Assembly (NCBI GenBank): GCA_035368605.1
Contig: DAOSLF010000006.1
Span: forward strand, 17,301 to 81,300
Direction: 5' to 3'
Length of the DNA: 64,000 nt
From: Candidatus Omnitrophota bacterium
Lineage (GTDB): Bacteria; Omnitrophota; Omnitrophia; Omnitrophales; Aquincolibacteriaceae
Shown: positions 1 through 64,000 of the stretch, one piece after another
How the letters are laid out: each line of letters begins with the position of its first letter
How positions within the stretch are numbered: position 1 is the first letter of the stretch
Made by a program: the position numbers and the translations under genes
Notes under the pieces: generated by a model
Told to the model about the DNA's origin: nothing
Seen by the model: only the letters and a program-made list of their open reading frames with translations
The model's database searches: none

Positions 1-722
1 TGAAGGACCTCTTTCCAGAGATAATCTGTTTTAATCCCGTCAGGATTGGGAGGATTCCCGGCCCCGTCATTCCACCCCTTATTGAAGGGCAAAAACCATG
101 ACTCTTTCGCCTTGAGGTGGGTGCACATCCTTACTTCCTGATCATCGACCGCGAAGTGAACGATGCACCGCCCGAACTGAAACAGGAGTTCCCTGGGATC
201 ACGGTCCCTTTTGTATTGCTGAACAGCATCCTCAACGGTTTGTTTCGTGAGACGATTTTTGAGTTCGAAGGTTGCCACAGGAAGACCGTTGATGAAGATG
301 CCTAGGTCCAGGGCCAGCTGGGTTTCGTCCTTGCTGTATTTCAGCTGCCGTGTAACGCTGAAGATGTTGGACTTGAAAAGCTCAGCTGCGCGAACATTGC
401 CCGGGGTTGGCGTGCCGTAAAAGAGCACTACAGACAAAGGCCCATCGTTGACTCCTTTTCGGAAAACATCAATCACGCCTCTCCTGGCGATTTCCCCCTG
501 AATGCGGGCAAGAAACTTCTGTCGCTTCGGGTTGTCGGTCGTGAGATTCAGGCTTTCCACCACCCGCGGCTGGGTTTTCCGGAAAAACTCTATCAGCTTC
601 GGGAGGTCAACGGCATGGTCGCGATCATAGTCCCCGGCATCGCCCTGGACATATTTGGCGTCCTTGACCAACGATTCAACAATGAGGGCTTCCAACCCCT
701 TTTCGCTAGTATCACTCGGCAT
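1..722 (-). CDS. hsdR: Type I restriction enzyme R subunit HsdR, N-terminal part; the gene runs off the left edge of the window
   Basis: The minus-strand frame from an ATG at 722..720 is open through position 1 and reads MPSDTSEKGLEALIVESLVKDAKYVQ...DLPKLIEFF...TDYLWKEVL, an HsdR N-terminal domain. It overlaps the hsdS stop by about 11 nt, immediately downstream of hsdM/hsdS. It is absent from the ORF track, which shows only complete ORFs. Confidence 0.7.
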   Translation of the reverse strand, partial: MPSDTSEKGLEALIVESLVKDAKYVQGDAGDYDRDHAVDLPKLIEFFRKTQPRVVESLNLTTDNPKRQKFLARIQGEIARRGVIDVFRKGVNDGPLSVVLFYGTPTPGNVRAAELFKSNIFSVTRQLKYSKDETQLALDLGIFINGLPVATFELKNRLTKQTVEDAVQQYKRDRDPRELLFQFGRCIVHFAVDDQEVRMCTHLKAKESWFLPFNKGWNDGAGNPPNPDGIKTDYLWKEVL

Positions 723-2085
723 CCGCTGTCTCCTCCAGAAAATCTTCGGATTCCTCCTGGATTTCTTCTTCTACCAACGGCAACTTCTCAGCTGCCGGTC
801 GCACGTCTAGCTTACCAGTCACTACATCTGCCACAAGTCGTGTTTTATACTCTCTTAGCAAACCCACTTCACGATCGACGCTTTTAATAGCTTTGTCAAA
901 CGGCTTAACTTTCTCATGAACGTATTCAACAATTTTTTCCTGTTCTTTTTTATCGGCAGGAAACGCCAGGTGGAAAGAAGATAAACGCGACTCCGCTATC
1001 GCTGGATATGCAATGCCGATGGAATTCGCTGTAACCCGATCAATAAAGGCTGGAGACTGTATCCCGAGCGTTAAAAATTCAGGTATCACACCTTCTCGGG
1101 GACTAAGAACGGCAAACCCAGTCGATGCTATTAAATTCTCATCATGGGAGCTAATAAAATAAACCGCTTTCAAATATGTCCTTACTGTTGAGATAATAGT
1201 ATCTCCAAAACGAAGCATGCGCCGCGCTCGAGATGGGGCGTTTTTAAATTTCATCTGTTCTGGCTCATGAACCAATCGTCCGGTTCCGACGCACCCTATG
1301 TCGAAATATCGAAATTCATATTCAGGATCAGTCCCTATCCCAAGCGTTTTTTCATTTATTCTGGCCCAATGTTTTAATGGTTTGACTTGCCAATGCTTAG
1401 GAATATCGCCAAGCCACGGAATGTTGGATGGTTTAAGAGGAACGGATGGATCGAGACCGCGAGTAACGGCGCGGTGAATGATGGTCTGCTTCTGCTCATT
1501 GAGCAGTGTCAGGAGTCTCTTTTTTGTTTGAATTGCTCGATTTATTTTTTGATTAACTGTAAAGAGAAAACGACCGATCTTTTCCTGTTCTTCTTTTGGC
1601 GGGAGAGGCATATAAGCGCGGCTTAAGCGGACGTAATCAATATTCTGTCCTTCGCGAATGCCCGTCACAAACAGAGTAAGAGCGTTAATAAAATTTGGAG
1701 ATTTGAAAAAATTAGCAAAAAAAGATCTATCAACCACTTCCTTGGGAGCCAAAATCGTATAAGCAGGGCTGATGATGCCTCGATTGTGGGCGATTTCAAT
1801 CCCACCTTGGAAGGAACGAAGACTGATAACAAAATCTCCAACCTCAACCAATTTCAACAAATGAAAATCCTTTTGAGCCGTAACTGTTCGTTCCCCGTAA
1901 TCTTCCTTACGAACAACGCCTTTCGTTTGGGTTGCCGCAAGCAACGGTTCGTTTGGGAATCCCTTTTGGACTCGCTCATGAAATAAGAACTTCATTCGCC
2001 GCTGAGACCAATGTGAAGGCATTCTATCGACCCAAGGCAGCTCAGTCTCCTTGTAATCGGGATAAGGACGAAGACCCTCGATCAC
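712..2085 (-). CDS. hsdS: Type I restriction-modification specificity subunit HsdS with two target-recognition domains
   Basis: 457 aa with duplicated TRD architecture and central/C-terminal conserved helices. Low GC (about 35-42%). GTG start. Confidence 0.85.
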   Translation of the reverse strand: MIEGLRPYPDYKETELPWVDRMPSHWSQRRMKFLFHERVQKGFPNEPLLAATQTKGVVRKEDYGERTVTAQKDFHLLKLVEVGDFVISLRSFQGGIEIAHNRGIISPAYTILAPKEVVDRSFFANFFKSPNFINALTLFVTGIREGQNIDYVRLSRAYMPLPPKEEQEKIGRFLFTVNQKINRAIQTKKRLLTLLNEQKQTIIHRAVTRGLDPSVPLKPSNIPWLGDIPKHWQVKPLKHWARINEKTLGIGTDPEYEFRYFDIGCVGTGRLVHEPEQMKFKNAPSRARRMLRFGDTIISTVRTYLKAVYFISSHDENLIASTGFAVLSPREGVIPEFLTLGIQSPAFIDRVTANSIGIAYPAIAESRLSSFHLAFPADKKEQEKIVEYVHEKVKPFDKAIKSVDREVGLLREYKTRLVADVVTGKLDVRPAAEKLPLVEEEIQEESEDFLEETADAE

Positions 2086-2226
2086 CTAAAGGCTCCCGAA
2101 GTATTTTTTAATCTTTTGCGCCACTCCGGCATTCCAAAGGCAAACGCTTAAATAAGCAACCCCTTTGTTTTCAATGGGTTGCGTTGTTTTGTCTGTTTTT
2201 ATCATGAGTGCTCTTTAAATAAGATT

Positions 2227-3636
2227 TCAGGCCCAAATCGGTAAATAACGGGCGTATTTACGCGACCCTCCGACTTTTTCATCGGGTTTGATGGCTCTGG
2301 TTTCGATGGCGGCGGCAATGATCTGCGAAATGATAGCGCTCTTGCTTTCCGGCTGGCGAAACCGCTCGCGAAGAGACTGGTTGGTCATGCGCTCGGCCAT
2401 AACCCATTTCAGGCAACAGTGCTGGTAGCAGGCACGGACGCGATCGTCGCGATCCATGGCCTCAAAACCCCGTGGTCCGAAGATGATAACGACCGTGCGG
2501 CGATGACTGGCCCGGAAATCCGGCGCGGGAAGCTGGTAAACCTCGGCTGCCTGAACGACTTTATCGATACCGCTGCTCTTCTCCTCGCAAATGCGCATCC
2601 GGCGCATGAGATCGGCGAGCCGCTCGTTGCGGGACTGGTAACCGTCGATGAAACGGTCCACGGGCACGATCGGTTCGCCGGGGTTCGAGATTTCGACACG
2701 ATCAGAGTAAATTTCCACCATCATGGATGCACCACCGATCAAAAAATCCTGGTGGACAAGCGCATTGGCAACGAGTTCGCGAATAGCGATTTCCGGGACA
2801 AGCTTTACCTCTTTGCGCAAGGCATCCTGGATGACTTCATTTTGAGGAAGCTGTCCCATGATGAATCGCACGAGTCCCTGAAAACCGACAGCGTAGCCTT
2901 TCGTACCGGGCTGGTCCAGCCTGGTCTCCATTTTGGATGTGCCGGTATAAACAACCACGCGGGGCGCTTTGCGGGAAATGTCCGCAAAATCCTGAAGATG
3001 CTTGGCCAGTAGCAGCGCACCTATACGGCGAATGGCATAACTGCCGTCAACCAAGTCTACAAGGCGTTCTTGCCGGAGACGGTCCAGCACGCCGGTCTGC
3101 TCCTCGGGATAGGGCAATTTGAGCAACTCGAAAAAACCCTGAGTGTCCAACCGTTCAACTACTTGTGCGGCATCCAGACCCGTGAGCGAGTGTCCTTCCA
3201 GCCAGTCCGGCTCGCCTTCGGCAAAAATTCTGCGCAACTGATCCTCACTCATGGGCTGGAGTTCCCGTCCGGCGCGCATAAAATAAGTGCCATCCAGGTG
3301 ATAGGCCGTGCCCAAAGGCCGGGAGGGGATATGAAATACCACAACGCGCCCGGCCGGGTGGGCAACGGCTTCGACATCCACGCGAAAGCCAAGAGTTTGA
3401 AAGAGTTTCTCTGCCATGCCAACGGGATCGTTGACGGCTGCCGTTCCAACGACGGCATGCGGCGGCTTGTCCGCTATACCAAACAGCATTTGCCCCCCGC
3501 CTTCATTCGCAAGCGCGACGCAGTATTTACAGAGCGTGCGATAATCGAATTGCGTTTTGGCTTCCTTGAACTCCAGACGTTGATGCTCGGATGGAGCGCT
3601 GCGTAACAAGTCGATTTGCGCGAAAGAGGTACTCAT
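2227..3636 (-). CDS. AlbA_2 (Schlafen-like) DNA-binding domain plus C-terminal HATPase-like domain protein, embedded in the type I RM operon
   Basis: 469 aa. The N-terminus resembles the AlbA_2 / divergent AAA fold; the C-terminus reads EIAIRELVANALVHQDF...EISNPG (HATPase_c_4-like). Its ATG overlaps the hsdM stop (ATGA). Confidence 0.65.
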   Translation of the reverse strand: MSTSFAQIDLLRSAPSEHQRLEFKEAKTQFDYRTLCKYCVALANEGGGQMLFGIADKPPHAVVGTAAVNDPVGMAEKLFQTLGFRVDVEAVAHPAGRVVVFHIPSRPLGTAYHLDGTYFMRAGRELQPMSEDQLRRIFAEGEPDWLEGHSLTGLDAAQVVERLDTQGFFELLKLPYPEEQTGVLDRLRQERLVDLVDGSYAIRRIGALLLAKHLQDFADISRKAPRVVVYTGTSKMETRLDQPGTKGYAVGFQGLVRFIMGQLPQNEVIQDALRKEVKLVPEIAIRELVANALVHQDFLIGGASMMVEIYSDRVEISNPGEPIVPVDRFIDGYQSRNERLADLMRRMRICEEKSSGIDKVVQAAEVYQLPAPDFRASHRRTVVIIFGPRGFEAMDRDDRVRACYQHCCLKWVMAERMTNQSLRERFRQPESKSAIISQIIAAAIETRAIKPDEKVGGSRKYARYLPIWA

Positions 3637-5957
3637 GTTTTTCCTTTCAACAGACCATCGAGAAGCCCCTCGGCTTCCTTCCCGATAGCCAGAATATCTG
3701 CCCGGATTTCGTCCAGTGTTCTTAACGGCTGTGGCTTGTAAAAATGACGCGTAAAAGAAATCTCGTAACCGATCCGGGCCGACTCATTGATCCAGGCGTC
3801 GGGCGTATAGGGTAGGACTTCGCGGCGGATAAAAGCTTCTATCCCGCCTTCTTCCAGAAGCGGTACCTGCTCCGTATCCCTCAAATCAGAGTCTGGTTCA
3901 TATTGGGCAATATGCTTTTTGCCGTCTATTGAGATTTCATATCGACCATAAAGCGGGGAGGCTTCGGCTTTCCCGGGCCTGAACAGCCTGGCGATAACCG
4001 GCGGAGCTGTTTCAACGCGCCAGCTTGCTGCGCGCAGGATGGTTTTAAGATTGGCAGCTCCAATTTCAAGATTCAGTTTTTCGAGAGCGTCGTTCACTCT
4101 AGATCGAAAAATATTATGGTCTTCGAACAACCCGTCTCCCAGTTCTTTCCCGAGAGATGTGGCAATTTCAACAAGTCTTTGGTCGCGTTCCCACGTCCTG
4201 GGATCGAGAAGCTTCTTTTTCTTCTTGTCAGAGAGCCCCTTCCCGGAAGATGCTTCCCCGTCCTCCGAGCCCTCTTCGTCGCTTCCCCATTCATCCAGTG
4301 CTTTTTCCAGCCGGGGTTTTACCTTGGAGAAGTCCCTGGAGAGAGCATCGCCAAACTGGCCGTAGAGACGCGAACGAATATCCTCATCTCCGGAGCTGAA
4401 GCGCAAGGATTCTATCGCCTTTGGCGTGATCCGGCTGTGAAGACGCAGCGGCCGTTCAACGGTAACCTTCCAATAACCAAAGGCCGTATTGGGAAAAATC
4501 CTGGATTGTTCTGTTTCCTTGAAAGAGAGGTATGTCTGGCATATGCTTTGAATATCTTCCTCGGCAAGATCGCAATTCTTCTTCCCGAGATTCTTGCGGC
4601 GGGGTTTGAACCACTGCGTGGCATCAATCAGTTGGACCAACCCCTTGCGGGAGTCCGGCTTTCGGTTCGTCAACACCCAGATATAGGTGGCAATGCCCGT
4701 GTTGTAAAAGATATTCAAGGGCAGGGCAATAATAGCCTCCAGCCAGTCATTTTCGATTATCCAGCGGCGGATGTTGGATTCACCCTGCCCGGCGTCCCCG
4801 GTAAAAAGAGACGAACCGTTATGGACTTCGGCAATGCGGCTCCCTAACGGGGTATCATGTTTCATCTTGCTCAGTTTACTGGCCAGGAAAAGAAGCTGTC
4901 CGTCACTGGACCTTGTGATCAAGCTGAAACCAGGATCATCTGCGTGGCTAATTATAAAACGAGGGTCCTTTATCCCGTCTTTTCCTCCCATGCGTTCAAG
5001 GTCTGTTTTCCAGCTTTTACCGTAAGGCGGATTTGAGAGCATGAAGTCAAATGATCTGGAGGGGAATCCATCCTGGGACAATGTGGACCCATACTTGAAA
5101 TTCTCCGCCTCCTCACCCTGCCCCTTGAGCAGGAGATCCGCCTTGGTAATAGCATAGGTTTCGGGGTTCACCTCTTGCCCAAACAGGTGTATGGCTACAT
5201 CTTTTTTGTGATCTTTGGCCAGTTTTTGAAGCACTTCTTCAGCGACGGTCAGCATGCCGCCCGTGCCGCAGGCTCCATCGTAAACAAGATAAGTGCCTGA
5301 TGTGATCTTTTCGGATACGGGCAGAAAAACAAGCTTCGCCATAAGCTCGACAACGTCGCGGGGCGTAAAGTGCTCTCCGGCTTCTTCGTTGTTCTCTTCA
5401 TTGAAACGGCGGATAAGCTCTTCGAAGATGGTCCCCATCGCGTGATTATCAAGACCCGGAAGTCGAACCTTTCCATCGGTATCCATGACGGGCTTGGGGC
5501 TAAGGTTGATTGTGGAATCCAGGAACTTCTCAATCAGATGCCCCAGAATGTCAGCTTCGATGAGTGTTTGTATTTGGTTGCGGAATTTGAACTTCTCAAG
5601 AATCTCCTGAACATTGGGCGAAAAACCATTCAGATAATCTTCGAAGTCGGCCTTCAACTGCTGTTGTTTTGCTCTCGCGCGGAGGTCCCTTAAAGTAAAC
5701 TGCGAGGTATTGTAGAAGGCTTGCCCGGAAGCCTGACGCAGGGCGGCGTCTTGATTGGTGATGCGAGACTTGTCCAACGTATTCCGCATTTCAAGAACAG
5801 ATTGTTTCGTGGGTTCCAGCAGCGCGTCCAGCCGCCGGATCACGACCATCGGAAGGATTACATCGCGGTATTTCCCTCTAACATACACATCGCGCAAAAC
5901 ATCATCCGCTATGCCCCAAATAAAGTCCGTGATCCAGTTCAGCTCTCCGTTAGCCAT
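3633..5957 (-). CDS. hsdM: Type I restriction-modification N6-adenine DNA methyltransferase HsdM, unusually long, with a C-terminal extension of about 250 aa
   Basis: 774 aa with an HsdM_N-like N-terminus and an NPPYG catalytic motif (LSNPPYGKSW). It has an acidic/Lys-rich low-complexity linker followed by an extra C-terminal domain. Confidence 0.9.
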   Translation of the reverse strand: MANGELNWITDFIWGIADDVLRDVYVRGKYRDVILPMVVIRRLDALLEPTKQSVLEMRNTLDKSRITNQDAALRQASGQAFYNTSQFTLRDLRARAKQQQLKADFEDYLNGFSPNVQEILEKFKFRNQIQTLIEADILGHLIEKFLDSTINLSPKPVMDTDGKVRLPGLDNHAMGTIFEELIRRFNEENNEEAGEHFTPRDVVELMAKLVFLPVSEKITSGTYLVYDGACGTGGMLTVAEEVLQKLAKDHKKDVAIHLFGQEVNPETYAITKADLLLKGQGEEAENFKYGSTLSQDGFPSRSFDFMLSNPPYGKSWKTDLERMGGKDGIKDPRFIISHADDPGFSLITRSSDGQLLFLASKLSKMKHDTPLGSRIAEVHNGSSLFTGDAGQGESNIRRWIIENDWLEAIIALPLNIFYNTGIATYIWVLTNRKPDSRKGLVQLIDATQWFKPRRKNLGKKNCDLAEEDIQSICQTYLSFKETEQSRIFPNTAFGYWKVTVERPLRLHSRITPKAIESLRFSSGDEDIRSRLYGQFGDALSRDFSKVKPRLEKALDEWGSDEEGSEDGEASSGKGLSDKKKKKLLDPRTWERDQRLVEIATSLGKELGDGLFEDHNIFRSRVNDALEKLNLEIGAANLKTILRAASWRVETAPPVIARLFRPGKAEASPLYGRYEISIDGKKHIAQYEPDSDLRDTEQVPLLEEGGIEAFIRREVLPYTPDAWINESARIGYEISFTRHFYKPQPLRTLDEIRADILAIGKEAEGLLDGLLKGKT

Positions 5958-6199
5958 TGTTTTTCTCTTCTCTCCCCAGGCAGCGTTTGGTCAAAACCGG
6001 GCTATTCTAGTCCCCTGAAAATAAAAAAGCCACGGAAACAACCGTAAGTCAGGTTGGGTAAAAGGCGACGGCATCATGCCGCGGGAAACCGCGGAAAAAG
6101 CGTGCGTGCGGCGGATTTGTGGCGCCCGGGACCGAAAAAAGGCGGGAAACACCGGCAACCACCGCAAGGAACTGAAGCGGGTTGCGCAGATAAAAACCT

Positions 6200-6273
<74 letters not shown>

Positions 6274-6297
6274 AAGAAACCGAAGACGGACTCCAAC

Positions 6298-7701
6298 TCA
6301 GGCGCGCCTCCTCGAAAAAGCGTGTGTTGCCTGTCCGTAGAACATTTCGGCGCATTCCATGAGGGTCTCGGAAAGCGTCGGATGCGCGTGCACGATACTT
6401 CCGAGTTCCCCGGCCGTCATCCCTTTTTCGACGGCGAGGACCGCCTCGCCGATCAGCTCTCCGGCGCCTTTTCCCGCGATGCCTGCCCCCAGGATTCTCT
6501 CGCTCGCCGGATCGATCAGGAGCTTCGTCGTCCCGTCCGGATGATCGACCGTGACCGCGCGGCCGGAGGCCGTCCACGGGAATTTGACGATCTGGACCGG
6601 AATGCCTTTCGCGCGCGCTTCGGCTTCGGTGAGACCGCACCAGGCCACTTCCGGGTCCGTGAAAACCACGGCCGGGATCACGGGAACCGAAGCGCCGGCT
6701 TTCCCGCCGCAGATCGCGTCCACCGCCACCCTGGCCTCCCGCGCGGCCTTATGGGCAAGCATCACTCCGCCCGTCACGTCCCCGATCGCGAAAACGGACG
6801 GTTCTGCCGTCCGCTTGTCCGGATCCGTGACGATAAATCCGCGTTCATCGGACCGGACCGCCGTTCTTTCCAGAGCGAGGCCGCCGGTGAAGGGCACGCG
6901 ACCCACCGAAACGAGCACGCGGTCAAAATCCTCTTCAAGCGTCTTGCCGTCCGTTTCGATCACGGCCTTCACGCGATCCTTCGCATCCGCAAGGCTCACG
7001 ACCCTGGCGTTCAGGCAAATCTTCTCAAAACGTTTCCGGGCCGGTTCTTCGACGTACCGGACAAGGTCCGCGTCCGCCCCGTTCAGCATCGCCGGAAGTG
7101 CCTCCACGACCGTCACCCGGCTCCCGAGCGCCGCGTAGGCCGTCCCGAGTTCCATGCCGATGTACCCCGCGCCGATCACGAGCAGCCGCCCGGGGATATC
7201 CCGCAGTTCCAGCGCCTCAGTCGAAGTCATCACTCCCGGACCGCCGTCCCGGAACGCTTTCGGAACGGCCGGAACGGATCCTGTCGCGATGATCGCGTGG
7301 TCGAAACCGATCACGATGCCGCCGGCGCTGACCGTCCGCGCGTCCTGAAACACAGCCTCACCGCGGACGATCTCAACCCCCCGCCGTCCCGCGAGCCCCG
7401 TGATCCCCCGGCCAAGCTTTTCAAGGATCCCCGATTTCCAGGCGCGGAGTTTGTCGAGATCCAGCGACGGTTCCGGGAAACGGACACCGAACTTTTCGGC
7501 CTCCTTCGCGCCGAGGACCGTTTCCGCCGCGTGCAACAGCGCCTTGGACGGGATACACCCGCAGTTCAGGCACACGCCGCCAAGCCGGGGTTCTTTCTCG
7601 ACAAGAACAACCTTTTTCCCCTTGACGGCCGCGTGGAAGGCGGCCGTGTAGCCGCCGGGACCGCCGCCGATCACAAGAATGTCCGTTTTGATATGGGTCA
7701 T
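6298..7701 (-). CDS. lpdA: Dihydrolipoyl dehydrogenase (E3 component)
   Basis: 467 aa with FAD motif GGGPGGY, redox-active disulfide CLNCGCIPSK and a C-terminal dimerisation domain. Confidence 0.9.
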   Translation of the reverse strand: MTHIKTDILVIGGGPGGYTAAFHAAVKGKKVVLVEKEPRLGGVCLNCGCIPSKALLHAAETVLGAKEAEKFGVRFPEPSLDLDKLRAWKSGILEKLGRGITGLAGRRGVEIVRGEAVFQDARTVSAGGIVIGFDHAIIATGSVPAVPKAFRDGGPGVMTSTEALELRDIPGRLLVIGAGYIGMELGTAYAALGSRVTVVEALPAMLNGADADLVRYVEEPARKRFEKICLNARVVSLADAKDRVKAVIETDGKTLEEDFDRVLVSVGRVPFTGGLALERTAVRSDERGFIVTDPDKRTAEPSVFAIGDVTGGVMLAHKAAREARVAVDAICGGKAGASVPVIPAVVFTDPEVAWCGLTEAEARAKGIPVQIVKFPWTASGRAVTVDHPDGTTKLLIDPASERILGAGIAGKGAGELIGEAVLAVEKGMTAGELGSIVHAHPTLSETLMECAEMFYGQATHAFSRRRA

Positions 7702-7728
7702 AAAATTTCCGGGTTAATGCGGGATATT

Positions 7729-8664
7729 CTAACAAAAGAAGCGGGCAAGGGAACGGCTTTCTTGAGCGGATCGCCTGCGATAGAGCGCCGAGGCCCAACT
7801 CCGTCCCGTCATAACCTTCAAAAGCCTGAGTCTCGGGGTCGCGAACCGTTTCCTGAAATCCGGGAAGTGCCGTTTCGCGATCCCCGAAACCGCCAGGTAA
7901 CCTCCGGGAGCGAGCCGGTCGATCAGCCGTGACCGGTATTCAAGAAGCGTTTTTGACAATAAATTGGCACCGACCAGGTCGAATCTCCCGACCGCCGGGA
8001 GCTTCCCGAGACTGGCCCGGAAAAAACGCCCGCCTTCACATCCGTTCACGCGGTAATTCTTCGCGGCGATCTTCACCGACATCGCGTCGTTATCGAATCC
8101 CGCGACAATCACGGCTCCGAGCTTCGCCGCCACGATCGCGAGCACACCGCTGCCGGTCCCCGCGTCGAGAAAGCTCCGGAACCTCCCTTCCAGGCCTTCC
8201 ATCAGCCGGACCATCAGTTGGGTCGTCTCATGGCCGCCCGTCCCGAACGCGCTTCCGGGGTCCAGAATGACCGGGATCCGTTTCGAGCGGGTGCGCGGCG
8301 CCTTCCTCCACGCCGGAACGATCAGGAATTTCCTGCCCGCGGTCATGACCCGGCAGGTTTCGCGCCATTTGTAAAACCAGTCCCCCGGAGCGAGGGACCG
8401 TCCCCGGACATGAAGTCCCCGGATTCCGGCGGACTTGAGCCCTTCCACGATACATTTTTCTTTCGCACGCGCGAGGCCATAGCAACCGATCCGGAAATGT
8501 TTTTTATAATCCCAGATCGCGAGAGCCGCCGGCGGGACCTTCGCGCGGAGGAATTCCGCGCGGACCGCTTCTTTTTCCCGGGGACTGAGTCCGCGGCCCG
8601 AAACATTGAATTCGCGCAATCGGGAAGGAACGTTCATAAGCGTCTTATTCGAGAGGATAGTCAC
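7729..8664 (-). CDS. prmA: Ribosomal protein L11 methyltransferase PrmA
   Basis: 311 aa with the DPGSAFGTGGHETTQL motif. The annotated start is GTG; the true start may be the internal ATG (MNVPS) near 8637. Confidence 0.8.
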   Translation of the reverse strand: MTILSNKTLMNVPSRLREFNVSGRGLSPREKEAVRAEFLRAKVPPAALAIWDYKKHFRIGCYGLARAKEKCIVEGLKSAGIRGLHVRGRSLAPGDWFYKWRETCRVMTAGRKFLIVPAWRKAPRTRSKRIPVILDPGSAFGTGGHETTQLMVRLMEGLEGRFRSFLDAGTGSGVLAIVAAKLGAVIVAGFDNDAMSVKIAAKNYRVNGCEGGRFFRASLGKLPAVGRFDLVGANLLSKTLLEYRSRLIDRLAPGGYLAVSGIAKRHFPDFRKRFATPRLRLLKVMTGRSWASALYRRRSAQESRSLARFFC

Positions 8665-9451
8665 GGAGTTTCACGAACCGGAATCCCTTCGCCCTGAGCT
8701 GGGGGATGGTCTCGCGAAGCAGGATCGAGGTCCGGGTTCCGGCATCGCTTGCGGAGAACGTCGCGATCGACCCCGCGGCCGCCCTGAGCAGGGCCCCGGC
8801 GAACTCACCCCGCGTCGAATTCTCAGGCCGGATTCCGGTACCGACCACGTCATAGCCGAGGGCCCTCGCGATCCTCACCGCGATGTCGTCATAGTGAGAC
8901 GGCGCCGACCTGAAAAAATGCGGCAGGGCGCCCGTGACCGCTTCGATCTTCCGCGCGTTCTTCTCGATCTCGGCAAACACCTCTTCCACGTTCCGGGTCG
9001 CCGGCGCATCGGCGCCGGTTCCGGGGGCCACGAGGCAGGAACGGGCCTCGAGACCGAGATTCGCGATCTCAAAGAGAGGGGTCGCCGCGATCCGCTTCGC
9101 CAGTTCCGGATTCTTTTCAAGCCAGATGCCGCTCACAAAGAACGTCGCGGGAACGCTTTCCTTTTCGAGAAGGTCCAGAAGAGCACTGTAGAACTCCCCG
9201 CCCGTGCGGCCGCAGGCATTGAAGGTCACCGCCATCACCTTATCGGAGCTCCGGATACGGGTCTTGACGCCGGGAACGAGAGGACCCGTTTCATGGGGCT
9301 TTTCTCCCGAGAATTCGAGAAGGATGATTTCTTTAAGAACCTTGTAATCCTCGGCCTCGGCTTCCGCGGGAAGAGCGTCGGAACGGGGAATGGGACCGGT
9401 CAGCGCCATCGATATGAAAAACCATGCCGTTACGATCGGTTTCAGGTCCAT
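8645..9451 (-). CDS. Polysaccharide deacetylase (NodB-homology domain), probably secreted
   Basis: 268 aa with an N-terminal signal-like hydrophobic segment and a NodB-type catalytic domain. Confidence 0.65.
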   Translation of the reverse strand: MDLKPIVTAWFFISMALTGPIPRSDALPAEAEAEDYKVLKEIILLEFSGEKPHETGPLVPGVKTRIRSSDKVMAVTFNACGRTGGEFYSALLDLLEKESVPATFFVSGIWLEKNPELAKRIAATPLFEIANLGLEARSCLVAPGTGADAPATRNVEEVFAEIEKNARKIEAVTGALPHFFRSAPSHYDDIAVRIARALGYDVVGTGIRPENSTRGEFAGALLRAAAGSIATFSASDAGTRTSILLRETIPQLRAKGFRFVKLRDYPLE

Positions 9452-9458
9452 AAGCTGG

Positions 9459-10049
9459 TCATTTTCTCCGGGGTTTTGCCCTCTTGAGTATCGGTTGTCC
9501 CGAACATTTTTTGAGCAGTCTCCGGAGCAATTCGACGGGAAGCCCGACCACGTTCGTGCAGGATCCCTCGATCTTCCGAACGATCTTCGGCCCCTCCTGG
9601 ATGGCGTAAGCGCCCGCCTTGTCGAGCGGGTTCACTTGCCGGAAATAGTCCCGGATGGTATCGCGGGATAATCTTTTGAAATAAACGCGCGTCCTGGCGG
9701 TCCCCGAAAAGGACCGGCCCGTTTTCAGGTCCCGCAAGACAACGCCGGTATACACCTCATGGGCCTTCCCCGAAAGGGTCGTCAGCATCCGCGTTGCCTC
9801 GCGCATCGTTCGCGGCTTTCCATAGACTTTCTTCCGCCACACCAGCGTATCGGCGGCGAGCACATAGCGGGCCTTCGCGGGAAGCCGGGCGCGGAGGGCC
9901 TTGCCGAAAGCGTGTTTCAGGACAAGCTCGCGAGGTCCGTGTCCGGGCAGGACCTTTTCCCGGTAGCGGCTCGGAACGCAGCGGAAGCGGAGTTTCATTT
10001 TTCGAAGGATCTCGCGCCGCCGCGCGGACCGGGACGCCAGATAGATCAT
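9459..10049 (-). CDS. maf: Maf-like nucleoside triphosphate pyrophosphatase (septum formation protein Maf)
   Basis: MIYLASRSARRREIL...AGAYAIQ. I place the start at the ATG that overlaps the glgE stop (ATGA); the ORF track extends it to 10091. Confidence 0.8.
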   Translation of the reverse strand: MIYLASRSARRREILRKMKLRFRCVPSRYREKVLPGHGPRELVLKHAFGKALRARLPAKARYVLAADTLVWRKKVYGKPRTMREATRMLTTLSGKAHEVYTGVVLRDLKTGRSFSGTARTRVYFKRLSRDTIRDYFRQVNPLDKAGAYAIQEGPKIVRKIEGSCTNVVGLPVELLRRLLKKCSGQPILKRAKPRRK

Positions 10050-12055
10050 CCGCCGGCCTGTTTCTTCAAAAGAAACACGTGGGCCGGACATGTGTGGGGA
10101 TCCAGGCGGACATAGTTACGGGAACCCTTCCAGTAATACTTCTCTCCCGTCAAAAGGTCCCGCATCTGATACGTCTGCCATTCCTCGATATCGAACTTCC
10201 ACACCGGCAGTGTCACGAAGTCTTCCTGGGGATGGAACGGATCGAGGTTTACGACCGTGATGATGATATTGGAAAGGTCCGGAGTCCTTTTCCCGTAGCA
10301 GAGGATCATGTCGTTCTTCGTGTCGTAGAACTCGAGATTGTCATAATCCTGGAGCGCGGGGTTCTCGCGACGAAGGCGGTTCACCTGCCCGACCAGCTCC
10401 TTGATGTTCCCCGGCCGGTCCCAGTCCCACACCTTGTACTGGTATTTTTCGGAATCGAGGTATTCCTCGGAACCCGGGGCCTTCGCGCGGTTCTCGCAAA
10501 GCTCGAAACCGCTGTAGATGCCGTAGGACGGAGAGAGCGTTGCCGCGAGGATCAACCGGATCATGAACGCCGGCCGGCCGCCTTTCTGCAGAAACTCGTG
10601 GAGGATGTCCGGCGTGTTGGTGAACAGATTGCCCCGGTAGTAGAGTCGCATCTCCGTCTGCGTCAGCTCCTCGAGGTACTGGCGGATCTCCCATTTGACG
10701 TTCCGCCACGTGAAATAGGTGTAGGACTGCGTGAACCCCGCCTTGGCCAGGTACTTCATGACCTTCGGCCGCGTGAAAGCCTCCGCGAAGAAGATCGCCT
10801 CGGGGTGGTCCTTCTGGACCTCGCCGATCAGCCAATGCCAGAAGCCGAGCGGCTTCGTGTGCGGGTTATCGATGCGGAAAATGCGGACGCCTTTCCCGAG
10901 CCAGAAGAGGATGATGCTCTTCATCTCGTCCCAGAGCTCGCGCCAGTGATCGCAGTGAAAATCAAGAGGGTAGATATCCTCATACTTTTTAGGGGGGTTC
11001 TCCGCGTAATGGATTGTCCCGTCCGGGCGGTGAAAGAACCACTCGGGATGTTCCTTCACGTAGGGATGATCGGGCGAGCACTGGAACGCGATATCCAGGG
11101 CGATCTCGATTCCCAGGTCGCCGGCTTTTTTCACAAAAAGCTCGAAATCCTTCATCGTCCCGAGATCCGGGTGAACGGACTTGTGCCCGCCTTCCTTGCT
11201 CCCGATGGCCCACGGCGAGCCGGGCGAATTTTTCTCCGGCGTGAGGGAATTATTGGGCCCCTTGCGTTTTGTGATGCCGATCGGATGGATGGGCGTGAGA
11301 TAGAGGACGTCGAACCCCATCTCCTTGATTTCGGGCAAGCGCCGGATGCAATCCCTGAAGGTCGCGCTCTCCCCTTCTTTTCGGCCCTGGGAACGCGGGA
11401 AGATCTCGTACCAGGACCCGAATTCGGCCTTCTTTCGGTCGGCCACGAGTTCATAGACCTCCGAATCGCTTTCAAGCCGCCGGAGAGGATATTTGAGAAA
11501 AAGCTCCCTGGTCGCGGACGGTTGCACGAGCTTCAGGACCTCCGCGCTCGCGCCTTCCGCGGCTTCAAGGGAGCGGATCAGTCCGGCGATCGTCCGGGCG
11601 TCCCCGCCTTTGACGAGCGCCGCGACTTCCTTCAGCAGCGCAAGACCTTCGAGGACCTCGCTCAGGACGGAGGCAGCGACGGGACATTTCTTTTCCACGT
11701 GGCGGAACCAGGACGCCACGGGATCCATCCACGCGACAATACGGTAAAGATAACGGGTATTCTCTTCCGCGCGGAACTCCCCGCGCCAACGGTCATTCTC
11801 GGCAAAGACCATCGGCGCTTCTTTCCACGCCTTTTCGGACTTTTTGCGGTACTGGACACAGGCCGCGATCACGTCATGCCCGTCCTTGAAGATGTCCGCC
11901 TCGACCTTCACAAGGTCGCCCGCGACGCATTTGACCGGATACCTGCCGCCGTCCACGGACGGCTGGACGTTCTCGATAATAATGTCCCGGATATCGCCGG
12001 CGGAATGGGCGATCGACCCGGCGCACGGCTTGGCGGTTTTTTTTCTGGGTTTCAT
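10046..12055 (-). CDS. glgE: Alpha-1,4-glucan:maltose-1-phosphate maltosyltransferase GlgE
   Basis: 669 aa with the GlgE N-terminal domains and a GH13 catalytic core (IFPRS..., YLTPIHP..., RIDNPH). Confidence 0.85.
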   Translation of the reverse strand: MKPRKKTAKPCAGSIAHSAGDIRDIIIENVQPSVDGGRYPVKCVAGDLVKVEADIFKDGHDVIAACVQYRKKSEKAWKEAPMVFAENDRWRGEFRAEENTRYLYRIVAWMDPVASWFRHVEKKCPVAASVLSEVLEGLALLKEVAALVKGGDARTIAGLIRSLEAAEGASAEVLKLVQPSATRELFLKYPLRRLESDSEVYELVADRKKAEFGSWYEIFPRSQGRKEGESATFRDCIRRLPEIKEMGFDVLYLTPIHPIGITKRKGPNNSLTPEKNSPGSPWAIGSKEGGHKSVHPDLGTMKDFELFVKKAGDLGIEIALDIAFQCSPDHPYVKEHPEWFFHRPDGTIHYAENPPKKYEDIYPLDFHCDHWRELWDEMKSIILFWLGKGVRIFRIDNPHTKPLGFWHWLIGEVQKDHPEAIFFAEAFTRPKVMKYLAKAGFTQSYTYFTWRNVKWEIRQYLEELTQTEMRLYYRGNLFTNTPDILHEFLQKGGRPAFMIRLILAATLSPSYGIYSGFELCENRAKAPGSEEYLDSEKYQYKVWDWDRPGNIKELVGQVNRLRRENPALQDYDNLEFYDTKNDMILCYGKRTPDLSNIIITVVNLDPFHPQEDFVTLPVWKFDIEEWQTYQMRDLLTGEKYYWKGSRNYVRLDPHTCPAHVFLLKKQAGG

Positions 12056-12088
12056 CTCGGCTCCTTCATGATAGTGGATTGCATGAGA

Positions 12089-14344
12089 TCAAAGATCAAG
12101 ACAGAAAATATTCATCCCGAGCGGCGGAAGCTGGCAGTTGATCGAGAACGGACGACCCTGCCACGGCGTGCCGGACGAATGGATTCCGCCCTGGTTCCCG
12201 AGCCCGCACCCCCCGTAATCGAACGCCTCGCTGTTGAAGATTTCCCGGTAATATCCCCAGCACGGCACGCCGACCCGGTAATTCTCCCGGATCACGGGCG
12301 TCATGTTGAAGGTGAAGACAAGGACTTGCCGCCGGTCGTACGACCATCTCAAAAAACTCACGACGGAGCTGTCGGCGTCCGAAAAATCGATCCATTCGAA
12401 ACCGCCGCCCGTGAGCTCCCCTTCGTGAAAGGCGCGGTAATCCCGGTAGAGGCGGTTCAGGTCCCTCACAAGGTTATTGATCCGGCGATGGCGGGAATGC
12501 CTCAGGAGATGCCAGTCAAGCGACTGATGCATGTTCCACTCGCCCCATTGGGCCAGGTCGTTCCCCATGAACAGGAGCTTCTTCCCCGGATGCGCGAACA
12601 TGTATCCGAAGAAAAGCCGGAGGTTCGCGAATTTCTGGCGTTCGTCTCCCGGCATCTTCCCGATCAGGGACCCTTTGCCGTGCACCACTTCGTCATGAGA
12701 GATCGGGAGCACGAAATTTTCCGAGAAGGCATACCACATCGAAAAGGTCATCATGCCCTGGTGGAATTTCCGGTAGACCGGGTCCTTCGAGAAATATTCG
12801 AGGGCATCGTGCATCCAGCCCATATTCCATTTGAGGCTGAAACCGAGTCCGCCCGAGTGGGTCGGCTTTGACACGGCCGGCCAGGCGGTGGATTCCTCGG
12901 CGATCGTGAGGATGCCGGGATAGCGGCCATGAACGACCTCGTTGAATTTCTTGAGGAACGCAACCGCCTCCAGGTTCTCGCGGCCGCCGTAGGCGTTGGG
13001 TTCCCATTCCCCCGGCTTCCTCGAGTAATCCAGATAAAGGATGCTCGCAACCGCGTCGACGCGGAGTCCGTCCACGTGGTATTTTTCGATCCAGAACAGT
13101 GCGTTCGATATCAGGAAGTTCTGGACTTCGACCTTGCCGTAATCGAAAACGAGCGTCCCCCAGTCCCGGTGCTCCGCCTTTTTCCAGTTTTCATAGGCGT
13201 AGATCTGCCGGCCGTCGAAGTCCACGAGACCGTGCCCGTCCTTCGGGAAATGGGCCGGCACCCAGTCGAGGATCACACCGATCCCGTGCTGGTGGCAAAG
13301 GTCCACGAGGAACATGAGCCCGTCGGGATCGCCGAAGCGGCTCGTTGGCGCGTAATAATTGACAACCTGATACCCCCATGATTCATCCAGGGGATGCTCC
13401 ATCACCGGCATCAGCTCGATGTGCGTGTAGCCCATGTGCTTGACATAGCCGACCAGTTTCAGGGCCAGGTCCCTGTAGTCCATGAACCCCCATCCGTTCT
13501 TTTCCTCGCGCATCCAGGAGCCCGGATGGACCTCATAGACGGAAATGGGCTGTTCGAGCGGGTTCTTTCCCGCGCGGCACGCGAGCCAATCCTGGTCGTT
13601 CCACTGGTAATGGTCAAGGCAGGCCACGATCGAGGCCGTCTTCGGACGCAGCTCCGTGCGGAACGCATACGGATCTGTCTTGTACCGGACCTGCCCGTCC
13701 ACCGCGGACCGGATCGCGAACTTGTAAATCTCGCCCTCGCCGATCCCGGGGATGAAAAGGCCCCAAACGCCGGAGTAGCGGATGCGGGCCATGGGATGAG
13801 CGCCCGGAATCCAGTGATTGAAGTTGCCGATGACGCTCACGCTTTTGGCGTTCGGCGCCCAGACCGCGAAGTGCACGCCATCGACGCCCCGGATCCGCAC
13901 GGGTTTCGCGCCGAACTTTTCGTACGTGTTGAAGTGGTTCCCCTCGCTGATCAGGTAAAGGTCAAAATCACTGATCTCCGGGTAAAACGCGTAAGGGTCC
14001 TCGGATTCCTGCGCGAACCCCGTCGCGTCGCGGAAACCGACCCGGTAATGCGGAATGGCAGACGCCGGCTTCCGGATCTCCGCCTCAAAAAGCCCCCCGG
14101 GATGGACCTTCTCCATCGCCTGCCGTCGATCTTCGCCCGGAAGACGGACCCAGGCTTCCGCGGCCCTCGGGAAAAAGGCGCGGACCGTCATGCGCCGGGC
14201 GTGAGATTCCGCATGGGGCCCGAGGATCTCGAACGGCTCGTCCTCTTCGAAGCGGGCGACACGCTCGAATCCATGAAACGGAAATTTCCCGGAAAGGAAC
14301 CGCCGGGCCAGCTTTTTATTTTTTTTGATGAATGATTTGAACAT
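12089..14344 (-). CDS. glgB: 1,4-alpha-glucan branching enzyme GlgB
   Basis: 751 aa with a CBM48 N-domain and a GH13 core (GYTHIELMPV, DWVPAHF, GLRVDAV). Confidence 0.9.
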   Translation of the reverse strand: MFKSFIKKNKKLARRFLSGKFPFHGFERVARFEEDEPFEILGPHAESHARRMTVRAFFPRAAEAWVRLPGEDRRQAMEKVHPGGLFEAEIRKPASAIPHYRVGFRDATGFAQESEDPYAFYPEISDFDLYLISEGNHFNTYEKFGAKPVRIRGVDGVHFAVWAPNAKSVSVIGNFNHWIPGAHPMARIRYSGVWGLFIPGIGEGEIYKFAIRSAVDGQVRYKTDPYAFRTELRPKTASIVACLDHYQWNDQDWLACRAGKNPLEQPISVYEVHPGSWMREEKNGWGFMDYRDLALKLVGYVKHMGYTHIELMPVMEHPLDESWGYQVVNYYAPTSRFGDPDGLMFLVDLCHQHGIGVILDWVPAHFPKDGHGLVDFDGRQIYAYENWKKAEHRDWGTLVFDYGKVEVQNFLISNALFWIEKYHVDGLRVDAVASILYLDYSRKPGEWEPNAYGGRENLEAVAFLKKFNEVVHGRYPGILTIAEESTAWPAVSKPTHSGGLGFSLKWNMGWMHDALEYFSKDPVYRKFHQGMMTFSMWYAFSENFVLPISHDEVVHGKGSLIGKMPGDERQKFANLRLFFGYMFAHPGKKLLFMGNDLAQWGEWNMHQSLDWHLLRHSRHRRINNLVRDLNRLYRDYRAFHEGELTGGGFEWIDFSDADSSVVSFLRWSYDRRQVLVFTFNMTPVIRENYRVGVPCWGYYREIFNSEAFDYGGCGLGNQGGIHSSGTPWQGRPFSINCQLPPLGMNIFCLDL

Positions 14345-14452
14345 GGGTCATGTTTCTTCCGAAACCAAACCGCTTACGAAAAGACGAACCGAAGGGATAA
14401 ACAGCTCTTCGCCCGCCGTAGTCCCGACTTCCATATCGCTGTTCTAAAAGAG

Positions 14453-14526
14453 TCGGGGTGAGAGGATTTGAACCTCCGACTTCTTGCTCCCAAAGCAAGC
14501 GCTCTAGCCACCTGAGCTACACCCCG
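14453..14526 (-). tRNA. tRNA-Pro (anticodon TGG)
   Basis: The minus strand reads CGGGGTGTAGCTCAGGTGGCTAGAGCGCTTGCTTTGGGAGCAAGAAGTCGGAGGTTCAAATCCTCTCACCCCGA, a 74-nt cloverleaf. Confidence 0.85.
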
Positions 14527-14719
14527 GTGAACCTTGTAATCTTTTCAACAGACAACGGAGACTGCCATGATTGCCTTAAATACTTCTCAATGGAAATCAT
14601 GGCACCCCGATATGTTCCGATTATAACGACTTGTGACGCTTTCAGCTACAGCGCCATTTCCACTTTGTGCCGTTGTTGCGCCCTTCGTAAACAGGACAGC
14701 GGCTGGTATTCGCAAACGA

Positions 14720-15808
14720 TTAAAAGATCGACCGTTCCTTGTAGACGCTCAGAACGAGGCCGAGCGCGATGCAGTTCATGACAAACGAGGAACCGCCGTA
14801 GCTGACAAGCGGGAGCGGCACCCCCGCGATCGGCATGAGGCCGATGGTCATCCCGACATTAATCAGCACATGGGCCACGAGCAGGGCGAGCACGCCGCCC
14901 GAAAGGAGCTTGGCCTTGATATCGGTCGTGTGCTGCATAATCAGGAAGATCGAATGGAAGAGGTAGGCGTAAAGGCAGAGGACCAGCATGCTCCCGATGA
15001 AACCGAGCTCCTCCCCGATCACGCAAAAAATAAAGTCCGTGTGGTGCTCGGGCACGAAATGAAGCTGCGTCTGTGTGCCTGCCAGGTATCCTTTCCCGAA
15101 AAGACCGCCGGAGCCGACAGCGATTTTGGACTGCACCGCGGTGTATCCGGATCCGAGCGGATCGAGATTGGGATTCAGGAAGACGAGGATGCGCTTCCGC
15201 TGGTACTCCTTGAGCATCTCCCAGGCGAGCGGCGCGGCGACAAGGACTCCCGCGAGCGCGATGATGAGATACCGCCAGCGGATCCCCCACAAGAAGAGGA
15301 TAGTCAGGACCATCGGCACAAAGAGAAGCGCGCTGCCGAGGTCGGGCTGTTTCGCGACCAGGATCCAGGGTACCGCCACGATCGCGAGCGCGCCGAGAAC
15401 GATCTTCAGCTGGCCCTGGACGGGATTGTGGCTCCCGAGGTAATTGACAAGCGCGAGCAGCGTGCCGAGCTTCGCGAATTCCGACGGCTGAATCACAAAA
15501 GGTCCGAGCGTCAGCCATCGCTGCGCGCCCAGGCGCGTCGAGCCGACGAAATAGACCAGGATCAGCAGAAGGATGCTAAAACCGTAGAAAAGGTACGCGA
15601 CACTGATGAACGGGCGGTAACCGAGATACGGCACCGCGATCATGACGGCCAGCCCGATGGCGATCCAGAAGATCTGTTTGACCTCATATTGCCCGGGATC
15701 ACGGAACGAGGCGCTGTAGATGAAAAAGAGCCCGAGCGCGGCCAAACCTATGACCGCGAGGATCAAAGGCAGATGAAGGTCTTTAAACAGCTTTTGGAGC
15801 ATCGACAC
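14720..15808 (-). CDS. rodA: Rod shape-determining SEDS glycosyltransferase RodA
   Basis: 362 aa polytopic FtsW/RodA family protein, downstream of mrdA. Confidence 0.85.
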   Translation of the reverse strand: MSMLQKLFKDLHLPLILAVIGLAALGLFFIYSASFRDPGQYEVKQIFWIAIGLAVMIAVPYLGYRPFISVAYLFYGFSILLLILVYFVGSTRLGAQRWLTLGPFVIQPSEFAKLGTLLALVNYLGSHNPVQGQLKIVLGALAIVAVPWILVAKQPDLGSALLFVPMVLTILFLWGIRWRYLIIALAGVLVAAPLAWEMLKEYQRKRILVFLNPNLDPLGSGYTAVQSKIAVGSGGLFGKGYLAGTQTQLHFVPEHHTDFIFCVIGEELGFIGSMLVLCLYAYLFHSIFLIMQHTTDIKAKLLSGGVLALLVAHVLINVGMTIGLMPIAGVPLPLVSYGGSSFVMNCIALGLVLSVYKERSIF

Positions 15809-17507
15809 CCTTCCAGACCTCGAGAATCTGTTTGACGATCCTCGCGCTCGTGATACCGCCGGAACCGCCGTGCTCGACGAAAACGACGAAGGCGATCTTC
15901 GGATTTTTGTAGGGAAAGAACCCCGTCATCCAGCTATGGGCCTTCTGGGGAGCCTGCGCCGTCCCGGTCTTGGCAGCCAGTTTGTCAAAATCAACGCGCG
16001 CGAGCTGCCCCGTCCCGTAGTCGGATTCCACGACCTGCAGCATCGCCCGTTTGATCACATTCAGGTTCTCTTCCCGGATCGCGACGCGCAACGGTTCCCC
16101 GACGGCCGCGTCGTTCTGCGTCAGATGCGGATCGACGAATTTCCCGTTCTTGGCGATGATCGCGGTCAGTCGCAGGATCTCGAGCGGCGTGACCAGGACA
16201 TAGCCCTGACCGATCGCCATGTTGAGCGTCTCCCCCTGATACCATGGCTGTTTGAACCGCGAGCGCTTCCAGGCGGCGTCCGGAATCAGTCCCGGCGTCA
16301 GGCGACTGATTTCAAGTCTCATCGGCTCACCAAGACCGAGCTCGTGCGCGTATTTCGCGATATCATCCGGAGAGAGTTTCGTGGAGAGGTTGTAGAAGTA
16401 AACATTGCACGAACGTTCGATGGCCTCATAGAGATTGATGCTGCGGTGCCCTCCCTCGAACCAGCACTTGGCCACGCGTCCGGATTTGCCGAGTTTGAAC
16501 TTCCCGTTGCAGTAGAAACGGGTCTGCGGCGTGATCTTCCCGAGCTCGAGCGCGGCAAGCGCCGTCACGAGCTTAAAGACCGATCCCGGGGGATAGGCCG
16601 CCCCGATCGAACGGTCCAGCATGGGGCTATTGATATCCTTGAGGACGGACAGACGGCGGCCGCTCGCGGAAGGGCTTACGAAAATATTCGGATCATACGC
16701 GGGCGAACTCGCCATCGCGAGAAGCCCTTCGGTCTCGAGGTCCATGACGGCAACGCTCGCATGCTGTCCCTTGATCAGATCCATGATCTTTTTCTGGAAA
16801 TCCAGATCGAGGGTCAGCCTCAGATCGGCACCCGGTTCGGGCGGCCGCCGGGAAAGCACCTGCACCACTTTTCCGCGGGCATCCACCTCGAGTTGCTCTC
16901 CCCCCCTCCAGCCGCGGAGGCTGTCATCAAAGAATTTCTCGATCCCCGCACGTCCGATCATCGAGTTAATGCCGAACCGGTCGCGATCGAGGCGATCATA
17001 TTCGGCCATGTTGATCGCGCCGATATAGCCGATCACATGGGACGCCGTCTCCCCGTAAGGATAATACCGGACACCGTCGACACGGATCGCGACGCCCGGA
17101 AGTTCGGGCTTGCGCTCCTCGATCAGGATCGCGAGTGATTTCGCCACGTCCTTTTTGATCACCGCGGGAGCGAACGGATATTCCCGGCCGGCGCTCATCT
17201 GGTGGCGAACCTCTTTTTCTTTCATGCCCAGGAGCTTTGCGAGGCGCGGGTAGACCTCGGGCGTCACATCCTCCGGAAAAGCGACCACGTCATAGGCCGC
17301 GCGATTCGTCGCGAGCAATCGTCCCGCGCGGTCGAAGACGCGCCCCCGGGACGCTTCCATCGGGATCAGACGAATATGGTTGCGAGTGCTCAGTCCCCGG
17401 TAATAACTGCCCTGAAGCACCTGGACATGAAAGAGACTGACGGCCAGGATCGCAAGCACCGCGAACACCGCTATCTGGAGGAAATGCAGGCGCGGGAATT
17501 TCATCAT
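15783..17507 (-). CDS. mrdA: Penicillin-binding protein 2 (elongasome transpeptidase)
   Basis: 574 aa with an N-terminal TM segment, a PBP dimerisation domain and a transpeptidase domain. It sits within the mre operon. Confidence 0.85.
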   Translation of the reverse strand: MMKFPRLHFLQIAVFAVLAILAVSLFHVQVLQGSYYRGLSTRNHIRLIPMEASRGRVFDRAGRLLATNRAAYDVVAFPEDVTPEVYPRLAKLLGMKEKEVRHQMSAGREYPFAPAVIKKDVAKSLAILIEERKPELPGVAIRVDGVRYYPYGETASHVIGYIGAINMAEYDRLDRDRFGINSMIGRAGIEKFFDDSLRGWRGGEQLEVDARGKVVQVLSRRPPEPGADLRLTLDLDFQKKIMDLIKGQHASVAVMDLETEGLLAMASSPAYDPNIFVSPSASGRRLSVLKDINSPMLDRSIGAAYPPGSVFKLVTALAALELGKITPQTRFYCNGKFKLGKSGRVAKCWFEGGHRSINLYEAIERSCNVYFYNLSTKLSPDDIAKYAHELGLGEPMRLEISRLTPGLIPDAAWKRSRFKQPWYQGETLNMAIGQGYVLVTPLEILRLTAIIAKNGKFVDPHLTQNDAAVGEPLRVAIREENLNVIKRAMLQVVESDYGTGQLARVDFDKLAAKTGTAQAPQKAHSWMTGFFPYKNPKIAFVVFVEHGGSGGITSARIVKQILEVWKGVDAPKAV

Positions 17508-18022
17508 CGGAAAAGCTCGTATTGTCTTGTCAGCGAACGGCGGCCGAGCCAGAAACCGGCCAGTATATCGAACACCGGGAGAAGAAGCGCGGTGTAGAGC
17601 GCCATGAGGAATATCACGCCCAGATGGACCGGAACAAACCCATGGATCCGGCCGACGAAGATCTCCAGGACAAGTTTGGAGGCCTCACAGAGAAGGACAA
17701 ACAGGAACGTGAGAAGGAAATAGATTCCCGGGAACTCGCGCTCGATCCGCTGGACGGTCTGGTCCAGCAGGAACGCGACCGCCACGAGGATCCCGGTCTG
17801 GAACCCGAGAGGCCCGCCGCTCATGAGGTCCTTGAGCAGCCCCGCCCAGAACGCCACGGGGATGGTCTTCCTGGCCTCCCACTCGAAAGAAACGTAGCAG
17901 ATCCAGATGTAAAGGAACGAGGGGCAGGCGTTCCCGATGCGGAAGGCCGGCATGACGCTGTGGTCCAGGATCGCGAGAAAAAGGAAAAAGAAAGCTATTT
18001 TGAAGGTTGGGAGACGAGACAC
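17504..18022 (-). CDS. mreD: Rod shape-determining protein MreD
   Basis: 172 aa polytopic membrane protein between mreC and mrdA. Confidence 0.7.
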   Translation of the reverse strand: MSRLPTFKIAFFFLFLAILDHSVMPAFRIGNACPSFLYIWICYVSFEWEARKTIPVAFWAGLLKDLMSGGPLGFQTGILVAVAFLLDQTVQRIEREFPGIYFLLTFLFVLLCEASKLVLEIFVGRIHGFVPVHLGVIFLMALYTALLLPVFDILAGFWLGRRSLTRQYELFR

Positions 18023-18795
18023 AGGACCTCCTCAAGCTTGGAAAACGGCGCAGACGGGCGGACGGTCGCGAGCAGATGCAGGCCATCGGGATCCTTTTCC
18101 ACGGATTCGATCTTGCCGATCCGGATGCCTTTCGGAAAGATACTTTCGATCCCGGAGGTGATTACCTCTTCCCCGATAGCGATCTCGGCATCAAGGGCGA
18201 GGTATTTCATCCGGAGCAGTCCCGTGCCTGTCCCCGTCACAACCCCCTGGACCCGCCCCGTGCCCGTTAGCGCGCTCACGCGGCAATCGGGATCCGGCAG
18301 AAGGATCGCGCGCGATGTCAGCGGGCCGGCCTCCAGGACGCGGCCGGCCAGCCCTTCGGGAGCGACGAGCGTCATGTCGGCCTTGATTCCCCGCTTGGCG
18401 CCTTTATCGAGCAGCACCACGCTCCTCCACGGCGTACTGCCTTCGCCGATGAGACGGACTCCGATGGTCTTGCAAGGGATCGTGAGCGAAAAATTGAGGA
18501 GTTTTTTCAGCCGCTGGTTCTCGCGATCAAGCTCATCATAGCCGAGCAATTTACTTTCAAGCTCGAGGATTCGGGTCTGATATTCACGTTCACGCGCGAC
18601 AGCATTCCAGAATTTCCCGAAATTAAAACGGAGGCCGGTGGCCATATCACGGATCCCGGAACCGGCGGCGAGGAACGGTTTGGAGATGGAATCGAAAAGG
18701 TTATGGACCCCGCGATTGAGACCGGGGAACTGGAAGGAAATAATGAGGATGACAATGGCAGCCACGAACCAACCCAACGAACGCCAGAAGCGCAT
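17995..18795 (-). CDS. mreC: Rod shape-determining protein MreC
   Basis: 266 aa with an N-terminal TM segment, a coiled coil and a C-terminal beta domain. Confidence 0.8.
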   Translation of the reverse strand: MRFWRSLGWFVAAIVILIISFQFPGLNRGVHNLFDSISKPFLAAGSGIRDMATGLRFNFGKFWNAVAREREYQTRILELESKLLGYDELDRENQRLKKLLNFSLTIPCKTIGVRLIGEGSTPWRSVVLLDKGAKRGIKADMTLVAPEGLAGRVLEAGPLTSRAILLPDPDCRVSALTGTGRVQGVVTGTGTGLLRMKYLALDAEIAIGEEVITSGIESIFPKGIRIGKIESVEKDPDGLHLLATVRPSAPFSKLEEVLCLVSQPSK

Positions 18796-18940
18796 TGAAA
18801 CAAATCTCCCGGGAATGAGAGGCCGAAACTAAAAAGTTATGAACGAAGGACGAAACAGAGGGAGACCGTTCGGCGAGACCCGAAAAAGCCTTGAGACCGA
18901 CCCGCGTGTCAGCCGCGCAGGGTGCGGAGTGGCCGACCGA

Positions 18941-19993
18941 TCAGTATTCCCGGCTCGCACTGCTGTTGACCGACAACCGCTTCAGGAGACTGAAGTCGCT
19001 CAGATAGCGCCCCGTACCAAGCGCTACCGCGGTCAGGGGATCATCCGCAATATGAACGGGAAGACCCGTTTCTTCACTGATCAGTTTATCAAGGCCCCGG
19101 AGAAGCGAGCCGCCCCCAGCCAGAATCAGGCCCCGGTCGATCAGATCCGCGGAAAGTTCCGGCGGCGTGCGTTCCAGGGCGATCCGGACAGCTTCAAGGA
19201 TCGAGGAAAGCGGTTCGGAAAGCGCCTCACGGACTTCTTCGCTCGTGATACTGATCGTTTTCGGAAGGCCCGCGAGAATATCGCGGCCTTTTACATCCAG
19301 CATCGTCTCTTCTTCAAGCGGATACGCGGACCCGATCCGGATCTTGATCTCTTCTGCGGTCCGTTCACCGATCATGAGATTATAGGCTTTTTTCAGATGA
19401 TTGATGATCGAGTCATCGAACTCGTCGCCGCCGATCCGGATACTTTTCGCGAACACGATCCCGGAAAGCGAGATCACGGCGATCTCGGTTGTGCCGCCGC
19501 CGATATCGATGATCATGTTGCCGGCCGGCTCATGGATCGGAAGACCGACGCCGATGGCGGCCGCGATGGGTTCTTCGACGAGGAAAACGGGCATCCGCGC
19601 GCCGGCGCGTTCGGCGGAATCCTTCACGGCACGCTTTTCGACTTCCGTGATACCGCTCGGAACGGCCACAATAACACGGGGACCGACGGGGCTGTGACGG
19701 CGGTGGACCTTGCGGATAAAATACCGGAGCATCGCTTCGGTGATGTCGAAATCGGCGATCACGCCGTCCTTCATCGGGCGAATGGCGGTGATATTGCCCG
19801 GCGTGCGGCCAAGCATGCGTTTGGCGTCTTCGCCGACGGCGAGAACCTGGTGGGTCGCCCGCTCGACCGCAACGACGGAAGGTTCGCAAAGGACCACGCC
19901 CTGCCCCTTGACATAAACGAGCGTATTGGCGGTGCCGAGATCAATGCCGATGTCTGAAGAAAAGAACCCTAAGAGTCTGTCCAGCAATAACAT
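18941..19993 (-). CDS. mreB: Rod shape-determining actin homologue MreB
   Basis: [35 protein letters not shown]... The start is an ATG with an AGGAAA RBS; the ORF track extends it to a TTG at 20026. Confidence 0.9.
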
Positions 19994-20083
19994 GTGAGCG
20001 CCTGTTTCCTTCGTTTGAGGGACCAAGTTTTACAGGGAGGTAGTATATGTCAAAGCCGTCAGCCGTGTCAAACCAAAACCCGT

Positions 20084-21379
20084 TCAGCGCGGCTTGAAAA
20101 CAGAATAAAAATGGCGTTCGAAATCCGGGTACGACGTCGCGATACAATCAGTGCCGTTCACAACGATCGGAGCGTTCGAAGCAAGGCTCGCGATGGCCAG
20201 ACTCATCGCGGTCCGGTGATCCGCAAAGCTGTCGATCGCCCCCCCTCTGAGCGCTTCGACGCCCCGGATGAAACACCCATCCGGAAGCTCCTCGATCGAG
20301 GCCCCGACGGCCTTCAGATTCCGGACCATGGACCGGATCCGGTCCGTTTCCTTGACGCGCAGCTCTTCGGCGCCGGAAACGAGGCTCTCGCCTTCGGCAA
20401 GAGACATCGCAACCATCAGCACGGGAAGTTCATCCACAAGCGACGGGATTTCCGAACGGCCCACCCCGGTCCCCCTGAGCCGCGCCCCCCTGACGCGGAT
20501 TTCGCCCAAAGGCTCCGGAACTTCCTGCGTAACGCGGACCTCGATCCCGGCGCCCATCCGCTTCAACACATCGAGGATCCCCGTGCGCGTGGGATTGAGC
20601 CCGACATCCCTGACAAGGATTTCTGAACCGGGAACCATCGCCGCCCCCGCGAGAAAGAACGCCGCCGAGGAAATATCGCCGGGAATCTTCGCGCAAAACG
20701 GCCGGAGGTTGTCCGTGCGTCCGATCGTGAGGAGACCGCCCTCTCGCGTGAAGTTCGCGCCCGCGGCTTTCAAAAAACGTTCCGTGTGGTCTCGCGACGC
20801 GATCGTTTCGCGAATAACCGTCGGGCCATCGGCATACATCCCGGCGAAGAGCAGTGCGGATTTGACCTGGGCGCTCGACAACCTGTTATCAAAATCGATC
20901 CCCCGGAGATTACCCCCGCGGACCGTGAGAGGAGCGAAATTCGCGTTATTCTTCCCCTTGATCTGCGCGCCCATCCGTTTGAGCGGATCGGTCACACGAC
21001 GCATCGGCCGCAACGAAAGCGACGGGTCCCCCGAAAGGGTCGTTTCAAATTCTTGTCCGGCAAGAATCCCCAGAAGCAGGCGGATCGATGTCCCCGAATT
21101 GCCGAGATAAATCTCCCCGGCCGGGGCCTTCAAGCCGCGGACCCCGTTCCCGCGAACCGTGATGACGCCGCTGCCGGGAACGTGATCGATAGAGATCCCC
21201 ATCATCCGGAGGGCTTCGAGCGTGCGCAGGCAGTCTTCACCTTCCAGGAAATTTTCATAGCGGCTTTCACCGTCGGAAAGGGAGCCGAAAAGCAGGGCTC
21301 GGTGGGATACGGACTTGTCGCCGGGCGGCATCACGGTCCCCGAAAACTTCCCGGGGCCGTTAAAGGTGAGGAAGCTCAT
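20084..21379 (-). CDS. aroA: 3-phosphoshikimate 1-carboxyvinyltransferase (EPSP synthase)
   Basis: 431 aa typical AroA. Confidence 0.9.
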   Translation of the reverse strand: MSFLTFNGPGKFSGTVMPPGDKSVSHRALLFGSLSDGESRYENFLEGEDCLRTLEALRMMGISIDHVPGSGVITVRGNGVRGLKAPAGEIYLGNSGTSIRLLLGILAGQEFETTLSGDPSLSLRPMRRVTDPLKRMGAQIKGKNNANFAPLTVRGGNLRGIDFDNRLSSAQVKSALLFAGMYADGPTVIRETIASRDHTERFLKAAGANFTREGGLLTIGRTDNLRPFCAKIPGDISSAAFFLAGAAMVPGSEILVRDVGLNPTRTGILDVLKRMGAGIEVRVTQEVPEPLGEIRVRGARLRGTGVGRSEIPSLVDELPVLMVAMSLAEGESLVSGAEELRVKETDRIRSMVRNLKAVGASIEELPDGCFIRGVEALRGGAIDSFADHRTAMSLAIASLASNAPIVVNGTDCIATSYPDFERHFYSVFKPR

Positions 21380-21391
21380 CGGAACGCGGGT

Positions 21392-21631
21392 TTAGCGGCG
21401 CGCCCAGACACGGACACGCGCGATCTCCTCGAGAATCTCGTCTTCCTTGGCCAGAATCTCTTTCTGCTGCTTCTCAAGGGAGGCAATGCGTTCCTTGATC
21501 TCCTTGAACTCGTTCATGAACCGATCCGTCCACGGGACATCCTCCGCGAAAGCGATCGCGGACACGCCGAGCGAGTGGATCGCCGTGACAATCACGGCGT
21601 ATTTGATACAGGTCAGGATCTTCTTCATCAT
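21392..21631 (-). CDS. Small secreted coiled-coil protein, paralog 2 of a tandem pair (PWTDRF motif family)
   Basis: The preferred start is MMKKILTCIKYAVIVTAIHSLGVSAIAFA (a signal peptide) with a GAAGG RBS. The mature part reads EDVPWTDRFMNEFKEIKERIASLEKQQKEILAKEDEILEEIARVRVWARR. Confidence 0.55.
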   Translation of the reverse strand: MMKKILTCIKYAVIVTAIHSLGVSAIAFAEDVPWTDRFMNEFKEIKERIASLEKQQKEILAKEDEILEEIARVRVWARR

Positions 21632-21635
21632 AAGG

Positions 21636-21887
21636 TCATGCCTTCTTCCGGGGTTTACGACGCAACTGAATTCTGAGACTGTCCAGTTCTTTGAGAATCT
21701 GCTCCTGTCTGGCAAGAATCCCGGCCCGCTGATTCTCGGCAACGATCAGCCGGGACTTGACCTGATCGAACTCCTGGAAAAACCGGTCGGTCCAGGGCGT
21801 CTCTGCGGCCATCGCGACGGGACAAACCACCACGCCGGAGAACACCAGCATCGCGGGAAAAAGACTCTTAAAACTTCCGGACCTCAT
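21636..21887 (-). CDS. Small secreted coiled-coil protein, paralog 1 of a tandem pair (PWTDRF motif family)
   Basis: The preferred start is MRSGSFKSLFPAMLVFSGVVVCPVAMA (a signal peptide) with a GAAGG RBS. The mature part reads AETPWTDRFFQEFDQVKSRLIVAENQRAGILARQEQILKELDSLRIQLRRKPRKKA. It is about 45% identical to the downstream paralog. Confidence 0.55.
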   Translation of the reverse strand: MRSGSFKSLFPAMLVFSGVVVCPVAMAAETPWTDRFFQEFDQVKSRLIVAENQRAGILARQEQILKELDSLRIQLRRKPRKKA

Positions 21888-22710
21888 CGCCTTCGGCCAC
21901 CTGGTTCTGGGCATTTTCATTGAGGATCGTGGCCGCCGCGAACTTGTCATAAAGTTTTTCGATCTGCAGGGTCGCGCTGGGCACTCCACCCTTCACAACC
22001 TTCAGCTGGTCTCCCATCTTGAGACCGTCCTTGAGCCCCATGTTCACGACGACGAAATTAAACTTCCGGTTCACGGTCAGGATACGCGTTCCCCTGGAGA
22101 GATCCACGGGGGCCGAAGCCGGCACGGAGGAAACCGCGGGGGCCGACGAGATTCCGACCGAAGGCGTTACGGCCGCGGGCGCCGCCACAACGGAAGAGGT
22201 GCTCCCCCCCGCAGCCTCGGGAGAACTGAAGACGAGTCCGCCATGCGTCGTTCCCGTACCGGGCGCGGTCATCCCTGAAAGCGTCGCCTTCACATCGGAC
22301 GGCGTGACCTTGCAGGCCTTCATGGCCTCCTCGGCCTGACGCTGGAGTTCGGTGATCCTTTTTTCCATCGCGGCGAGTTTTTCTTCTTTTTCACGCAGTT
22401 GTTCTTCGAGCGTGACTTTCGCGTCCGCGATTTGCGAACTCTGTTTTTTCAGCTGGCTCACCTGGGATTCGAAAGTCTGGGCCTTGCGCTGGTACTCCTC
22501 GCTCTCGGCCTCGAATTGTTCCTTGGCGGCCTTGATCTGCTCTTTTTCGGACTGGAGCGTCAGGACCCTCTCCTTGGACGCGTCATATTTTTCTTCGAGG
22601 TCCAGGCGAGCGCTCCGCTCGGCGCCCAGGTTCTGATAGAGGAAATAGGCGCCGCCGGCAGCGGCAAGAGAAAGGATAAATGCCAGGATGATACCGATTT
22701 TTGATCCCAT
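21868..22710 (-). CDS. Bitopic membrane protein with a long coiled coil, an Ala/Ser/Thr/Pro-rich linker and a C-terminal beta domain; function unknown
   Basis: 280 aa with an N-terminal TM helix (IGIILAFILSLAAAGGAYFLY), about 100 aa of heptad-rich sequence, and a C-terminus reading LTVNRKFNFVVVNMGLKDGLKMGDQLKVVKGG. It has a GGGGAA RBS and is first in the apparent operon with the two small paralogs. Confidence 0.6.
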   Translation of the reverse strand: MGSKIGIILAFILSLAAAGGAYFLYQNLGAERSARLDLEEKYDASKERVLTLQSEKEQIKAAKEQFEAESEEYQRKAQTFESQVSQLKKQSSQIADAKVTLEEQLREKEEKLAAMEKRITELQRQAEEAMKACKVTPSDVKATLSGMTAPGTGTTHGGLVFSSPEAAGGSTSSVVAAPAAVTPSVGISSAPAVSSVPASAPVDLSRGTRILTVNRKFNFVVVNMGLKDGLKMGDQLKVVKGGVPSATLQIEKLYDKFAAATILNENAQNQVAEGDEVRKF

Positions 22711-22954
22711 TGAACTTTTCCCCTCTGCGTTGACCCAGCCCGCCGCGCGGCCACCGTCGACTACCGGTCGAATGTCAGCCGGTCAAATGCGGGACATCTT
22801 TACTTCAGACTTGAGGTGTTGCTTTCCTCGAAGAACACCCGGAAGAGAGGGCCCGCCGTTTGATCGGACACCGCCCTCTCTTCCGGACCTGACCTGCTCG
22901 CGTAACGCGCATCCCGTCAAGATCACGGGACACGTCCGGAGAACGGATGAAACC

Positions 22955-23224
22955 TTACGAGAGGTGCTTGCTGACGAGCTTCGTCATCTCGAACATATTA
23001 ACGACTGATTTGCCACCGAACACGGCTTTAAGATTCGCGTCCGCATTGATATTGCGCTTGTTCTTCGAATCCTGAAGGCCGTTTTTCTTGATATAGGCCC
23101 ACAGTCCCTTCACAACCTCGCTGCGCGGCATCGGCCCTTTACCGACAATTACCGCGAGTTCGGAACTGATGTTCATAGGCTTCATGAACGCTGCGTTTGC
23201 TTTCGCCATTGTGCTTCTCCTCAT
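22955..23224 (-). CDS. SWIB/MDM2 domain protein
   Basis: MKPMNISSELAVIVGKGPMPRSEVVKGLWAYIKKNGLQD is a SWIB fold signature. The real start may be the internal MAKAN at about 23209. Confidence 0.75.
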   Translation of the reverse strand: MRRSTMAKANAAFMKPMNISSELAVIVGKGPMPRSEVVKGLWAYIKKNGLQDSKNKRNINADANLKAVFGGKSVVNMFEMTKLVSKHLS

Positions 23225-23275
23225 GGTTAAAAGGCCGCCGGACCCCTACGACTCCCGCGAACCTGACTGTTGGTT

Positions 23276-23304
23276 ATCATACAATAGACTTAGGCTCTCT
23301 ACAA
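23276..23304 (-). promoter_or_regulatory. Sigma70-like promoter for the SWIB gene
   Basis: On the minus strand: -35 TTGTAG, 17-nt spacer, -10 TATGAT, in an AT-rich intergenic segment about 50 nt upstream of the SWIB start. Confidence 0.45.
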
Positions 23305-23325
23305 TAAGAGCTTTACTATAGGGAA

Positions 23326-23784
23326 TTATTTCGGCTTCGCCAAGAGAAACTTCAATTCTTTCATGAAGGCGCTGACGTCCTGGAAATCGCGATAGACACT
23401 CGCAAACCGGACGTACGCCACCTGATCGACCCTGGCGAGCTTCTGCATCACGAATTCCCCGATCACCCGCGACGGAATCTCCTTCTCGTATTTCTCGCGG
23501 ATCACGGTTTCGAGGTCGTCCGCGATCGCGTCCTGCACCGCGAGCGGCACCGGACGCTTTTCGCACGCCTTGTAGATCCCGGAAAGGACCTTCTGACGGT
23601 CATAGGCCTCGCGGCGCTGGTCTTTTTTCACGATGAACATCGGGATCTCCTCGACCCGCTCATACGTCGTAAAGCGTTTGCCGCAGGCCGTGCATTCGCG
23701 GCGTCGGCGGATCACTTCCCCCTCGTTCGCCGAGCGTGAATCAACGACCTTGTCGGAATCCTGTTTGCAGAAAGGGCAGCGCAT
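23326..23784 (-). CDS. nrdR: Transcriptional repressor NrdR
   Basis: MRCPFCK... zinc ribbon plus an ATP-cone, 152 aa. Confidence 0.9.
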   Translation of the reverse strand: MRCPFCKQDSDKVVDSRSANEGEVIRRRRECTACGKRFTTYERVEEIPMFIVKKDQRREAYDRQKVLSGIYKACEKRPVPLAVQDAIADDLETVIREKYEKEIPSRVIGEFVMQKLARVDQVAYVRFASVYRDFQDVSAFMKELKFLLAKPK

Positions 23785-23787
23785 CCG

Positions 23788-25086
23788 TTACCTCTTGAGC
23801 CCCGGGTAAAGCGGGAACTGTTTCGTCAGCGCCTCCACGCGCGCGCGCACCGCCGCCAGTTTCCCCTCGTCCCCCTGGCCTTGCATAGCCTCGGTGATCA
23901 ACTCCGCGATCAGTTCCATTTCGCGTTCTTTCATCCCGCGCGTCGTCACGGCCGGCGTCCCGAGCCTCACGCCCGAACCCTTGAACGGCGATTCCTTGTC
24001 GAACGGGATCGTGTTCTTGTTGCAGGTGATCTTCACCTTGTCGAGCGCCTCCTGGACCTGCTTGCCGTTGAAACCTTTCACGGTCACGTCCACGAGCATG
24101 AGGTGATTGTCCGTGCCGCCCGAAACGATGCGCCATCCGCGGCGGCCCATCGCGTCGGCAAGCACCCTCGCGTTCTTCACGACTTGGCCGGAATACTCCC
24201 TGAATTCGGGGCTCATCGCCTCCTTGAACGCGACCGCTTTCGCCGCGATCACATGCATGAGAGGTCCGCCCTGGATGCCCGGGAAAACCGCCGAGTCGAT
24301 CGCCTTCGCATATTTTTCCCGGCAGAGGATCAGACCCGCGCGCGGCCCGCGAAGGGTCTTATGGGTCGTCGTTGTCACGATGTCCGCGTACGGGACCGGG
24401 CTCGGATGGTGGCCGGTCGCGACAAGGCCCGCGAAATGGGCCATATCAACCATCAGGAGCGCCCCGACGCTGTCCGCGATCTTTTTCCCGCGCTCGAAAT
24501 CGATCACCCGCGGGTACGCCGAGGCCCCGAGCAGGATCAGCTTCGGCTTGTGCGCGAGCGCGAGCTTCTCGAGCGCGTCATAATCGATCCGCTCATCCTT
24601 CTCGCTCACACCGTACGGGATGATCGTGTAGAGCTTTCCCGAATAATTCATCGGATGCCCGTGAGAAAGATGCCCGCCGTGCGCCAGGTTCATGCCAAGG
24701 ATCTTCGAGCCCGGTTCGAGGAGCGCCATGAAGACGGCGATGTTTGCCGATGTCCCGCTGTGCGGCTGGACGTTCGCGTGCTCCGCGCCGAAAAGCTGCT
24801 TCGCGCGGTCGATCGCGAGCTTTTCGACGACATCCGCGTTCTCGCAGCCGCCGTACCAGCGCTTTCCGGGATACCCTTCCGCGTACTTGTTCGTCAGGAC
24901 GGAACCCATCGCCTCGAGCACGGCAAGCGACGTAAAGTTCTCGCTCGCGATCAACTCGACATTCTCGTCCTGGCGACGGACCTCCGCGCATATCGCACGG
25001 AAGATGTCCGGATCGTTCTTGCGGAGATTCTCGTAATCAGTGATGTTGCTGTTCGTAAGACCTAATTTTTCCAACACGGATTTCAT
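23788..25086 (-). CDS. glyA: Serine hydroxymethyltransferase
   Basis: ELIASENF..., a PLP-lysine region and typical GlyA features. The start is uncertain (track 25122; an ATG at 25086; a non-ATG start nearer the rpiB stop is possible). Confidence 0.85.
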
Positions 25087-25492
25087 GACGCCCCCTATCG
25101 AATGATGTATTGAGCCAAGCATCCACTAAAGGAAAAAGCAGCTCCTGCGGCAGGAACCCCGCGCCCAGGATCAGCATGTTCGAATCGTTGTGCGCGCGGG
25201 AAAGACGGGCCTGCTCGATATTCTGCGCGAGCGCCGCGCGAACGCCGAGCACCTTGTTCGCGGCGATCGCGCTCCCGATGCCGGTGTAGCAGATTCCGAT
25301 CGCGCGAAGGCACTCCTTCTTCGAGACCATCTCCGCGGCCTTGAACATGAAATCGGGGTAATCGCAGGAATCCTCCGAATTCGTCCCGCAGTCGACGACA
25401 TTAAAGTTCTTCTTCTGGAGGTGGCTAATCAGCGCGTTCTTCATTTGAAGTCCGCGGTGGTCGCACGCGATGGCAATCTTGGGTCTCATCAT
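25037..25492 (-). CDS. rpiB: Ribose-5-phosphate isomerase B
   Basis: [14 protein letters not shown]... RpiB/LacAB family, 151 aa. Confidence 0.85.
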
Positions 25493-25508
25493 GATAAGGT
25501 CGGCCCTT

Positions 25509-26576
25509 TCAGGGAAGCAGGATGATCTCGTTCATGTTCGTTTTCATTTTTCTTTCGAGCTCGAGGATCGTTTTTTCATAAATGTCGATCCCGAGACCGA
25601 TCGGGTCCCCGACGTCCAGGTTCCGGATCTTCGCGCGGGACCCCGGGAGCAGTTCCTCGATTGAATCCGCATGGCACGCCGACATCACAAGGATCAGGTC
25701 CGCGCACCAGATATCGTGGACCCGGCACAACCGGCTCTTGTGACGACTGAGGTCGACGCCGCGATTCTTCATCACGAATTCGGCTTCGCTCGCGGCCGGC
25801 AGGCCCTCGCGGGCGTTGGTGCCGCAGGAGGAAACCTCAATCAGATCGGCCAGCCCCCGGCGCTCCAGTTCGTCCTTCAACCACCCTTCTCCCATCGGGG
25901 AGCGGCAGGAATTCCCGGTGCAGACAACGATGATCTTTTTTTTCGGATAACACCCCGCCTTCACCATCGCCACGGCCTTCTCGACCTCGGAGGCACACGC
26001 GCCCTTCCTGAGAATCACGGGTTCCTCCCCGCTCAGGTCGAGCACGGTCGATTCATGGGCGAACTCCGTTTTTCCCGAGTCGATCAGACAATCGATCGCG
26101 TTCCCGAACTGTTCAAAGACCTGCTGGGCCGTGTACGGCGACGGCATCCCGCTTTTGTTACCGCTCGTCGCGACGAACGGCTCGCCGGCCTCGCAGATCA
26201 GACGCCTTGCCACCTTGTTCTTCGGGAACCGGACACCGACCGTCCCGCCTTTCGTTCCGTTCAGAATCAGCGTGACAGGTCCCGGCCAGAAATTCCTTAT
26301 AAAAAAGCGCACCGCCGGCGTCTGAACGACTCCGATCCTGTCGATCATGTCCCAGTCGCCGATATGGAGTGAGAAAGGCTTTTGTTCCCCGCGCCCCTTG
26401 ATGTCGCGCAGCCGCTGATCGATACCCGGCGCCGACCGGACGCCGCCGATACCGTAGACCGTCTCGGTCGGGAACCCCACGATCTTGCCCTCACGACAGG
26501 TCCTGACAGCTTCCTTCAGCCTGGCGTTATCCGGATCCCGGTGATCCAGCTTTATGATTATGGAGGTCGCTTTCAT
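25509..26576 (-). CDS. tsaC: Fusion protein: L-threonylcarbamoyladenylate synthase (TsaC/YrdC/Sua5 domain) N-terminal plus low-molecular-weight protein tyrosine/arginine phosphatase C-terminal
   Basis: The N-terminal 200 aa have YrdC features (KIVGFPTETVYGIG...). The C-terminal 150 aa have the LMW-PTP P-loop CTGNSCRSPMGEGW and a DPIG/DPY-type acid loop. Confidence 0.8.
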   Translation of the reverse strand: MKATSIIIKLDHRDPDNARLKEAVRTCREGKIVGFPTETVYGIGGVRSAPGIDQRLRDIKGRGEQKPFSLHIGDWDMIDRIGVVQTPAVRFFIRNFWPGPVTLILNGTKGGTVGVRFPKNKVARRLICEAGEPFVATSGNKSGMPSPYTAQQVFEQFGNAIDCLIDSGKTEFAHESTVLDLSGEEPVILRKGACASEVEKAVAMVKAGCYPKKKIIVVCTGNSCRSPMGEGWLKDELERRGLADLIEVSSCGTNAREGLPAASEAEFVMKNRGVDLSRHKSRLCRVHDIWCADLILVMSACHADSIEELLPGSRAKIRNLDVGDPIGLGIDIYEKTILELERKMKTNMNEIILLP

Positions 26577-26593
26577 CGCTCGTGTTTTCCGTG

Positions 26594-27103
26594 TCAGGTC
26601 TCTTTTAATTTATTCTGGAGTTTCTGGTTCTTTTCCCGGCAGGCCTCAGCCATCTTTTTTTTATAGGCACCCAGCTTCCCCGCGACCCCGGCGTCAGAAA
26701 GTCCGAGGATCTGCGCCGCCAGCAGCGCCGCGTTCCGGGCGCCCGGCTTCCCGACCGCCACCGTCGCCACCGGGATTCCCGCGGGCATCTGAACGGTCGC
26801 GAGCAAGGCGTCCATCCCGTTCAGGTCCGTCGCCGCGAGCGGGACCCCGATCACGGGCAACACCGTGTTGGCGGCCACGGCACCCGCGAGGTGCGCCGCG
26901 CCTCCCGCGCCCGCGATAATGACCTTGATGCCGTTTGCCGCGGCCGAGGCCGCGAATTCCGCGACAAGCTCCGGTGTCCGGTGAGCGGACATGACCTGCA
27001 TGCTGAACGGAATCCCGAACTCCTTCAGGACTGACGCGCACTCCTGCATCACGTCGAGATCCGAATCGCTTCCCATTACGATCGACACGATTTCTTTCGT
27101 CAT
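26594..27103 (-). CDS. purE: N5-carboxyaminoimidazole ribonucleotide mutase
   Basis: 169 aa PurE signature. Confidence 0.9.
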
Positions 27104-28422
27104 TTGAGCACCTCAATGGCCCTGCGGCCGATGTCCCGGCGGAAGAATCCGCCTTCGAAATGGATCTGGTGGATCGCCTGGTATGCCGTTTCGCAGGCCG
27201 CGCGGAGACTGTCGCCGAGCGCCGTGACGGCCAGCACGCGCCCGCCCGCCGTGACAACTTCCTTTTTCTCGTTGAACGCCGTGCCCGCATGGAACACGAC
27301 CACGTCCGGGACCGCCTCCGCGGCCGGCAGGCCCCGGATCGGGAAACCTTTTTGACAGGCCCCGGGATAACCGCCGGACGCCATCACGACCGTAATGCAG
27401 GACTTCTCATGCCATTGGAGCGACCGGTGGCGGAGCTTCCCGCCCGCGATCTCCATCATGACGGGCAGAAGGTCGGTCTTGAGACGAGGCAGGATCACCT
27501 CCGTCTCGGGGTCGCCGAACCGGCAGTTGTATTCGAGGACATACGGACCGTCCTTCGTCATCATGAGCCCGGCATAGAGAACCCCGCGGTACGGCGTCCC
27601 TTCCTTGCGGAGACCGTCGATGATGGGCCGCACCGTCTTGTCGATAATGGTTCCGATCGAGGCCTCGTCGAATTGCGCGCTCGGGGAATACGCTCCCATG
27701 CCGCCCGTGTTGGGACCGCGGTCATGTTCATAGGCACGCTTGTGGTCCCGCGCGCTCGCGAGCGGCAGAATTGTCTCGCCGTCGGTCAGCACGAGGATCG
27801 AAAGCTCCTCGCCTTCGAGTTTCTGTTCGATCACGACCTTGTCACCCGCGGCCCCGAAGACCTTTTTCTCCATGATCCCGGAAAGCGCCGCCACGGCCTG
27901 CTCGGAAGTGTCGCACATCACAACACCTTTGCCCGCCGCCAGTCCGTCCGCCTTGATTACGACCGGCATTTCGGTCTCGACCGCGTAGTGCATCGCCTCT
28001 TTGGCGTGCGTGAACACCTCATAAGCCGCGGTCGGGACCCCGAAGCGGTTCATGACATCCTTCGAGAACGATTTGCTGCCCTCGAGCATCGCCATCTTCG
28101 CGGAAGGTCCGAAGACTTTCAGGCCCCTGGCGTGGAATTTGTCATAAATCCCCGCCACGAGCGGCAACTCGGGACCCACGACCGTCAGATCGATTTTATT
28201 ATCAACCGCGAATTTCAGGAGCCCGTCCAGATCATCGGAGGAGACATTGACGCATTCGGCGTGCTTCGCGATCCCCGCGTTCCCGGGCGCGCAGTAGAGC
28301 TTCGCCAGTTTCGGGCTCTGCGCGATCTTCCACGCAAGCGCGTGCTCGCGGCCGCCGCCACCCACCAGCAGCACTTTCAGCTTATCCGCACCGCCTTCCG
28401 GTCTTTTGTTTTCTGGCATCAT
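27100..28422 (-). CDS. purD: Phosphoribosylamine-glycine ligase
   Basis: [18 protein letters not shown]... The start is placed at MMPENK; the track begins 15 codons earlier at 28467. Confidence 0.85.
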
Positions 28423-28485
28423 GTCCGGTCTCTCGCTCGCGCGGCCCAGCTCACACGGCCGCGGCATTGGATCATTCAGGGAAAT

Positions 28486-29511
28486 TCAAACCACTTCTAC
28501 TTTATGGCCTTTGACGATCTTTCCGATCGGCCATGACTTCAGCCTGAACGTTTTGAGAAGCGCCTGGGCCTTCGTCACGTCCCGCGTCCCGAGGATCAGG
28601 GTCATCCCGATCCCCATATTGAACGTCTTGAACATATCAAAGTCGGAAATATTTCCGGCCTTCTGCGCCCTGCGGAAAATAAACGGTATCTCCCAGGCAT
28701 GGGAATCGATCAGGGCCGTGAGCCCCTTCGGCATCACCCGCGGCAGGTTGTCGTAGAAAGCGCCGCCCGTGATATTGACGATCCCCTTGAGACGCACCTT
28801 CTCGAGGACCTTCAGGACCGGCTTCACATAAATGATCGTGGGCGTCAGGAGTTCGCGGCCGATCATTCCTTTCAACTCCTTTTCGGAAAAGACGCGCCGA
28901 ACGAGCGAATAACCGTTCGAATGGAACCCCGATGACTGGATTCCGAGCACGATGTCTCCTTCGCGGATCGCGGCGCCTGAAACAATTTTCTTGCGGTCAA
29001 CCGCGCCGACGGAGAACCCGGCGATGTCGTACTGCGCCGACTGGCCCGCGCGCCGGTCCCCGTAGAAACCGGGCATGATCGCCGTTTCGCCGCCCACGAG
29101 GGCGCATCCCGCCTGCCGGCATCCGTCCGTAACGCCTTTAAGGACCTCGCCGACGGTGCGCGGCTCGAACTTCCCGGTCGCGTAATAATCGAGGAAGAAA
29201 AGCGGTTTCGCGCCGCAGCAGATGAGGTCGTTGACGCACATCGCGACAAGGTCGATCCCGATCGTGTCGTGTTTTCCGATCAGCCGCGCGAGCTCAAGCT
29301 TCGTGCCGACACCGTCGGTCGACGCCACGAGAAGCGGATCCCTGATCCCGGATTTCTTCAGGTCAAAAAGGGACGCGAAACCGAGCGTGTTCCCCATCAC
29401 ACCGCTCACGTGCGTGGAACGGATCAGACCGGCGATCTTTCGATTGTAGGCCGCGTCACCCTTCAGGTGCGGCACACCGGCTCTTTCATAAGTCCATCGT
29501 TTATGCGCCAC
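28486..29511 (-). CDS. purM: Phosphoribosylformylglycinamidine cyclo-ligase (AIR synthetase)
   Basis: 341 aa PurM. Confidence 0.9.
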   Translation of the reverse strand: MAHKRWTYERAGVPHLKGDAAYNRKIAGLIRSTHVSGVMGNTLGFASLFDLKKSGIRDPLLVASTDGVGTKLELARLIGKHDTIGIDLVAMCVNDLICCGAKPLFFLDYYATGKFEPRTVGEVLKGVTDGCRQAGCALVGGETAIMPGFYGDRRAGQSAQYDIAGFSVGAVDRKKIVSGAAIREGDIVLGIQSSGFHSNGYSLVRRVFSEKELKGMIGRELLTPTIIYVKPVLKVLEKVRLKGIVNITGGAFYDNLPRVMPKGLTALIDSHAWEIPFIFRRAQKAGNISDFDMFKTFNMGIGMTLILGTRDVTKAQALLKTFRLKSWPIGKIVKGHKVEVV

Positions 29512-30934
29512 GGCATTTCACCTTTTTGTTTTCGGGTTTCAGTTTGTCCTGCTCGTCAAAAACGGGGGTCGGGTACTTCCCCGAAAAACAGGCCGTGCAG
29601 AAATGGGAGGGCGGCTGTGTGGTCGCCGCGAGCATGCCCTCGAGGCTCAGGTAGCCGAGGCTGTCAACCTCAAGGAACTTCCTGATCATGGACGCGGATT
29701 GATTCGCCGCGATCAGTTCCTTCTTCGACGGGAAATCGATCCCGTAATAGCACGGCGAAACATGCGGAGGGCAGCTGATCCTCATATGAATCTCTTTCGC
29801 CCCGGCGCCGCGCAGGAGTTTGACGCGGTTCTTCGCCGTGTTGCCGCGAACGATCGAGTCGTCCACCACGACGACCCGCTTTCCCTCCACCATTTCCCGG
29901 ATCGGGTTCAGCTTGATCTTGACCTTGATCGAACGGCCGGCCTCCGTGGGACTGATGAAGGTCCGTCCGATGTAATGGTTCCGGATGAACCCGAACGAAA
30001 GCGGAATCCCGGATTCCCTCGAAAACCCCAGCGCCGCGAAGGTGCCGGAATCGGGCACCGGGATCACGATGTCGGCTTTCGCGGGATGTTCTTTCGCGAG
30101 CTGGTGGCCCAACCGTTCGCGGACCAGACCGACATTGTCGTGGAAGATCCGGGAGTCGGGACGCGCGAAATAGACATGCTCAAAGATGCACTGCGAAATC
30201 TGGTGGCCCATGCCCTCCATCCCCTTGTGCGGGAAATGGCTGCGAACCCCCTTCCTGTCGATCACGACCACTTCGCCCGGTTCGACCTCACGGATGAACT
30301 TCGCTTCGATCAGGTCGAACGCGCAGGTTTCGGAGGCCAGTACGTAACTGTCCCCGAGCTTGCCGAGGCAGAGCGGCCGGAGCCCGTGCGGGTCCCGCAC
30401 ACCGTAGAGCTGCTCTTCGGTCAGGATCACGAGGCTGTAGGCGCCGACCACGCGCTTCACGCTTTCCACAATCCCTTCCTCGTGGGACCGGTAGGCCGGT
30501 TTCGCGATCAGATGGACAAAAATCTCGGAGTCCATCATGCTCCCGAAGATCGAACCGTACGCCTCAAGCTGCGCGCGGAGAATCTGCGCGTTCACGAGGT
30601 TACCGTTGTGACCGATCGCGATCTGGCCGCGCGAATATTCGACCTTGTACGGCTGGGTGTCCGTGAGGATCGAGGATCCGGCCGTGGAATAACGGACATG
30701 GCCGATCGCGTGGTTTCCCGGAAGCCGGTCGAACGATCCATCGTTGAAGACCTCCCCGACCAGCCCCTGCCCTTTGATGAGGTGGAGCTCGTCGCCGTCG
30801 GAGGAACAGATGCCGGCCGCCTCCTCGCCGCGGTGCTGCAGGGCAAACAGACCGAGCTGGGTGATGCGGGCCGCCTGCGGATGATTATAGATTCCGAAAA
30901 CGCCGCAGTGGTGGGGAATGTTTTCGCCTCCCAT
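29501..30934 (-). CDS. purF: Amidophosphoribosyltransferase
   Basis: 477 aa; an N-terminal Cys (MGGENIPHHCGVFG) glutaminase domain plus a PRT domain. Confidence 0.9.
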   Translation of the reverse strand: MGGENIPHHCGVFGIYNHPQAARITQLGLFALQHRGEEAAGICSSDGDELHLIKGQGLVGEVFNDGSFDRLPGNHAIGHVRYSTAGSSILTDTQPYKVEYSRGQIAIGHNGNLVNAQILRAQLEAYGSIFGSMMDSEIFVHLIAKPAYRSHEEGIVESVKRVVGAYSLVILTEEQLYGVRDPHGLRPLCLGKLGDSYVLASETCAFDLIEAKFIREVEPGEVVVIDRKGVRSHFPHKGMEGMGHQISQCIFEHVYFARPDSRIFHDNVGLVRERLGHQLAKEHPAKADIVIPVPDSGTFAALGFSRESGIPLSFGFIRNHYIGRTFISPTEAGRSIKVKIKLNPIREMVEGKRVVVVDDSIVRGNTAKNRVKLLRGAGAKEIHMRISCPPHVSPCYYGIDFPSKKELIAANQSASMIRKFLEVDSLGYLSLEGMLAATTQPPSHFCTACFSGKYPTPVFDEQDKLKPENKKVKCRGA

Positions 30935-31203
30935 TATTTCCTTTCCATGACCGACGGGATCACGTTGTCGAAGACCGGTCTCAGTTCGGCAACCGGCAGG
31001 CGGACCTTGTCGCCGATCGCGTGAATGCCGGCTTCCGCCTGCTTCCGGTCCGCCGATTCGAGCTGCATTTCAAAATACTTCCCGGTCCGGAGCGACTTCG
31101 CCTCCCTGAATCCCATCGTCTCGAGCGCGTGAAGCGTCGTCTGCTCCTGCGGGTCCAGCACCGATTTTTTCAGACCTGGATGAGTCCCGGCCTTGAACTT
31201 CAT
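30934..31203 (-). CDS. purS: Phosphoribosylformylglycinamidine synthase subunit PurS
   Basis: LKKSVLDPQEQTTLHALETMGF...GKYFEM matches the PurS consensus. Confidence 0.75.
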   Translation of the reverse strand: MKFKAGTHPGLKKSVLDPQEQTTLHALETMGFREAKSLRTGKYFEMQLESADRKQAEAGIHAIGDKVRLPVAELRPVFDNVIPSVMERK

Positions 31204-31228
31204 GAACGCAACCTTTCCCTTCTTTAAA

Positions 31229-32149
31229 TTAAATATCGCGAATGTCCCTGCCCGTCAGTCGTTTAAAAATCTCGCAATAGGCCGCGGTGGTTTTTTCGAT
31301 GATGTCGGGCGGAAGTTCGGGTCCGGGCGGCCGTTTGTCCCACGCCAGCGTTTCCAGATAGTTCCGAACTATCTGTTTGTCGTAGCTCGGCTGGTCGTGC
31401 CCCGTCTCGTACCTGTCGGCGGGCCAGAAGCGCGAGCTGTCGGGCGTCAGGATTTCGTCGATCAGCATGACCTTCCCGTCGTGGATTCCGAACTCGAATT
31501 TCGTGTCGGCAATGATAATCCCCTTCGACGCGGCGAACGCCTGTCCATTCCTGTAGAGCTCGATCGTGAGGTCGCGCACCCGCATCGCGACATCTTTGCC
31601 CACAATGCGGATCGCCTCGCCGAGATCGATATTGATGTCATGGCCCGCCTTGGCCTTCGTCGACGGCGTGAAGATCGGCTCCGGGAATTTTTCGCACTGT
31701 TTCATGCCGGGCAGAAGCTTGTGGCCGCAGACCATACCGGTCCGCTGATAATCCTTCCAGCCGGAACCCGTGATGTAACCGCGCACGACGCATTCGATTT
31801 CGAGCGGCCGGGCTTTTTTGACGAGCATCGAACGCCCTTCGATTTCATGGCGGAAATCCTTCACCACGTTCTCCGGAAGGCCCATCTCGTCGACATCCGC
31901 GGTGATGAGGTGCTGCGGGATGATATCCCTGAAATGGTCGAGCCAGAAAAGCGTGATGTTATTGAGGACCTTGCCCTTGAGCGGGATCGGGTTCGGCATC
32001 ACGACATCGAACGCGCTCAGGCGGTCGGTCGTAACGATGAGGAGTTTGTCGCTGCCGATGCTGTAGATGTCACGGACTTTGCCGACCGCGAAACGCGTCA
32101 GCGGCAGATGAGTTTCCAGGATCGCTTCGCCCTTCACTTCGCTCACCAC
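31229..32149 (-). CDS. purC: Phosphoribosylaminoimidazole-succinocarboxamide synthase
   Basis: 306 aa SAICAR synthetase with a GTG start and a GGAGG RBS. Confidence 0.9.
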   Translation of the reverse strand: MVSEVKGEAILETHLPLTRFAVGKVRDIYSIGSDKLLIVTTDRLSAFDVVMPNPIPLKGKVLNNITLFWLDHFRDIIPQHLITADVDEMGLPENVVKDFRHEIEGRSMLVKKARPLEIECVVRGYITGSGWKDYQRTGMVCGHKLLPGMKQCEKFPEPIFTPSTKAKAGHDINIDLGEAIRIVGKDVAMRVRDLTIELYRNGQAFAASKGIIIADTKFEFGIHDGKVMLIDEILTPDSSRFWPADRYETGHDQPSYDKQIVRNYLETLAWDKRPPGPELPPDIIEKTTAAYCEIFKRLTGRDIRDI

Positions 32150-32259
32150 ACTCTCCCCCCTCCTCTACCCGTTATGCGTCCGGAGCGCGGGCTTCATGGC
32201 TTCTTGCCCGGCATGGATGCCTTCCCCATGGCTCCGAACCCCGGAATCAGGATTCCGAA

Positions 32260-33579
32260 CTACTTGTTTTTCAAAATACCCGCCCGCTTCAGGATCGCCG
32301 GCACATTCCGCAGGTGACGGTCGTAGCTGAACGCCTCCCGGACCTCTGCGGGCGAAAGATGTTCGAGGATCCCCTTGTCGCTCAGCGCGACGTCCCGGAG
32401 ATTCGCCGATTCATCCTCCCAGATCCGTTTCGCGGCGGCCTGGACAAGCTTGTAGGCATCCTCGCGCGTGAGCCCCTTTTCGACGAGCTTGAGGAGCAGC
32501 CCCTGGGAAAAGACCATGCCACGGCTCGCTTCCATGTTCCTGAGCATGCGGTCTTTATTGACCTGGAGGTTCTCGATCACGTTTTGCATGAGCCCCAGCA
32601 TGTAGTCGAGGAGGATCGTGCTGTCCGGGAAAATGACGCGCTCGACGGACGAGTGCGTGATGTCACGCTCATGCCAGAGCGCGATATTCTCGAGCGCCGC
32701 GAGCGCGTTCCCGCGGAGGATACGCGCGAGGCCCGCGATGCGTTCGCAGGTGATGGGGTTGCGCTTGTGGGGCATTGCCGAAGACCCCTTCTGTCCTTTC
32801 GCGAAATACTCCTGCACCTCGTAGCATTCGGTCTTCTGGAGCCCGCGGATCTCGGTCGCGAGCTTTTCGAGCGACCCGCCGATCACGGCGATCACGGTCA
32901 TGTACTCGGCGTGGCGGTCGCGCTGAAGAATCTGCGTCGACACGGGCGCCGGGTTGAGCTTGAGCTTTTTGCAGACATAATTCTCGACCTTCGGGGCCAC
33001 GTTCGCAAACGTACCGACCGCGCCCGAGATCTTCCCGAAGCGGATGTTCTCCGTCGCGCGCTCGAAGCGCTCGAGGTTCCGTTTGAACTCGGCATGAAAA
33101 AGGGCCATCTTGAGGCCAAAGGTCACGGGCTCGGCGTGCACGCCGTGCGAGCGACCGACCATGAGGGTGTTCGCGTGCGCCCTGGCCCGGACGGCGAGGA
33201 TATCGATCAGCTTCCTGAGTTCCCGGTTCAGAACCCTGGAGGCGTCCACGAGCTGGAGCGCAAGTCCCGTGTCGAGGATATCGGAGGAGGTCAGACCGAA
33301 ATGGACATAGCGCCCGGCGGGGCCGACATGCTCCGCGACGTTCGTGAGGAACGCGATCACGTCATGGTTCGTGATCTTCTCGATCTCCTTCACGCGCGCG
33401 ACGTCAAATTTCGCCCTGGGGCGTACCTTGGCGGGAATCTCTTTGGGGATGTAACCGTAGCGGGCAAGGCCATCGAGTGCCGCAAGCTCCACCTCCAGCC
33501 ATTTTTGAAGTTTATTCTCTTCGGTCCAGACCTTGGCCATTTCGGGCCGGGTGTAGCGCGGAATCACAAAAAACCTCAC
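32260..33579 (-). CDS. purB: Adenylosuccinate lyase
   Basis: 439 aa with IPRYTRPEMAKVW and the fumarate lyase signature GSSAMPHKRNP. The true start may be a few codons inside. Confidence 0.9.
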   Translation of the reverse strand: MRFFVIPRYTRPEMAKVWTEENKLQKWLEVELAALDGLARYGYIPKEIPAKVRPRAKFDVARVKEIEKITNHDVIAFLTNVAEHVGPAGRYVHFGLTSSDILDTGLALQLVDASRVLNRELRKLIDILAVRARAHANTLMVGRSHGVHAEPVTFGLKMALFHAEFKRNLERFERATENIRFGKISGAVGTFANVAPKVENYVCKKLKLNPAPVSTQILQRDRHAEYMTVIAVIGGSLEKLATEIRGLQKTECYEVQEYFAKGQKGSSAMPHKRNPITCERIAGLARILRGNALAALENIALWHERDITHSSVERVIFPDSTILLDYMLGLMQNVIENLQVNKDRMLRNMEASRGMVFSQGLLLKLVEKGLTREDAYKLVQAAAKRIWEDESANLRDVALSDKGILEHLSPAEVREAFSYDRHLRNVPAILKRAGILKNK

Positions 33580-33585
33580 TATAAT

Positions 33586-33663
33586 TGGTGGCGCTAACGG
33601 GATTTAAACCCGTGTTTTTGCCTTGAGAGGGCAACGTCCTAGATCGGGCTAGACGATAGCGCC
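33586..33663 (-). tRNA. tRNA-Glu (anticodon CTC) with encoded CCA
   Basis: The minus strand reads GGCGCTATCGTCTAGCCCGATCTAGGACGTTGCCCTCTCAAGGCAAAAACACGGGTTTAAATCCCGTTAGCGCCACCA, with a D-arm typical of tRNA-Glu. Confidence 0.8.
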
Positions 33664-33792
33664 GCGAAAACCATACCGGATTATTCAACAGACACCGCAA
33701 AATCGCACCGAGCAAAATACACGATGCCCCAGACTTGCCTGATTGTTCAGCGAAAAACAGGTCATGGGAGGAAAAACACCAAAGGCGGCGGC

Positions 33793-33821
33793 ATTCTACC
33801 GATGGCATCCACCCTTGTCAA
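33793..33821 (-). promoter_or_regulatory. Near-consensus sigma70 promoter, probably driving the tRNA-Glu transcript
   Basis: On the minus strand: -35 TTGACA, 17-nt spacer, -10 TAGAAT, 13 nt past the stop of the upstream small gene and about 120 nt before the tRNA. Confidence 0.4.
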
Positions 33822-33833
33822 TCGAACGAACCG

Positions 33834-34157
33834 TTAATACCGGTCGTTCTTGATATCGTTGACATTCCGCTCGAGCAGTTCGACGCGCTTCGCGAGGAAA
33901 CGATTCTCCTGCTCCAGCATCTGGATGCGCCGCAGGGCATCCGAAAGACGGTCCTGTGTCAGGTCCTTCTGGATCGTCGTGTAATCATCGGACGCCGGGA
34001 CGCCGGACGCCGCCTGGACCGTGTCAGCCGCGACGGCCGCGGGGAGCAACGCCAGAACCATCAAGGCGCACACCCCGGTCACCTTCCCAAGTGCCTTTAT
34101 TCCGTCAGAGACAGAAAACGCTTCCGACGAAGCGTTTCCGCAATCGTGATTGTCCAT
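33834..34157 (-). CDS. Small bitopic membrane protein with a periplasmic coiled coil (107 aa)
   Basis: An ATG with a strong AGGAAGGA RBS. TM segment VTGVCALMVLALLPAAVAA. The C-terminus reads RLSDALRRIQMLEQENRFLAKRVELLERNVNDIKNDRY. Confidence 0.55.
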   Translation of the reverse strand: MDNHDCGNASSEAFSVSDGIKALGKVTGVCALMVLALLPAAVAADTVQAASGVPASDDYTTIQKDLTQDRLSDALRRIQMLEQENRFLAKRVELLERNVNDIKNDRY

Positions 34158-34318
34158 GAAATATCCTTCCTTTCATGCCTTGGCGCGAATCAAAAAGCCG
34201 CCCGTATTGAACCGGTCTCCAGCGTGCTCCACAGGGCGGCAGTATACCATATCTTGTATGAACGCCAAAAGCGAAACCTGGCCGTTTCCGCGCGAAAAAG
34301 ATAAGGAGAAACCCGGTC

Positions 34319-34339
34319 TCCAACCTACGAGGTTGGATA
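34319..34339. repeat. Left copy of the palindromic repeat TCCAACCTACGAGGTTGGATA
   Basis: A 21-nt exact match to the copy at 36738..36758, 15 nt past the xerD stop. It contains the hairpin CCAACCT-ACG-AGGTTGG. Confidence 0.6.
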
Positions 34340-34353
34340 GGTTCGCGGATTAA

Positions 34354-35280
34354 TCAGCCGCGCGGGTGGAACTTCGCGTGAATGGATTTCAGGCGGTTGC
34401 CGGAAACGTGGGTATAGATCTGGGTCGTGGCGATATTCGAATGGCCGAGAAGTTCCTGCACGACGCGGAGGTCCGCGCCCCGTTCGAGGAGATGCGTCGC
34501 GAACGAATGCCGGAAGGTATGCGGTTTGATGGGCTTCGCGATCCCGGCGCGCATCGCGTAGCGTTTAATCATCTGCCAGACATACTGACGTGTCAGCCCC
34601 GAGCCGTTCCGTCCGAGGAAGAAATGATCCGTCCGCGCCTTGATCTTTGAACGCACGCGCGCGAGGTAGGCTCGGCAGGCGTCGACCGCGACGCTGCCGA
34701 GCGGGACGATCCGTTCCTTGTTCCCTTTCCCGCGGCACTTGATGAAATGATTGTCCAGGTAAACGTTCCCGGCGCTGAGGCCCGTCACTTCGGAAACGCG
34801 CATGCCGGTCGCGTACAGGCATTCGAGAAGCGCCCGGTCGCGAATCCCGGCCGGTGTCTTCGGGTCCGGTGCCTTCAGGATCGCGTCCATCTCCTGCACG
34901 GTGAGGAACTGCGGCAGTTTCTTCCATTGTCTGGAAGACTCGAGCACGCTCGTCACATCCTCTTTCACGTACTTCTCGTGCGCGAGGAAACGGTGAAAAA
35001 GCTTGACCGAGACGAGCGCCCTCGCGACAGACGGGACCTCAAGCCCGCGGCGGCCCTCGGCGGCGAGGAACTTCAGGATATGCGCGCGGGTTATTCCCTC
35101 CCAGTCCGGCATCTTTTCCCGGCGGAGGAATCCCGTGTAATGATCGAGGTCGCGGCGGTAGGCGTCGAGCGTGTTCTGCGAGAGGCCTTTTTCGACGGCA
35201 AGGTAGTTCAGGAACTCCCCGATGAGGAAATGATTCCGGTCCCCGGGTTTTTTTTCGATCGCGGTTTGGGTATCCATCAA
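34354..35280 (-). CDS. xerD: Tyrosine recombinase XerD
   Basis: 308 aa with a C-terminal HTFRHSFATHLLERGADLRVVQELLGHSNIATTQIYTHV typical of XerD. Confidence 0.85.
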   Translation of the reverse strand: MMDTQTAIEKKPGDRNHFLIGEFLNYLAVEKGLSQNTLDAYRRDLDHYTGFLRREKMPDWEGITRAHILKFLAAEGRRGLEVPSVARALVSVKLFHRFLAHEKYVKEDVTSVLESSRQWKKLPQFLTVQEMDAILKAPDPKTPAGIRDRALLECLYATGMRVSEVTGLSAGNVYLDNHFIKCRGKGNKERIVPLGSVAVDACRAYLARVRSKIKARTDHFFLGRNGSGLTRQYVWQMIKRYAMRAGIAKPIKPHTFRHSFATHLLERGADLRVVQELLGHSNIATTQIYTHVSGNRLKSIHAKFHPRG

Positions 35281-35328
35281 AAAAATTATCGGCCACCGGA
35301 GCCAAACCCTAGAGCGCCGCCATCCCGG

Positions 35329-35352
35329 AAAAACGGGGTCAGACCCCGTTTT
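35329..35352. terminator. Bidirectional intrinsic terminator hairpin between the nuclease gene and xerD
   Basis: AAAAACGGGG-tcaga-CCCCGTTTTT, a perfect 10-bp stem whose ends are A5/T5 runs. Confidence 0.55.
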
Positions 35353-35382
35353 TCAGCAGGACCCCGGCCATCATTTTCTGTT

Positions 35383-36627
35383 TTATTCGCTCACTTTCAC
35401 GGCGAGCCCTTTTTCAATGAGCCAGCCGTTCAGGAACTTGTCTTCGCCGCTCTCGGCGTCGGCCGCAAAAACATCGGCCAGGTAGCGGTCGTATTTGTCG
35501 GACCTCATGGTCTTGATCGAGATTCGCGTGCCGGGCGGGAGAAGTTTTTCGACGAACCGCTTCGCCTCCGCGCCGTCCTTCGTCCCGATCTCGGGGGTAT
35601 CAATGCCCCTCAAACGAAGGGTCTGCGTCGTCGTGATCCCGAACCCGAGGTCGACCACCGCCTCGAGCGTGTCGCCGTCCAGAACGCGGAACACGTTGGC
35701 GTTGTACGTGTAGAGAAGCGTCGCGATGTTCGAGACCCGGGACTCGGGCACCACCTGGACCTCTTCGCCGTAGAAGGCGACAATATCCCCCTCCCTGAAT
35801 CCGCTCAGGTCGTCCCCCAGGACCTCGGCAAGCCTGAAATAATTGGAAAATCCGAGGTCGAGAGCGAGTTCGTCCTTGTAGGGACCTGCCTTGGCGCGAA
35901 TGATTCTGTAAGTTCCCGGTTGTCCGATGTCGAGAGGTTCCAGCGTCTTCGCGACGGCCGCCGGGGCCGGAGTCTGCTCTCCGCCCTCCGGTTTTTCTTT
36001 TGCCGTGACCGCTCGGATCTCCTCACGCAGGCGGTCCCGTGACCAGTTTTCCTTCTCCGCTTTGGCGGCAAGCGACTCGCGCTCCCCGGCGTCATTGACC
36101 GAGAGCAATTCCCGGTATTCCGACCAGGTCAATTTACCCGCATGCGGGCAAATCGGATAAGCTCTGGCGAATTGAAGCATATACCGGAGTTCGGTGCCGC
36201 TAATGGCAAGGTCCCCCGCGAGCCTGGACAGGACCTGCTTTCCGTATTCCGCCCGCTCCTGATGCTGAAGCACGTGTCGATCGATCAGCCTTCCGATCTC
36301 CCACGACTCGCGCACCCGCTCCTGTTCGACGGCCCGCGCGGCCCGCATCTCGCTTTCAAACCGGGCCCTGCGGATCGCGGTCACGAGTTCCCCGTACGTC
36401 GCGACCTTCATTTCAGACACGGTCTCCGGACCGGCCTCTGTCCCGGCCGAGGCTTTCCTGACGGTCTTCGCCTCCGCTTGTCCTGTGCGCCCGCCGGCTG
36501 TCCGGAGGGAGCTTGTCTGCGGCGAGCGGGTCGAATCCGTCGACGGGGCCGCAAAACTCACCGGCACGCACAAGGAAAGCAGAATGAACGCGACACTCAA
36601 CGTTTGAAATCTCCGGTTTTTTTCCAT
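35383..36627 (-). CDS. Secreted fusion nuclease: DUF1016_N (YhcG-like N-terminal domain) plus a staphylococcal-nuclease-like (thermonuclease/SNase) domain
   Basis: The start is placed at MEKNRRFQTLSVAFILLSLCVPVSFA (a signal peptide). The middle matches DUF1016_N (WEIGRLI...AEYGKQVLSRLAGDL...LRYMLQFARAYP). The C-terminus is SNase-like (FRVLDGDTLEAVVD...LRLRGIDTPE...). Confidence 0.75.
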   Translation of the reverse strand: MEKNRRFQTLSVAFILLSLCVPVSFAAPSTDSTRSPQTSSLRTAGGRTGQAEAKTVRKASAGTEAGPETVSEMKVATYGELVTAIRRARFESEMRAARAVEQERVRESWEIGRLIDRHVLQHQERAEYGKQVLSRLAGDLAISGTELRYMLQFARAYPICPHAGKLTWSEYRELLSVNDAGERESLAAKAEKENWSRDRLREEIRAVTAKEKPEGGEQTPAPAAVAKTLEPLDIGQPGTYRIIRAKAGPYKDELALDLGFSNYFRLAEVLGDDLSGFREGDIVAFYGEEVQVVPESRVSNIATLLYTYNANVFRVLDGDTLEAVVDLGFGITTTQTLRLRGIDTPEIGTKDGAEAKRFVEKLLPPGTRISIKTMRSDKYDRYLADVFAADAESGEDKFLNGWLIEKGLAVKVSE

Positions 36628-36722
36628 AAAGTCAGCCCCCGCCTTGATTGTTATCGGATTGTTATCGAAGTCTGTTACTGGATAAAACGACACCACAAAT
36701 CCCCGTTCCTTTTCCCGCGACC

Positions 36723-36771
36723 AATCCAACCTACCAATCCAACCTACGAGGTTGGATATGGTTGGATGGTT
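36723..36771. repeat. Right copy of the palindromic repeat, expanded: two direct CCAATCCAACCTA units followed by inverted GGTTGGAT(A/G)TGG units
   Basis: ccaatccaacctaccaatccaacctacgaggttggatatggttggatggtttgg. It shares the 21-mer with 34319..34339 and ends 4 nt before the ligA stop. Confidence 0.6.
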
Positions 36772-36774
36772 TGG

Positions 36775-39619
<2,845 letters not shown>

Positions 39620-39709
39620 CCGTACTCCCTATGAGCGCCGGGTGTCGCGCCAAACGAAACCCGAAACTTTTCCACCCCGGGTTCTTCGCCCCTGCGCCGC
39701 GTGTGTTTT

Positions 39710-39982
39710 TTACATAACGATTCCGAACCGTTTGTAGGTCCCGGCGGCGTCCGACCAGTGAGCCTCGACGTTTTCGATGTAATACTTCATACCCGACTCG
39801 CGGATCGCCGTCAGGAATTCGACAAGGACCGGCTCCTCGCCCTCCGCGACGACCTCGACGCGCCCGTCGTCAAGGTTCCGCACGAATCCCGTCACCGCGA
39901 ACCGCCGCGCGACCCGCTCCGTCGTGAAGCGGAAACCCACGCCCTGCACCGTCCCGCTGAAGAATACCTGCATTCGTTTCAT
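39710..39982 (-). CDS. acyP: Acylphosphatase
   Basis: 90 aa with VQGVGFR...GFVRN...G.V motifs. Confidence 0.85.
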
Positions 39983-39985
39983 GGT

Positions 39986-40705
39986 TCAGAGGATGGGATC
40001 CGGAGCGCGGCACGAGAACCTGTCATGGGAATCATCATGCCCCGCATCCCGTGTCCCGGTTTTTTTAATTCGGGCGGCGGTTTCACATATCTCGCCGGCT
40101 TTTTTCACCGTCAGGTCATTGCGAGCCGCATGCGAAGTTCGCCTCAAGGATTCGGACGGATTCGCCCTCCGGCGGACCGGGTAACCGTTTCTGAGGGCAT
40201 TCCGGATATGAAAGGCCGCGATGCCGAACGCGACCGAAACATTGAGCGAGTTCTTGAGACCCGCCATGCCGATCTCTATCGTCCGGTCGCAGAGCGGGAG
40301 AAGGCCGTCGGAGACGCCCTCGATCTCGTTACCGACCACGAGGCAGACGCGCTCCGAAGGCGTGAAGGCCTCATACGGAACACTCTGTTCCAGTTGTTCG
40401 AGAAGCACGATCTCATAGCCCTCCGCTTTCAGTTTTCCGAGAACAATCGCCGCTTCCCGCTCGTACGTCCACGGCACTTCCTTTTCGGCCCCGAGCGCGG
40501 TCTTCGTGATTTTCGTGTCGGGAGGATGTCCCGTGATGCCGCAGAGGTAGATTTTCTCGACTCCGGCGCCGTCCGCGGTGCGGAAGATGGAACCGACGTT
40601 ATGAAGGCTCCGGATATTATTGAGAAGGACCGAGAACGGAAGCCGCGGCGCCTCGCGGTTCGTCCGCTGGCGGGCCAGCAGCTCCTCGTGGGTCAGCTTC
40701 CGCAT
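39986..40705 (-). CDS. SpoU/TrmH-family RNA 2-prime-O-methyltransferase with a C-terminal tail of about 75 aa and no recognisable domain
   Basis: The SPOUT core is NIRSLHNVGSIFRTADGAGV...VVGNEIEGVS...SLNVSVAFGIAAF. The start is placed at MRKLTHEEL; the track begins at 40840. Confidence 0.7.
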   Translation of the reverse strand: MRKLTHEELLARQRTNREAPRLPFSVLLNNIRSLHNVGSIFRTADGAGVEKIYLCGITGHPPDTKITKTALGAEKEVPWTYEREAAIVLGKLKAEGYEIVLLEQLEQSVPYEAFTPSERVCLVVGNEIEGVSDGLLPLCDRTIEIGMAGLKNSLNVSVAFGIAAFHIRNALRNGYPVRRRANPSESLRRTSHAARNDLTVKKAGEICETAARIKKTGTRDAGHDDSHDRFSCRAPDPIL

Positions 40706-41505
40706 GGCATTCGGGACGTCCCGTTCGGAGACTGACCGGCGGCCCTCGCCTTCTTGTCCCACGCGAGGTAACGGCGATAGCCGGAATGGTAAATCCATTC
40801 GGGAATCCGTTTGGCGAACCACATGAAAAGCCCCCACCACCCGGGAACGTACGCGATACGTTTTCCTTTCCGGATCGCCCGGTAAATATCGGCCGCGGCA
40901 CGTTCCGCCGTCACGACACCGAAAAGCCCCTTGTTGCCGCGGATCATCGCGGTGTCCACGAACCCGGGCCGGATGTCGACGACCTTGATCCGCGTCCCGA
41001 AAAGTTTCTGGCGAAGCCCCTCCATGTAGTTAATCATGAACGCCTTCGAGGCGTTGTAGGCCGGCGAGCGCCCGCTCCCGCGATGGCCCGCGACCGACGA
41101 GATCCCGACGAGGGTGCCCGCGCCACTTTTGAGGAAATAGTTCACGGCCGTGTCCGCCATGACCATGAAGCCCAGGACGTTGACCTTCGCGGTCTCCTCC
41201 TCCTTCCTCCAGTCGAGCTCTTCGTTGCGGAAGAGGACGCCCGCGTTGACGACAAGGAGGTCCAGGCCATGCAGCTGCATGATGAGATTGTTGAGACTGT
41301 GGATCGCCTCGCGGGGGTCGCGGAGATCGATCTGGCGCGTGAAGCTCTCGCCCGCGAGTTCAGACTGGAGGGTCTTGAGTTTCTCAGGGTCGCGGCCGGT
41401 GAGACCGACCACGTACCCTTCCCCCGAAAGTCTGAGCGCCAGCGCGCGGCCGATCCCGCTGCTGGTCCCGATAATGATCGCCTTTTTCTTCTGTTGTTTC
41501 ACCAT
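40693..41505 (-). CDS. Short-chain dehydrogenase/reductase
   Basis: TGTSSGIGRA (Rossmann), NAG, and YxxxK-like catalytic residues (YNASK). Confidence 0.8.
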   Translation of the reverse strand: MVKQQKKKAIIIGTSSGIGRALALRLSGEGYVVGLTGRDPEKLKTLQSELAGESFTRQIDLRDPREAIHSLNNLIMQLHGLDLLVVNAGVLFRNEELDWRKEEETAKVNVLGFMVMADTAVNYFLKSGAGTLVGISSVAGHRGSGRSPAYNASKAFMINYMEGLRQKLFGTRIKVVDIRPGFVDTAMIRGNKGLFGVVTAERAAADIYRAIRKGKRIAYVPGWWGLFMWFAKRIPEWIYHSGYRRYLAWDKKARAAGQSPNGTSRMPCGS

Positions 41506-41583
41506 ATGACTGTCGGGTCCTTTTATAAAAAAGGCGTTGCCCCCGTCCTGGCGGGCAACGCCTTTTCGGTCTTCACGTCCGGA

Positions 41584-42015
41584 TCAGAGAGCGCCCGCGG
41601 CCGTCCTTGTCGCTTTCGCGGCCTTCCCGGCTTCTTTCTGTTTTTTCCTGGCCTCTTTCTCGGCTTTCTTCCGGGCTTTCCTGGTTTCCTTGTCGGCCTT
41701 TTTCTGCGCCCTCTTCATTTCCTTGTCGGCCCCGGACTGCGTCTTCCCGGCCTCAAGATCGGCTTTTTCCCTGGCCTCCTTCGCGATCTCCCCGGCTTCG
41801 TCGGTCGTTTCCTTCATATTCCTTCCGGCTTTCCGGCCTTCCCGCTTCGCGAATCCGGGAGGCGTGCTTTCCCCCTGCCATCCGGTCTTTCTACCCTTGA
41901 TCCATCCCTTGTGGGTTGTCCCGCCTTCGTCTTCGGCATAGGCGACAACGCCGAGCGACGCGACGCACAGGACCAGAACGGCCAATCCGGCAATCTTGAA
42001 GAATTTCGTACGCAT
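41584..42015 (-). CDS. Secreted Lys/Glu/Ala-rich low-complexity protein
   Basis: Signal peptide MRTKFFKIAGLAVLVLCVASLGVVAYA. The C-terminus is KKADKETRKARKKAEKEARKKQKEAGKAAK, encoded by degenerate tandem DNA repeats. Confidence 0.5.
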   Translation of the reverse strand: MRTKFFKIAGLAVLVLCVASLGVVAYAEDEGGTTHKGWIKGRKTGWQGESTPPGFAKREGRKAGRNMKETTDEAGEIAKEAREKADLEAGKTQSGADKEMKRAQKKADKETRKARKKAEKEARKKQKEAGKAAKATRTAAGAL

Positions 42016-42040
42016 GGTGAGTTTCTCCTTGTTGGGGTTG

Positions 42041-42238
42041 TCAGACGGCCCCGCGCATTCTAAGGAACGCGTCAACCGAACGGTCATAGGTCCTCTCGGC
42101 CGACGCGGTAAAATAGCACGCGGGAAGTTCATTCCGCTCCCGGTGGTGGGCCAGGCATTCACAGCAAATGCCTTTCCGGGGGCACGGTTCATAAGTGCAG
42201 TTGCATCGTTTCCTGTTCGCTGAGACCTTGCAATCCAT
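42041..42238 (-). CDS. Small cysteine-rich protein (65 aa), putative metal-binding
   Basis: [43 protein letters not shown]; an ATG with a GAGG RBS. The track extends it to a GTG at 42340. Confidence 0.5.
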
Positions 42239-42623
42239 CCACGAACCTCTCGGGTTGAAGAACAGACACGGAATCCCGGTAATACGCTGCGGGATCTTTC
42301 GAATGCCGTGGATTATATCACGAAACTTTTCCGTTTCCACGCCCGAGCGTCGTCAAATCCTGGGGAGGCGGGCCTTGAGCTCGGCGAGGATTTGCAATCC
42401 AACCTCTCTGTCCCTGCGTCGATCGTCTTTTGCGGGCACCGGACCTGCGCTTCCGGGGGCCGGTCCGCCACCGGGCCAGACACTCTCCGTTCCATCGCCG
42501 GTCCTGACAAACCCCGACCGGGACCTTGAACCCGTTCTGCTAGATCACCCTTTCGATCCGTTCATACAAGTCCTTCAGACCGCAGGGCTTCGGGATTTCC
42601 GTCATAACTCCGACCTCCCCCGG

Positions 42624-42977
42624 TCAGGCGTATTTTTCAATGATATCGGCAAGCTCTTTGAGTCCGACGGGTTTGTGGAGGCACATGAGCGCCCCGTGTT
42701 TCATCGCGTCGGCGTCGATCTGGCTGTCGTTATACCCCGTGAGCATAATCGTCTTGATGCCGGGCTTTTGCGCCTTCACCTCGCGAAGAATCTCCATGCC
42801 CTTCATTCCCCCGAGCCGCATGTCCACAAAGGCGAGGTCGGGTTCCTTATCGAGAATCAGCCGGAGCCCTTCCCGCCCGTCCTCCGCCGTGTGGACTTCG
42901 TGCCCGAGCTCCGTGAAGGCGTCCCGCAACGTGCCGAGCATATCCGCTTCGTCGTCCACAAAAACGATCCTTGCCAT
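42624..42977 (-). CDS. Stand-alone response regulator receiver domain (CheY-like)
   Basis: 117 aa with a D-D-D acidic pocket, phospho-acceptor D (FVDMRLGG) and T/K motifs. It lies 1 nt after the histidine kinase stop. Confidence 0.85.
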   Translation of the reverse strand: MARIVFVDDEADMLGTLRDAFTELGHEVHTAEDGREGLRLILDKEPDLAFVDMRLGGMKGMEILREVKAQKPGIKTIMLTGYNDSQIDADAMKHGALMCLHKPVGLKELADIIEKYA

Positions 42978-42978
42978 G

Positions 42979-45180
42979 TCATCCTCCCGCGAGCGCCGGC
43001 AGGAAGACAGAGAAGACCGTCCCCTCGCCAGGCACCGATTCCAGCTGAATGTGTCCCTGATGCGCGTCGATCATTTTGCGGATAATGTAAAGCCCGAGCC
43101 CCGTTCCCTTCACCGCCGTCGCCTTCAGCGTAAAAAACGGCACAAACAGCTTCCCCTGCGTCTCCGCGTCCATGCCGATGCCGTTGTCACGCACGAGAAT
43201 CCGCACATGCGGCTTCCCGTTCAGCTCCGCGTTCTCCGCCTCGAACCGGATACTTCCCTTCTCCCAACCCTCCGGTTTCGCGAGGGTCCCGAGCCGGAAG
43301 GCCTCCTCCTTCATCGCGATCGCATCCGCCGCGTTGTCGAGCAGGTTGAAGAGCACCTCCTCGATCTCGCTGAAGTTCCCCTTGATCCGCTTCAGGTCCG
43401 GCGCGGGACTCATCACGAAATCGATCTCGCGAAGGTCGTGCTTGCACTCCCACAAACGCACGCTGTTTTCCATCGCCTCCTTCACGTCCATCGCCTTCAG
43501 CTCCTTCGAGAGCCGGCTGAAATCAAGCAGCCGCTTCACGATCTCGCCGCCGTGCGCCGCGTTCTTCGAGATCTTCCGGCAGGTGTTAAGGAGCGACTCC
43601 GTGAGCTTCAGCGCCGCAGCCGGGTCGTTCGCCTCAAGATGTTTTCGGATCTTCGGGAGCTCGACCATCATCGCCGATTCCGCGCCGAGCTTGATCACGT
43701 TGAACCGGTTATTCATCTGGTGGCCGATCCCCGACGCCATCGTCCCGAGGTCCGCCATCTTCGCCGCCTGGAACAAATGCACCTGCTGGCTCTCGAACTC
43801 CGCGAGAAAAAAACAGTTCTCGATCGCGAGCGCCGCCTGGTTCGCGAGCGTCGCGAGGATATCGAGGTCGCCTTCCGTGTAAAGACGGTTCGAGCGTTTG
43901 CTACCGAGCGCCACGAACCCGAGCAGACGATCCCGTACGAAGCTCGGCACGACGAGCGCCGCCCCGAGAGATTCCATTTCACGGGCCGCCGCCGCGCCCA
44001 AAGCCGCGTTCGTGCGCGCCTCCTCGGGAAGCACCGGCCCTTCCGTTTCGCGAAGATAGACGATAAGCGGAGACTCTTCCCCAAGCGGCCTTTCCACATC
44101 GTCCAGACCGTTGCCGCGCCGCGCCCGGCACACATAATGCTTCGCCTCGTTATCCCACAGAAAAATACGCACGTGCGTGATCTTGACCGTCTTTGTCAGG
44201 ATATGGACCGTCAGCTTCAGAAGATGTTCGAGGTCCTTGATCAGCGTCATCCCCCGCGACGCCTGCAAGAGCGTCTGCTGGTACGCCTTCTGCTCCCGCA
44301 ACAGCACCCCCTCCGCCCTCCGCTGCAACATCAGATAAAGGAACGGACCGAAAAAACTGAACAGCGCATACAAACCCAGCGGGAAATACCACCACCGGTC
44401 CCCCCAGTGCCCGGTCAGCCAGTCCCCCCCCCACACAACGCTCGCGACAGGAACCCCAATAATCACCGCGTACACAAGGATGAAGATCATCGACCGGGTA
44501 ATGGCGACATTCACATCCATGAGACGGAATTTAATGATCGCGTAGGCCGCTATGACGACATAGAGTGAAACCAGAATATTTCCTGCCGGAGGAAAAGGTA
44601 TGTTGTACCAGAGAAAATAATTTGTAAAACCGCCCCCCCATCCGATCACCGTCGCAACCAGGATATATTTCATTTGATTGCGGATTATCCCCGAAGCCCC
44701 GCGCAAGCTCCGGACAATAAGTGTCATCCCATAAACAACAATCACCACCCAAAACAACAGGAAAGGATGAAACAACAAACCGGGGACAGGCCAAAACCGG
44801 TAGCTCAGCCGGGGAGCAACGCCGGCCACAAAGAGTGAAGTAAAACTGAAAAACAACGACAAAATCGCAAACACATAGGCTGCAACCAGTGACTTTTTAC
44901 AATCCCTGATTCGTCCAAACATCGCGGCGATATGGTGAAGATAAAAAACAGGTATAAGTATCGCGCCAGCTATCAAACCACGGGAATAGAAGAGGGCTTG
45001 CTCCGGGGAATCCGAAATTTGCCAAAAAAAATAAAAAATGCTCCAAACGGCAACGGACAGGGAAAAAAACAGATAGGTGCGGTTTTTGATGTTACGCGGG
45101 TTCTGGTGGATGACAAAAGCACCAAAAACCAGGCTCGTTACAGCATTGGTCAGGCTACTGATAATACTGTAAGTGACCAT
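42979..45180 (-). CDS. Sensor histidine kinase: N-terminal 7TM receptor-like membrane domain, GAF domain, HisKA and HATPase_c
   Basis: 733 aa with about 7 predicted TM helices in the first 290 aa, a GAF-like middle, an H-box (IGHQMNNRFN) and N, G1, G2 boxes (DNGIGMD...GTGLGL). The 5-prime 800 nt are low-GC. Confidence 0.85.
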   Translation of the reverse strand: MVTYSIISSLTNAVTSLVFGAFVIHQNPRNIKNRTYLFFSLSVAVWSIFYFFWQISDSPEQALFYSRGLIAGAILIPVFYLHHIAAMFGRIRDCKKSLVAAYVFAILSLFFSFTSLFVAGVAPRLSYRFWPVPGLLFHPFLLFWVVIVVYGMTLIVRSLRGASGIIRNQMKYILVATVIGWGGGFTNYFLWYNIPFPPAGNILVSLYVVIAAYAIIKFRLMDVNVAITRSMIFILVYAVIIGVPVASVVWGGDWLTGHWGDRWWYFPLGLYALFSFFGPFLYLMLQRRAEGVLLREQKAYQQTLLQASRGMTLIKDLEHLLKLTVHILTKTVKITHVRIFLWDNEAKHYVCRARRGNGLDDVERPLGEESPLIVYLRETEGPVLPEEARTNAALGAAAAREMESLGAALVVPSFVRDRLLGFVALGSKRSNRLYTEGDLDILATLANQAALAIENCFFLAEFESQQVHLFQAAKMADLGTMASGIGHQMNNRFNVIKLGAESAMMVELPKIRKHLEANDPAAALKLTESLLNTCRKISKNAAHGGEIVKRLLDFSRLSKELKAMDVKEAMENSVRLWECKHDLREIDFVMSPAPDLKRIKGNFSEIEEVLFNLLDNAADAIAMKEEAFRLGTLAKPEGWEKGSIRFEAENAELNGKPHVRILVRDNGIGMDAETQGKLFVPFFTLKATAVKGTGLGLYIIRKMIDAHQGHIQLESVPGEGTVFSVFLPALAGG

Positions 45181-45189
45181 GGAAAGCTG

Positions 45190-46209
45190 TTACCCGTTAT
45201 TTTTCGCAATAATATAATGAATAATACCTTGTTGCTCAGACCTAACCTTGAGATTGTTTTCAGCAAACCCGGCGGACAAAAAAATCTTTTTAAACTCATC
45301 AATGCTTCGATATATCAGCTGCCACTCCCCGACCCATTCCAGAAAATAGAACGATGGATTCTGATATTTCTCTCCAAAATTAGCTATAAACAAAACGCCG
45401 TCCTTGCTCAAAAATCGCCTTAATGCCGCAATGAGACGTATCGCTATGCGCTCGTCCAAATAGTCAAACAGCCCCAAAGAAAAAATCAGATCGTACGGCG
45501 CTCGCGCCAGATCCTTTTTAAAAGCGATCCGCACGGCATTCTCGCGTTTAAAGTTCACAAATCGAGTCCAGTTGCCCAGAAGGTCTTTCGCATAATCAAT
45601 CGCATTCTGATCCTGATCATAGCAATCGATCTCTACGTCCCCAATGGCAGGAGATGCCTCTTCGAGAAACTCCTTTACATCCCGACATGGTCCGGACGCG
45701 AGATCCATAATTTTCAGGCATTTGTCTTTTCGGGATTTCAAAGCAGCTGAAAGAAACTTTACAATATCCTGTTTGCGATTCCGGATTGCGTTGGCGGCAG
45801 GCGACATCTGGGAATAGTTGTCAAAGAGACGGTCAAAACCTGTCGTTTGAGGATCGTTGCGGTACATATCATCAATAATTTTGAAATCGCCGGCATAACC
45901 GTACGGTTTCTCAAGACTGCAGCGGATATGTTCCCCGTATATAAAATCTGAACGCAACCTGTTCACAAACATCTGTTTGAGCTTATAAACACTTCTCTCA
46001 TCACCGTGCTTCAACCGGTCCTGCTCAAAAAGCATAAGGTCATGAAATATCGCATTAATCTCCTGATTGAAAATGCTTTGATAACGCCCCCACTCATTTG
46101 GGTGAGAATCCAGATGTCCCTTGATTGCCCGAGCTACTTCCCTGTATTTCCTGATTCTTGCCAATAAAGACATTTCCTGTTTTTTGAGCAAAGAGTCGAT
46201 GTTCAGCAT
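45190..46209 (-). CDS. Class I SAM-dependent methyltransferase with an N-terminal domain of about 150 aa; family unassigned; low-GC gene
   Basis: Motif I MDLASGPCRDV, an acidic post-I CYDQD and motif II PYDLIFSLGLFDYL. About 42-45% GC versus about 60% for the flanks. It starts 4 nt after the receiver stop. Confidence 0.75.
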   Translation of the reverse strand: MLNIDSLLKKQEMSLLARIRKYREVARAIKGHLDSHPNEWGRYQSIFNQEINAIFHDLMLFEQDRLKHGDERSVYKLKQMFVNRLRSDFIYGEHIRCSLEKPYGYAGDFKIIDDMYRNDPQTTGFDRLFDNYSQMSPAANAIRNRKQDIVKFLSAALKSRKDKCLKIMDLASGPCRDVKEFLEEASPAIGDVEIDCYDQDQNAIDYAKDLLGNWTRFVNFKRENAVRIAFKKDLARAPYDLIFSLGLFDYLDERIAIRLIAALRRFLSKDGVLFIANFGEKYQNPSFYFLEWVGEWQLIYRSIDEFKKIFLSAGFAENNLKVRSEQQGIIHYIIAKNNG

Positions 46210-46213
46210 AAGG

Positions 46214-46591
46214 TTAATCCCCTAAAACCTTTTTAACTTCCGCTAAAAAAACCACAAGATCGAAGGGTTTCAGGATATAGGCCGTGGGGCTCAGGGCCTG
46301 GGCCCCGGCCTCAGCCTTGGGATCGGCATAGCCGGTCATGAAGATGCGAGGCGCCTGTTTGATCCCCCGCCGGGTCATTACATCGAGAACCCGCGTCACG
46401 GTCTCAATGCCGTCCGGACCCGGCATCCGGATGTCGCTGATGATGAGATCGAAATCAATGGATTCGGCCATCGCGACCGCCTCGTCACAATGCTTCGCGA
46501 CCAGCACTTCATAGCCGTTTCGTTCGAGCGCAAGCACAAGGCTCTTTGTGATCAGTTCTTCGTCGTCAATGACCAGGATCTGTTTGCTCAT
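46214..46591 (-). CDS. Stand-alone response regulator receiver domain
   Basis: MSKQILVIDDEELI...DLIISDIRMPGPDG...MTGY, 125 aa, first gene of the apparent operon. Confidence 0.85.
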   Translation of the reverse strand: MSKQILVIDDEELITKSLVLALERNGYEVLVAKHCDEAVAMAESIDFDLIISDIRMPGPDGIETVTRVLDVMTRRGIKQAPRIFMTGYADPKAEAGAQALSPTAYILKPFDLVVFLAEVKKVLGD

Positions 46592-46658
46592 GATCGAATG
46601 CCCTCTGTCTGGATTGGAATGCGCCCCTTGGGGAACATTTTATCGGCTCTTTATATAT

Positions 46659-46693
46659 CGGGATTTCGCGGGATTTCTATAGCGGAAATCGGG
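46659..46693. promoter_or_regulatory. Three copies of a CGGGATTTC element (two direct, one inverted) upstream of the receiver-methyltransferase-kinase-receiver operon
   Basis: cgggatttc g cgggatttc tatagcg gaaatcggg, in the 85-nt gap between the Sir2 stop and the receiver start, with an adjacent TATATA(A) segment. Confidence 0.4.
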
Positions 46694-47474
46694 GCATGGC
46701 CCGGTCTTGCGCGAGGGCCTTCCAGATCGCTTCGAGGGCTTCGGCGGCGCCAAGCGAAATCCTGATATCAACCTTTTCGGAAATCCCCGTCCGGTCGGGA
46801 TTGATCTCGACGGTGGGCCTCCCTTCGCGCGCGGCCTGGACCATCGGCTGGCTGATATACGGGAAGACACTCGTGGTCCCGATGGAAAAATAAACGTCGA
46901 ACGGTTTCGCGAGGGCGCGTTCCATCATTTCGACCTTGCGCGGCGGGATCCACTCCCCGAAAAAAACGACGTCGGGACGGGCGGCGGCCCCGCACCTGGG
47001 GCACCGGGGCGGAATCGCGAACCCCTCGTAGCGCTCGACGCGCGTCCGCCAGCCGCAACGTTCGCAGAGGATCACGTACATGTCCCCGTGGAGGTCGATC
47101 ACGTTCTTTGAGCCGGCGGCCTGGTGAAGACCGTCGATATTCTGGGTCAGGACCCAGACGCGCTCGAACCGCGCTTCCATGCCCGCGAGAATCTCATGGG
47201 CGCGGTTGTGTTTTGCGCCGCGGCAGCGATTCTCGATTTGCGCGAGATATTTCCAGGTAATCCCGGGCCGCGTCCGCAAGGTCTCGCCCGCGAGCGCGGT
47301 CTCGATCGGAATGCCGTCGGCCGTCGTCCGGTCGTTATAAAGACCGCCGATTCCTCGGTAGGTCGGGATCCCCGAATCCGCCGAAATTCCGGCGCCCGTA
47401 ATGAAAAGCACGCTTCCGGCCTTCCTCAGCAATCCCGCGACTTTCCGGATCCGTTCGGTGTTCGTCACATCCAT
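46677..47474 (-). CDS. NAD-dependent protein deacylase (Sir2/CobB family)
   Basis: GAGISADSGIPTYRG, a Zn ribbon CERCG...CPRCG, and Sir2 catalytic HG. The start is placed at MDVTNTE; the track extends to 47591. Confidence 0.85.
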   Translation of the reverse strand: MDVTNTERIRKVAGLLRKAGSVLFITGAGISADSGIPTYRGIGGLYNDRTTADGIPIETALAGETLRTRPGITWKYLAQIENRCRGAKHNRAHEILAGMEARFERVWVLTQNIDGLHQAAGSKNVIDLHGDMYVILCERCGWRTRVERYEGFAIPPRCPRCGAAARPDVVFFGEWIPPRKVEMMERALAKPFDVYFSIGTTSVFPYISQPMVQAAREGRPTVEINPDRTGISEKVDIRISLGAAEALEAIWKALAQDRAMPRFPL

Positions 47475-47785
47475 AATGGCGATCCCTCCGGAGGAGCCTT
47501 GAGAAAGTAGTCCGCCATGACAAGCGCCTCCCGGGGGCCCGATGAACCCCGCCCGCCGCCTGCGGCGATCATGTAGCGCATGCCCTCGCAAAAGAGTTCC
47601 GCGCCCCGGTCGAGCCGCGTCTTGAAACGATTGGAGGCCTTGCCATCCGGCTTGACCTTGCTTCCGGGGATAAGGATCGCGGCCGCGGGTGCGATGTCGT
47701 CGTGAAGACCGTTTGCGATCACATGAACCGCCGGCGTCGGGAACAACGCGATAAAAACCCCCGCGATCCGTTTGGACATTCTCAT
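47465..47785 (-). CDS. DUF218 (YdcF/SanA-like) domain protein, apparently C-terminally truncated (possible gene remnant)
   Basis: MRMSKRIAGVFIALF...AAILIPGSKVKPDGKASNRFKTRLDRGAELFCEGMRYMIAAGG...EALVMADYF matches only the first half of DUF218. The reading frame ends with its TGA overlapping the Sir2 ATG. Confidence 0.45.
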   Translation of the reverse strand: MRMSKRIAGVFIALFPTPAVHVIANGLHDDIAPAAAILIPGSKVKPDGKASNRFKTRLDRGAELFCEGMRYMIAAGGGRGSSGPREALVMADYFLKAPPEGSPLWM

Positions 47786-47896
47786 GCCGGTAATTATCTC
47801 ACAAGCGCCCGGTTTACGGAACCCTCCGCCGGAGCGCGCAGGCGGATTTCCGGTGGCACGGAACGCGCAAGCCCGTGTATAGTATGCGTCACCCCT

Positions 47897-49714
47897 ATGA
47901 CACCGACGCAGAAAAGGATCGAACTGCTGGCCCCGGCAAAGGACGCCGCGATCGGGAAGGCCGCCGTCAACTGCGGCGCGGACGCCGTCTATCTCAGCGC
48001 CGAAAAATTCGGGGCCCGCGAGCGGGCGGGCAATGCCCTCGTCGATATCGAAGCGCTCGTCCGGCACGCCCACCGTTATTACGCGCGCGTCTATATCGCC
48101 CTGAACACGATCCTGACCGACCGCGAACTCGACGAGGCGTTTTCCCTCATCAAGTCCCTGCACGCGATCGGGATCGACGGCCTTATCATCCAGGACCCGG
48201 GACTTCTCGAACTCCCGCTCCCCCCGGTCCCCCTGTTCGCGAGCACGCAGATGAACAACGACTCACCCGAAAAGGTCCTCTTCCTCGAAAAGACCGGCTT
48301 TTCGCGCGTCATTCTCCCGCGGGAAATGACCCTCAACGAGATCCGCGCGGTGAGGAGTAAAACCTCCGTCGATCTCGAATGTTTCATCCACGGCGCGCTC
48401 TGCGTGTCTTACAGCGGGCAGTGTTATCTGAGTTACGCGATCGGCGGGAGGAGCGCGAACCGCGGCGCGTGCGCTCAACCGTGCCGGCGCCTTTACTCGC
48501 TCGTCGGCGCGGACGGCAAGGTTTTCGCGGGCCCCAAGCACCTCCTGTCCCTGAAAGACCTTAACCGTTCCGCTTCCCTCAGCGAGCTGATCGACGCGGG
48601 TGTCTCGTCGTTCAAGATCGAGGGTCGACTCAAGGACATCGCGTACGTGAAGAACACCGTGGGCTTTTACCGGCGGGAACTGGACGCCGTCCTCGCCCGG
48701 AAAAAGAGGGCGAAGAGCTCTTCGGGAACGGTTATCCCCGGCTTTGTCCCCGATCCCGCCAAAACCTTCAACCGTGGTTTCACGGATTTCGGCCTCAAGG
48801 GGCCGACCGCCGGGTGGTCGTCCCCCGGCACGCCGAAATCCCTCGGCGAGAGGATCGGAACGGTCGCAAAGGCCGCCAAAGACTATTTCACGCTAACGGG
48901 CCCCCACGACCTCGCGAACGGTGACGGAATCTGTTTTTTTGACGCGCGCGGGGAACTGCGCGGCTCCGTCGTGAACTCGGTCGCGAACGACCGCGTGTAC
49001 CCGGACAAGACCGGCGGCCTGACGGCCGGCGCCGTCATTTACAGGAATCACGACCGCGCGTTCCTGAAAACGCTCACGGCGAAAACCTCGTGCGAGCGGC
49101 GAATCGCCGTGTCGTTCGTACTGAGCGGGACCCCGGACGGGTTCCGTCTCACGGCGCGCGACGAGGACGGGAACACCGCGGACTTCTCCGTCCCGGCCGC
49201 AAAACAGCCCGCGGAGAAAAAAGCGCAGGCCGAAGAGACGCTCGTGAAACAGATTTCGAAGCTCCATGACACGGCGTTCACCTGCATCTCGGTCACGCAC
49301 ACGCTTCCCGAGATCTGTTTCCTGCCCGTGTCGCTCCTCAACACGCTCCGCCGCGGCGCGATCGAAACACTGATCGAGGCCCGGGAGCGGGCCCGCCCCC
49401 GGGAGACCGCCGCGATCCATCCGAACGACGCTCCTTATCCCGTGAAGACCCTCGATTACCGGGCAAACTGCCTTAACCGGAAAGCCGTTGATTTCTTCAG
49501 GCGTCACGGCGCCGAAGTAACGGAGATGGCGGCCGAATCGGGCCTCCCCATGCAGGGCCGGCTCCTGATGCGCTCGAAATACTGCGTCAAACGCGATCTC
49601 GGGTCGTGCGGGAAAATGACGGAACCTCTTTTTCTCGCGGATGAGAACGGTCGACGCTTTCGCCTGGCATTCGACTGCGACGGGTGCCGCATGCTGGTCT
49701 TCGACGACCGATAG
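47897..49714 (+). CDS. Peptidase U32 family protein (collagenase-like; YegQ/RlhA-type)
   Basis: The start is placed at MTPTQKRIELLAPAKDAAIGKAAVNCGADAVYLS. It has a U32 core with the conserved E...C motif and a C-terminal U32 extension. It is the only plus-strand gene. Confidence 0.85.
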   Translation: MTPTQKRIELLAPAKDAAIGKAAVNCGADAVYLSAEKFGARERAGNALVDIEALVRHAHRYYARVYIALNTILTDRELDEAFSLIKSLHAIGIDGLIIQDPGLLELPLPPVPLFASTQMNNDSPEKVLFLEKTGFSRVILPREMTLNEIRAVRSKTSVDLECFIHGALCVSYSGQCYLSYAIGGRSANRGACAQPCRRLYSLVGADGKVFAGPKHLLSLKDLNRSASLSELIDAGVSSFKIEGRLKDIAYVKNTVGFYRRELDAVLARKKRAKSSSGTVIPGFVPDPAKTFNRGFTDFGLKGPTAGWSSPGTPKSLGERIGTVAKAAKDYFTLTGPHDLANGDGICFFDARGELRGSVVNSVANDRVYPDKTGGLTAGAVIYRNHDRAFLKTLTAKTSCERRIAVSFVLSGTPDGFRLTARDEDGNTADFSVPAAKQPAEKKAQAEETLVKQISKLHDTAFTCISVTHTLPEICFLPVSLLNTLRRGAIETLIEARERARPRETAAIHPNDAPYPVKTLDYRANCLNRKAVDFFRRHGAEVTEMAAESGLPMQGRLLMRSKYCVKRDLGSCGKMTEPLFLADENGRRFRLAFDCDGCRMLVFDDR

Positions 49715-49770
49715 GCGAAGACCATATCCCGCTTCGCAGGTGTGATATGGTCCGATCCGTCCTCAAAAAA

Positions 49771-49827
49771 AATCCCCGGACCCTTTTGGAATCCGGGGAT
49801 CGTTTCTCTGTCCCTGCGGGACAGGGA
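49771..49827. terminator. Two tandem hairpins forming a bidirectional terminator between the U32 gene (plus) and tRNA-Pro (minus)
   Basis: ATCCCCGGA-loop-TCCGGGGAT, flanked by AAAAAAAA on the plus strand (a T8 tract follows it on the minus strand), then GTCCCTG-cggga-CAGGGAC. Confidence 0.6.
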
Positions 49828-49831
49828 CGAC

Positions 49832-49908
49832 TGGTCGGGGCGGCGGGATTTGAACCTGCGACCTCTCGGTCCCGAACCGAGCGCACTACCAAACTGTGCT
49901 ACGCCCCG
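49832..49908 (-). tRNA. tRNA-Pro (anticodon CGG) with encoded CCA
   Basis: The minus strand reads CGGGGCGTAGCACAGTTTGGTAGTGCGCTCGGTTCGGGACCGAGAGGTCGCAGGTTCAAATCCCGCCGCCCCGACCA. Confidence 0.85.
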
Positions 49909-49980
49909 TCAAAGCATTTTCCATAAGTCCGCCTTCGGCGGACCGGGATTTCCCGGCGCTCAATGCGCCGGACCGTGCTC

Positions 49981-50004
49981 AAAACGCCCAACAGCGGGCG
50001 TTTT
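49981..50004 (-). terminator. Hairpin with T-tract directly after the degenerate tRNA copy
   Basis: AAAACGCCC-aacagc-GGGCGTTTT. On the minus strand the GC stem is followed by TTTT. Confidence 0.45.
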
Positions 50005-50068
50005 GCAGCGGGAACCTGCGACCTCCCGGTCCCGAACCGGGCGCACTACCAAACTGTGCTACGCCCCG
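50005..50068 (-). pseudogene. Degenerate partial copy of tRNA-Pro(CGG): the 5-prime 58 nt are conserved; the T-loop and 3-prime acceptor strand are missing or replaced
   Basis: CGGGGCGTAGCACAGTTTGGTAGTGCGCCCGGTTCGGGACCGGGAGGTCGCAGGTTCCCGCTGC. It is identical to the intact copy except for one compensatory base-pair change in the anticodon stem (U:A to C:G), then diverges after the T-stem. Confidence 0.5.
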
Positions 50069-50131
50069 CGGATACTTTGCTTCACTGGCATACCCGCTGA
50101 AAACGTCGGAAGCCGACCGTGAAAGGCGGGC

Positions 50132-50160
50132 ATTATATCATCATGCCTTTCTGGATTCAA
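50132..50160 (-). promoter_or_regulatory. Near-consensus sigma70 promoter upstream of the tRNA-Pro(CGG) locus
   Basis: On the minus strand: -35 TTGAAT, 17-nt spacer, -10 TATAAT, between the ftsI stop and the partial tRNA copy. Confidence 0.55.
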
Positions 50161-50197
50161 TGCGGGAGAACGGAGCGCAAAACCCCGCGATGGCCGA

Positions 50198-51940
50198 TCA
50201 ATCAGTCACAGAAAAATCGTTTTTCCCCTTCGGCACGGGCGCGGCCGTCGTTTTGACGGGACGGATCCCCTCGGTAAGGAACGCGGCCTCCATAACCTCC
50301 TTGAAAACGGGAGCCGCGACAACACCGCCGTAATACATCGGCCGCGCTTCGTCGAGGACAACGGCCATCACATACCTCGGATTGTCCCCCGGAGCAAATC
50401 CGATGAAGGAGGACATGAAATCACTGTGGGAATAGCCCTTCCCGTTCGGGAGCACTTTTTGCGCGGTCCCCGTCTTTCCGCCCGCGATAACGCCGGGGAT
50501 TTTCGCATGCGTCCCGGTACCCTCTTCGACGACCTTGATAAGTATCTTCCTCATCGTTTCGGCGGTCTCGGGCTTGATCACAACCTTCCGGATCATGGGC
50601 TTGTTCTCTTTGATCGTCACGCCGGCGGGGTCCGTGACCTTTGAGATGATGTAGGGTTTCACGAGATACCCCCCATTCGCAACGACGGAGAGTGCCGTCG
50701 CCATTTGGAGGGCGGTGACCATTACTTCCTGGCCGATCGGGATGCAGTAAGGAGACGTCTTCGACCATTGTGAAGGCGGGCGCGTGTAGCCGGGCGCCTC
50801 TCCCTTCAGATCAATGCCGCTGTACGCGCCGAAACCGAAACCGCGGATGTACTCCTGGAGTTTGTCGCGTTTCATCTTGAGACCGATCTTGACCGTTCCA
50901 ATATTGCTCGACTTGATAATCACCTGCTCCATCGTCAACGTGCCGTAGCCGTGGACGTCGCGAAGCGTTTTGACGCCATAGTTCCATTTGCCGTTCTCGC
51001 AGAAGAAGGTCGTGGACGGCGTCACGACGCCCTCGTTCAGCGCCCCGCTCGCGGTCACGATCTTGAAGACGGAGCCCGGCTCGTACATGTCCGTGACAGC
51101 CCGATTCCGCCTCGAGTCGGGCGCCGAAAGGTCGTAGTGGTTCGGATCGAAGGTCGGCCGGTTCGCGAGCGCGAGAATCTCCCCCGTCTTCGGATCCATC
51201 ACGACGACCCAGGCGCCTTTTGGCTTCCATTTCTTGACGGCGGCATCAAGGGCCTTTTCAGTCAGGTACTGGATGCGTTGATCGATCGTCAGTGAAACGG
51301 TGTCGCCGTTGATGACCGGCAGCATCTTGATCTCGAAAGCCTTGATCTCACGACCTTTCGCGTCGCGCTTCGTGACACACTTGCCGGCCTTCCCTCTCAG
51401 GTAGGAATCCATGCTGAGCTCGATACCCTCGAGCCCCTGATTATCGACGTTCGAGAAACCGATGACGTTCGCGAGGAGCGAACCCTGCGGGTAGAATCGC
51501 TTGTACTCTTCGATGAAGCCGAGCGCGGGGTTATCGAGTTTTTTGACCGCCTCCGCCTCTTCGAAGGTCACGCGCCGTTTCAACCAGACAAAAGCCTTGT
51601 CGCGTTCGAGACGCCTCGCGACGAACTTCTTGTCAAGCTTGAGGATTTGCGCGAGTTCTTTCGTCAGCCTTTCGCGTCCGGCCGCGTCAAGAAGTCTCGG
51701 CACGGCGTAGATCGAAGGAATCTTGAGGTTCGAGACGAACTCCTTGCCGATCCGGTCCGTGATCGGACCGCGCATCGGAGGAATGTCGATCGTGACATAG
51801 TGCTGCCGGTGGGCCAGCTCAACGAGCGACAGCTTGTGGAAATACGTGAGCTGAACGACTTGATAGACGATGAGCCCGAAGAGGATGAAAAGAACGATGT
51901 AAAGGAACCAGAAACGACGTCCCGAAAGCTTCGCCCGCAT
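50198..51940 (-). CDS. ftsI: Peptidoglycan D,D-transpeptidase FtsI (PBP3)
   Basis: 580 aa with an N-terminal TM segment, a PBP dimer domain and a transpeptidase domain, directly after ftsL/rsmH/mraZ. Confidence 0.85.
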   Translation of the reverse strand: MRAKLSGRRFWFLYIVLFILFGLIVYQVVQLTYFHKLSLVELAHRQHYVTIDIPPMRGPITDRIGKEFVSNLKIPSIYAVPRLLDAAGRERLTKELAQILKLDKKFVARRLERDKAFVWLKRRVTFEEAEAVKKLDNPALGFIEEYKRFYPQGSLLANVIGFSNVDNQGLEGIELSMDSYLRGKAGKCVTKRDAKGREIKAFEIKMLPVINGDTVSLTIDQRIQYLTEKALDAAVKKWKPKGAWVVVMDPKTGEILALANRPTFDPNHYDLSAPDSRRNRAVTDMYEPGSVFKIVTASGALNEGVVTPSTTFFCENGKWNYGVKTLRDVHGYGTLTMEQVIIKSSNIGTVKIGLKMKRDKLQEYIRGFGFGAYSGIDLKGEAPGYTRPPSQWSKTSPYCIPIGQEVMVTALQMATALSVVANGGYLVKPYIISKVTDPAGVTIKENKPMIRKVVIKPETAETMRKILIKVVEEGTGTHAKIPGVIAGGKTGTAQKVLPNGKGYSHSDFMSSFIGFAPGDNPRYVMAVVLDEARPMYYGGVVAAPVFKEVMEAAFLTEGIRPVKTTAAPVPKGKNDFSVTD

Positions 51941-51943
51941 GCT

Positions 51944-52339
51944 TCAGGATGAGAGTTCGGTCTTCGCCTGCGCGGTCTGGATCAAATGACCGAAGAACTT
52001 CGAGATCGACGAGGCAGGCGCGGGATCCGCCTTTTCGGGAACCGCCGTCTGGGACAGGAAGAACTCCGGGACCGCGGGCACCTCGACCACCTCGACTTTT
52101 TTCGGAAGGCCAAGCGCGAGATCGTGGTTCTTCATTTTCTCCTCGAGGAGGCGGGGGGCCTTGAGTTCCTCGACATTAAACTGGAGACGGCGCAGAAGCT
52201 CTTGCTTCATCGAAAAATCGCGGGATGTTTTGTGCAGTTCGACCGACACGATCACGGACGCGATCTGCAGATGCACGTAAACAAGCATCAAGCAGGTCAA
52301 ACCCGCGATCACACTCAGAATTTTTCCGCTGCCCTTCAT
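51944..52339 (-). CDS. ftsL: Cell division protein FtsL-like (TM plus coiled coil)
   Basis: 131 aa with TM segment ILSVIAGLTCLMLVYVHL, positioned between rsmH and ftsI. Confidence 0.6.
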   Translation of the reverse strand: MKGSGKILSVIAGLTCLMLVYVHLQIASVIVSVELHKTSRDFSMKQELLRRLQFNVEELKAPRLLEEKMKNHDLALGLPKKVEVVEVPAVPEFFLSQTAVPEKADPAPASSISKFFGHLIQTAQAKTELSS

Positions 52340-53244
52340 GGTTTGACCTCAATCACTCTTAGTTTCGCGCTGCGCGCACGTGGATTATCAATGATTTCCG
52401 AACGATTTGCAACAACGGGCTTGCGCGTCACAATTTCTGCGATGTTTTTGGCGGCAAGTTCCCGGAATTTTTCCTTCACGATCCGGTCCTCGAGCGAATG
52501 GAAGCTGATCACCCCGAGCCTTCCGCGAGGCGCGAGGCGTTTTACGGCGCCGTCCATGCCGTCCCGCAGGGCTCCGAACTCATCATTGACGAGGATGCGC
52601 AACGCCTGGAAGACCCTCGTCGCGGGATTCCGCCGGTTCCGCTGAGGCCGTTTGGCCTTTGCGAAACGGTCGCGACCCGGGAGCGAACTTTCAATGACTT
52701 CGCAAAGGCGGGAGGTCGTGTCGACAGGGTTCCGGTAGCGTTCCCGGACGATCGCGGCGGCAAAGCGGCGGGAATTGCGTTCCTCACCGTACTCGTAAAT
52801 GATCCTCGCCAGCTCCTTTTCGGGGAGCGTCATCACGTAGTGCGACGCCTTATTCCCCGCATCCGGATCCATTCGCATGTCCAGGTCCCCTTCCTTTTGG
52901 AAACTGAAACCGCGCTTTCCGTCCTCCAGCTGGTCCGACGACATTCCGATATCCATCAGGATCGCGTCCACCGCCGGCACTTTTAATTCTTCCAGCACTT
53001 CGTCGATCTTCCTGAAATTGCTCCGGATCAGCGTCACTCTCGCGTCCGCGCCGAACCGCTTTGTGCAGCGTTCGATCGCGTCCGGATCCTGGTCCAGCCC
53101 GATCAGCCGGCCCGCCGGTCCGATTCGCTCAAGGATCGCCGTCGCGTGGCCGCCGCTGCCGAGCGTCGCGTCGACCGCCACAACACCGGGCCTGAGCCCC
53201 AACAATCCGATCGTTTCCCGTAAAAGAACCGGTTTATGATGCAA
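52336..53244 (-). CDS. rsmH: 16S rRNA (cytosine1402-N4)-methyltransferase RsmH (MraW)
   Basis: 302 aa; DATLGSGGH... the MraW family. Confidence 0.9.
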   Translation of the reverse strand: MHHKPVLLRETIGLLGLRPGVVAVDATLGSGGHATAILERIGPAGRLIGLDQDPDAIERCTKRFGADARVTLIRSNFRKIDEVLEELKVPAVDAILMDIGMSSDQLEDGKRGFSFQKEGDLDMRMDPDAGNKASHYVMTLPEKELARIIYEYGEERNSRRFAAAIVRERYRNPVDTTSRLCEVIESSLPGRDRFAKAKRPQRNRRNPATRVFQALRILVNDEFGALRDGMDGAVKRLAPRGRLGVISFHSLEDRIVKEKFRELAAKNIAEIVTRKPVVANRSEIIDNPRARSAKLRVIEVKP

Positions 53245-53572
53245 AACTGCGAATGGCCTCTTCCTGGGTGGAGTAGGATTCCATCAGTCCGTTGACGCCG
53301 ATCAGGCGAAACGTCTTTTCCACTTCGGGTCGCAGGTTACAAAGTTTGATATCGCCCTTCTGTTCGCGGACCTTGCGCAGGCGATCCACCAGGAGGCCAA
53401 CGCCGGCGAGTTCCACGCGACGCGTTTCCGCGAGGTCAAGCAGAAGTCGCTTCTGGTTCCGGTTGAGAAGACGGTTCATGCGCCCTTTCATCTTGATCAT
53501 GCTCAGCACGCTGAGATCGCCTTCAAAACGGATCACTTCGACTCCCAGTCCCGCTTTTGTCTGATACACCAT
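53234..53572 (-). CDS. STAS-domain protein (anti-sigma-factor antagonist, SpoIIAA-like) inserted between mraZ and rsmH
   Basis: 112 aa with the STAS pattern (EVIRFEGDLSV...RLLLDLAETRRVELAGVGLLVDRLRKVREQKGDIKLCNL). Confidence 0.75.
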   Translation of the reverse strand: MVYQTKAGLGVEVIRFEGDLSVLSMIKMKGRMNRLLNRNQKRLLLDLAETRRVELAGVGLLVDRLRKVREQKGDIKLCNLRPEVEKTFRLIGVNGLMESYSTQEEAIRSFAS

Positions 53573-53585
53573 GGTCCCCCCCTTC

Positions 53586-54023
53586 CTACTCGGAGGCCAG
53601 CTTTTCAGCCAGCTCTTCGTAACGGTTCTTATTCAGTTCGCAGTATTCCGTCCACTTTTCTTTCGCCCATATCTCGATTCGGTTGGAAACTCCTATGATG
53701 ATCGTCTCGGACTGGAGAACCGCATAGCTTTTGAGGTAGTCCGGGATGAGGATTCTCCCCTGCTTGTCGCACACCACTTCGCATGCGCTCGAGAAAAGGA
53801 GACGGTTGAACGTTCTTGCTTCTGTTTTGGTATAAGGCATATCGCGGAACTTTTTTTCTTCCGCCTTCCACTGCTCTTCCGTGAACACGAACAGGCACTG
53901 ATCGAGACCGCGCGTCACGAAGAACTTCTCGACGTAGCGCTCCCTGAAGATCTCCCGGAATCTCGCGGGGATCATCACCCGGCCTTTGTTATCGATCACA
54001 TGTTTGTGTTCGCCGTAAAACAT
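53586..54023 (-). CDS. mraZ: Transcriptional regulator MraZ
   Basis: 145 aa with duplicated MraZ/UPF0040 halves (IDNKGRVMIPARFR...DKQGRILIPDYL). Confidence 0.9.
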   Translation of the reverse strand: MFYGEHKHVIDNKGRVMIPARFREIFRERYVEKFFVTRGLDQCLFVFTEEQWKAEEKKFRDMPYTKTEARTFNRLLFSSACEVVCDKQGRILIPDYLKSYAVLQSETIIIGVSNRIEIWAKEKWTEYCELNKNRYEELAEKLASE

Positions 54024-54044
54024 CGTTCAGGTCGCCTTTTTATT

Positions 54045-54075
54045 CACCACTTTACCCCACTTTCACCCACTTTAT
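54045..54075 (-). promoter_or_regulatory. Putative MraZ operator: three direct AAAGTGGG-type repeats at 10-nt periodicity
   Basis: The minus strand reads TAAAGTGGGTGAAAGTGGGGTAAAGTGGTG, just downstream of the predicted Pmra -10 and 20-50 nt upstream of the mraZ start. MraZ is known to bind series of GTGGG direct repeats. Confidence 0.5.
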
Positions 54076-54085
54076 TATCGGCGCA

Positions 54086-54114
54086 AGTATAGCCATGCCT
54101 TAATTGAGTGTCAA
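54086..54114 (-). promoter_or_regulatory. Sigma70-like promoter of the mraZ/dcw operon (Pmra)
   Basis: On the minus strand: -35 TTGACA, 17-nt spacer, -10 TATACT. Confidence 0.5.
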
Positions 54115-54168
54115 TACTATTTTTTACAGGGAGAGCGTCTCTGAGGGCAAATCGGCGTTCGTAGATAC

Positions 54169-54205
54169 AAAAAAGGCCCGGAAAGCGCTTTTTTGCCTTC
54201 CGGGC
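54169..54205 (-). terminator. Intrinsic terminator after the zinc-ribbon gene
   Basis: On the minus strand: GCCCGGAA-14-nt loop-TTCCGGGC followed by CTTTTTTGT. Confidence 0.55.
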
Positions 54206-54266
54206 ACAAAACACCCTTTCAGGTAAAAATCACGGGACGGGGTTACGGGGTCTCAGAAGCCGGGGA

Positions 54267-54983
54267 TCAGGATTCGTAGAAAAGAATGCGCGAACAATTT
54301 TCACACGTGATGATCTGCTCCCCGATCTGAAGTTCGTTGATGACCTGGGGGCGCAACTGCATCTGACACGCGCTGCAGAACTCGCCACTGACAGGCGCTA
54401 GCGCAAGACCCTCTTTTTTCTGGACAATCCGGTTGTAGAGGTCGCCGACTTCGGGAGGGAGCTGTCCAATAATCTCCTGCCGCTGTTTTGTGATCTCCTG
54501 CAATCGCGACTGGAGATTTTTTTCCTGATTGACGAGTTCCTGATCCTTCGCCTGATGTTCGCGCGTGATCCCGGCGAAACGGTCCTTTTCTTTCAGGACC
54601 TCGTCCTTCACGGCCTCGACCTCATCCATCTTCCGGATGATCTCTTCCTCGAGCAGCGAATTATCTGCCTTGAGCGAAGCGATCTCCTGGAGAAGGGCAT
54701 TGTATTCCTTGTTTGTTTTGATCTGGGAGAGCTGACCATCGAGCTTCTTGATCTGGGCCTCTTTCTGCGCAAGCTCGATCTCTTTTTCCTTGAGCTTGAG
54801 CTGCATGTCCTTTTGGGTCTGTTCGATAATCGTGAGATGAACTCTTTTACTTTCAAGCTCACGCGCGAGCGCGGCACGGCTTTCGGGAATCTCGGCTAGA
54901 AGAAGCCGTGTCTGGTGAATCTCGCTGTCGAAAGACTGGGCTCGCTTGAGGCTCTCGATATTCTGCAATACGGGGTTGGCCAT
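54267..54983 (-). CDS. Coiled-coil protein with a C-terminal C4 zinc ribbon (zinc-ribbon domain / DUF164-like)
   Basis: 238 aa with long heptad repeats and CSACQMQL...CENCSRIL at the C-terminus. Confidence 0.75.
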   Translation of the reverse strand: MANPVLQNIESLKRAQSFDSEIHQTRLLLAEIPESRAALARELESKRVHLTIIEQTQKDMQLKLKEKEIELAQKEAQIKKLDGQLSQIKTNKEYNALLQEIASLKADNSLLEEEIIRKMDEVEAVKDEVLKEKDRFAGITREHQAKDQELVNQEKNLQSRLQEITKQRQEIIGQLPPEVGDLYNRIVQKKEGLALAPVSGEFCSACQMQLRPQVINELQIGEQIITCENCSRILFYES

Positions 54984-54992
54984 AGATCGTGG

Positions 54993-55021
54993 ATTATAAA
55001 AGACTCAGGGCACGGCATCAA
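54993..55021 (-). promoter_or_regulatory. Sigma70 promoter positioned for a leaderless or near-leaderless zinc-ribbon mRNA
   Basis: On the minus strand: -35 TTGATG, 17-nt spacer, -10 TATAAT ending 9 nt before the ATG. Confidence 0.4.
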
Positions 55022-55052
55022 GGAAGAAATGGGAGCTGGTAACGCGCCAAGG

Positions 55053-55589
55053 TCAGGAATTCTTCAGGCCGAAGCCGATATCGTTCAGCCCGGCGATCTC
55101 GTCCGGCGTGAGGCGGCAATAACGGAAAAAGCCGTTTGAAAGCCCCTTGGCCGCCATGGGCGAACGCGCCTCCACCGGGGGGGCGGACGGAAGCTCAGTG
55201 GCCGGAATCCATTTGGAGACTTTGACCGCTTCTTTCCCTTCCCCCGCTCCCGCGACCTTCTCATATTCAAAAAAAGCAAGGTGCTCATGACAGGAGCGGA
55301 GCCGGAAGATCCGGTCCTGATCCAGGCGGGGGTAGAAAAAGTAAACCATGCCGTCGTCGGGCATCAACATCTTCAGCTTGTCGATCTCATTCGCGAGCTC
55401 CGCGGTCTGAAAATCGGACATGGGCTGATAAAAAATCCTCACCCAGATCCTTTCGTCAGCGCTCTTGAAAAGAAGCGGAAAACTTGAAGCATCGGAGACG
55501 AATCCACTCTGGGGATGAAGTTCCCGGATCGTCGCACGGACCGCTTCGAACACGCGGTCCCGGTTCACCCGTTCGCCGGCCAGGATCAC
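55053..55589 (-). CDS. Hypothetical protein, third gene of the ParA-CBM48 operon (about 178 aa from a GTG start overlapping the upstream stop)
   Basis: A long ORF with strong GC3 bias (17 of 20 codons sampled). The GTG overlaps the TGA of the preceding gene (GTGA). There are no recognisable motifs. Confidence 0.45.
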   Translation of the reverse strand: MILAGERVNRDRVFEAVRATIRELHPQSGFVSDASSFPLLFKSADERIWVRIFYQPMSDFQTAELANEIDKLKMLMPDDGMVYFFYPRLDQDRIFRLRSCHEHLAFFEYEKVAGAGEGKEAVKVSKWIPATELPSAPPVEARSPMAAKGLSNGFFRYCRLTPDEIAGLNDIGFGLKNS

Positions 55590-56377
55590 GGGGCCACCTC
55601 CCCCGCGCCACGCTCCGCAGACTCCACCCAATCGACCAGGGTCAGACGCTCGGGAGAAGTCCACGCCCGCGCCGGACGGAAATGAAGCTGTTCGACGTTC
55701 AGTTTCGGTTCGAAGAAATGATCCCGGTCGCTCAGATCCAGCCAGCCGAGCCAACCCGGATGGATCTGCAGATGCTTGGATGCAAGCGCGGCGAACCGTT
55801 CAAAAAGGGTGCTGCCGACCGGCGGGTCAGCTTTTGCCTGGAGCAGGATAAAACACTCAAGATGCGGGTTGAGCGCGAGGCCGGCCTTGAGCATCTTGTA
55901 ACCTTCCGTGAGGGATTCCGACGTGGGCTTAAGCATCAGCACCCATTTATCAAGAAGGTGCATGATCTTCGGGTAATAAAGAAGATGGCGGTATTCAAAA
56001 TCGAGGAAGATGTTCCGGTTCCCCAACGGCCGGGAGGGACCGCAAGGGCCAGCCTCCAGGATATCCCGCAACTCATCCCAGAAAAGCGTATGTCTCCGAA
56101 TGTTCCTGCCGAAGGACTCCGTTCTCCGGCCGGCGGAGTTCCAGGCGCAGACATTCGACGCTCGGGACAAGAGCGATACGAGCGAGCCAGGCTCGACCTC
56201 AGAACCCATGCGGGAGGCAAGATACGTGTTCAGGAAAAGAGAATCTTCGTCGCCATCGGGACTCGAAACGCTCATCACCTGGATATCAGGGGTTTCCCGT
56301 ACGGAAATACGGCCCGAATCTTCAAAGATCGGCGAAACATCTTTCAGCCCCCTGACCAGCTTCTTCGAAGTTTCCAT
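55586..56377 (-). CDS. ParA/MinD-fold protein with a degenerate Walker A (pseudo-ATPase), second gene of the operon
   Basis: The start is placed at METSKK; its ATG overlaps the upstream TGA by 1 nt (TGATG). It aligns to the ParA fold (VMSVSSPDGDEDSLF in place of IAIANQKGGVGKTT; NIFLDFEY...; ECFILLQAKAD resembling DxxxxD). Confidence 0.55.
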   Translation of the reverse strand: METSKKLVRGLKDVSPIFEDSGRISVRETPDIQVMSVSSPDGDEDSLFLNTYLASRMGSEVEPGSLVSLLSRASNVCAWNSAGRRTESFGRNIRRHTLFWDELRDILEAGPCGPSRPLGNRNIFLDFEYRHLLYYPKIMHLLDKWVLMLKPTSESLTEGYKMLKAGLALNPHLECFILLQAKADPPVGSTLFERFAALASKHLQIHPGWLGWLDLSDRDHFFEPKLNVEQLHFRPARAWTSPERLTLVDWVESAERGAGEVAP

Positions 56378-57477
56378 CAAGCGAGCTCCACGTAGGAATC
56401 GACACCGCCGTAGGCGTTCTCTTTCCGGAGTGGCTGGCTCGGGTCGACCTGCCATTCACCGTCCACGATGAACTTGTAGCGAAAAGACTTCAGGTCCACG
56501 TGAATGACCTTCTGCCAGAGACCGTCGTCGCTACGACGCACGAGAGCCTCGGGAACCCAATGATTGAAATCCCCCGCGATCTCGACCGAGGACGCGGTTT
56601 TGTTGCTGAACTGGAAAAGAATGCCATCCGCCATGGGTTTCGGACCGTAATGTTGTTTATAAACACTCTCCCACCCCAACTCCCGGGCCGGGAGTTTGCG
56701 ATCCCATTCCCGCTCGAGATACTCGACGGCAAGATTCAGATAATCCTGGAAGGCCGGCGAACCGGGCGCATACTGCGCGATACTCTGGCCCGCGGCCGCG
56801 GTCTCCTTCAGCATGACGTCCTCGTGGATGATCGTCCTGAAAAGCTGGTCCTTGAAATGCGCCCGCACCTCATCGTGAATCTCCTGGGAAAAGCTGAGCT
56901 GGGAGTTGAAGTTCGTAAGAAGCGCGTGGACGCCAAGCGGCGTCTGCCGCGAACGATTAACGACCTGAATGGTCTCGGAGATCTTCCCCAATCCATGCAA
57001 GGCAAAAAAAGACGGCTCGACAGGAATAATGACCTCGTCGGCCGCGTTCAGGGCATTCCACGTCAGGATTCCGAGGTTCGGCGGACAATCAAGAACGATA
57101 AAATCATATTTTCGGCGGTCGGCCTCGAGACGCAGGAAAAGGTCTTTCAGGAGCAGGTGGTGGTTCGGCATAAAATTGCATTCTTCTTCGAGGGCATTCA
57201 GGGAGGCATTGCACGGCATCAGGTCGAAATCGGGATAGAGAGAGCGTATGACCTGGCCGAATGAGGACGGGATGGCCTGGACCGGACTCAACAGTTCGTA
57301 AACCGTCGGAGCCCCTTTCAGTATCTTGATCCCAAGGCCGCAGGTGGAATGACCTTGCGGATCAAGGTCCACCAGCAACACTCTCTTCTGCAAGAAATGC
57401 AGGCATGCGGAGAGATTGATGCTTGTAGTCGTCTTGCCACATCCCCCTTTTTGATTCGCGATCGCGATAACTCTCAA
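56377..57477 (-). CDS. ParA/Soj-like deviant Walker-A ATPase fused to a C-terminal CBM48 / AMPK-beta glycogen-binding domain
   Basis: TTG start with a GGAGA RBS. MRVIAIANQKGGCGKTTTSINL...VLLVDLDPQ...IVLDCPP is the ParA core. The C-terminal 100 aa read ILFQFSNKTASSVEIAGDFNHWVPEALVRRSDDGLWQKVIHVDLKSFRYKFIVDGEWQVDPSQP, matching the AMPK1_CBM/CBM48 consensus (FNNW, YKFxVDGxW, DPS). Confidence 0.8.
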   Translation of the reverse strand: MRVIAIANQKGGCGKTTTSINLSACLHFLQKRVLLVDLDPQGHSTCGLGIKILKGAPTVYELLSPVQAIPSSFGQVIRSLYPDFDLMPCNASLNALEEECNFMPNHHLLLKDLFLRLEADRRKYDFIVLDCPPNLGILTWNALNAADEVIIPVEPSFFALHGLGKISETIQVVNRSRQTPLGVHALLTNFNSQLSFSQEIHDEVRAHFKDQLFRTIIHEDVMLKETAAAGQSIAQYAPGSPAFQDYLNLAVEYLEREWDRKLPARELGWESVYKQHYGPKPMADGILFQFSNKTASSVEIAGDFNHWVPEALVRRSDDGLWQKVIHVDLKSFRYKFIVDGEWQVDPSQPLRKENAYGGVDSYVELA

Positions 57478-57696
57478 GGGCGGAATCTCCTTAGTATTAA
57501 ACTAAAATGACATTTATATAACGGCTGTACTTTCTAAAGCTTGATAGTATTGGATCGCCCCTAGAGAACGGGCAGCAATATGAGCAGAAATCTCCCGGAA
57601 TGCCGCGAAAACGCGCGGAGCTTTAATGCGGGGTTATTCGGAATCATTAAACGAAAAATCCCCGCTGAGGGTCCCGCGAGGAAAAAGAAAGACGGA

Positions 57697-58650
57697 TCAG
57701 TGTCTTTCGAAGATCAGAAGGCGCTCGATGGGAACGATGCCTTTTACGTTCCGCATCCGGTCCGTAACGATGGCATAGGACTGCCGCTTCTGCTGGAGGG
57801 TTAAAAAGGCTTTTTCGATGGAGGTTTCCCCGGAGATAAAGACGGGAGCCCGGAGAAAATCGCGAAGTCCTTGAGCGCTTTCTCCCGCCCTGACCAGGTC
57901 AAAAACATAGATCATGCCTACGACGATCGACGGGATTTCCTCGTAAACGAGCATCATAAGCGATTTGTGCTCGCGGGCCAGATTCTTGACATCCTCGACC
58001 TTGCTGCGGATATCGACCATCGGGACCCGCTCCGCCGGGATCATGACGGAACAGACCTGAATCCTTTCAAAATCCAGGATCGTATGGATCAGCTTCTGTT
58101 CCTGGGCGCCGACCACCCCGCTCCGCGCGCTTTCCTCGATCAGGGACCGGAACGCTTCCTCGTTGACGAAGAGCTCCTCTTTTTGGTGTTTCTTGAGCGA
58201 CGGCCAGAGAAAACGTATCACGCTAAAAAAAACCAGAACCGGGAGATAGCACAGCTTCATAAAAAGCTGAAGCCAGAAGATCTGGTTTAAAAGATAAGGC
58301 ACGGCACGGAGCCTGGCGTAATCCTTTGGCACCATCTCTCCAAAGATAATCAGGATGGGTGCCACGACGGCAAGAACGATCCACTGGTTATGGATGCCGA
58401 ACTGGTGTTTCAGGAAATAAGCGAAGAGCGTAGTCGCGGTGATATTGACGACGTTGTGACCGATCAGGATCGCTGCAAGGAAATCCTGGGTCTTCTTCTG
58501 GAGCCCAACCACAGCCTGGGCCTTGCGATCCCCCTTTTCAGCCATATCCCGCAGCTGCAGTTTGTTAGAGGACACGAAAGCCATTTCGGAAGCCGAAAAA
58601 AACGCCGAAAGGCCGAGTGAAACAAGGAAGAGGACGGCGAGGCTGATCAC
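57697..58650 (-). CDS. CNNM/CorC-family transporter (DUF21 membrane domain plus a CBS pair)
   Basis: 317 aa with an N-terminal 4-TM DUF21 and tandem CBS domains. Confidence 0.8.
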   Translation of the reverse strand: MISLAVLFLVSLGLSAFFSASEMAFVSSNKLQLRDMAEKGDRKAQAVVGLQKKTQDFLAAILIGHNVVNITATTLFAYFLKHQFGIHNQWIVLAVVAPILIIFGEMVPKDYARLRAVPYLLNQIFWLQLFMKLCYLPVLVFFSVIRFLWPSLKKHQKEELFVNEEAFRSLIEESARSGVVGAQEQKLIHTILDFERIQVCSVMIPAERVPMVDIRSKVEDVKNLAREHKSLMMLVYEEIPSIVVGMIYVFDLVRAGESAQGLRDFLRAPVFISGETSIEKAFLTLQQKRQSYAIVTDRMRNVKGIVPIERLLIFERH

Positions 58651-59882
58651 GTCTTCCTCCTCACGAGAACATGCTGGATTCGATGCCGGATCATGCTCTG
58701 GATCACGAATTCAAAATCCTCCGTCTCATATTTCGCACCGTGGAGCGGAACGACCCCCATTTTTTCGAGCAGGAACCCTCCGACCGTCGAGGCATCTTCC
58801 GACGCAAGGCGCGAAAGGAAATATTCGTTGAAATCCTGCAGCGGGAGTTTGCCTTCGACCACGAACGTTCCCGTTTCGAGTTGCCGGATGGGTTGGTCCA
58901 CCTTGGCGTATTCGTCGTAGAACTCGCCAAAAATCTCCTCGAGCACATCCTCCTGCGTAACGATCCCGGCCGTCCCGCCGTACTCGTCGATACAGACCGC
59001 AAAACGCTCATTCTGCATGCGGAAGGTCTCGAGAAGATCGTCGATCCGCTTGCTTTCCGGAACGAAGAGAACCTTTCTCATAACTTCCCTGACGGGCAGT
59101 TTGGGTTCGAGCAGAAGGTAGTCGAGACACGTTACCGCGCCCAGGATATTGTCAAGCGACCCCTCGTAAACAGGCATGTGCCGGTAATGGTTCTTGCGGA
59201 TGGTCTCGGCGTGCATCTCCGCATCGCCAGCGATATCAAGACCGACCACATCAGTCCGCGGTGTCATGATATCCTTTACGGGCCGTTCGCCGAGGTCGAG
59301 AAGCTTTTGGATCATGAACCGTTCTTGTCCTCCCAGCACCCCTTCTTCTTCTCCGATCTTCACAAGCACCTTGAGTTCGCTTTCCGAGATTTTGTCGGAC
59401 TGGTCGATCTTCTCGCGCACAATCACCGAAAGGACTTTTTCGGTGACATACCGCATAAAGAGACGAAGGGGTGTAAAAACAAACGCAAAGAACTTGAGCG
59501 GCGGCGCCGTCAGAAGTGACAGCCGGACCTTGCTCCTCACCGCGATGATCTTCGGGAGTGTCTCGCAGGCAATGATGAAGATGACTGTGAAACCCGACAT
59601 GGCGATGCCGAGTTTTTCTTCTCCCAGATATTCGACAACAAGCAACGTGACCACCGCGGTCGCAAGGGTGTTCACGACGAGGTTCCCGATCAGAATGGTC
59701 CCAAGCGTGCGGCGGGGCTTTTCGAGCAATTCAAAAATCCATCTTGAGAGGCTGGGGAATTGTTCCTTGAGTTTACGACGATCCAGCTTGGACAGTGAGA
59801 AAAGCGCTGTCTCGGACGAAGAAAAGAACCCGGACAGCACAAAAAGCATGACCAGGGCCGCCAGATTAAGAGTCAGGTTCAT
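58647..59882 (-). CDS. CNNM/HlyC/CorC-family transporter (DUF21 plus CBS pair plus CorC_HlyC C-terminal domain)
   Basis: 411 aa; a tandem paralog of the downstream gene, joined by a 4-nt overlap. Confidence 0.8.
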   Translation of the reverse strand: MNLTLNLAALVMLFVLSGFFSSSETALFSLSKLDRRKLKEQFPSLSRWIFELLEKPRRTLGTILIGNLVVNTLATAVVTLLVVEYLGEEKLGIAMSGFTVIFIIACETLPKIIAVRSKVRLSLLTAPPLKFFAFVFTPLRLFMRYVTEKVLSVIVREKIDQSDKISESELKVLVKIGEEEGVLGGQERFMIQKLLDLGERPVKDIMTPRTDVVGLDIAGDAEMHAETIRKNHYRHMPVYEGSLDNILGAVTCLDYLLLEPKLPVREVMRKVLFVPESKRIDDLLETFRMQNERFAVCIDEYGGTAGIVTQEDVLEEIFGEFYDEYAKVDQPIRQLETGTFVVEGKLPLQDFNEYFLSRLASEDASTVGGFLLEKMGVVPLHGAKYETEDFEFVIQSMIRHRIQHVLVRRKT

Positions 59883-60448
59883 ATGTTATTCCCGTACAGG
59901 TGGTGCCTGCGGATATAGCGAGACACGCGCGGATCAAGGTCATCCGTTGCCAAGTCCCCTTTCCGGATCGAGGACGAAGAGACACGGCGGAGCCGCATGC
60001 GAATCCACGAAGTCTGCGTCCCCGCCTTTTTTACCGCTCGGATGCCGGATCTTTTTGCGATAAGAAAACGCGCCATCGCTTTGATCTCGCCCGAGTGATG
60101 CCAACGATCGAGGCCTTCATAAGAGTCCTGGCCAAGGATAAGATAAAATTGCGCCGCGGGATACTTTTTTTTCATCGCCCGAAGCGTCTTGTACGTGAAA
60201 GAAGGCCCCCGGCGCTTCATTTCGATGTCGGAAGGGACCATCTTCCGCGAAGGAGCAAGGGCCAACTTCAGCATGGCGAAGCGGTGACGCGCAGAAGCAC
60301 GGGGTCTGTGGCCTTTTTTGTGCGGAGGCCGGGCCGCAAGAACGAAGAAGACCTTGTCGAGCCTGAACTGACGAAGCGCGCAAAGCCCCATCGCAACATG
60401 GGCCTGATGAACCGGATCGAACGTGCCGCCAAGGATTCCGATCTTCAC
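59879..60448 (-). CDS. nadD: Nicotinate-nucleotide adenylyltransferase
   Basis: VKIGILGGTFDPVHQAHV... The start is placed at the GTG preceded by AGGAGG (9-nt spacing); the track ORF begins at 60769. Confidence 0.8.
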   Translation of the reverse strand: MKIGILGGTFDPVHQAHVAMGLCALRQFRLDKVFFVLAARPPHKKGHRPRASARHRFAMLKLALAPSRKMVPSDIEMKRRGPSFTYKTLRAMKKKYPAAQFYLILGQDSYEGLDRWHHSGEIKAMARFLIAKRSGIRAVKKAGTQTSWIRMRLRRVSSSSIRKGDLATDDLDPRVSRYIRRHHLYGNNI

Positions 60449-60566
60449 CCCGTTAGACCTCCTGATTTTTGTGGACGTTCGGAAAGAGCACCGACACGAA
60501 AGCCCGCGCGAACCCCAGCGCTTCCAGCAAGCGGAGAGATCGAACGGAATTCCTGCGCCCGGCTGT

Positions 60567-61829
60567 CTAGGTGCGGATCTGTCCCTTTCCTTCCACGATA
60601 TATTTGTAGGACGTGAGCCCTTCGAGCCCCATCGGGCCGCGGGCGTGGACCTTGTCGGTCGAAATTCCGATCTCGGCGCCAAAACCATATTCAAACCCGT
60701 CGGAAAAACGCGTGGAGGCGTTGACCATGACAGAGGACGAATCCACACGGGCCTTGAAAACATCAGCAACTCTCCTGTCTTCTGTCACGATCGCATCCGT
60801 ATGACGGGAGCCGTACCGTTCAATGTGATCGAGGGCCTCCCCGAGATTTTCCACGACCTTGACCGCGAGGACCCTGTCGAGAAATTCATGTCCGTAATCG
60901 GACGCCTTCGCGCGCACCGCATACGGAAGAATACGGCAAGTCGCGGCATCGCCGCGGATTTCACAGTTACCCTCTCGGAGGAGTGGACCAGCCTTCCGGA
61001 GAAATTTTTCGGCGATCACACGGTGGAGGAGGAGCGTCTCCATCGCGTTACAAACCCCCGGCCTCTGCAATTTCGCGTTGAGAGTGATCGGCACCGCCTT
61101 GGCAAGATCGGCCTTGCGATCGATATAAACATGACAGATACCCTGATAATGTTTCACGACAGGAATCCGGGAACGCTCGACCACGCGGCGGATCAGTTTT
61201 TCACCGCCCCGCGGGATCACGAGATCGATCTTCCCCTCCTGCGCGAGAAGATGATCAACAGCCGCGTAATCCACGGTCCGCACGAGATTCACCGCAGAGA
61301 CCGGCGCGCCGAATTTCCGGAGGGATGCATGGAAAATTTTCACAAAGGCACGGTTCGAGCTCATCGCCTCGCGTCCTCCGCGAAGGATCACGGCATTGGA
61401 ACTTTTAAGACAAAGCGAAGCGCATTCCACGGTCACGTTCGGACGGGACTCGTAAATGATAAAGATGACCCCAAGCGGCACCGCGACTTTTTTCAGGCGA
61501 AGCCCGTTCGGACGTGTCCACGCCGCGAGTATATGGCCGACGGGATCCTTGAGACCGGCAACCATCCGGACACCTTCCGCCATCGCGATAAGACGTTTTT
61601 CATTGAGCGCCAGACGGTCAACCATGGCCGGGGCCAGCCCTGCGGCGCGGGCTCGATGAACTTCTTTTTCGTTTTCGCGGAGGAGGTATTTCTTCTGCGA
61701 AAGAATCCGTCTCGATACGTCGAGCAGAAGCTTTTTTTTGAAATCACCGCTCCACTGCGCGGCTTCCCGAGAAGCGTCGCGGGCCTTTCCGACCATAACG
61801 TCGAGTTCCCGGAAGCCGGAGCTCTTCAT
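60567..61829 (-). CDS. proA: Gamma-glutamyl phosphate reductase
   Basis: About 420 aa aldehyde dehydrogenase-like ProA. Confidence 0.9.
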   Translation of the reverse strand: MKSSGFRELDVMVGKARDASREAAQWSGDFKKKLLLDVSRRILSQKKYLLRENEKEVHRARAAGLAPAMVDRLALNEKRLIAMAEGVRMVAGLKDPVGHILAAWTRPNGLRLKKVAVPLGVIFIIYESRPNVTVECASLCLKSSNAVILRGGREAMSSNRAFVKIFHASLRKFGAPVSAVNLVRTVDYAAVDHLLAQEGKIDLVIPRGGEKLIRRVVERSRIPVVKHYQGICHVYIDRKADLAKAVPITLNAKLQRPGVCNAMETLLLHRVIAEKFLRKAGPLLREGNCEIRGDAATCRILPYAVRAKASDYGHEFLDRVLAVKVVENLGEALDHIERYGSRHTDAIVTEDRRVADVFKARVDSSSVMVNASTRFSDGFEYGFGAEIGISTDKVHARGPMGLEGLTSYKYIVEGKGQIRT

Positions 61830-62944
61830 CGGCCACCCCACAGAACAAGATCATTGCGGTGAATGACTTCTGCGGAAGCCTTACGGCCAAGCAGTCCCGC
61901 GATCTTGTCCGTCCGTTTTCCCGCGATCAGGGAAAGGTCCCGGCTTCCATATTTCACGATGCCGCGGCCAAACACCTCGCCGTCTTCGGTCTGGAGCTCG
62001 ACGACCTGTCCTTCCCTGAAATCACCCTGGACTCGGGTAATCCCGCCCGGAAGCAGGCTCTTATGACCGACCAGAAGCGCTTGCCACGCACCGGCGTCGA
62101 CGGTCAGCATCCCATAACGGTGCGCCGAGAACGCGATCCATTTGTGGCGCTGGTCCTTTTTGACGCCGGACGGCATGAAAAGCGTCCCGATATCCCTGCC
62201 GGCGAGAATATCCCGGAGAATCCCGGGCTTATGACCGTTGACAATCATGAACGGAATGCCGAGTCTCATGGCGACGCGCGCCGCGACCAGCTTCGCGCGC
62301 ATCCCGCCGACGGTCTCTTCGCGCTTTTTTTCTGAAAGATGCATGAGCAACTTGTTGTCGATCTCGTCCTCGGAGGCCACTTCACGGACCCGTGTCCCGT
62401 CCTTCAGGAGGAACCCGTCCGCGTCGGAAAGATTTATCAGAAGGTCCGCGCCGACCAGATGGGCCACATGGACCGAGAGGATGTCGTTGTCCCCGAACGC
62501 GATCTCCTCGACCGCGACGGTGTCGTTCTCGTTGACGATGGGCAGGACGTTCATCTCGAGGAGCTTCTGCATGGCGTTGCGGGAGCAAAGGAAACGTTTG
62601 CGATCCTCGAGCCCGTCCCGGGTCAGAAGGACCTGGGCCGTCTGGATCTTTTTCTTCGAGAAATAGCTTTCGTAGGCGTGGATCAACTTTCCCTGTCCTA
62701 TCGCCGCGCAGGCCTGAAGTCCGGCCATTTCCTTCGGGCGCTTCTTGAGGCCGCAGGATTTCATCCCGTACGCGATGGCACCGGAGCTCACGACGACGGG
62801 CTGTTTTTTCATGCGGATCAGCGCGAGGATCTCACCGCAGACGCGCCGGTGTTCGGCGGAAGAGAAACTCTCACGGCTCGTTTTGAGGATGCTCGTTCCG
62901 ATCTTGATGACGATCCGTTTCGCGTTTTTGATGCGTTCAGGCAT
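61826..62944 (-). CDS. proB: Glutamate 5-kinase with a PUA domain
   Basis: 372 aa with an amino-acid kinase fold plus a C-terminal PUA domain. Confidence 0.9.
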   Translation of the reverse strand: MPERIKNAKRIVIKIGTSILKTSRESFSSAEHRRVCGEILALIRMKKQPVVVSSGAIAYGMKSCGLKKRPKEMAGLQACAAIGQGKLIHAYESYFSKKKIQTAQVLLTRDGLEDRKRFLCSRNAMQKLLEMNVLPIVNENDTVAVEEIAFGDNDILSVHVAHLVGADLLINLSDADGFLLKDGTRVREVASEDEIDNKLLMHLSEKKREETVGGMRAKLVAARVAMRLGIPFMIVNGHKPGILRDILAGRDIGTLFMPSGVKKDQRHKWIAFSAHRYGMLTVDAGAWQALLVGHKSLLPGGITRVQGDFREGQVVELQTEDGEVFGRGIVKYGSRDLSLIAGKRTDKIAGLLGRKASAEVIHRNDLVLWGGR

Positions 62945-63905
62945 TGCTTTCGCCCCCGGTCTGTTCCCTGACGAAATCCATAAGGGATTCTATCCCCTCG
63001 CCTGTCTTCGCGGAAATCAAAAAATAGACCTGCCCCAGGTTTTCCATTTCAGACTGTACTTGTCCCGGGTCCTCGGCAAGGTCGATCATATTCACAACAA
63101 CGGCGCTCGGTAACTGCGCGAACGCGGGATTGAATCCGCGAACAATCTCCGTCAGTGTCCGATACCCTTCCGTGAGGGAAACCGCGAACTGGTGCGGCGT
63201 ATCCAGCATATAGAGAACGACCTTGGCGCGTGCGAGATGTTTCAGGAAGTCCGTACCGAGCCCGTGGCCTTCCGTGGATCCTTTATAGATCGACGGCAAT
63301 TCGCAGAAGTTCACCTGCCTGTAATCCTCGGATTCATAAACACCGATCACGGGGCCCGTCGTTGAAAAGGGATATTCCTTTCCTTCCACATGCGCCTTGG
63401 TCAGCCGGTGAAGGAGCGTCGATTTTCCGGAGTTCGGAAGCCCGACCAGAAAAACATCGGCCGGGATCAGGTATTCCAGCATGATCTCGAACTTTTCGCC
63501 TTCTTCCCCCGGCAGGCTCTTCTTATCCCCGATATTCCCGGACCCGCCCTTGCCGCCACGCGCGACTATCACCTCTTCGCCGTCCTGGTTAAGATCCCGG
63601 ATTCCAAGGCGGCTGTCGCGGTGATAGATCGAGGTGCCTACAGGGACCTGAACGATGAGGTCCTCGCCGCAGGCACCGCGCTTGTTGTTAGCGCCGCCGT
63701 GGCTTCCCGCGGGGGCCAGAAGATGCTGTTTGACTTTCAACCGGTCAAGCCCGGGCGCATTGTGGGTGGCACGGAAAATCACATTCCCGCCGGCACCGCC
63801 ATCGGCTCCGTTCGGGATAACCTTCCGGTCGATACGGAAAAAATAGCTTTCGCATCCGTTGCCGCCGCGGCCGCCCTGCACCGTCAGGTGGATCTTATCG
63901 ATCAT
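62937..63905 (-). CDS. obg: GTPase Obg (short form)
   Basis: An Obg fold with GGRGGNG glycine-rich repeats plus a G domain (GLPNSGKST, DTPH). Confidence 0.9.
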   Translation of the reverse strand: MIDKIHLTVQGGRGGNGCESYFFRIDRKVIPNGADGGAGGNVIFRATHNAPGLDRLKVKQHLLAPAGSHGGANNKRGACGEDLIVQVPVGTSIYHRDSRLGIRDLNQDGEEVIVARGGKGGSGNIGDKKSLPGEEGEKFEIMLEYLIPADVFLVGLPNSGKSTLLHRLTKAHVEGKEYPFSTTGPVIGVYESEDYRQVNFCELPSIYKGSTEGHGLGTDFLKHLARAKVVLYMLDTPHQFAVSLTEGYRTLTEIVRGFNPAFAQLPSAVVVNMIDLAEDPGQVQSEMENLGQVYFLISAKTGEGIESLMDFVREQTGGESNA

Positions 63906-63930
63906 GGGTGAAGTCCCCTAAAAAGAAAAA

Positions 63931-63966
63931 GGCCAAAAAGCACCGGGATGCTTTTTAGCCTTTTTT
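63931..63966. terminator. Hairpin with T-tracts on both strands, upstream of obg (terminator or attenuator)
   Basis: GGCCAAAAAGCA-ccggga-TGCTTTTTAGCC followed by TTTTTT on the plus strand, and by TTTTTCTTTTT on the minus strand. Confidence 0.5.
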
Positions 63967-64000
63967 AACTGAAAACGAAGCTTAGCTCGGGATGATGTGA

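Follow-up and report, generated by a model that had tools for sequence, protein, structure and literature searches.

To our knowledge, nearly all work on REP-RAYT systems has dealt with Proteobacteria and Cyanobacteria, each lineage having its own REP sequence. The REP/BIME elements of E. coli, with their transposase YafM (TnpA_REP, PDB 4ER8), and the REPINs of Pseudomonas are short palindromic hairpins dispersed outside coding sequence at the 3′ ends of genes, and the E. coli REPs have known effects on mRNA decay and translation. Classical REPs have a hairpin with GT[AG]G at its 5′ foot, are lineage-specific and have proteobacterial hosts. The cognate RAYT is a Y1 HUH protein with a Y---NP motif, encoded at a single locus with the same hairpins on either side. 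In the IS200/IS605 family, of which IS608 is a member, hairpins lie on both sides of a Y1 gene as well, often in direct orientation.

Among the described RAYTs, TnpA_Y1 subclass 2.1 is the nearest to the proteins discussed below, and it corresponds to the Group 1 RAYTs, or TIRYTs, of Bertels. No REPs were found for subclass 2.1 by Quentin et al. 2018 (PMC6006769). Here we describe a hairpin family encountered in a stretch of 64 kb of Omnitrophota DNA (the window, meaning that whole stretch), where two copies flank a tyrosine recombinase gene, and we compare it with these systems.

The Repeats and Their Surroundings

The 21-mer TCCAACCTACGAGGTTGGATA occurs exactly twice in the window, at 34319-34339 and 36738-36758, both times on the + strand, so that the original prediction of an identical sequence in one orientation was right. 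No third copy was found in the window with up to 3 mismatches allowed (0 expected by chance), and a covariance model run over the full 64 kb with filters off gave no further hairpin copies. The left copy is a single REP-like unit (34319..34339, an exact match to the 21-mer), whose 19-nt core, TCCAACCT-ACG-AGGTTGGA at 34319-34337, forms an 8-bp stem with a 3-nt loop. The xerD stop codon precedes it by 14 nt, and that of ligA precedes the right copy by 16 nt; the distances given earlier, 15 and 17 nt, were good to within one base and not exact.

For the right copy, the claimed nesting into an array of ~49 nt is borne out by the unit positions and by the fold. The array extends over 36722-36770, begins 4 nt past the ligA stop codon and has its core hairpin at 36738-36756. 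An outer pair of units is nested round the core, the left arm carrying CAATCCAACCTAC twice and the right arm GGTTGGAT twice; the ATCCAACC / GGTTGGAT units are located at 36724 and 36737 (+ strand) and at 36750 and 36760 (− strand), and also at 34331 (− strand). Folded as DNA, the array makes one long interrupted hairpin, of −19.3 kcal/mol (z = −6.1) on the + strand and −18.7 kcal/mol (z = −5.4) on the − strand, and the 19-nt core, folded as RNA, gives −9.9 kcal/mol for both strands. The covariance model scores the left hairpin at 33.8 bits (E = 1.5e-8) and the right array at 43.4 bits (E = 7.9e-12). No strand asymmetry of the hairpin was observed in G·T versus A·C mismatches or in the folding energies of the two strands, and therefore its functional strand cannot be called. 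An Rfam scan of 33000-39500 at E ≤ 1 found the tRNA alone.

All genes at the repeat locus are on the − strand. From the gene coordinates it is evident that the two copies do bracket xerD and a nuclease gene, as had been proposed. These two genes and ligA are given as context only: xerD (34354-35277, −; Pfam Phage_integrase and SAM_1), which is outside the repeat element; the nuclease gene (35383-36627, −; Pfam DUF1016_N and SNase), with a hydrophobic N-terminus; and ligA for an NAD-dependent DNA ligase (36775-38814, −; Pfam), which has the right array at its 3′ end. A 107-aa ORF (33834-34157, −) and a tRNA-Glu(ctc) gene (33586-33663, −) are also present, and purB (−) is found near xerD past the small ORF. 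The nuclease protein of the window has no exact database record, as gene calls disagree on its start codon, and the homologues of the window LigA carry the name LigA of Candidatus Omnitrophota. Directly 3′ of the left hairpin, in the sense of the xerD transcript, a consensus scan of the sequence detected a terminator-like hairpin, GGAGACCGGGTTTCTCC followed by TTATCTTTTT (34305..34321, −), which is probably the real xerD terminator.

A Dispersed Hairpin Family

The 19-nt core, TCCAACCTACGAGGTTGGA, was found in 92 other public DNA stretches, at about 80 distinct sites. The exact 19-mer is carried by 19 genome stretches and 73 metagenome contigs, where chance matches in the genome set, estimated from the size of the collection, would number about 4. 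The hosts are Omnitrophota, Saccharibacteria, Berkelbacteria, Desantisbacteria and others, besides unclassified metagenome contigs. None of the viral contigs scanned contains the 19-mer, and hence no link to phage is seen. In the collection scans, which did not return the genome of the window, the MAGs have at most 4 exact copies each, and in the window's own genome 6 hairpin sites were observed within ~85 kb; the family may therefore be low-copy relative to classical REPs.

The copies are mostly intergenic and often located 0-30 nt from the stop codon of an unrelated gene (rpsG, fusA, a radical-SAM gene, ligA and others), in mixed orientation relative to the upstream gene, and one copy lies in frame within a giant ORF. 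Their flanks vary in sequence yet extend the stem, with the consensus aaCCnAAA...TTTnGGtt. Watson-Crick extension by at least 2 bp was observed for 72% of the copies versus 26% of re-paired controls, and by at least 5 bp for 27% versus 1.7%. The covariation score of the flanks is 0.249, as compared with 0.088 for shuffles, none of 500 shuffles scoring as high. Core and co-varying lower stem together make a hairpin of ~25-45 nt. Neither the hairpin sequence, in its DNA or RNA form, nor the assembly accessions were found in the full text of the literature, and no paper among those listed joins RAYT with Omnitrophota or CPR terms.

The Associated Transposases

In five of these stretches (L002, L006, L028, L052 and L058) two hairpins exactly enclose an IS200-like Y1_Tnp gene, and in a sixth (L015) such a gene directly precedes one hairpin. 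The best NCBIfam match of all five Y1 proteins tested was NF047646, REP-associated tyrosine transposase, with scores of 58-84.5 bits, the cutoff of 80 being passed by one of the five; NF033573, the IS200 model, gave a single match only (E = 5e-4). The sole PDB match was 4ER8, E. coli TnpA_REP. The HUH motif (PTHIH/PDHYH), GPLW[EQ], RYIHLNP and SSY are all kept in these proteins.

The genome of the window encodes such a RAYT (P0123), which is present in the same assemblies as the locus (GCA_029553765.1, GCA_022705965.1 and ERZ27249273). Its context is constant, at one fixed locus in 21 of the 21 contigs read. On contig L111 the gene occupies 10001-10660, with hairpins at 9855, 9958 and 10667, that is, −146 nt (loop GTG) and −24 nt from the start and +7 nt after the stop, and the flanking 19-mer is identical to that of the window. 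Judged by the loop, the flanking hairpins are direct in L002, L028, L052 and L058 and inverted in L006 and L111.

RAYTs that share the identical 19-mer have a pairwise identity of only 34-63%. Some of them are closer to RAYTs with other hairpins, and the hairpin type does not track RAYT similarity. RAYT homologues number roughly 3,200 in all. Remoter ones are flanked by related, different hairpins, namely CCACC-TACGA-GGTGG, ATCACC-TACGC-GGTGAT and CCTCACTT-CCG-AAGTGAGG, a pattern which argues for protein-specific sites.

Taken together, these results suggest, with a probability of about 0.8, that the 21-mers are REP-like hairpins which the RAYT of the same genome recognises in folded single strands of DNA and presumably copies to new places between genes. 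A REP/BIME-like element family had been one alternative in the original prediction, and it finds support in the dispersal after unrelated genes and in the copies flanking RAYT-type Y1 transposase genes. The hairpins are short stem-loop palindromes with dispersed extragenic copies near 3′ ends, and the RAYT of the same genome is itself flanked by the REP. The proteins have the HUH motif and the catalytic tyrosine of Y---NP, and they match RAYT models rather than those of IS200. By analogy with E. coli TnpA_REP and IS608, the RAYT, a domesticated IS200-type HUH/Y1 transposase, would bind and cleave the hairpin on single-stranded DNA, for example on the lagging-strand template, and this action would seed new hairpin copies downstream of genes. 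The right array could have arisen when a 13-nt unit was duplicated locally on both arms.

The hairpin-gene-hairpin units are also of IS200 size, and in four loci the two hairpins are direct, as at the left and the right end of IS608. It could be imagined, then, that hairpin-tnpA-hairpin (720-1015 bp) is an active, mobile IS200-like element, the solitary hairpins being footprints or MITE-like derivatives and not products of a domesticated RAYT. Group 1 RAYTs are indeed the most IS-like ones (Bertels et al., PMC5581495). Nevertheless, we regard this as improbable, as the gene stays at one fixed locus in the window's species in all contigs read, the solitary hairpins greatly outnumber the genes, and the proteins fit the RAYT model, not IS200, having Y---NP in place of the Y---Q of IS200 (PMC6006769). 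A C-terminal extension, a single-copy gene and mostly solitary hairpins likewise distinguish the system from IS200/IS605; recognition of single-stranded DNA is presumed in both.

That the copies lie just past stop codons could, on the other hand, reflect a purely RNA-level element, a shared terminator or an mRNA-stabilising hairpin with no link to a transposase. The stem is stable and the same on both strands, so it would work either way round, and effects at the RNA level have precedent in the E. coli REPs. Such an element is nonetheless unlikely. Read in the gene sense, neither copy is followed by a T-run, and the scan calls the separate hairpin at 34321-34305 past xerD instead; shared terminators, offered earlier as an option, are thus unsupported on their own. 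A terminator would need no invariant 19 nt across phyla, hairpins stand specifically on both sides of RAYT genes, upstream as well as downstream, and one copy is in frame within the giant ORF. An RNA-level role is compatible with the REP/RAYT explanation as a secondary effect, whereby a hairpin in the 3′ UTR may act on the upstream mRNA, stabilising or modulating it in the manner of E. coli REPs.

Comparison with Classical REPs

The family resembles the E. coli and Pseudomonas elements in being short extragenic hairpins dispersed at gene 3′ ends, and REP/RAYT systems in general in the single-locus Y1 HUH gene between the same hairpins and in the HUH and Y---NP motifs, the best family and PDB matches being RAYTs. 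The GT[AG]G tetranucleotide of classical REPs is not found at the 5′ foot of the hairpin, where the flanks are variable. GTAG/CTAC is located instead at the apex (CC-TACGA-GG), in the apical loop and stem. Unlike classical REPs, the hairpin is a perfect 8-bp palindrome with a 3-nt loop, fewer copies were observed, the hosts are Omnitrophota and CPR, and the 19-nt core is identical across phyla and among RAYTs of 34-63% identity. The system is therefore atypical, both in the apical position of GTAG and in a core that is invariant across phyla despite diverged RAYTs.

With TnpA_Y1 subclass 2.1, to which the proteins are assigned by motif only, they share Y[IV]HLNP, W[EQ], the SS tail motif and a length of ~215-240 aa (PMC6006769). 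HUH is preceded by T or D here and by N in subclass 2.1. That subclass is reported either to lack REP-like flanks or to carry GGGG[AT][CG]A[CG] terminal inverted repeats, whereas the genes here are tightly flanked by hairpins.

We tentatively propose, at somewhat less than even odds, that these hairpins represent an undescribed class of REP belonging to a subclass-2.1-like RAYT clade, with the GTAG-bearing apex, and not the foot, as the recognition determinant. The clade would be widespread in ultra-small uncultured bacteria (Omnitrophota, CPR and Desantisbacteria), and the invariance of the core would result either from a very strong protein-DNA constraint or from repeated transfer of RAYT and hairpin between phyla.

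Of wider interest is the repeat family itself, one 19-nt core being common to Omnitrophota, Saccharibacteria, Berkelbacteria and Desantisbacteria while the RAYTs have diverged, as is the contrast of these hairpins with a nearest published RAYT subclass that was reported to be REP-free. If confirmed, the system would offer a clean case of how a Y1 HUH enzyme reads the apex of a hairpin, and the hairpin would mark gene exchange among co-occurring ultra-small bacteria. Caution would also be due in the binning and assembly of MAGs because identical palindromes of 19-45 nt span phyla.

The Segment between the Two Copies

A tyrosine recombinase gene between identical direct repeats, with a tRNA-Glu gene 650 nt away, led the original prediction to favour an excisable or integrated module, in which the 21-mers would be attL/attR-like repeats and XerD or another recombinase would excise the 2.4-kb xerD-nuclease segment. 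This reading is refuted by the identity of the recombinase and by the synteny of a relative that lacks the hairpins. The XerD of the window scores 367.4 bits against TIGR02225, above the housekeeping equivalog cutoff of 329.6, and is the housekeeping XerD, the chromosome-dimer resolvase. Its orthologues at 73-79% identity carry the name XerD across Omnitrophota, their identities run parallel to those of LigA, and xerD and ligA are on common contigs in many Omnitrophota.

A different Omnitrophota species (L121) has the order ligA-nuclease-xerD-small ORF-purB as in the window, with the hairpins absent, exactly the arrangement that had been named in advance as evidence against a module. Another stretch (L122) shares the xerD neighbourhood, L075 has one hairpin only, after ligA, and L110 has none. 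In relatives a homologue of the nuclease gene adjoins ligA whether xerD is there too, as in L121, or missing, as on the P0009 contig. The gene order is thus shown to be older than the hairpins.

Comparison of related strains, as suggested earlier, revealed no presence/absence variation of xerD-nuclease among at least 8 assemblies of the window's species, and both repeat sites are identical in all of them. The bracketed segment is accordingly not polymorphic, and the XerD orthologues, being vertical and syntenic, leave no element-specific recombinase. In a homologue search with XerD, the nuclease and LigA, no XerD relatives were found near other hairpin copies; apart from L088, which is DNA of the window itself, it returned only L024, with an SNase-domain protein that is unrelated, and L075, with a relative of LigA. 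Xer and integrase core sites have two 11-bp arms and a spacer of 6-8 bp, unlike the 8-bp palindrome with a 3-nt spacer found here. As the RAYT of the same genome is flanked by the matching hairpin, the repeats do not bound a mobile xerD cassette, and we consider an excisable module highly improbable.

The bracketing of xerD and the nuclease gene is incidental; each copy simply stands where a transcription unit, that of ligA or that of xerD, has its 3′ end. For the annotation of the window the outcome is deflationary, with xerD an ordinary chromosome-dimer resolvase and a mobile cassette unsupported. As a more speculative extension of the proposed REP class, the RAYT could peel out in trans any segment that has a hairpin at either end, nuclease-xerD being one example.

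A double-stranded operator, TCCAACCT-N3-AGGTTGGA bound by a dimeric DNA-binding protein, would suit the perfect 8-bp inverted repeat with its 11-bp centre-to-centre spacing and is very unlikely, as the sites lie past genes and away from promoters and the covariation of the stem-extending flanks matters only for a folded single strand.

Other Resemblances and a Partial Copy

DnaA-box, 16S helix-45, G-quadruplex and DNA-uptake-sequence assignments were dropped, being unconserved in other lineages or failing on defining features. The motifs ATCCAAC/GTTGGAT fit the R″/R′ consensus of integron attC sites (RYYYAAC / GTTRRRY), and the right array is laid out as two nested boxes. However, attC sites are 57-141 nt long and the element here is 19-49 nt, with no cassette arrays. 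An attC site was rejected on account of the short site and the missing array, and also because the integron-integrase model TIGR02249 gave 137.7 bits, below its cutoff of 265, so that there is no IntI. We judge the resemblance coincidental.

The partial 11-mer reported near 42395, CAATCCAACCT, was confirmed at 42395-42405. It lacks an inverted partner and is missed by the covariance model, and it is either a chance occurrence or a decayed half-site or relic.

Repeats and Genes at the Window Locus

An exact-match scan together with gene calls confirmed the bracketing of a nuclease and a recombinase gene by two copies of the 21-mer TCCAACCTACGAGGTTGGATA, at 34319–34339 and 36738–36758, both on the + strand. 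No further copies were found in the window at up to three mismatches, and none in 100 shuffles. All genes around them lie on the − strand: ligA (36775–38814), the DUF1016_N+SNase nuclease (35383–36627), the tyrosine recombinase xerD (34354–35277), a 107-aa ORF, tRNA-Glu(ctc) (33586–33663) and purB. The repeats are positioned 4–16 nt past the ligA stop and 14 nt past the recombinase stop. The right copy is a nested array (~36722–36770), as originally described, since the + strand has the 8-mer ATCCAACC/GGTTGGAT at 36724 and 36737 and the − strand at 36750 and 36760. Folded as single-stranded DNA, the whole array makes one long hairpin with interruptions (−19.3 kcal/mol, z = −6.1). The partial 11-mer at 42395 is also present, as a lone half-site which the covariance model did not detect.

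The nuclease has a hydrophobic N-terminus, followed by DUF1016_N, a domain that makes up the N-terminal portion of PDDEXK nucleases of the YhcG type, and then by a staphylococcal-nuclease domain at the C-terminus. In several Omnitrophota species its gene adjoins ligA. A symmetric hairpin, AAAAACGGGGTC-TGA-CCCCGTTTTT, flanked by A and T runs, separates the nuclease from xerD (~35325–35350) and looks like a bidirectional terminator; if it is one, the two genes would be separate transcription units.

The Hairpin Family Across Public DNA

One genome per species, from ~185,000 species, was scanned for the 19-nt core of the 21-mer, TCCAACCTACGAGGTTGGA, a palindrome with an 8-bp stem and a 3-nt loop. 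It was found in 19 genome stretches against ~4 expected by chance according to our own estimate, all in MAGs that are assigned to Candidatus Omnitrophota, Saccharibacteria, Berkelbacteria or Desantisbacteria or are unclassified bacteria; these MAGs range from 35% to 55% G+C and contain at most four exact copies each. The JGI/ENA metagenome scan added 73 contigs while the viral collection gave no match, and ~80 distinct sites were left once duplicates were removed. A few of these, inside long ORFs and with non-complementary flanks (L011/L043/L070, L010/L029 and L039/L069), look like chance matches.

At the remaining sites the flanks vary in sequence and yet lengthen the stem. Watson-Crick extension by at least 2 bp was observed at 72% of sites against 26% when flanks were randomly re-paired, and by at least 5 bp at 27% against 1.7%. 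In an alignment of 61 sequences, pre-selected for at least two paired flanking positions, six flanking pairs showed 92 changes affecting both sides, compared with 39 for shuffles, and the covariation score was 0.249 against 0.088, with none of 500 shuffles as high. The family consensus, aaCCnAAA-[core]-TTTnGGtt, reveals a recurrent outer AACC...GGTT box. Many sites lie 0–30 nt past the stop codons of unrelated genes, and the asymmetric loop (ACG or CGT) takes mixed orientations relative to the upstream gene, as judged with a crude ORF caller on 8–20-kb pieces of the other contigs. Folding is equally good on both strands. No Rfam family matched the hairpin, and a literature search by its sequence returned no paper.

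In three stretches (L023 1023–1067, L036 10139–10180 and L074 879–923), two units stand back to back, 4–7 nt apart, with opposite loops (ACG then CGT) and a slightly degenerate second unit (TCCATCC...GGTTGAA), resembling the REP (repetitive extragenic palindrome) doublets or REPINs of other families. The AT-rich metagenome contigs L020, L021, L025, L064, L081, L086, L087 and L089 form a subfamily sharing sequence beyond the hairpin, with a box like a −10 promoter element, TATAGCACTTAA/TATAACACTTAAG, ~25 nt upstream and TTTGAGAGGTT followed by G-rich GGTTGG repeats downstream. This could reflect a conserved unit of greater extent, or else a small transcript.

RAYT Genes Between the Hairpins

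Hairpin pairs 0.7–1.0 kb apart always enclose an IS200-like Y1 transposase gene (Pfam Y1_Tnp). This was observed in L002 (hairpins at 2946 and 3650, gene 2974–3684), L052 (3271 and 4267, gene 3540–4187), L006 (6028 and 6754), L058 (7956 and 8749) and L028 (1879 and 2611), where the gene is frameshifted, while in L015 one hairpin lies 5 nt past the Y1 gene stop. The best NCBIfam model for the proteins is NF047646, "REP-associated tyrosine transposase" (RAYT), at 58–84.5 bits, with one of five above the 80-bit cutoff; the IS200 model gave one match only (E = 5e-4), and the sole PDB match is E. coli TnpA_REP (4ER8). Their alignment conserves the HUH motif (PTHIH/PDHYH), GPLW[EQ], the catalytic-Tyr motif RYIHLNP and an SSY tail motif. 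Y---NP is the class-2 (RAYT) signature, and subclass 2.1 of TnpA_Y1 has a published signature of Y[IV]HLNP, SS and a length of ~238 aa (PMC6006769). From their sequences, the proteins thus resemble RAYTs, not IS200 transposases, and, by motifs alone, would match subclass 2.1.

Relatives of LigA and XerD identify the organism as Candidatus Omnitrophota. Searching for homologues of the L002 RAYT led to a protein, P0123 (61% identical), encoded in GCA_029553765.1, GCA_022705965.1 and ERZ27249273, assemblies which also carry the window locus, and its gene context is constant in every case. On L111, a stretch of the window's own genome, the gene (10001–10660) is preceded by hairpins at 9855 (loop GTG, directly past the upstream stop) and 9958 (loop CGT, 24 nt before the ATG) and followed by one at 10667 (loop ACG, 7 nt past the stop), which is a REPtron arrangement. 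A fourth exact 19-mer on L111 (7085–7103) sits in frame within an uninterrupted ORF longer than 3,277 aa, whose product reads ...QPIQPTRLDMV... at that point; it is an intragenic REP insertion of the kind reported for other REP families.

RAYT homologues at a greater distance, with 49–55% identity to P0123 or the L002 RAYT, have flanking hairpins that are similar yet distinct: CCACC-TACGA/TCGTA-GGTGG in L117, ATCACC-TACGC-GGTGAT in L118, and CCTCACTT-CCG-AAGTGAGG in L119 and L120, where the outer AACC...GGTT box is retained. These variants support protein-specific sites. Taken together, the window repeats belong to a dispersed, co-varying hairpin family that lies tightly on both sides of RAYT genes, including that of the window's genome, and the REP/BIME-like reading, offered originally as the alternative, is supported.

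The Excisable-Module Question

The reading originally preferred for the repeats was an excisable or integrated xerD-nuclease module. Against TIGR02225, the XerD equivalog model (cutoff 329.6), the recombinase reaches 367.4 bits, and it stays far under the cutoffs of integron- and phage-type integrase models; it is a housekeeping XerD. The protein recurs at 100% identity with unchanged gene order in GCA_002068945.1, GCA_022705965.1, GCA_029553765.1, GCA_035411025.1 and several ENA/JGI assemblies, and both hairpin sites are unchanged in 14 of 14 loci of this species spanning them. A search for its homologues near other hairpin copies matched only L088, the window's own DNA. XerD orthologues are vertically inherited: their identity declines in parallel with that of LigA, to 77–79% in the nearest species, and in many relatives they are apparently on the same contigs as ligA.

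The relative L121 (GCA_022705945.1, XerD 78%) has the order of the window, adh_short-SpoU-acylphosphatase-Metallophos-ligA-nuclease-xerD-small ORF-purB-purC, with no hairpin after ligA or xerD at up to four mismatches, and L122 retains xerD-small ORF-purB, again with no hairpins found. Conserved order in these hairpin-free relatives and constancy within the species mean that the gene order is ancestral and that the hairpins are later, independent additions at two 3′ UTRs. A conserved order lacking the repeats in relatives is what was originally named as refuting the module. The mobile xerD cassette, an ordinary claim, is thereby refuted; the repeat family is of moderate interest.

Elsewhere, one relative has ligA, a 115-aa ORF and the nuclease without xerD, L110 has zero intergenic space after ligA, and others carry a toxin-antitoxin-like pair after ligA with a single hairpin (L075) or one with a different apex (L109). 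The latter (~9047–9076; CAZDVO01 MAG, LigA 79% identical), CCATCC-A-CGACT-GCGTA-AGTCG-GATTGG, stands directly past ligA at the orthologous spot and resembles the window element in its outer ATCC/GGAT and CC/GG pairs, which hints at apex turnover at a fixed site.

Comparison With Known Systems and Proposed Working

The hairpin system behaves like REP/RAYT systems and shares most of their defining features. Classical REPs, however, have GT[AG]G at the foot of the hairpin, which the window-type hairpin lacks; here GTAG/CTAC is at the apex, where the CCACC and ATCACC variants keep it too. The nearest published proteins, subclass 2.1 (Group 1), are reported without REPs (PMC6006769), their flanking 16-mers being only modestly repeated (Bertels et al., PMC5581495), whereas the present genes, putatively similar by motif, are hairpin-flanked. 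RAYTs with the identical 19-mer are only 34–63% identical, some being closer to RAYTs with other hairpins, so conservation of the DNA site far exceeds that of the protein. The 19-mer ranges over Omnitrophota and CPR phyla, and horizontal spread is plausible because these groups are reported to exchange genes (PMC12455944). No link between RAYTs and these phyla was found in the searchable literature, which is weak negative evidence.

An intrinsic terminator was rejected as no T-run follows the hairpin; a separate terminator-like hairpin with a T-run lies past xerD (34321–34305). By analogy with E. coli TnpA_REP and IS608 (PMC3479197, PMC6006769), the RAYT would recognize the folded hairpin on single-stranded DNA, then nick and join nearby, seeding copies in intergenic DNA. 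The 13-nt duplication per arm of the right array may represent local expansion. E. coli REPs affect mRNA stability and translation, and a similar effect of the present hairpin is possible.

Apart from the repeats, the window contains at 49994–50068 (−) a second, truncated tRNA-Pro(cgg) copy, 85 nt upstream of the intact one (49832–49908). It was not called by ARAGORN. Only about the first 58 nt are kept, with a compensatory change in the anticodon stem, followed by a hairpin AAAACGCCCGC...GGGCGTTTT; it could be a pseudo-tRNA or the relic of a rearrangement.

Follow-up and report, generated by a model that had tools for sequence, protein, structure and literature searches.

An uncultivated Omnitrophota bacterium encodes, within the 64,000-nucleotide stretch of DNA analysed here (the window), four close-set genes on the minus strand: a receiver (RR1), a methyltransferase (MT), a histidine kinase (HK) and another receiver (RR2). 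In syntenic relatives of this operon, MT and the 7TM sensor of the kinase are, as judged from aligned loci, replaced together as one cassette, while the rest of the kinase and its flank are kept. In the window itself, a low-GC block spanning the same module is supported as a recently imported specificity cassette. Repeated swaps of MT plus 7TM with the kinase rest fixed are the pattern of quorum-sensing "dialect" loci and suggest a signal-maker/receptor pair; we therefore lean towards the view that MT and its cognate 7TM domain are an autoinducer synthase and its receptor, exchanged as a unit.

Organization of the operon

The genes, coordinates, strand and tight spacing given in an earlier note on this DNA were borne out, with gaps of 4 nt (RR1/MT), 9 nt (MT/HK) and 1 nt (HK/RR2). 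The features are listed in the direction of transcription.

46592..46700, minus strand: promoter/leader region upstream of RR1, overlapping the stop codon (46677) of the SIR2-family gene that lies upstream
46214..46591, minus strand: RR1, stand-alone receiver, 125 aa; D53, T86, K108
44509..46259, minus strand: low-GC3 mosaic block, 1.75 kb; end of RR1, whole MT and HisKA_7TM of HK
45190..46209, minus strand: MT, class I SAM-dependent methyltransferase, 339 aa; putative signal synthase
42979..45180, minus strand: HK, HisKA_7TM–GAF histidine kinase, 733 aa
44509..45180, minus strand: HK residues 1-224, HisKA_7TM sensor with seven hydrophobic segments, GC3 ~0.52; putative receptor for the MT product
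44251..44508, minus strand: HK residues 225-310, two more TM segments and linker
43801..44250, minus strand: HK residues 311-460, cytoplasmic GAF domain, GC3 ~0.76
42979..43800, minus strand: HK residues 461-733, DHp and HATPase_c, GC3 0.85
42624..42977, minus strand: RR2, stand-alone receiver, 117 aa; D52, T80, K102; GC3 0.77
42540..42605, minus strand: 21-aa ORF MTEIPKPCGLKDLYERIERVI, 18 nt after RR2, with one exact CGGGATTTC copy inside

Response_reg was the only domain match in either receiver, in line with their earlier description as lacking an output domain. The same search placed HisKA_7TM at HK residues 13-223, GAF at 316-455 and HATPase_c at 605-729; the phospho-acceptor is H487 in the DHp motif GIGHQMNN. 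The membrane part comprises ~9 hydrophobic segments in all, and a conserved junction motif, AYxIIK[FY]RLMD (residues ~213-222), lies just upstream of residues 225-310. Residues 461-733 are the resident kinase core. No transporter, DNA-binding regulator or target gene linked to the operon was found in the window.

The triple repeat previously noted at 46659..46693 consists of two exact tandem copies of CGGGATTTC on the plus strand (46659-46667 and 46669-46677), but its third copy (~46685-46693) is imperfect and inverted. The repeat upstream of RR1 is not conserved in relatives, and no sigma-70-like match was reported in 46592..46700. The possible fifth gene exists as an ORF, yet nothing supports its status as a gene, which is doubtful: relatives have no counterpart of it and carry at the same position either a double-receiver gene (RR3) or nothing.

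A low-GC block ending at the sensor boundary

The GC content of the block is 0.442 compared with 0.590±0.024 in a background of 211 windows of its size, the lowest of which has 0.522 (z = -6.2), and thus lies far outside the variance of the window. Plotted in 300-nt windows, GC dips to 40-47% between flanks of ~60%, confirming the dip reported before. The edges of the block, set by fitting change points to third codon positions (GC3 0.50 inside and 0.80 outside; log-likelihood ratio 66), fall at 46259, which is RR1 codon 111, and at 44509, which is HK codon 224. Hence the final ~15 codons of RR1 are included, and the edge in HK falls where the Pfam match to HisKA_7TM ends. Low GC had been ascribed to MT and the 7TM region, which holds (MT: GC 0.434, GC3 0.49), but within the kinase gene low GC extends over the first ~670 nt and not 800. 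The counterpart operon of a 57%-GC relative, L005, has a GC-rich MT (GC3 0.78) and 7TM (GC3 0.785), which argues that the low GC of the block is not an effect of membrane-protein or amino-acid composition. The window also contains a restriction-modification island, whose GC is higher than that of the block.

Exchange of the MT and 7TM module

Among 15 loci, the identities of MT and 7TM co-vary (Mantel r = 0.88, p = 2e-4), part of which arises from linkage alone because the genes are physically adjacent. GAF and kinase core likewise co-vary (r = 0.94), and the correlation between MT and core (r = 0.09) is not significant. MT type was split from 7TM type in none of the 105 locus pairs; in 13 of the 105, a 7TM identity of ≤45% occurs alongside ≥65% in GAF plus core.

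Direct replacement is visible in two pairs of relatives. L001 and L018 share 87% identical DNA from HK residue ~294 to ~4 kb downstream and no DNA similarity over most of MT plus 7TM; their proteins are 97% identical in the core, 36% in 7TM and 53% in MT. Between L019 and L026, DNA identity is 90.6% along a 4.6-kb stretch that begins at HK residue ~221, and the MTs upstream belong to different subfamilies. The MT of L019 is 22% identical to that of L024, a locus sharing its type B cassette (see below) with L026. These replacements separate relatives with 87-91% identical flanking DNA, not strains of one species.

The window kinase is itself incongruent. For residues 1-220, identity is 47-82% with L001, L005 and L017 and 27-62% with L018; for residues 211-280, it is 65-75% with L018 and 32-50% with the other three. 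The nearest relative thus switches at residue ~220, at the GC3 step. At the level of whole segments, the window is equidistant from low-GC L001 and high-GC L005 throughout. The incongruence and the relatives that differ only in MT plus 7TM support the proposal of a laterally acquired sensor-plus-methyltransferase cassette on a resident core. The donor of the block is not among the sampled sequences, of which the nearest MT is 79% and the next-closest kinase 66% identical, and they include no strain of the window's own species with a different cassette.

The methyltransferase and its family

The operon, earlier described as unusual, is not a one-off: it belongs to a large family whose members number in the hundreds and come almost entirely from Omnitrophota. 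The linkage of methyltransferase and kinase is maintained: of 53 distinct related 7TM-kinase genes, 44 are directly preceded by an MT homologue, and the MT-linked kinases include GAF-less forms of ~540 aa. In type A relatives a receiver gene is located 3-8 nt upstream of MT; in type B cassettes this neighbour codes for a fusion of an alpha/beta-hydrolase with a receiver. The L017 genome carries two different systems in tandem.

MT consists of an N-terminal helical domain (residues ~1-160) and a Rossmann domain (165-336) with motif I, DLASGP, at 169. Domain searches matched Methyltransf_12/25/20 and, in agreement with the earlier note, no CheR domain in the window MT at E ≤ 0.01; domain, profile and homologue comparisons gave no match to a well-known metabolic enzyme. 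The AF2 model (pLDDT 91.5) retrieved small-molecule and natural-product methyltransferases in Foldseek (3ocj, SgvM, O-methyltransferases and PKS C-MeT domains), and tblastn likewise matched a PKS methyltransferase domain. The predicted fold is that of a small-molecule methyltransferase, not of CheR, which speaks against the earlier hint of a sensory-adaptation enzyme and makes a role as signal synthase likelier. Relatives of MT occur fused to FabH/KAS III, to the N-terminal domain of acyl-CoA dehydrogenase and to PilZ. Two homologues are labelled automatically by JGI as [quoted passage not shown], the product name that KEGG gives to PhcB, and this likeness by name suggests a link to that enzyme.

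Proposed mechanism and alternatives

We infer that MT and the 7TM sensor of the adjacent kinase form a matched pair across the Omnitrophota family, with a quorum function along the following lines. MT would methylate a hydrophobic small molecule, most plausibly converting a fatty-acid-derived carboxylate to its methyl ester, the reaction of PhcB in Ralstonia. The product would enter the membrane or diffuse between cells and be recognized as a signal by HisKA_7TM. HK would then autophosphorylate at H487 and pass the phosphate to the output-less RR1 and RR2, which may act by protein contacts; RR1, encoded 4 nt upstream of MT, may feed back on the enzyme, and RR2 may serve as an output or phosphate sink. 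Since synthase and sensor must match, they would be inherited and exchanged as one "pherotype"-like specificity cassette, with recombination probably taking place at the conserved junction where the 7TM domain meets the remaining kinase. In the window, the cassette at 44509-46259 may have been replaced fairly recently by the allele of a lower-GC relative, leaving the GC3 step behind.

Pure vertical descent, with a block shaped by selection or mutational bias acting locally (such as codons that slow translation of the membrane domain), appears very unlikely. It would fit the equidistance from L001 and L005, the missing donor and the finding that in many lineages MT and 7TM have a lower GC3 than the remaining kinase, though by a smaller margin (means -0.14 and -0.11; n = 14, including two of the window's own species). 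A general constraint is contradicted, however, by L005 and L003, which lack this deficit. In the window, the deficit is common to MT, a soluble protein, and the membrane-embedded 7TM but does not extend to TM8-9 of the same kinase. The block is also AT-richer than the restriction-modification island, and neither the change of nearest relative exactly at the GC3 step nor outright module replacement at the same junction in relatives is expected from descent alone.

Two further readings accept the pairing of MT and 7TM but assign it another role. A private, cell-autonomous loop of lipid homeostasis, in which MT modifies a membrane lipid or precursor, 7TM monitors the pool and the receivers tune MT, seems to us rather unlikely, even though the wholly membrane-embedded sensor, the lipid-pathway fusions in the MT family and the Mla lipid-transport genes and LssY_C protein adjoining the cassette in some relatives would suit it. 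Regulators that all lack DNA-binding domains are compatible with post-translational control, and PilZ–MT fusions suggest that an intracellular second messenger regulates the enzyme. Such a loop offers no obvious reason why MT plus 7TM should repeatedly be replaced by highly divergent types in loci that are otherwise nearly identical, and leaves the tandem systems of L017 unexplained; replacement and tandem arrangement are typical of signal/receptor diversification. CheR-like adaptation, by methylation of HK (for instance, its 7TM cytoplasmic loops) or of a receiver, we consider quite improbable. MT does lie beside receivers in a two-component operon, co-variation with 7TM would equally be expected of an enzyme and its protein substrate, and the type B receiver-fused hydrolase is logically like CheB, a receiver-controlled methylesterase. 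Yet this hydrolase is of the esterase/lipase type (Hydrolase_4, Abhydrolase) and not CheB_methylest, the window operon has no demethylase, and MT combines its small-molecule fold with an N-terminal helical cap; the fusions to FabH/KAS III and acyl-CoA dehydrogenase point to acyl substrates.

Comparison with known systems

With CheR/CheB the operon shares a methyltransferase in a phosphorelay context and, in type B relatives, the neighbouring receiver-fused hydrolase, but it has no CheR or CheB domains, no MCP and a different MT fold. In overall architecture HK resembles PrsK, the XrtA/PEP-CTERM system histidine kinase (TIGR02916): residues 12-728 align to model positions 6-679 with 81 bits, against a cut-off of 300. 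Here, however, neither the sigma-54 regulator PrsR nor an exosortase context is present, and we know of no pairing of PrsK with a methyltransferase.

A functional analogy, from general descriptions, is offered by CqsA/CqsS and LqsA/LqsS, where an alpha-hydroxyketone autoinducer synthase is encoded next to a multi-TM sensor kinase whose TM-helix bundle binds the hydrophobic signal. These synthases are PLP-dependent acyl-CoA transferases and not methyltransferases; their partner sensors are built of six TM helices and, to our knowledge, bear no relation to HisKA_7TM.

The mode of variation recalls comQXP of Bacillus and agrBDC of Staphylococcus, in which the signal-making genes and the sensor part are hypervariable, the catalytic part and regulator are conserved, and variants are exchanged by recombination; in ComP and AgrC the N-terminal sensor half is variable and the C-terminal half conserved. 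Their signals are modified peptides encoded at the locus, whereas here there is no evident peptide gene and the enzyme is a small-molecule methyltransferase. Between pherotypes, comQ DNA is 65-70% identical in strains with ~99% identical gyrA (PMC4408185), while the polymorphism described here separates related species or genera, whose flanks are 87-91% identical.

In the Phc operon, ordered phcB-phcS-phcR-phcQ, a SAM methyltransferase gene likewise immediately precedes that of a membrane histidine kinase, and the response regulators encoded next contain receiver domains but lack a DNA-binding domain (PMC8578825, PMC11960443). The window operon belongs to another phylum, its MT has 339 aa versus 464-468 aa in PhcB (PMC8578825), its kinase of 733 aa contains HisKA_7TM, two extra TM segments and GAF, and an additional receiver gene precedes MT. 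It also lacks a PhcR-type protein with receiver and kinase-like domains, and no LysR (PhcA) partner was identified in the window. PhcB and PhcS sequences sort strains into groups by signal type (PMC8578825), and this grouping, compared by layout and descriptions, parallels the co-variation of MT and 7TM in Omnitrophota.

Organization of the operon and of its low-GC block

Four close-packed minus-strand genes lie within 42540-46700 in the order RR1-MT-HK-RR2, separated by gaps of 4, 9 and 1 nt. RR1 and RR2 are stand-alone receivers, MT is a class I SAM methyltransferase and HK is a HisKA_7TM-GAF histidine kinase.

Features of the operon region
46214..46591, minus: RR1, 125 aa; Response_reg only; D53/T86/K108
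45190..46209, minus: MT, 339 aa; Methyltransf_12/25, marginal Methyltransf_20; motif I DLASGP at 169
42979..45180, minus: HK, 733 aa; HisKA_7TM 13-223, GAF 316-455, HATPase_c 605-729; H487 in GIGHQMNN
42624..42977, minus: RR2, 117 aa; Response_reg only; D52/T80/K102
42540..42605, minus: 21-codon ORF, 18 nt past RR2

Pfam bears out the domain calls that an earlier note had made for the receivers, the kinase and a non-CheR methyltransferase. The tight operon described there likewise stands for the four genes, while nothing favours gene status for the 21-codon ORF that it had listed as a possible further member. The HisKA_7TM (PF16927) match of HK scores 55 bits over residues 13-223 and passes the Pfam gathering threshold of 28.6 bits; hydropathy predicts seven TM segments in this region, hereafter 7TM, and two more at 231-285. 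The 9-nt gap between MT and HK holds no conserved small ORF.

The supposed triple repeat upstream of RR1 consists of two exact tandem copies of CGGGATTTC and a third copy that is imperfect and inverted. Seven exact copies of this 9-mer occur in the window, all on one strand (20444, 42591, 45731, 46659, 46669, 49944 and 57931, plus), compared with 2.0±1.4 expected, a mild over-representation; four of the seven fall within the operon region, one of them directly past the RR2 stop, and no extended context is common to the seven. A role as conserved operator was rejected, as the repeat is not kept in relatives and shows no enrichment at ≤1 mismatch. Beyond the operon, a Lys/Glu/Ala-rich ORF of 143 aa without a Pfam match (41584-42015, minus) lies in a stretch of extreme AT skew (-0.6 to -0.8) and a GC skew of -0.28, and adjoins a gene for a cysteine-rich DUF6485 protein (42041-42340, minus).

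In 300-nt windows, GC drops to 40-47% from about 44450 to 46250, versus ~60% on either side, and third codon positions follow the same course.

GC3 along the operon
RR1: 0.675
MT: 0.49
HK 1-270: 0.57
HK GAF region: 0.76
HK core (DHp/CA catalytic part): 0.85
RR2: 0.77

A two-change-point likelihood fit on third codon positions (log-likelihood ratio 66) places the block between RR1 codon 111 (46259) and HK codon 224 (44509), with a GC3 of 0.50 inside and 0.80 outside; on the 3′ side, the block stops where the Pfam HisKA_7TM match ends. The low GC that the note had ascribed to MT and the sensor lies outside the variance of the window, the block having a total GC of 0.442 against a background of 0.590±0.024 (211 windows of block size, frame-free GC; minimum 0.522; z = -6.2). 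It is also AT-richer than the window's other low-GC stretch (1-6000). The latter, with a GC of 0.44-0.55, is a type I restriction-modification island.

Genes of the restriction-modification island
712-2085, minus: HsdS-like
2227-3636, minus: Schlafen/AlbA_2 ATPase
3633-5957, minus: HsdM

In the related metagenomic locus L005 (57% GC), whose MT is 76% identical to that of the window, MT and 7TM have GC3 values of 0.78 and 0.785; the protein sequences thus do not impose AT-richness. In many lineages, MT and 7TM have a lower GC3 than the rest of the same HK gene (mean difference -0.14 and -0.11; 14 loci, of which two belong to the window's own species). This deficit is most extreme in the window (-0.33 for MT, -0.30 for 7TM) and absent from L005 and L003.

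Methyltransferase and sensor domain form one module

Per-segment identities were compared across 15 full loci (105 pairs). MT and 7TM identities are closely correlated (Spearman 0.88; Mantel r = 0.88, p = 2e-4), as are those of GAF and the DHp/CA core (r = 0.94), and MT is uncoupled from the core (r = 0.09, p = 0.26). MT type and 7TM type are separated in none of the 105 pairs, the largest difference in identity being 0.18. Thirteen pairs are ≥65% identical in GAF+core yet ≤45% in 7TM, and three MT/7TM types occur within one GAF+core clade. MT+7TM and GAF+core are two blocks that evolve independently, and the modular co-inheritance of MT and 7TM is solid.

The extreme pairs, which are syntenic loci, visualize the exchange. 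The DNA of L001 and L018 is 87% identical from HK residue ~294 through RR2, the double receiver RR3 and a further ~2.5 kb, and on the upstream side 77% identical, with no DNA similarity detectable over most of MT and 7TM; the proteins are 97% identical in the core, 36% in 7TM and 53% in MT. A constant scaffold in the N-terminal third of MT is ruled out for this pair, since the divergence extends over the whole protein. L019 and L026 share 90.6% DNA identity over 4.6 kb starting at HK residue ~221. L026 and L024 bear a different module (type B, as opposed to the window's type A), composed of a Methyltransf_20 MT and a distinct 7TM; the L019 and L024 proteins are 96% identical in the core, 31% in 7TM and 22% in MT. 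Type B loci (L022-L026) have a receiver-containing protein of ~450-560 aa in place of RR1. In L022 (1767-3155), this protein combines an esterase-type alpha/beta-hydrolase (Hydrolase_4) with a receiver at its C-terminus, and is possibly a phosphorylation-controlled esterase for the MT product. L017 carries tandem systems (2572-10187), type A followed by a hydrolase-receiver, a type B MT and a second 7TM kinase. L022 (2-7409) has an orphan type A MT and then a type B module that continues into a GAF/core of the A clade, and looks like a recombinant between tandem copies. Tandem type A and B systems and such a recombinant together offer a possible mechanism for cassette shuffling.

The window's own kinase is a mosaic as well. 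Whole segments show no incongruence between the window and L001, L003 or L005, the window being equidistant from low- and high-GC relatives; incongruence is visible only at finer scale and with L018 and L022. It emerges from a 40-residue sliding identity scan along HK.

Identity of window HK to related kinases
HK 1-220: 47-82% to L001/L005/L017; 27-62% to L018
HK 211-280: 32-50% to L001/L005/L017; 65-75% to L018
HK 271 onward: about equal to L001/L005/L017 and to L018

The nearest relative switches at the motif AYxIIK[FY]RLMD (residues ~213-222), matching the GC3 change point at codon 224 in position; the motif is kept in nearly all allele types, with variants in L022 and L024. Taken together, the HK mosaic and the family-wide swapping of MT and 7TM support an import in which a cassette from a lower-GC relative would have recombined onto a resident GC-rich HK core. 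The note's proposal of a laterally acquired sensor and methyltransferase is thereby backed, both by the switch at the GC3 step and by the module swaps in relatives. The donor is not among the nearest relatives of the window (MT 79%, next kinase 66% identical), and no alternative allele was found among the contigs of the window's species, all of which carry the same one. For genome annotation, the import would explain a sharp intragenic GC step as a scar left by recombination where two domains meet.

The pairing is conserved across Omnitrophota

Omnitrophota are mostly uncultivated, ultra-small bacteria. The window HK is identical to an NCBI protein of a 'Candidatus Omnitrophota bacterium' MAG, and the species recurs in many metagenomes, where its MT is identical and the housekeeping genes nearby are unchanged (dcw cluster, SIR2-family gene, peptidase U32, SDR, SpoU, ligA). 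MT homologues number >700 in a word-indexed search and ~4,100 in an exhaustive one, and those that are named are nearly all from Omnitrophota. Relatives with an MT of 70-79% identity keep the order RR1-MT-HK-RR2 with an RR1-MT gap of 3-8 nt, often followed by RR3 and a divergent XRE-HTH/cupin gene.

With HK as query, 80 metagenomic loci were recovered and surveyed by ORF and HMM. The linkage of methyltransferase and kinase, whose lack in homologous loci the note had held to be damaging to its proposal, is present elsewhere: of 53 distinct 7TM-kinase genes with a visible upstream kilobase, 44 have an MT homologue directly upstream on the same strand, among them kinases only 27-45% identical and GAF-less ones of ~540 aa (HisKA_7TM + HisKA + HATPase_c). 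Because this adjacency reaches both distant and GAF-less kinases, the MT-7TM-kinase pairing is, to judge from gene order, old and strongly maintained.

Several loci have further features around these genes. Five tandem tyrosine-recombinase (Phage_integrase) genes stand directly upstream of RR1-MT-HK in L003 and L004 (519-5111); the array could be shufflon- or integron-like and bear on cassette mobility. A small hydrophobic ORF of 73-77 aa, conserved in several relatives (L001 5415-5642; L003 5419-5640; L008 800-1033) and not present in the window, precedes RR1 with slight overlap. An LssY_C-domain protein is encoded directly upstream of RR1 in L005 (region 1-1039), L006 (region 290-6402) and L007 (region 1554-2900); in L006, MlaE/MlaF/MlaD-like and outer-membrane efflux (OEP) genes precede it, and this lipid-transport setting is possibly, though not necessarily, related to the cassette. 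In L053 (3548-4975), one stop-to-stop ORF matches both MT and 7TM, which may reflect a fusion of MT with the kinase or an artefact of read-through.

The methyltransferase resembles small-molecule enzymes

In the confident AlphaFold model of MT (pLDDT 91.5), a Rossmann domain bears a helical domain at the N-terminus (~1-160). Foldseek against the PDB returned small-molecule and natural-product methyltransferases: 3ocj (an uncharacterised Bordetella protein), the alpha-keto-acid C-methyltransferase SgvM, several O-methyltransferases and PKS C-methyltransferase domains, with CheR absent among the 50 matches listed. With tblastn against plasmids, MT matched the methyltransferase domain of a type I PKS (E = 5e-15). 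By sequence, the PDB contains no MT relative (best E = 0.17 for the single sequence, 0.0037 for the family profile), and NCBIfam has no informative model for either the window or the type B MT; a match to a well-known metabolic enzyme, which the note had considered harmful to its reading, was thus found in neither. Against Methyltransf_20 (PF12147; threshold 21; model length 309), the window MT reaches 22.0 bits with a match confined to positions 78-168, and the type B MT reaches 91 bits with a match spanning 44-309.

More distant MT relatives have FabH/KAS III as C-terminal fusion partner (207 bits) or are joined to the N-terminal domain of an acyl-CoA dehydrogenase, and close ones (43-45% full-length identity) carry an N-terminal PilZ domain (fused proteins P0123, P0124, P0234, P0190 and P0224). 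The PilZ-MT proteins, of ~450-476 aa, come from Omnitrophota and Elusimicrobiota. These fusions point to acyl/lipid-type substrates and to putative control of the enzyme by N-terminal signalling domains. Two relatives 50-54% identical to the window MT (P0025, P0086) bear the JGI name 'extracellular factor (EF) 3-hydroxypalmitic acid methyl ester biosynthesis protein', the KEGG definition of PhcB. A search with the type B MT family yielded generic names only and no PhcB annotation.

A proposed synthase-receptor circuit

On the basis of these results, we lean towards a synthase-receptor circuit in which MT would make a signal, 7TM would sense it and the receivers would act; signal, binding, receiver roles and population function are what we infer. 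MT would produce a hydrophobic methylated small molecule, recognised by the 7TM bundle of the adjoining HK. H487 would become phosphorylated and pass its phosphate to RR1 and RR2, which would act via protein contacts. RR1 may in addition control MT; we propose this because RR1 lies 4 nt upstream, a receiver-containing protein occupies this place in type B, and the PilZ fusions are built alike. A need for synthase and receptor to match would account for MT and 7TM never being separated, diversifying together and moving as one cassette.

A loop that serves private lipid homeostasis would suit a membrane sensor with purely post-translational regulators, but it leaves the repeated replacement by divergent types and the tandem duplicate systems unexplained, and we consider it unlikely. 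That MT methylates a protein for sensory adaptation is quite improbable: whereas the operon position, the co-variation of MT and 7TM and the CheB-like logic of the type B hydrolase-receiver fit such a role, the MT fold, the lack of CheR/CheB domains and the acyl-pathway fusions oppose it. A GC dip that arose without import is very improbable indeed: L005, the boundary within a protein, the incongruence found at this step and the module replacements in relatives all contradict it.

Extending the synthase-receptor circuit to the phylum gives a more tentative proposal, namely that Omnitrophota possess an undescribed, phylum-wide small-molecule quorum sensing with a lipid-like methylated autoinducer as MT product and HisKA_7TM as its receptor. 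Synthase-plus-receptor 'dialects' would arise by cassette exchange at the conserved junction, and output would run wholly via receiver-only proteins, possibly with post-translational feedback. The target of such feedback would be the synthase or, in type B, a signal-destroying esterase under receiver control. If true, this would provide the first ligand class and partner enzyme for the HisKA_7TM sensor domain, carry methyltransferase-based (Phc-like) signalling far beyond Burkholderiaceae, and apply the 'dialect' logic of agr/comQXP, in which synthase and sensor cassette are inherited together on a constant kinase core, to small-molecule signals in an uncultivated phylum. The HisKA_7TM ligand becomes testable, as MT and HK can be expressed heterologously, and the natural cassette types A1, A2 and B on near-identical cores are ready controls for specificity swaps.

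Comparison with known systems

The papers found contained no HisKA_7TM ligand, no link of HisKA_7TM or Methyltransf_20 to an MT-kinase pair and no report of such quorum sensing in Omnitrophota. Membership in CheR/CheB systems was rejected: MT has a small-molecule methyltransferase fold and no CheR domain (PF01739, PF03705) at E ≤ 0.01, neither an MCP nor a receiver-methylesterase of CheB type is encoded in the window operon, and the hydrolase-receiver of type B cassettes is, unlike CheB, a member of alpha/beta-hydrolase families. HK aligns end to end with PrsK (TIGR02916, XrtA/PEP-CTERM histidine kinase), an architecture common to both, but its 81.4 bits against a cut-off of 300 exclude membership.

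The nearest described system is Phc of Ralstonia, whose signal is methyl 3-hydroxymyristate or methyl 3-hydroxypalmitate. Its single operon comprises phcB (methyltransferase), phcS (sensor kinase), phcR and phcQ; the regulators carry receivers but lack a DNA-binding domain, and strains are divided by signal type according to PhcB and PhcS sequences (PMC8578825, PMC11960443). As in Phc, the window MT is directly upstream of a membrane kinase (gap 9 nt; likewise in 44 of 53 relatives), and RR1 and RR2, which consist of Response_reg only, and the double receiver RR3 of relatives have no DNA-binding domain. Unlike in Phc, MT has 339 aa compared with 464-468 aa for PhcB (PMC8578825), HK has a GAF domain and an extra receiver gene precedes MT. 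Neither a PhcR-type regulator (receiver plus histidine-kinase-like domain) nor the LysR-type PhcA occurs in the operon or homologous loci. Patterns from Ralstonia primers (phcS start, PMC11960443; phcB-FW3-514, PMC8578825 Table S7), exact and wobble-degenerate, gave zero matches in the genome contig collection, where either the representative genomes differ at these sites or the locus is not readable; the primer-deduced PhcB peptides occur in 0 of 276 proteins fetched. The operon may thus work like Phc, a likeness by description, and is not filed as a member because protein sizes, the GAF kinase, the extra upstream receiver and the missing PhcR differ.

The window family also resembles agrBDC and comQXP in combining a variable synthase gene and sensor domain with a conserved kinase core and flanks. 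ComP and AgrC have the same split into a sensor half and a core half. Unlike those systems, the cassette encodes no ribosomal peptide pheromone, and its enzyme has a small-molecule methyltransferase fold. Between pherotypes, comQ is 65-70% identical, with gyrA of the same strains at ~99% (PMC4408185). Whereas agrBDC and comQXP types are alternatives within a species, the replacements described here separate genomes that are 87-91% identical in their flanks.

Follow-up and report, generated by a model that had tools for sequence, protein, structure and literature searches.

The 64-kb stretch of DNA analysed here, hereafter the window, encodes three overlapping minus-strand genes, g1, g2 and g3, which belong to a module conserved in Omnitrophota. 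The best explanation, put forward tentatively, is that the module may be a ParA/MinD-type switch that uses α-glucan instead of DNA as its surface and organises glycogen granules. This reading is supported by the two domains of g1, an ATPase and a CBM48, which both exceed Pfam thresholds, by catalytic motifs that are invariant in 126 relatives, and by the retention of the sugar-contacting residues of the mammalian AMPKβ1 module in nearly all of these relatives.

ParA/MinD ATPases are a general bacterial means of placing chromosomes, plasmids, carboxysomes, chemoreceptor arrays and division sites. To our knowledge, the surface used by every described member is either the nucleoid or the membrane, and we know of essentially no mechanism by which bacteria distribute glycogen, a most widespread storage polymer. 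If the reading is true, g1 would represent the first candidate for a glycogen-distributing machine and a natural case in which the ParA switch was redirected to another kind of surface, and bacteria would possess an active, ATP-driven way of organising or inheriting polysaccharide storage granules. The proteins of the module are small and soluble, which makes them accessible in vitro and in E. coli despite the uncultured status of the phylum.

Organisation of the locus

The three reading frames have the coordinates given in the original prediction (Table 1), and their existence is borne out by the relatives found for each of them, so these are not chance ORFs. The predicted translation signals were likewise recovered: the TTG start of g1 is preceded by a Shine-Dalgarno sequence located 9 nt upstream, the ATG of g2 overlaps the TGA of g1 by one base (TGATG), and the GTG of g3 overlaps the stop codon of g2 (GTGA). 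Such start/stop overlaps are kept across the loci of relatives, indicating that translational coupling is conserved. The coding bias ascribed to g3 is real and lies in a range common to all three genes (GC3 of 0.68-0.71 in each). The upstream region of g1, which had been described as AT-rich, is so in its proximal 83 nt (37% GC), while the intergenic region overall has 46% GC, compared with 55-58% in the genes. A scan for sigma-70-like promoters found no site upstream of g1, with site counts not above those of shuffled controls, and an Rfam search of the window returned four tRNAs only and no regulatory RNA in the g1 upstream region.

A search for the same operon in related genomes had been proposed, and the g1-g2 arrangement recurs in every locus inspected: g1, with its CBM, is directly upstream of g2 even in the most divergent g2 subfamilies. 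Every organism-named source of relatives of the module belongs to Omnitrophota. The original prediction knew of no described system with this architecture, and no description was found in the literature on ParA with CBM48 and glycogen or on ParA of Omnitrophota.

Table 1. Features of the module, its surroundings and the glycogen genes of the window
Feature	Position	Strand	Remarks
g1, ParA/Soj-type deviant Walker A ATPase with C-terminal CBM48	56377..57477	-	366 aa, TTG start
g1 ATPase domain, residues 1-256	56710..57477	-	Catalytic motifs intact; canonical DNA-binding arginines absent
g1 connector between ATPase and CBM, residues 257-276	56650..56709	-	Seven residues each kept in at least 90% of 126 sequences
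g1 CBM48/AMPKβ-type glycogen-binding module (predicted), residues 277-366	56380..56649	-	Pfam and AMPKβ1 alignment
g2, P-loop-less protein, MinD/FlhG/ParA fold (predicted)	55586..56377	-	263 aa, translationally coupled to g1
g2 N-terminal motif K5-K-L-V-R-G-L-K-D-V-S-P-I-F18	56324..56368	-	Tail predicted disordered; candidate g1-activating peptide
g3, conserved small protein	55053..55589	-	178 aa, translationally coupled to g2
g3 C-terminal helix motif F-x-x-x-x-R-L-T-P-D-E-I-A-G-L-N-D-I-G-F-G-L	55062..55130	-	In distant loci, conserved better than the rest of g3
Upstream intergenic region of g1	57478..57696	-	AT-rich near start codon; Shine-Dalgarno AAGGAG at 57487..57492
CT398-like coiled-coil and C4 zinc-ribbon protein	54267..54983	-	Pfam: Zn_ribbon_9 4.3e-12, CT398_CC 9.1e-10
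Terminator-like hairpin	54176..54205	-	11 pairs, 8 G-C, T-run; after CT398-like gene; consensus match only
GlgE	10046..12055		Pfam
GlgB	12089..14344		Pfam

ATPase domain of g1

The assignment of g1 to the ParA/Soj-type deviant Walker A ATPases, originally based on the motif KGGCGKTT with its signature lysine, agrees with the Pfam matches, which exceed the curated thresholds for AAA_31 (residues 1-179; E 5.9e-48, 163.6 bits, cut-off 27) and CbiA (60.4 bits, cut-off 25.4). The closest solved structures are Myxococcus xanthus ParA (MxParA, 8ray, 7.8e-47) and Thermus thermophilus Soj (TtSoj, 1wcv, 1.9e-42), to which the ATPase domain is 39-40% identical. Full-length relatives containing both domains form more than 120 clusters, and residue conservation was counted over 126 sequences. 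The positions K10, G11, G12, C13, K15, T16, T17, D37, D39 and D130 are kept in all 126, and the G14 position is glycine in 124.

The arginines by which ParA binds DNA have been described for CcParA (R195 and R224) and for MxParA (R238) (PMC12462528, PMC7229837). None of the 126 sequences has arginine at the position of MxParA R238 (CcParA R224), 114 have an acidic residue (E or D) at that of R235 (CcR221), and 48 have arginine at that of R209 (CcR195); the ParA sequence 'PRNVRLSE' reads 'HE[SHND]V[LSAQ..]LKE' across the family. As judged from these alignments, g1 is family-wide without the canonical arginines used by ParA for nucleoid DNA binding, and because of this replacement glycogen may be the surface bound by the ATPase rather than its cargo.

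The original prediction implied the reverse arrangement, in which an ATP-bound g1 dimer would sit on DNA, the CBM48 would hold a granule as cargo, and g2 and g3 would modulate the ATPase, spacing granules along the chromosome in the manner of McdAB. The relationship of g1 to chromosomal ParA/Soj proteins fits this arrangement, and all well-studied cargo-positioning ParAs known to us use the nucleoid; g1 may also still bind DNA, because more than a third of the family has arginine at the CcParA R195 position and other basic residues can be used by ParA-like proteins. However, the complete loss of the R238 equivalent and the mostly acidic R235 position weaken it, in the known systems that we are aware of the cargo-binding element is on the partner protein and not on the ATPase, and a cargo-bound ATPase would not yield the usual diffusion-ratchet geometry. 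The nucleoid is thus considered an unlikely matrix.

It is far less probable still that g1 is a regular partition ParA of a chromosome or plasmid to which an accessory domain has been added. Some relatives are named 'chromosome partitioning protein' by JGI, and the closest solved relatives are of the Soj type. However, no match to the parS consensus was found in the window with up to three mismatches allowed, nor was a ParB domain, a ParB box II motif or a second ParA-like gene, and g2 and g3 have no ParB/Srx or HTH match, so the absence of a ParB/parS partition locus is upheld for the window and a chromosome partition locus was rejected. The NCBIfam equivalog ParA_partition scores 112.9 bits on g1, below its cut-off of 180, and the DNA-binding arginines are lost.

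CBM48 module of g1 and glycogen metabolism

The C-terminus of g1, in which an AMPKβ/CBM48 domain had been expected by profile search, exceeds the Pfam gathering thresholds for both AMPK1_CBM (residues 292-364; E 4.6e-10, 40.0 bits, cut-off 26.8) and CBM_48 (residues 277-342; E 5.4e-7, 30.3 bits, cut-off 22.4). The motifs FNHW and YKFIVDGEWQVDPSQP, quoted originally together with KGGCGKTT, are all found in g1. The domain aligns with structures of the rat AMPKβ1 CBM (4yef and 1z0m, phmmer E 8e-7) at about 30% identity to AMPKβ, and it also matches the CBM48 of the GlgB encoded in the window.

Mutation of W100, K126 or W133 in AMPKβ1 abolishes or weakens glycogen binding, with W100G and K126Q abolishing it (PMC6274970). 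The equivalents in g1 are W307, kept in 126 of the 126 relatives, and K335 and W342, each kept in 125; this conservation is not selectively above that of neighbouring residues, since conservation is high throughout the CBM of the family members. The preserved contact residues suggest that the g1 CBM48 is a glycogen binder. The domain shares its family and the sugar-contacting tryptophans and lysine with the CBMs of AMPKβ, plant PTST/FLO6 and SEX4, in which a CBM48 serves to recruit regulatory proteins to starch or glycogen. Unlike g1, these are eukaryotic kinase subunits, scaffolds and phosphatases, none of which is fused to a ParA/MinD ATPase.

The connector between the two domains is also conserved, with W258, R260, L262, P263, L267, G268 and W269 each kept in at least 90% of the 126 sequences, which suggests a structured rather than floppy link between ATPase and CBM. 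The uniform conservation of the connector and the entire CBM would fit a fixed protein interface, and the CBM of AMPKβ also contacts the kinase domain. The CBM48-like domain might accordingly have become a module for protein-protein interaction or dimerisation, in which case the operon would be a ParA-like orphan that acts on an unrelated cargo. This is improbable in view of the three glycogen-binding residues, which persist despite the low identity to AMPKβ, and of the match to the CBM48 of GlgB.

The presence of GlgE and GlgB in the same window, as originally predicted, was confirmed by Pfam and speaks for the α-glucan reading, as does the glycogen synthesis inferred for most of the Omnitrophota MAGs from Ace Lake (Antarctica) tabulated in PMC8542988. 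It counts against this reading that these genes are about 42 kb from the module, which adjoins the dcw cluster and not the glycogen genes.

The P-loop-less partner g2

Relatives of g2 form 120 clusters, with 232 representatives at 50% identity. An exhaustive profile search returned these representatives only, with no canonical ParA or MinD among them, and a Walker A-intact ancestor, sought among the distant relatives, was absent from its results. The original statement that g2 has no Walker A motif holds for the entire family: the P-loop position has the form S-P-D-x-x-x-D-S (SPDGDEDS in g2), and a GxxGK[ST]-type motif occurs in 0 of 234 full-length relatives.

The predicted structure of g2 has the MinD/FlhG/ParA (SIMIBI) fold, and the structures closest to the model are FlhG and FleN, not ParA. 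Of the proposal that g2 is a ParA-fold paralog of g1, the fold therefore stands, whereas paralogy detectable from sequence was rejected, hhalign of the two family profiles giving a probability of 0.1. No Pfam family matched any of 25 diverse g2 members, and NCBIfam gave no match to g2; the relationship of g2 to g1 is visible in the predicted structure alone. In contrast to FlhG and FleN, g2 has no Walker A motif, no Pfam similarity to MinD/ParA and no flagellar gene context.

The N-terminus of g2 contains a motif with the consensus [KR]K-L-x-R-G-L-K-D-[IVL]-S-P-L-F, present in 225 of the 234 full-length relatives and located in a segment of low predicted confidence (residues 1-20, pLDDT ~56). 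Within it, the spacing L-x-R-G-L-x-x-[IVL] equals that of L11, R13, L15 and L18, which constitute the ParA-binding motif of M. xanthus ParB (PMC12462528). Together with the missing P-loop, the retention of this ParB-like spacing would fit a role of g2 as a regulator of g1, and this peptide, rather than g3, is the candidate ATPase-activating element. In the region of g1 that corresponds to the ParB-binding pocket, three of six positions stay hydrophobic (L135, I137 and W140) and three are changed (E98, R177 and the variable position 172), so it is uncertain how the g2 peptide would dock. As a protein with a MinD fold, no P-loop and a ParB-like peptide, g2 would, if this reading is true, be an unusual pseudo-enzyme that regulates its own superfamily.

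Proposed cycle and comparison with known systems

In the proposed α-glucan switch, ATP-driven dimerisation of g1 would unite two CBM48 modules and thereby create avidity for the multivalent surface of glycogen, much as the pairing of two weakly binding C-terminal helices gives MinD dimers their affinity for the membrane. The tail of g2 would then dock at the edge of the g1 dimer and stimulate hydrolysis, releasing g1 monomers. A complex of g2 and g3, possibly including the CT398-like protein, would form the partner or cargo side. The resulting cycle could distribute or organise glycogen granules, or anchor something to them, and where cells are very small and contain few granules, it would secure their inheritance at division. 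Three elements of this picture are predicted here from sequence: glycan binding, the activation of the g1 ATPase by g2 and the absence of DNA binding. A more far-reaching version, in which glycogen would join nucleoid and membrane as a third matrix for ParA/MinD-type ATPases, is rather doubtful; g1 would have exchanged DNA binding for the CBM48, ATP-dependent dimerisation would set the avidity, and a nucleotide-blind g2 with its ParB-like peptide would reset the switch.

The module resembles ParABS (ParA/Soj with ParB) in the sequence of its ATPase, which retains all catalytic motifs, and in the ParB-like motif of g2. It differs by the absence of ParB/Srx-HTH and parS, the replaced arginines and the CBM48 on the ATPase; moreover, the body of ParB is a CTPase clamp, whereas that of g2 is predicted to have the MinD fold. 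In the McdA-McdB system, McdA binds the nucleoid and McdB, located on the carboxysome cargo, is largely disordered or coiled-coil. Unlike this and other cargo-positioning ParA systems, the module has its putative cargo- or surface-binding domain on g1 itself, and g2 appears to be a folded pseudo-ATPase.

MinD, a deviant Walker A ATPase that likewise has a C-terminal targeting element, offers a parallel to the proposed logic, in which dimerisation with ATP pairs two copies of a weakly binding element to create surface affinity and the peptide of a partner brings about release. However, MinD is targeted by an amphipathic membrane helix and g1 by a folded, predicted glycan-binding domain of about 90 residues. 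Homologues of MinC or MinE do not accompany the module, and the g1 sequence is nearer to Soj than to MinD.

Probable fourth gene and the dcw neighbourhood

Wherever a locus extends far enough, g3 is followed by a CT398-like gene; in locus L033, which has no separate g3, this gene comes after g2. It is kept in the most distant locus, L039, with a gap of 6 bp, and is probably a fourth member of the unit. Of the three-gene operon originally proposed, the coupling of g1, g2 and g3 therefore stands, but the unit probably comprises four genes. The hairpin that follows, found in a window whose total count of terminator-like sites is not above shuffled controls, is likely the end of the transcription unit.

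The module and the CT398-like gene are directly upstream of mraZ-STAS-rsmH-ftsL-ftsI (the dcw cluster) in every locus, L039 included, where the adjacency to mraZ is kept although the upstream neighbour genes differ. This invariable position raises an alternative absent from the original prediction, a division or cell-cycle positioning system like MinD, MipZ or PomXYZ, with the CBM48 as a sensor or anchor that ties the choice of division site or its timing to carbon storage, as the AMPKβ CBM ties kinase activity to glycogen. Several ParA/MinD ATPases regulate division, and PomXYZ of Myxococcus is, like the module, a three-protein ParA-like system linked to cell division, in which an N-terminal peptide of a partner activates the ATPase. 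PomZ, however, is a nucleoid binder, and its partners PomX and PomY are scaffolds of the coiled-coil type, unrelated in sequence or fold to g2 and g3. Adjacency to dcw is in itself weak evidence, because gene order is broadly conserved in the phylum. Furthermore, the unit is separated from mraZ by the hairpin and a distinct promoter-like site, no known FtsZ- or divisome-binding domain is present, and neither g2 nor g3 is similar to MinC, MinE, PomX or PomY. A division or cell-cycle positioning system is held to be unlikely.

The small protein g3

The third gene is real, as originally proposed: ORFs of about 178 aa (175-203 aa) are conserved at the syntenic position in more than 27 distinct loci, most or nearly all of them with an ATGA in which the start codon overlaps the stop codon of g2. 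These homologues were recovered by synteny and jackhmmer, a word-based search giving near-identical proteins only. In keeping with the prediction that g3 has no known domain, no match was found in Pfam (22 members scanned), NCBIfam or PDB sequences. The AF2 model, built from a near-single sequence, was unusable (pLDDT 42.8), and a restriction-endonuclease-like fold, suggested by weak Foldseek matches to this model (E >= 0.036), was disregarded.

In locus L033, the C-terminal helix of g3 is fused onto the C-terminus of g2, a fusion that supports the association of g2 with g3. The g3-like ORF of L039 ends in a motif comparable to this helix. Similar-looking tails follow g2, as judged by eye, in the relatives P0331 and P0354.

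Organisation of the operon

The three overlapping minus-strand reading frames of the original prediction were found at exactly the coordinates proposed, together with the TTG start and Shine-Dalgarno sequence of the first gene and the start-stop overlaps linking it to the second, and the second to the third. They encode a ParA-type ATPase ending in a CBM48 domain (g1), a MinD-like protein without a P-loop (g2) and a small protein (g3). The GC3 of these genes ranges from 0.68 to 0.71. The 219-nt spacer upstream of g1 has a GC content of 46%, which falls to 37% in the proximal 83 nt, the AT-rich region described earlier. A promoter-like site, recognised by consensus match only, is located 5' of mraZ.

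Coordinates of the operon and of neighbouring features in the window
Feature	Position	Strand	Remarks
g1	56377..57477	-	366 aa; TTG start; AAGGAG 9 nt upstream
g1 residues 13, 43 and 46	about 57340..57441		Invariant C, H and C
g2	55586..56377	-	263 aa; ATG shares one base with g1 TGA
g3	55053..55589	-	178 aa; GTG overlaps g2 TGA
CT398-like gene	54267..54983	-	Zn_ribbon_9 and CT398_CC matches (Pfam)
Terminator-like hairpin	54176..54205		3' of CT398-like gene; consensus match only
STAS-domain gene	53234..53572	-	Anti-sigma-antagonist-like; 104-114 aa; between mraZ and rsmH
CNNM/CorC-type gene pair	57697..59882	-	Tandem, overlapping; one without CorC_HlyC domain
Gene run with GlgE and GlgB	9459..17507	-	Also Maf, tRNA, RodA, PBP2
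GlgE	10046..12055	-	
GlgB	12089..14344	-	
Type I restriction-modification methylase subunit	3633..5957	-	HsdM_N and N6_Mtase
tRNA gene	6200..6273		Adjoins type I methylase gene

Conservation and gene order

Full-length relatives of g1 form more than 120 clusters at 90% identity (53-100% identity to g1) and all contain both domains; g2 is represented by 120 clusters. All sources that bear an organism name are assigned to Candidatus Omnitrophota/Omnitrophica, and 'Omnitrophica bacterium ADurb.Bin314' yields a g2 fragment that is 100% identical. When 1.84 billion representative proteins were searched exhaustively with a profile of the g2 alignment, 232 were retrieved, none of which is a canonical ParA or MinD. 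The same operon occurs in related genomes, namely at 32 distinct loci in the scanned GTDB species genomes, where all organism-named loci are from Omnitrophota MAGs, and on metagenome contigs.

The gene order in the GTDB loci and metagenome contigs is proB-proA-nadD-CNNM-CNNM-[g1]-[g2]-[g3]-CT398-like-mraZ-STAS-rsmH-ftsL-ftsI. A gene for ParA with CBM48 lies immediately upstream of g2 in every readable locus, including those of the two most divergent g2 subfamilies (loci L039 and L040, about 20% identity). The CNNM/CorC pair precedes the module in nearly all loci; L039 has genes for a histidine kinase, a response regulator and an HD-domain protein instead, while its g3-like, CT398-like, mraZ and dcw genes are kept downstream. 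The CT398-like gene is retained 3' of g3, with a gap of 6 bp in L039, which makes it a probable fourth component of the module. The adjacency to the dcw cluster is invariable, even where upstream synteny breaks in L039, which speaks for a division-related positioning or sensing system; however, a mechanistic handle for such a role is absent, and we regard this reading as unlikely.

The ATPase domain of g1

The g1 protein genuinely belongs to the deviant Walker A ATPases. Pfam places it in AAA_31 (E 5.9e-48), and among proteins of known structure M. xanthus ParA (8ray, E 7.8e-47) and T. thermophilus Soj (E 1.9e-42) come closest, with 39-40% identity. Across 126 aligned family members the Walker A residues K10, G11, G12, C13, K15, T16 and T17 are invariant, as are D37, D39 and the Walker B residue D130, and position 14 is glycine in 124 sequences; from this conservation the ATPase should be active. 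The invariant Walker A cysteine gives KGGCGKT, compared with KGGVGKT, and an invariant histidine at residue 43 gives DPQGH where Soj has DPQGN. C46 is invariant in an alignment of 32 g1-family sequences.

In the reference protein CcParA, R195 and R224 are conserved across ParA-like ATPases and R221 touches DNA (PMC7229837), while R238 of M. xanthus ParA, which is altered in the R238E variant (ParA*; PMC12462528), aligns with CcParA R224. In the g1 family the ParA segment PRNVRLSE is replaced by HE[SHND]V[L/S/A/Q..]LKE. Arginine occurs at the R238/R224 position in none of the 126 members; the R235/R221 position is E or D in 114 and the R209/R195 position is arginine in only 48. The canonical arginines used by ParA for non-specific DNA binding have been replaced family-wide and, judging from the sequences, DNA binding itself may have been lost. 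The module also falls outside the ParABS partition systems: g1 scores below the cut-off of the NCBIfam ParA equivalog, and the window contains no ParB, no parS and no second ParA. Ordinary DNA partition is accordingly considered highly improbable.

The CBM48 domain of g1

The C-terminus of g1, predicted to be a CBM48 module, scored above the Pfam cut-offs of both AMPK1_CBM (40.0 bits, cut-off 26.8) and CBM_48 (30.3 bits, cut-off 22.4), and aligns with the rat AMPKβ1 CBM structures 4yef and 1z0m with E about 1e-6. W307, K335 and W342 of g1 are equivalent to AMPKβ1 W100, K126 and W133, and Y356 and D360 correspond approximately, by eye, to L146 and N150. W307 is present in 126/126 family members, and K335, W342, Y356 (Y or F) and D360 each in 125/126. 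In AMPKβ1, W100G and K126Q abolish glycogen binding and mutations of W133 weaken it (PMC6274970). We think it improbable that the CBM of g1 has been turned into a protein-interaction module. By these conservation patterns, g1 is a ParA-type ATPase, expected to be active, in which the glycogen-binding module is preserved and the usual DNA-binding arginines are gone. A classical model, with the nucleoid as matrix and glycogen as cargo, is doubtful; the DNA-binding arginines are missing from g1, and the CBM is carried by the ATPase, not by its partner.

The 20-residue connector between the ATPase and the CBM is strongly conserved (W258, R260, L262, P263, L267, G268 and W269), which suggests that the two domains are held in a fixed geometry and are not loosely tethered. 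The g1 proteins of the most divergent lineages (L038:3664-4989 and L039:3743-5023) reach 426-440 aa and contain 60-70 additional residues between the ATPase and CBM48, so the connector is expandable.

The MinD-like protein g2

No match for g2 was found in Pfam or NCBIfam. An AlphaFold2 model built from 78 homologues (pLDDT 85.8, pTM 0.82), in which residues 1-30 are poorly ordered, resembles structures of the MinD/ParA class (FlhG 4rz2, E 2.7e-8, Foldseek). The fold assigned to g2 originally is supported by this model, but the term 'ParA paralog' is too strong because a relationship is invisible at the sequence level: none of 25 diverse g2 members matches a Pfam family, and hhalign of g2 against the g1 family gave a probability of 0.1. 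Judged by its modelled structure, g2 belongs to the MinD/ParA fold, from whose other members it diverged long ago and strongly. The supposed loss of Walker A extends to the whole family, as such a motif is found in 0/234 full-length relatives and the P-loop position is occupied by a conserved S-P-D-x-x-x-D-S; presumably g2 cannot bind nucleotide in the usual mode.

The best-conserved part of g2 is its N-terminal tail, where [KR]-K-L-x-R-G-L-K-D-[IVL]-S-P-L-F is present in 225/234 relatives; after it comes a linker whose length varies. The spacing of L7-x-R9-G10-L11-x-x-V14 in this tail equals that of the ParA-binding motif of M. xanthus ParB (L11, R13, L15 and L18; PMC12462528). Three of the six positions of the MxParA hydrophobic pocket are hydrophobic in g1, namely L135, I137 (V/I/L) and W140 (W/Y/F/L); two others carry a conserved charge instead (E98 and R177), and the sixth varies. 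The g2 protein is therefore regarded, with moderate confidence, as a probable activator of g1. An analogy is provided by FlhG, whose N-terminal peptide activates FlhF.

The small protein g3

Pfam and NCBIfam gave no match for g3, and a word-based search found near-identical proteins only. Iterative profile searches of syntenic loci identified it in 33 loci (29 distinct protein sequences), distant ones included, with its length conserved and, in most loci, an ATGA start over the g2 stop, which bears out its status as a coding gene. The protein can be divided into an α/β domain at the N-terminus (about 125 residues), a linker that varies and a conserved helix at the C-terminus, whose consensus is R-L-T-x-x-E-I-x-G-L-x-E-L-S-L-x-L. 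In one locus of Ca. Taenariivivens baikalensis (L033, 4932-5891) jackhmmer detected this helix motif joined to the end of g2, and a separate g3 is absent; such a natural fusion points to joint action of the two proteins. The C-terminal tails of two other g2 relatives (P0331 and P0354) resemble the g3 helix, by eye only.

Proposed mechanism

The module would resemble the ParA/MinD positioning systems in its working. It has no homology to McdB, MinE, MinC or PomX/Y. Since g1 carries a C-terminal targeting module and lacks the DNA-binding residues, MinD logic fits better than ParABS logic. Beside g1 stand an obligate MinD-fold neighbour with a ParB-like tail, g2, and a third, co-evolving protein, g3. 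On the basis of sequence, predicted structure and synteny, we tentatively propose, as a reading with somewhat less than even chances, that the module is a ParA-type switch operating on glycogen. ATP-dependent dimerisation of g1 would pair two weak CBMs and create avidity for the multivalent glycogen surface, and the g2 peptide would set off hydrolysis and release. In this way the module could organise glycogen granules, space them or secure their inheritance or, alternatively, recruit a g2-g3(-CT398-like) complex to them. Many Omnitrophota are very small cells, in which random partition of a few granules would be unreliable. GlgE and GlgB, which synthesise α-glucan by the maltose-1-phosphate route, are both encoded in the window, as had been noted. 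Glycogen synthesis has been inferred for most of the tabulated Omnitrophota MAGs from Ace Lake, an Antarctic lake, whereas some lineages, such as Kappaea, Aadella and Orphnella, are reported to produce trehalose alone (PMC8542988).

As originally supposed, the architecture appears to be new: the full-text library searched, which does not extend to subscription-only journals, contains no description of ParA fused to CBM48, of a ParA-like glycogen system or of this Omnitrophota module. If the proposal is true, glycogen would represent a new class of matrix for the ParA/MinD ATPase family, a credible possibility.

Neighbouring genes

The CT398/HP0958-like gene, encoding a coiled coil and a zinc ribbon, is always located between the ParA module and mraZ. 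Its relatives in Chlamydia and Helicobacter bind RpoN and regulators of secretion or flagellar ATPases. A STAS-domain gene follows mraZ in all loci examined (the window, L001, L003, L005 and L039); apart from this unusual insertion, the dcw cluster begins in the canonical way. A type I methylase gene with an adjoining tRNA gene was also found. GlgE and GlgB lie in a single run with RodA and PBP2, and storage-glucan genes are thus placed among cell-shape genes.
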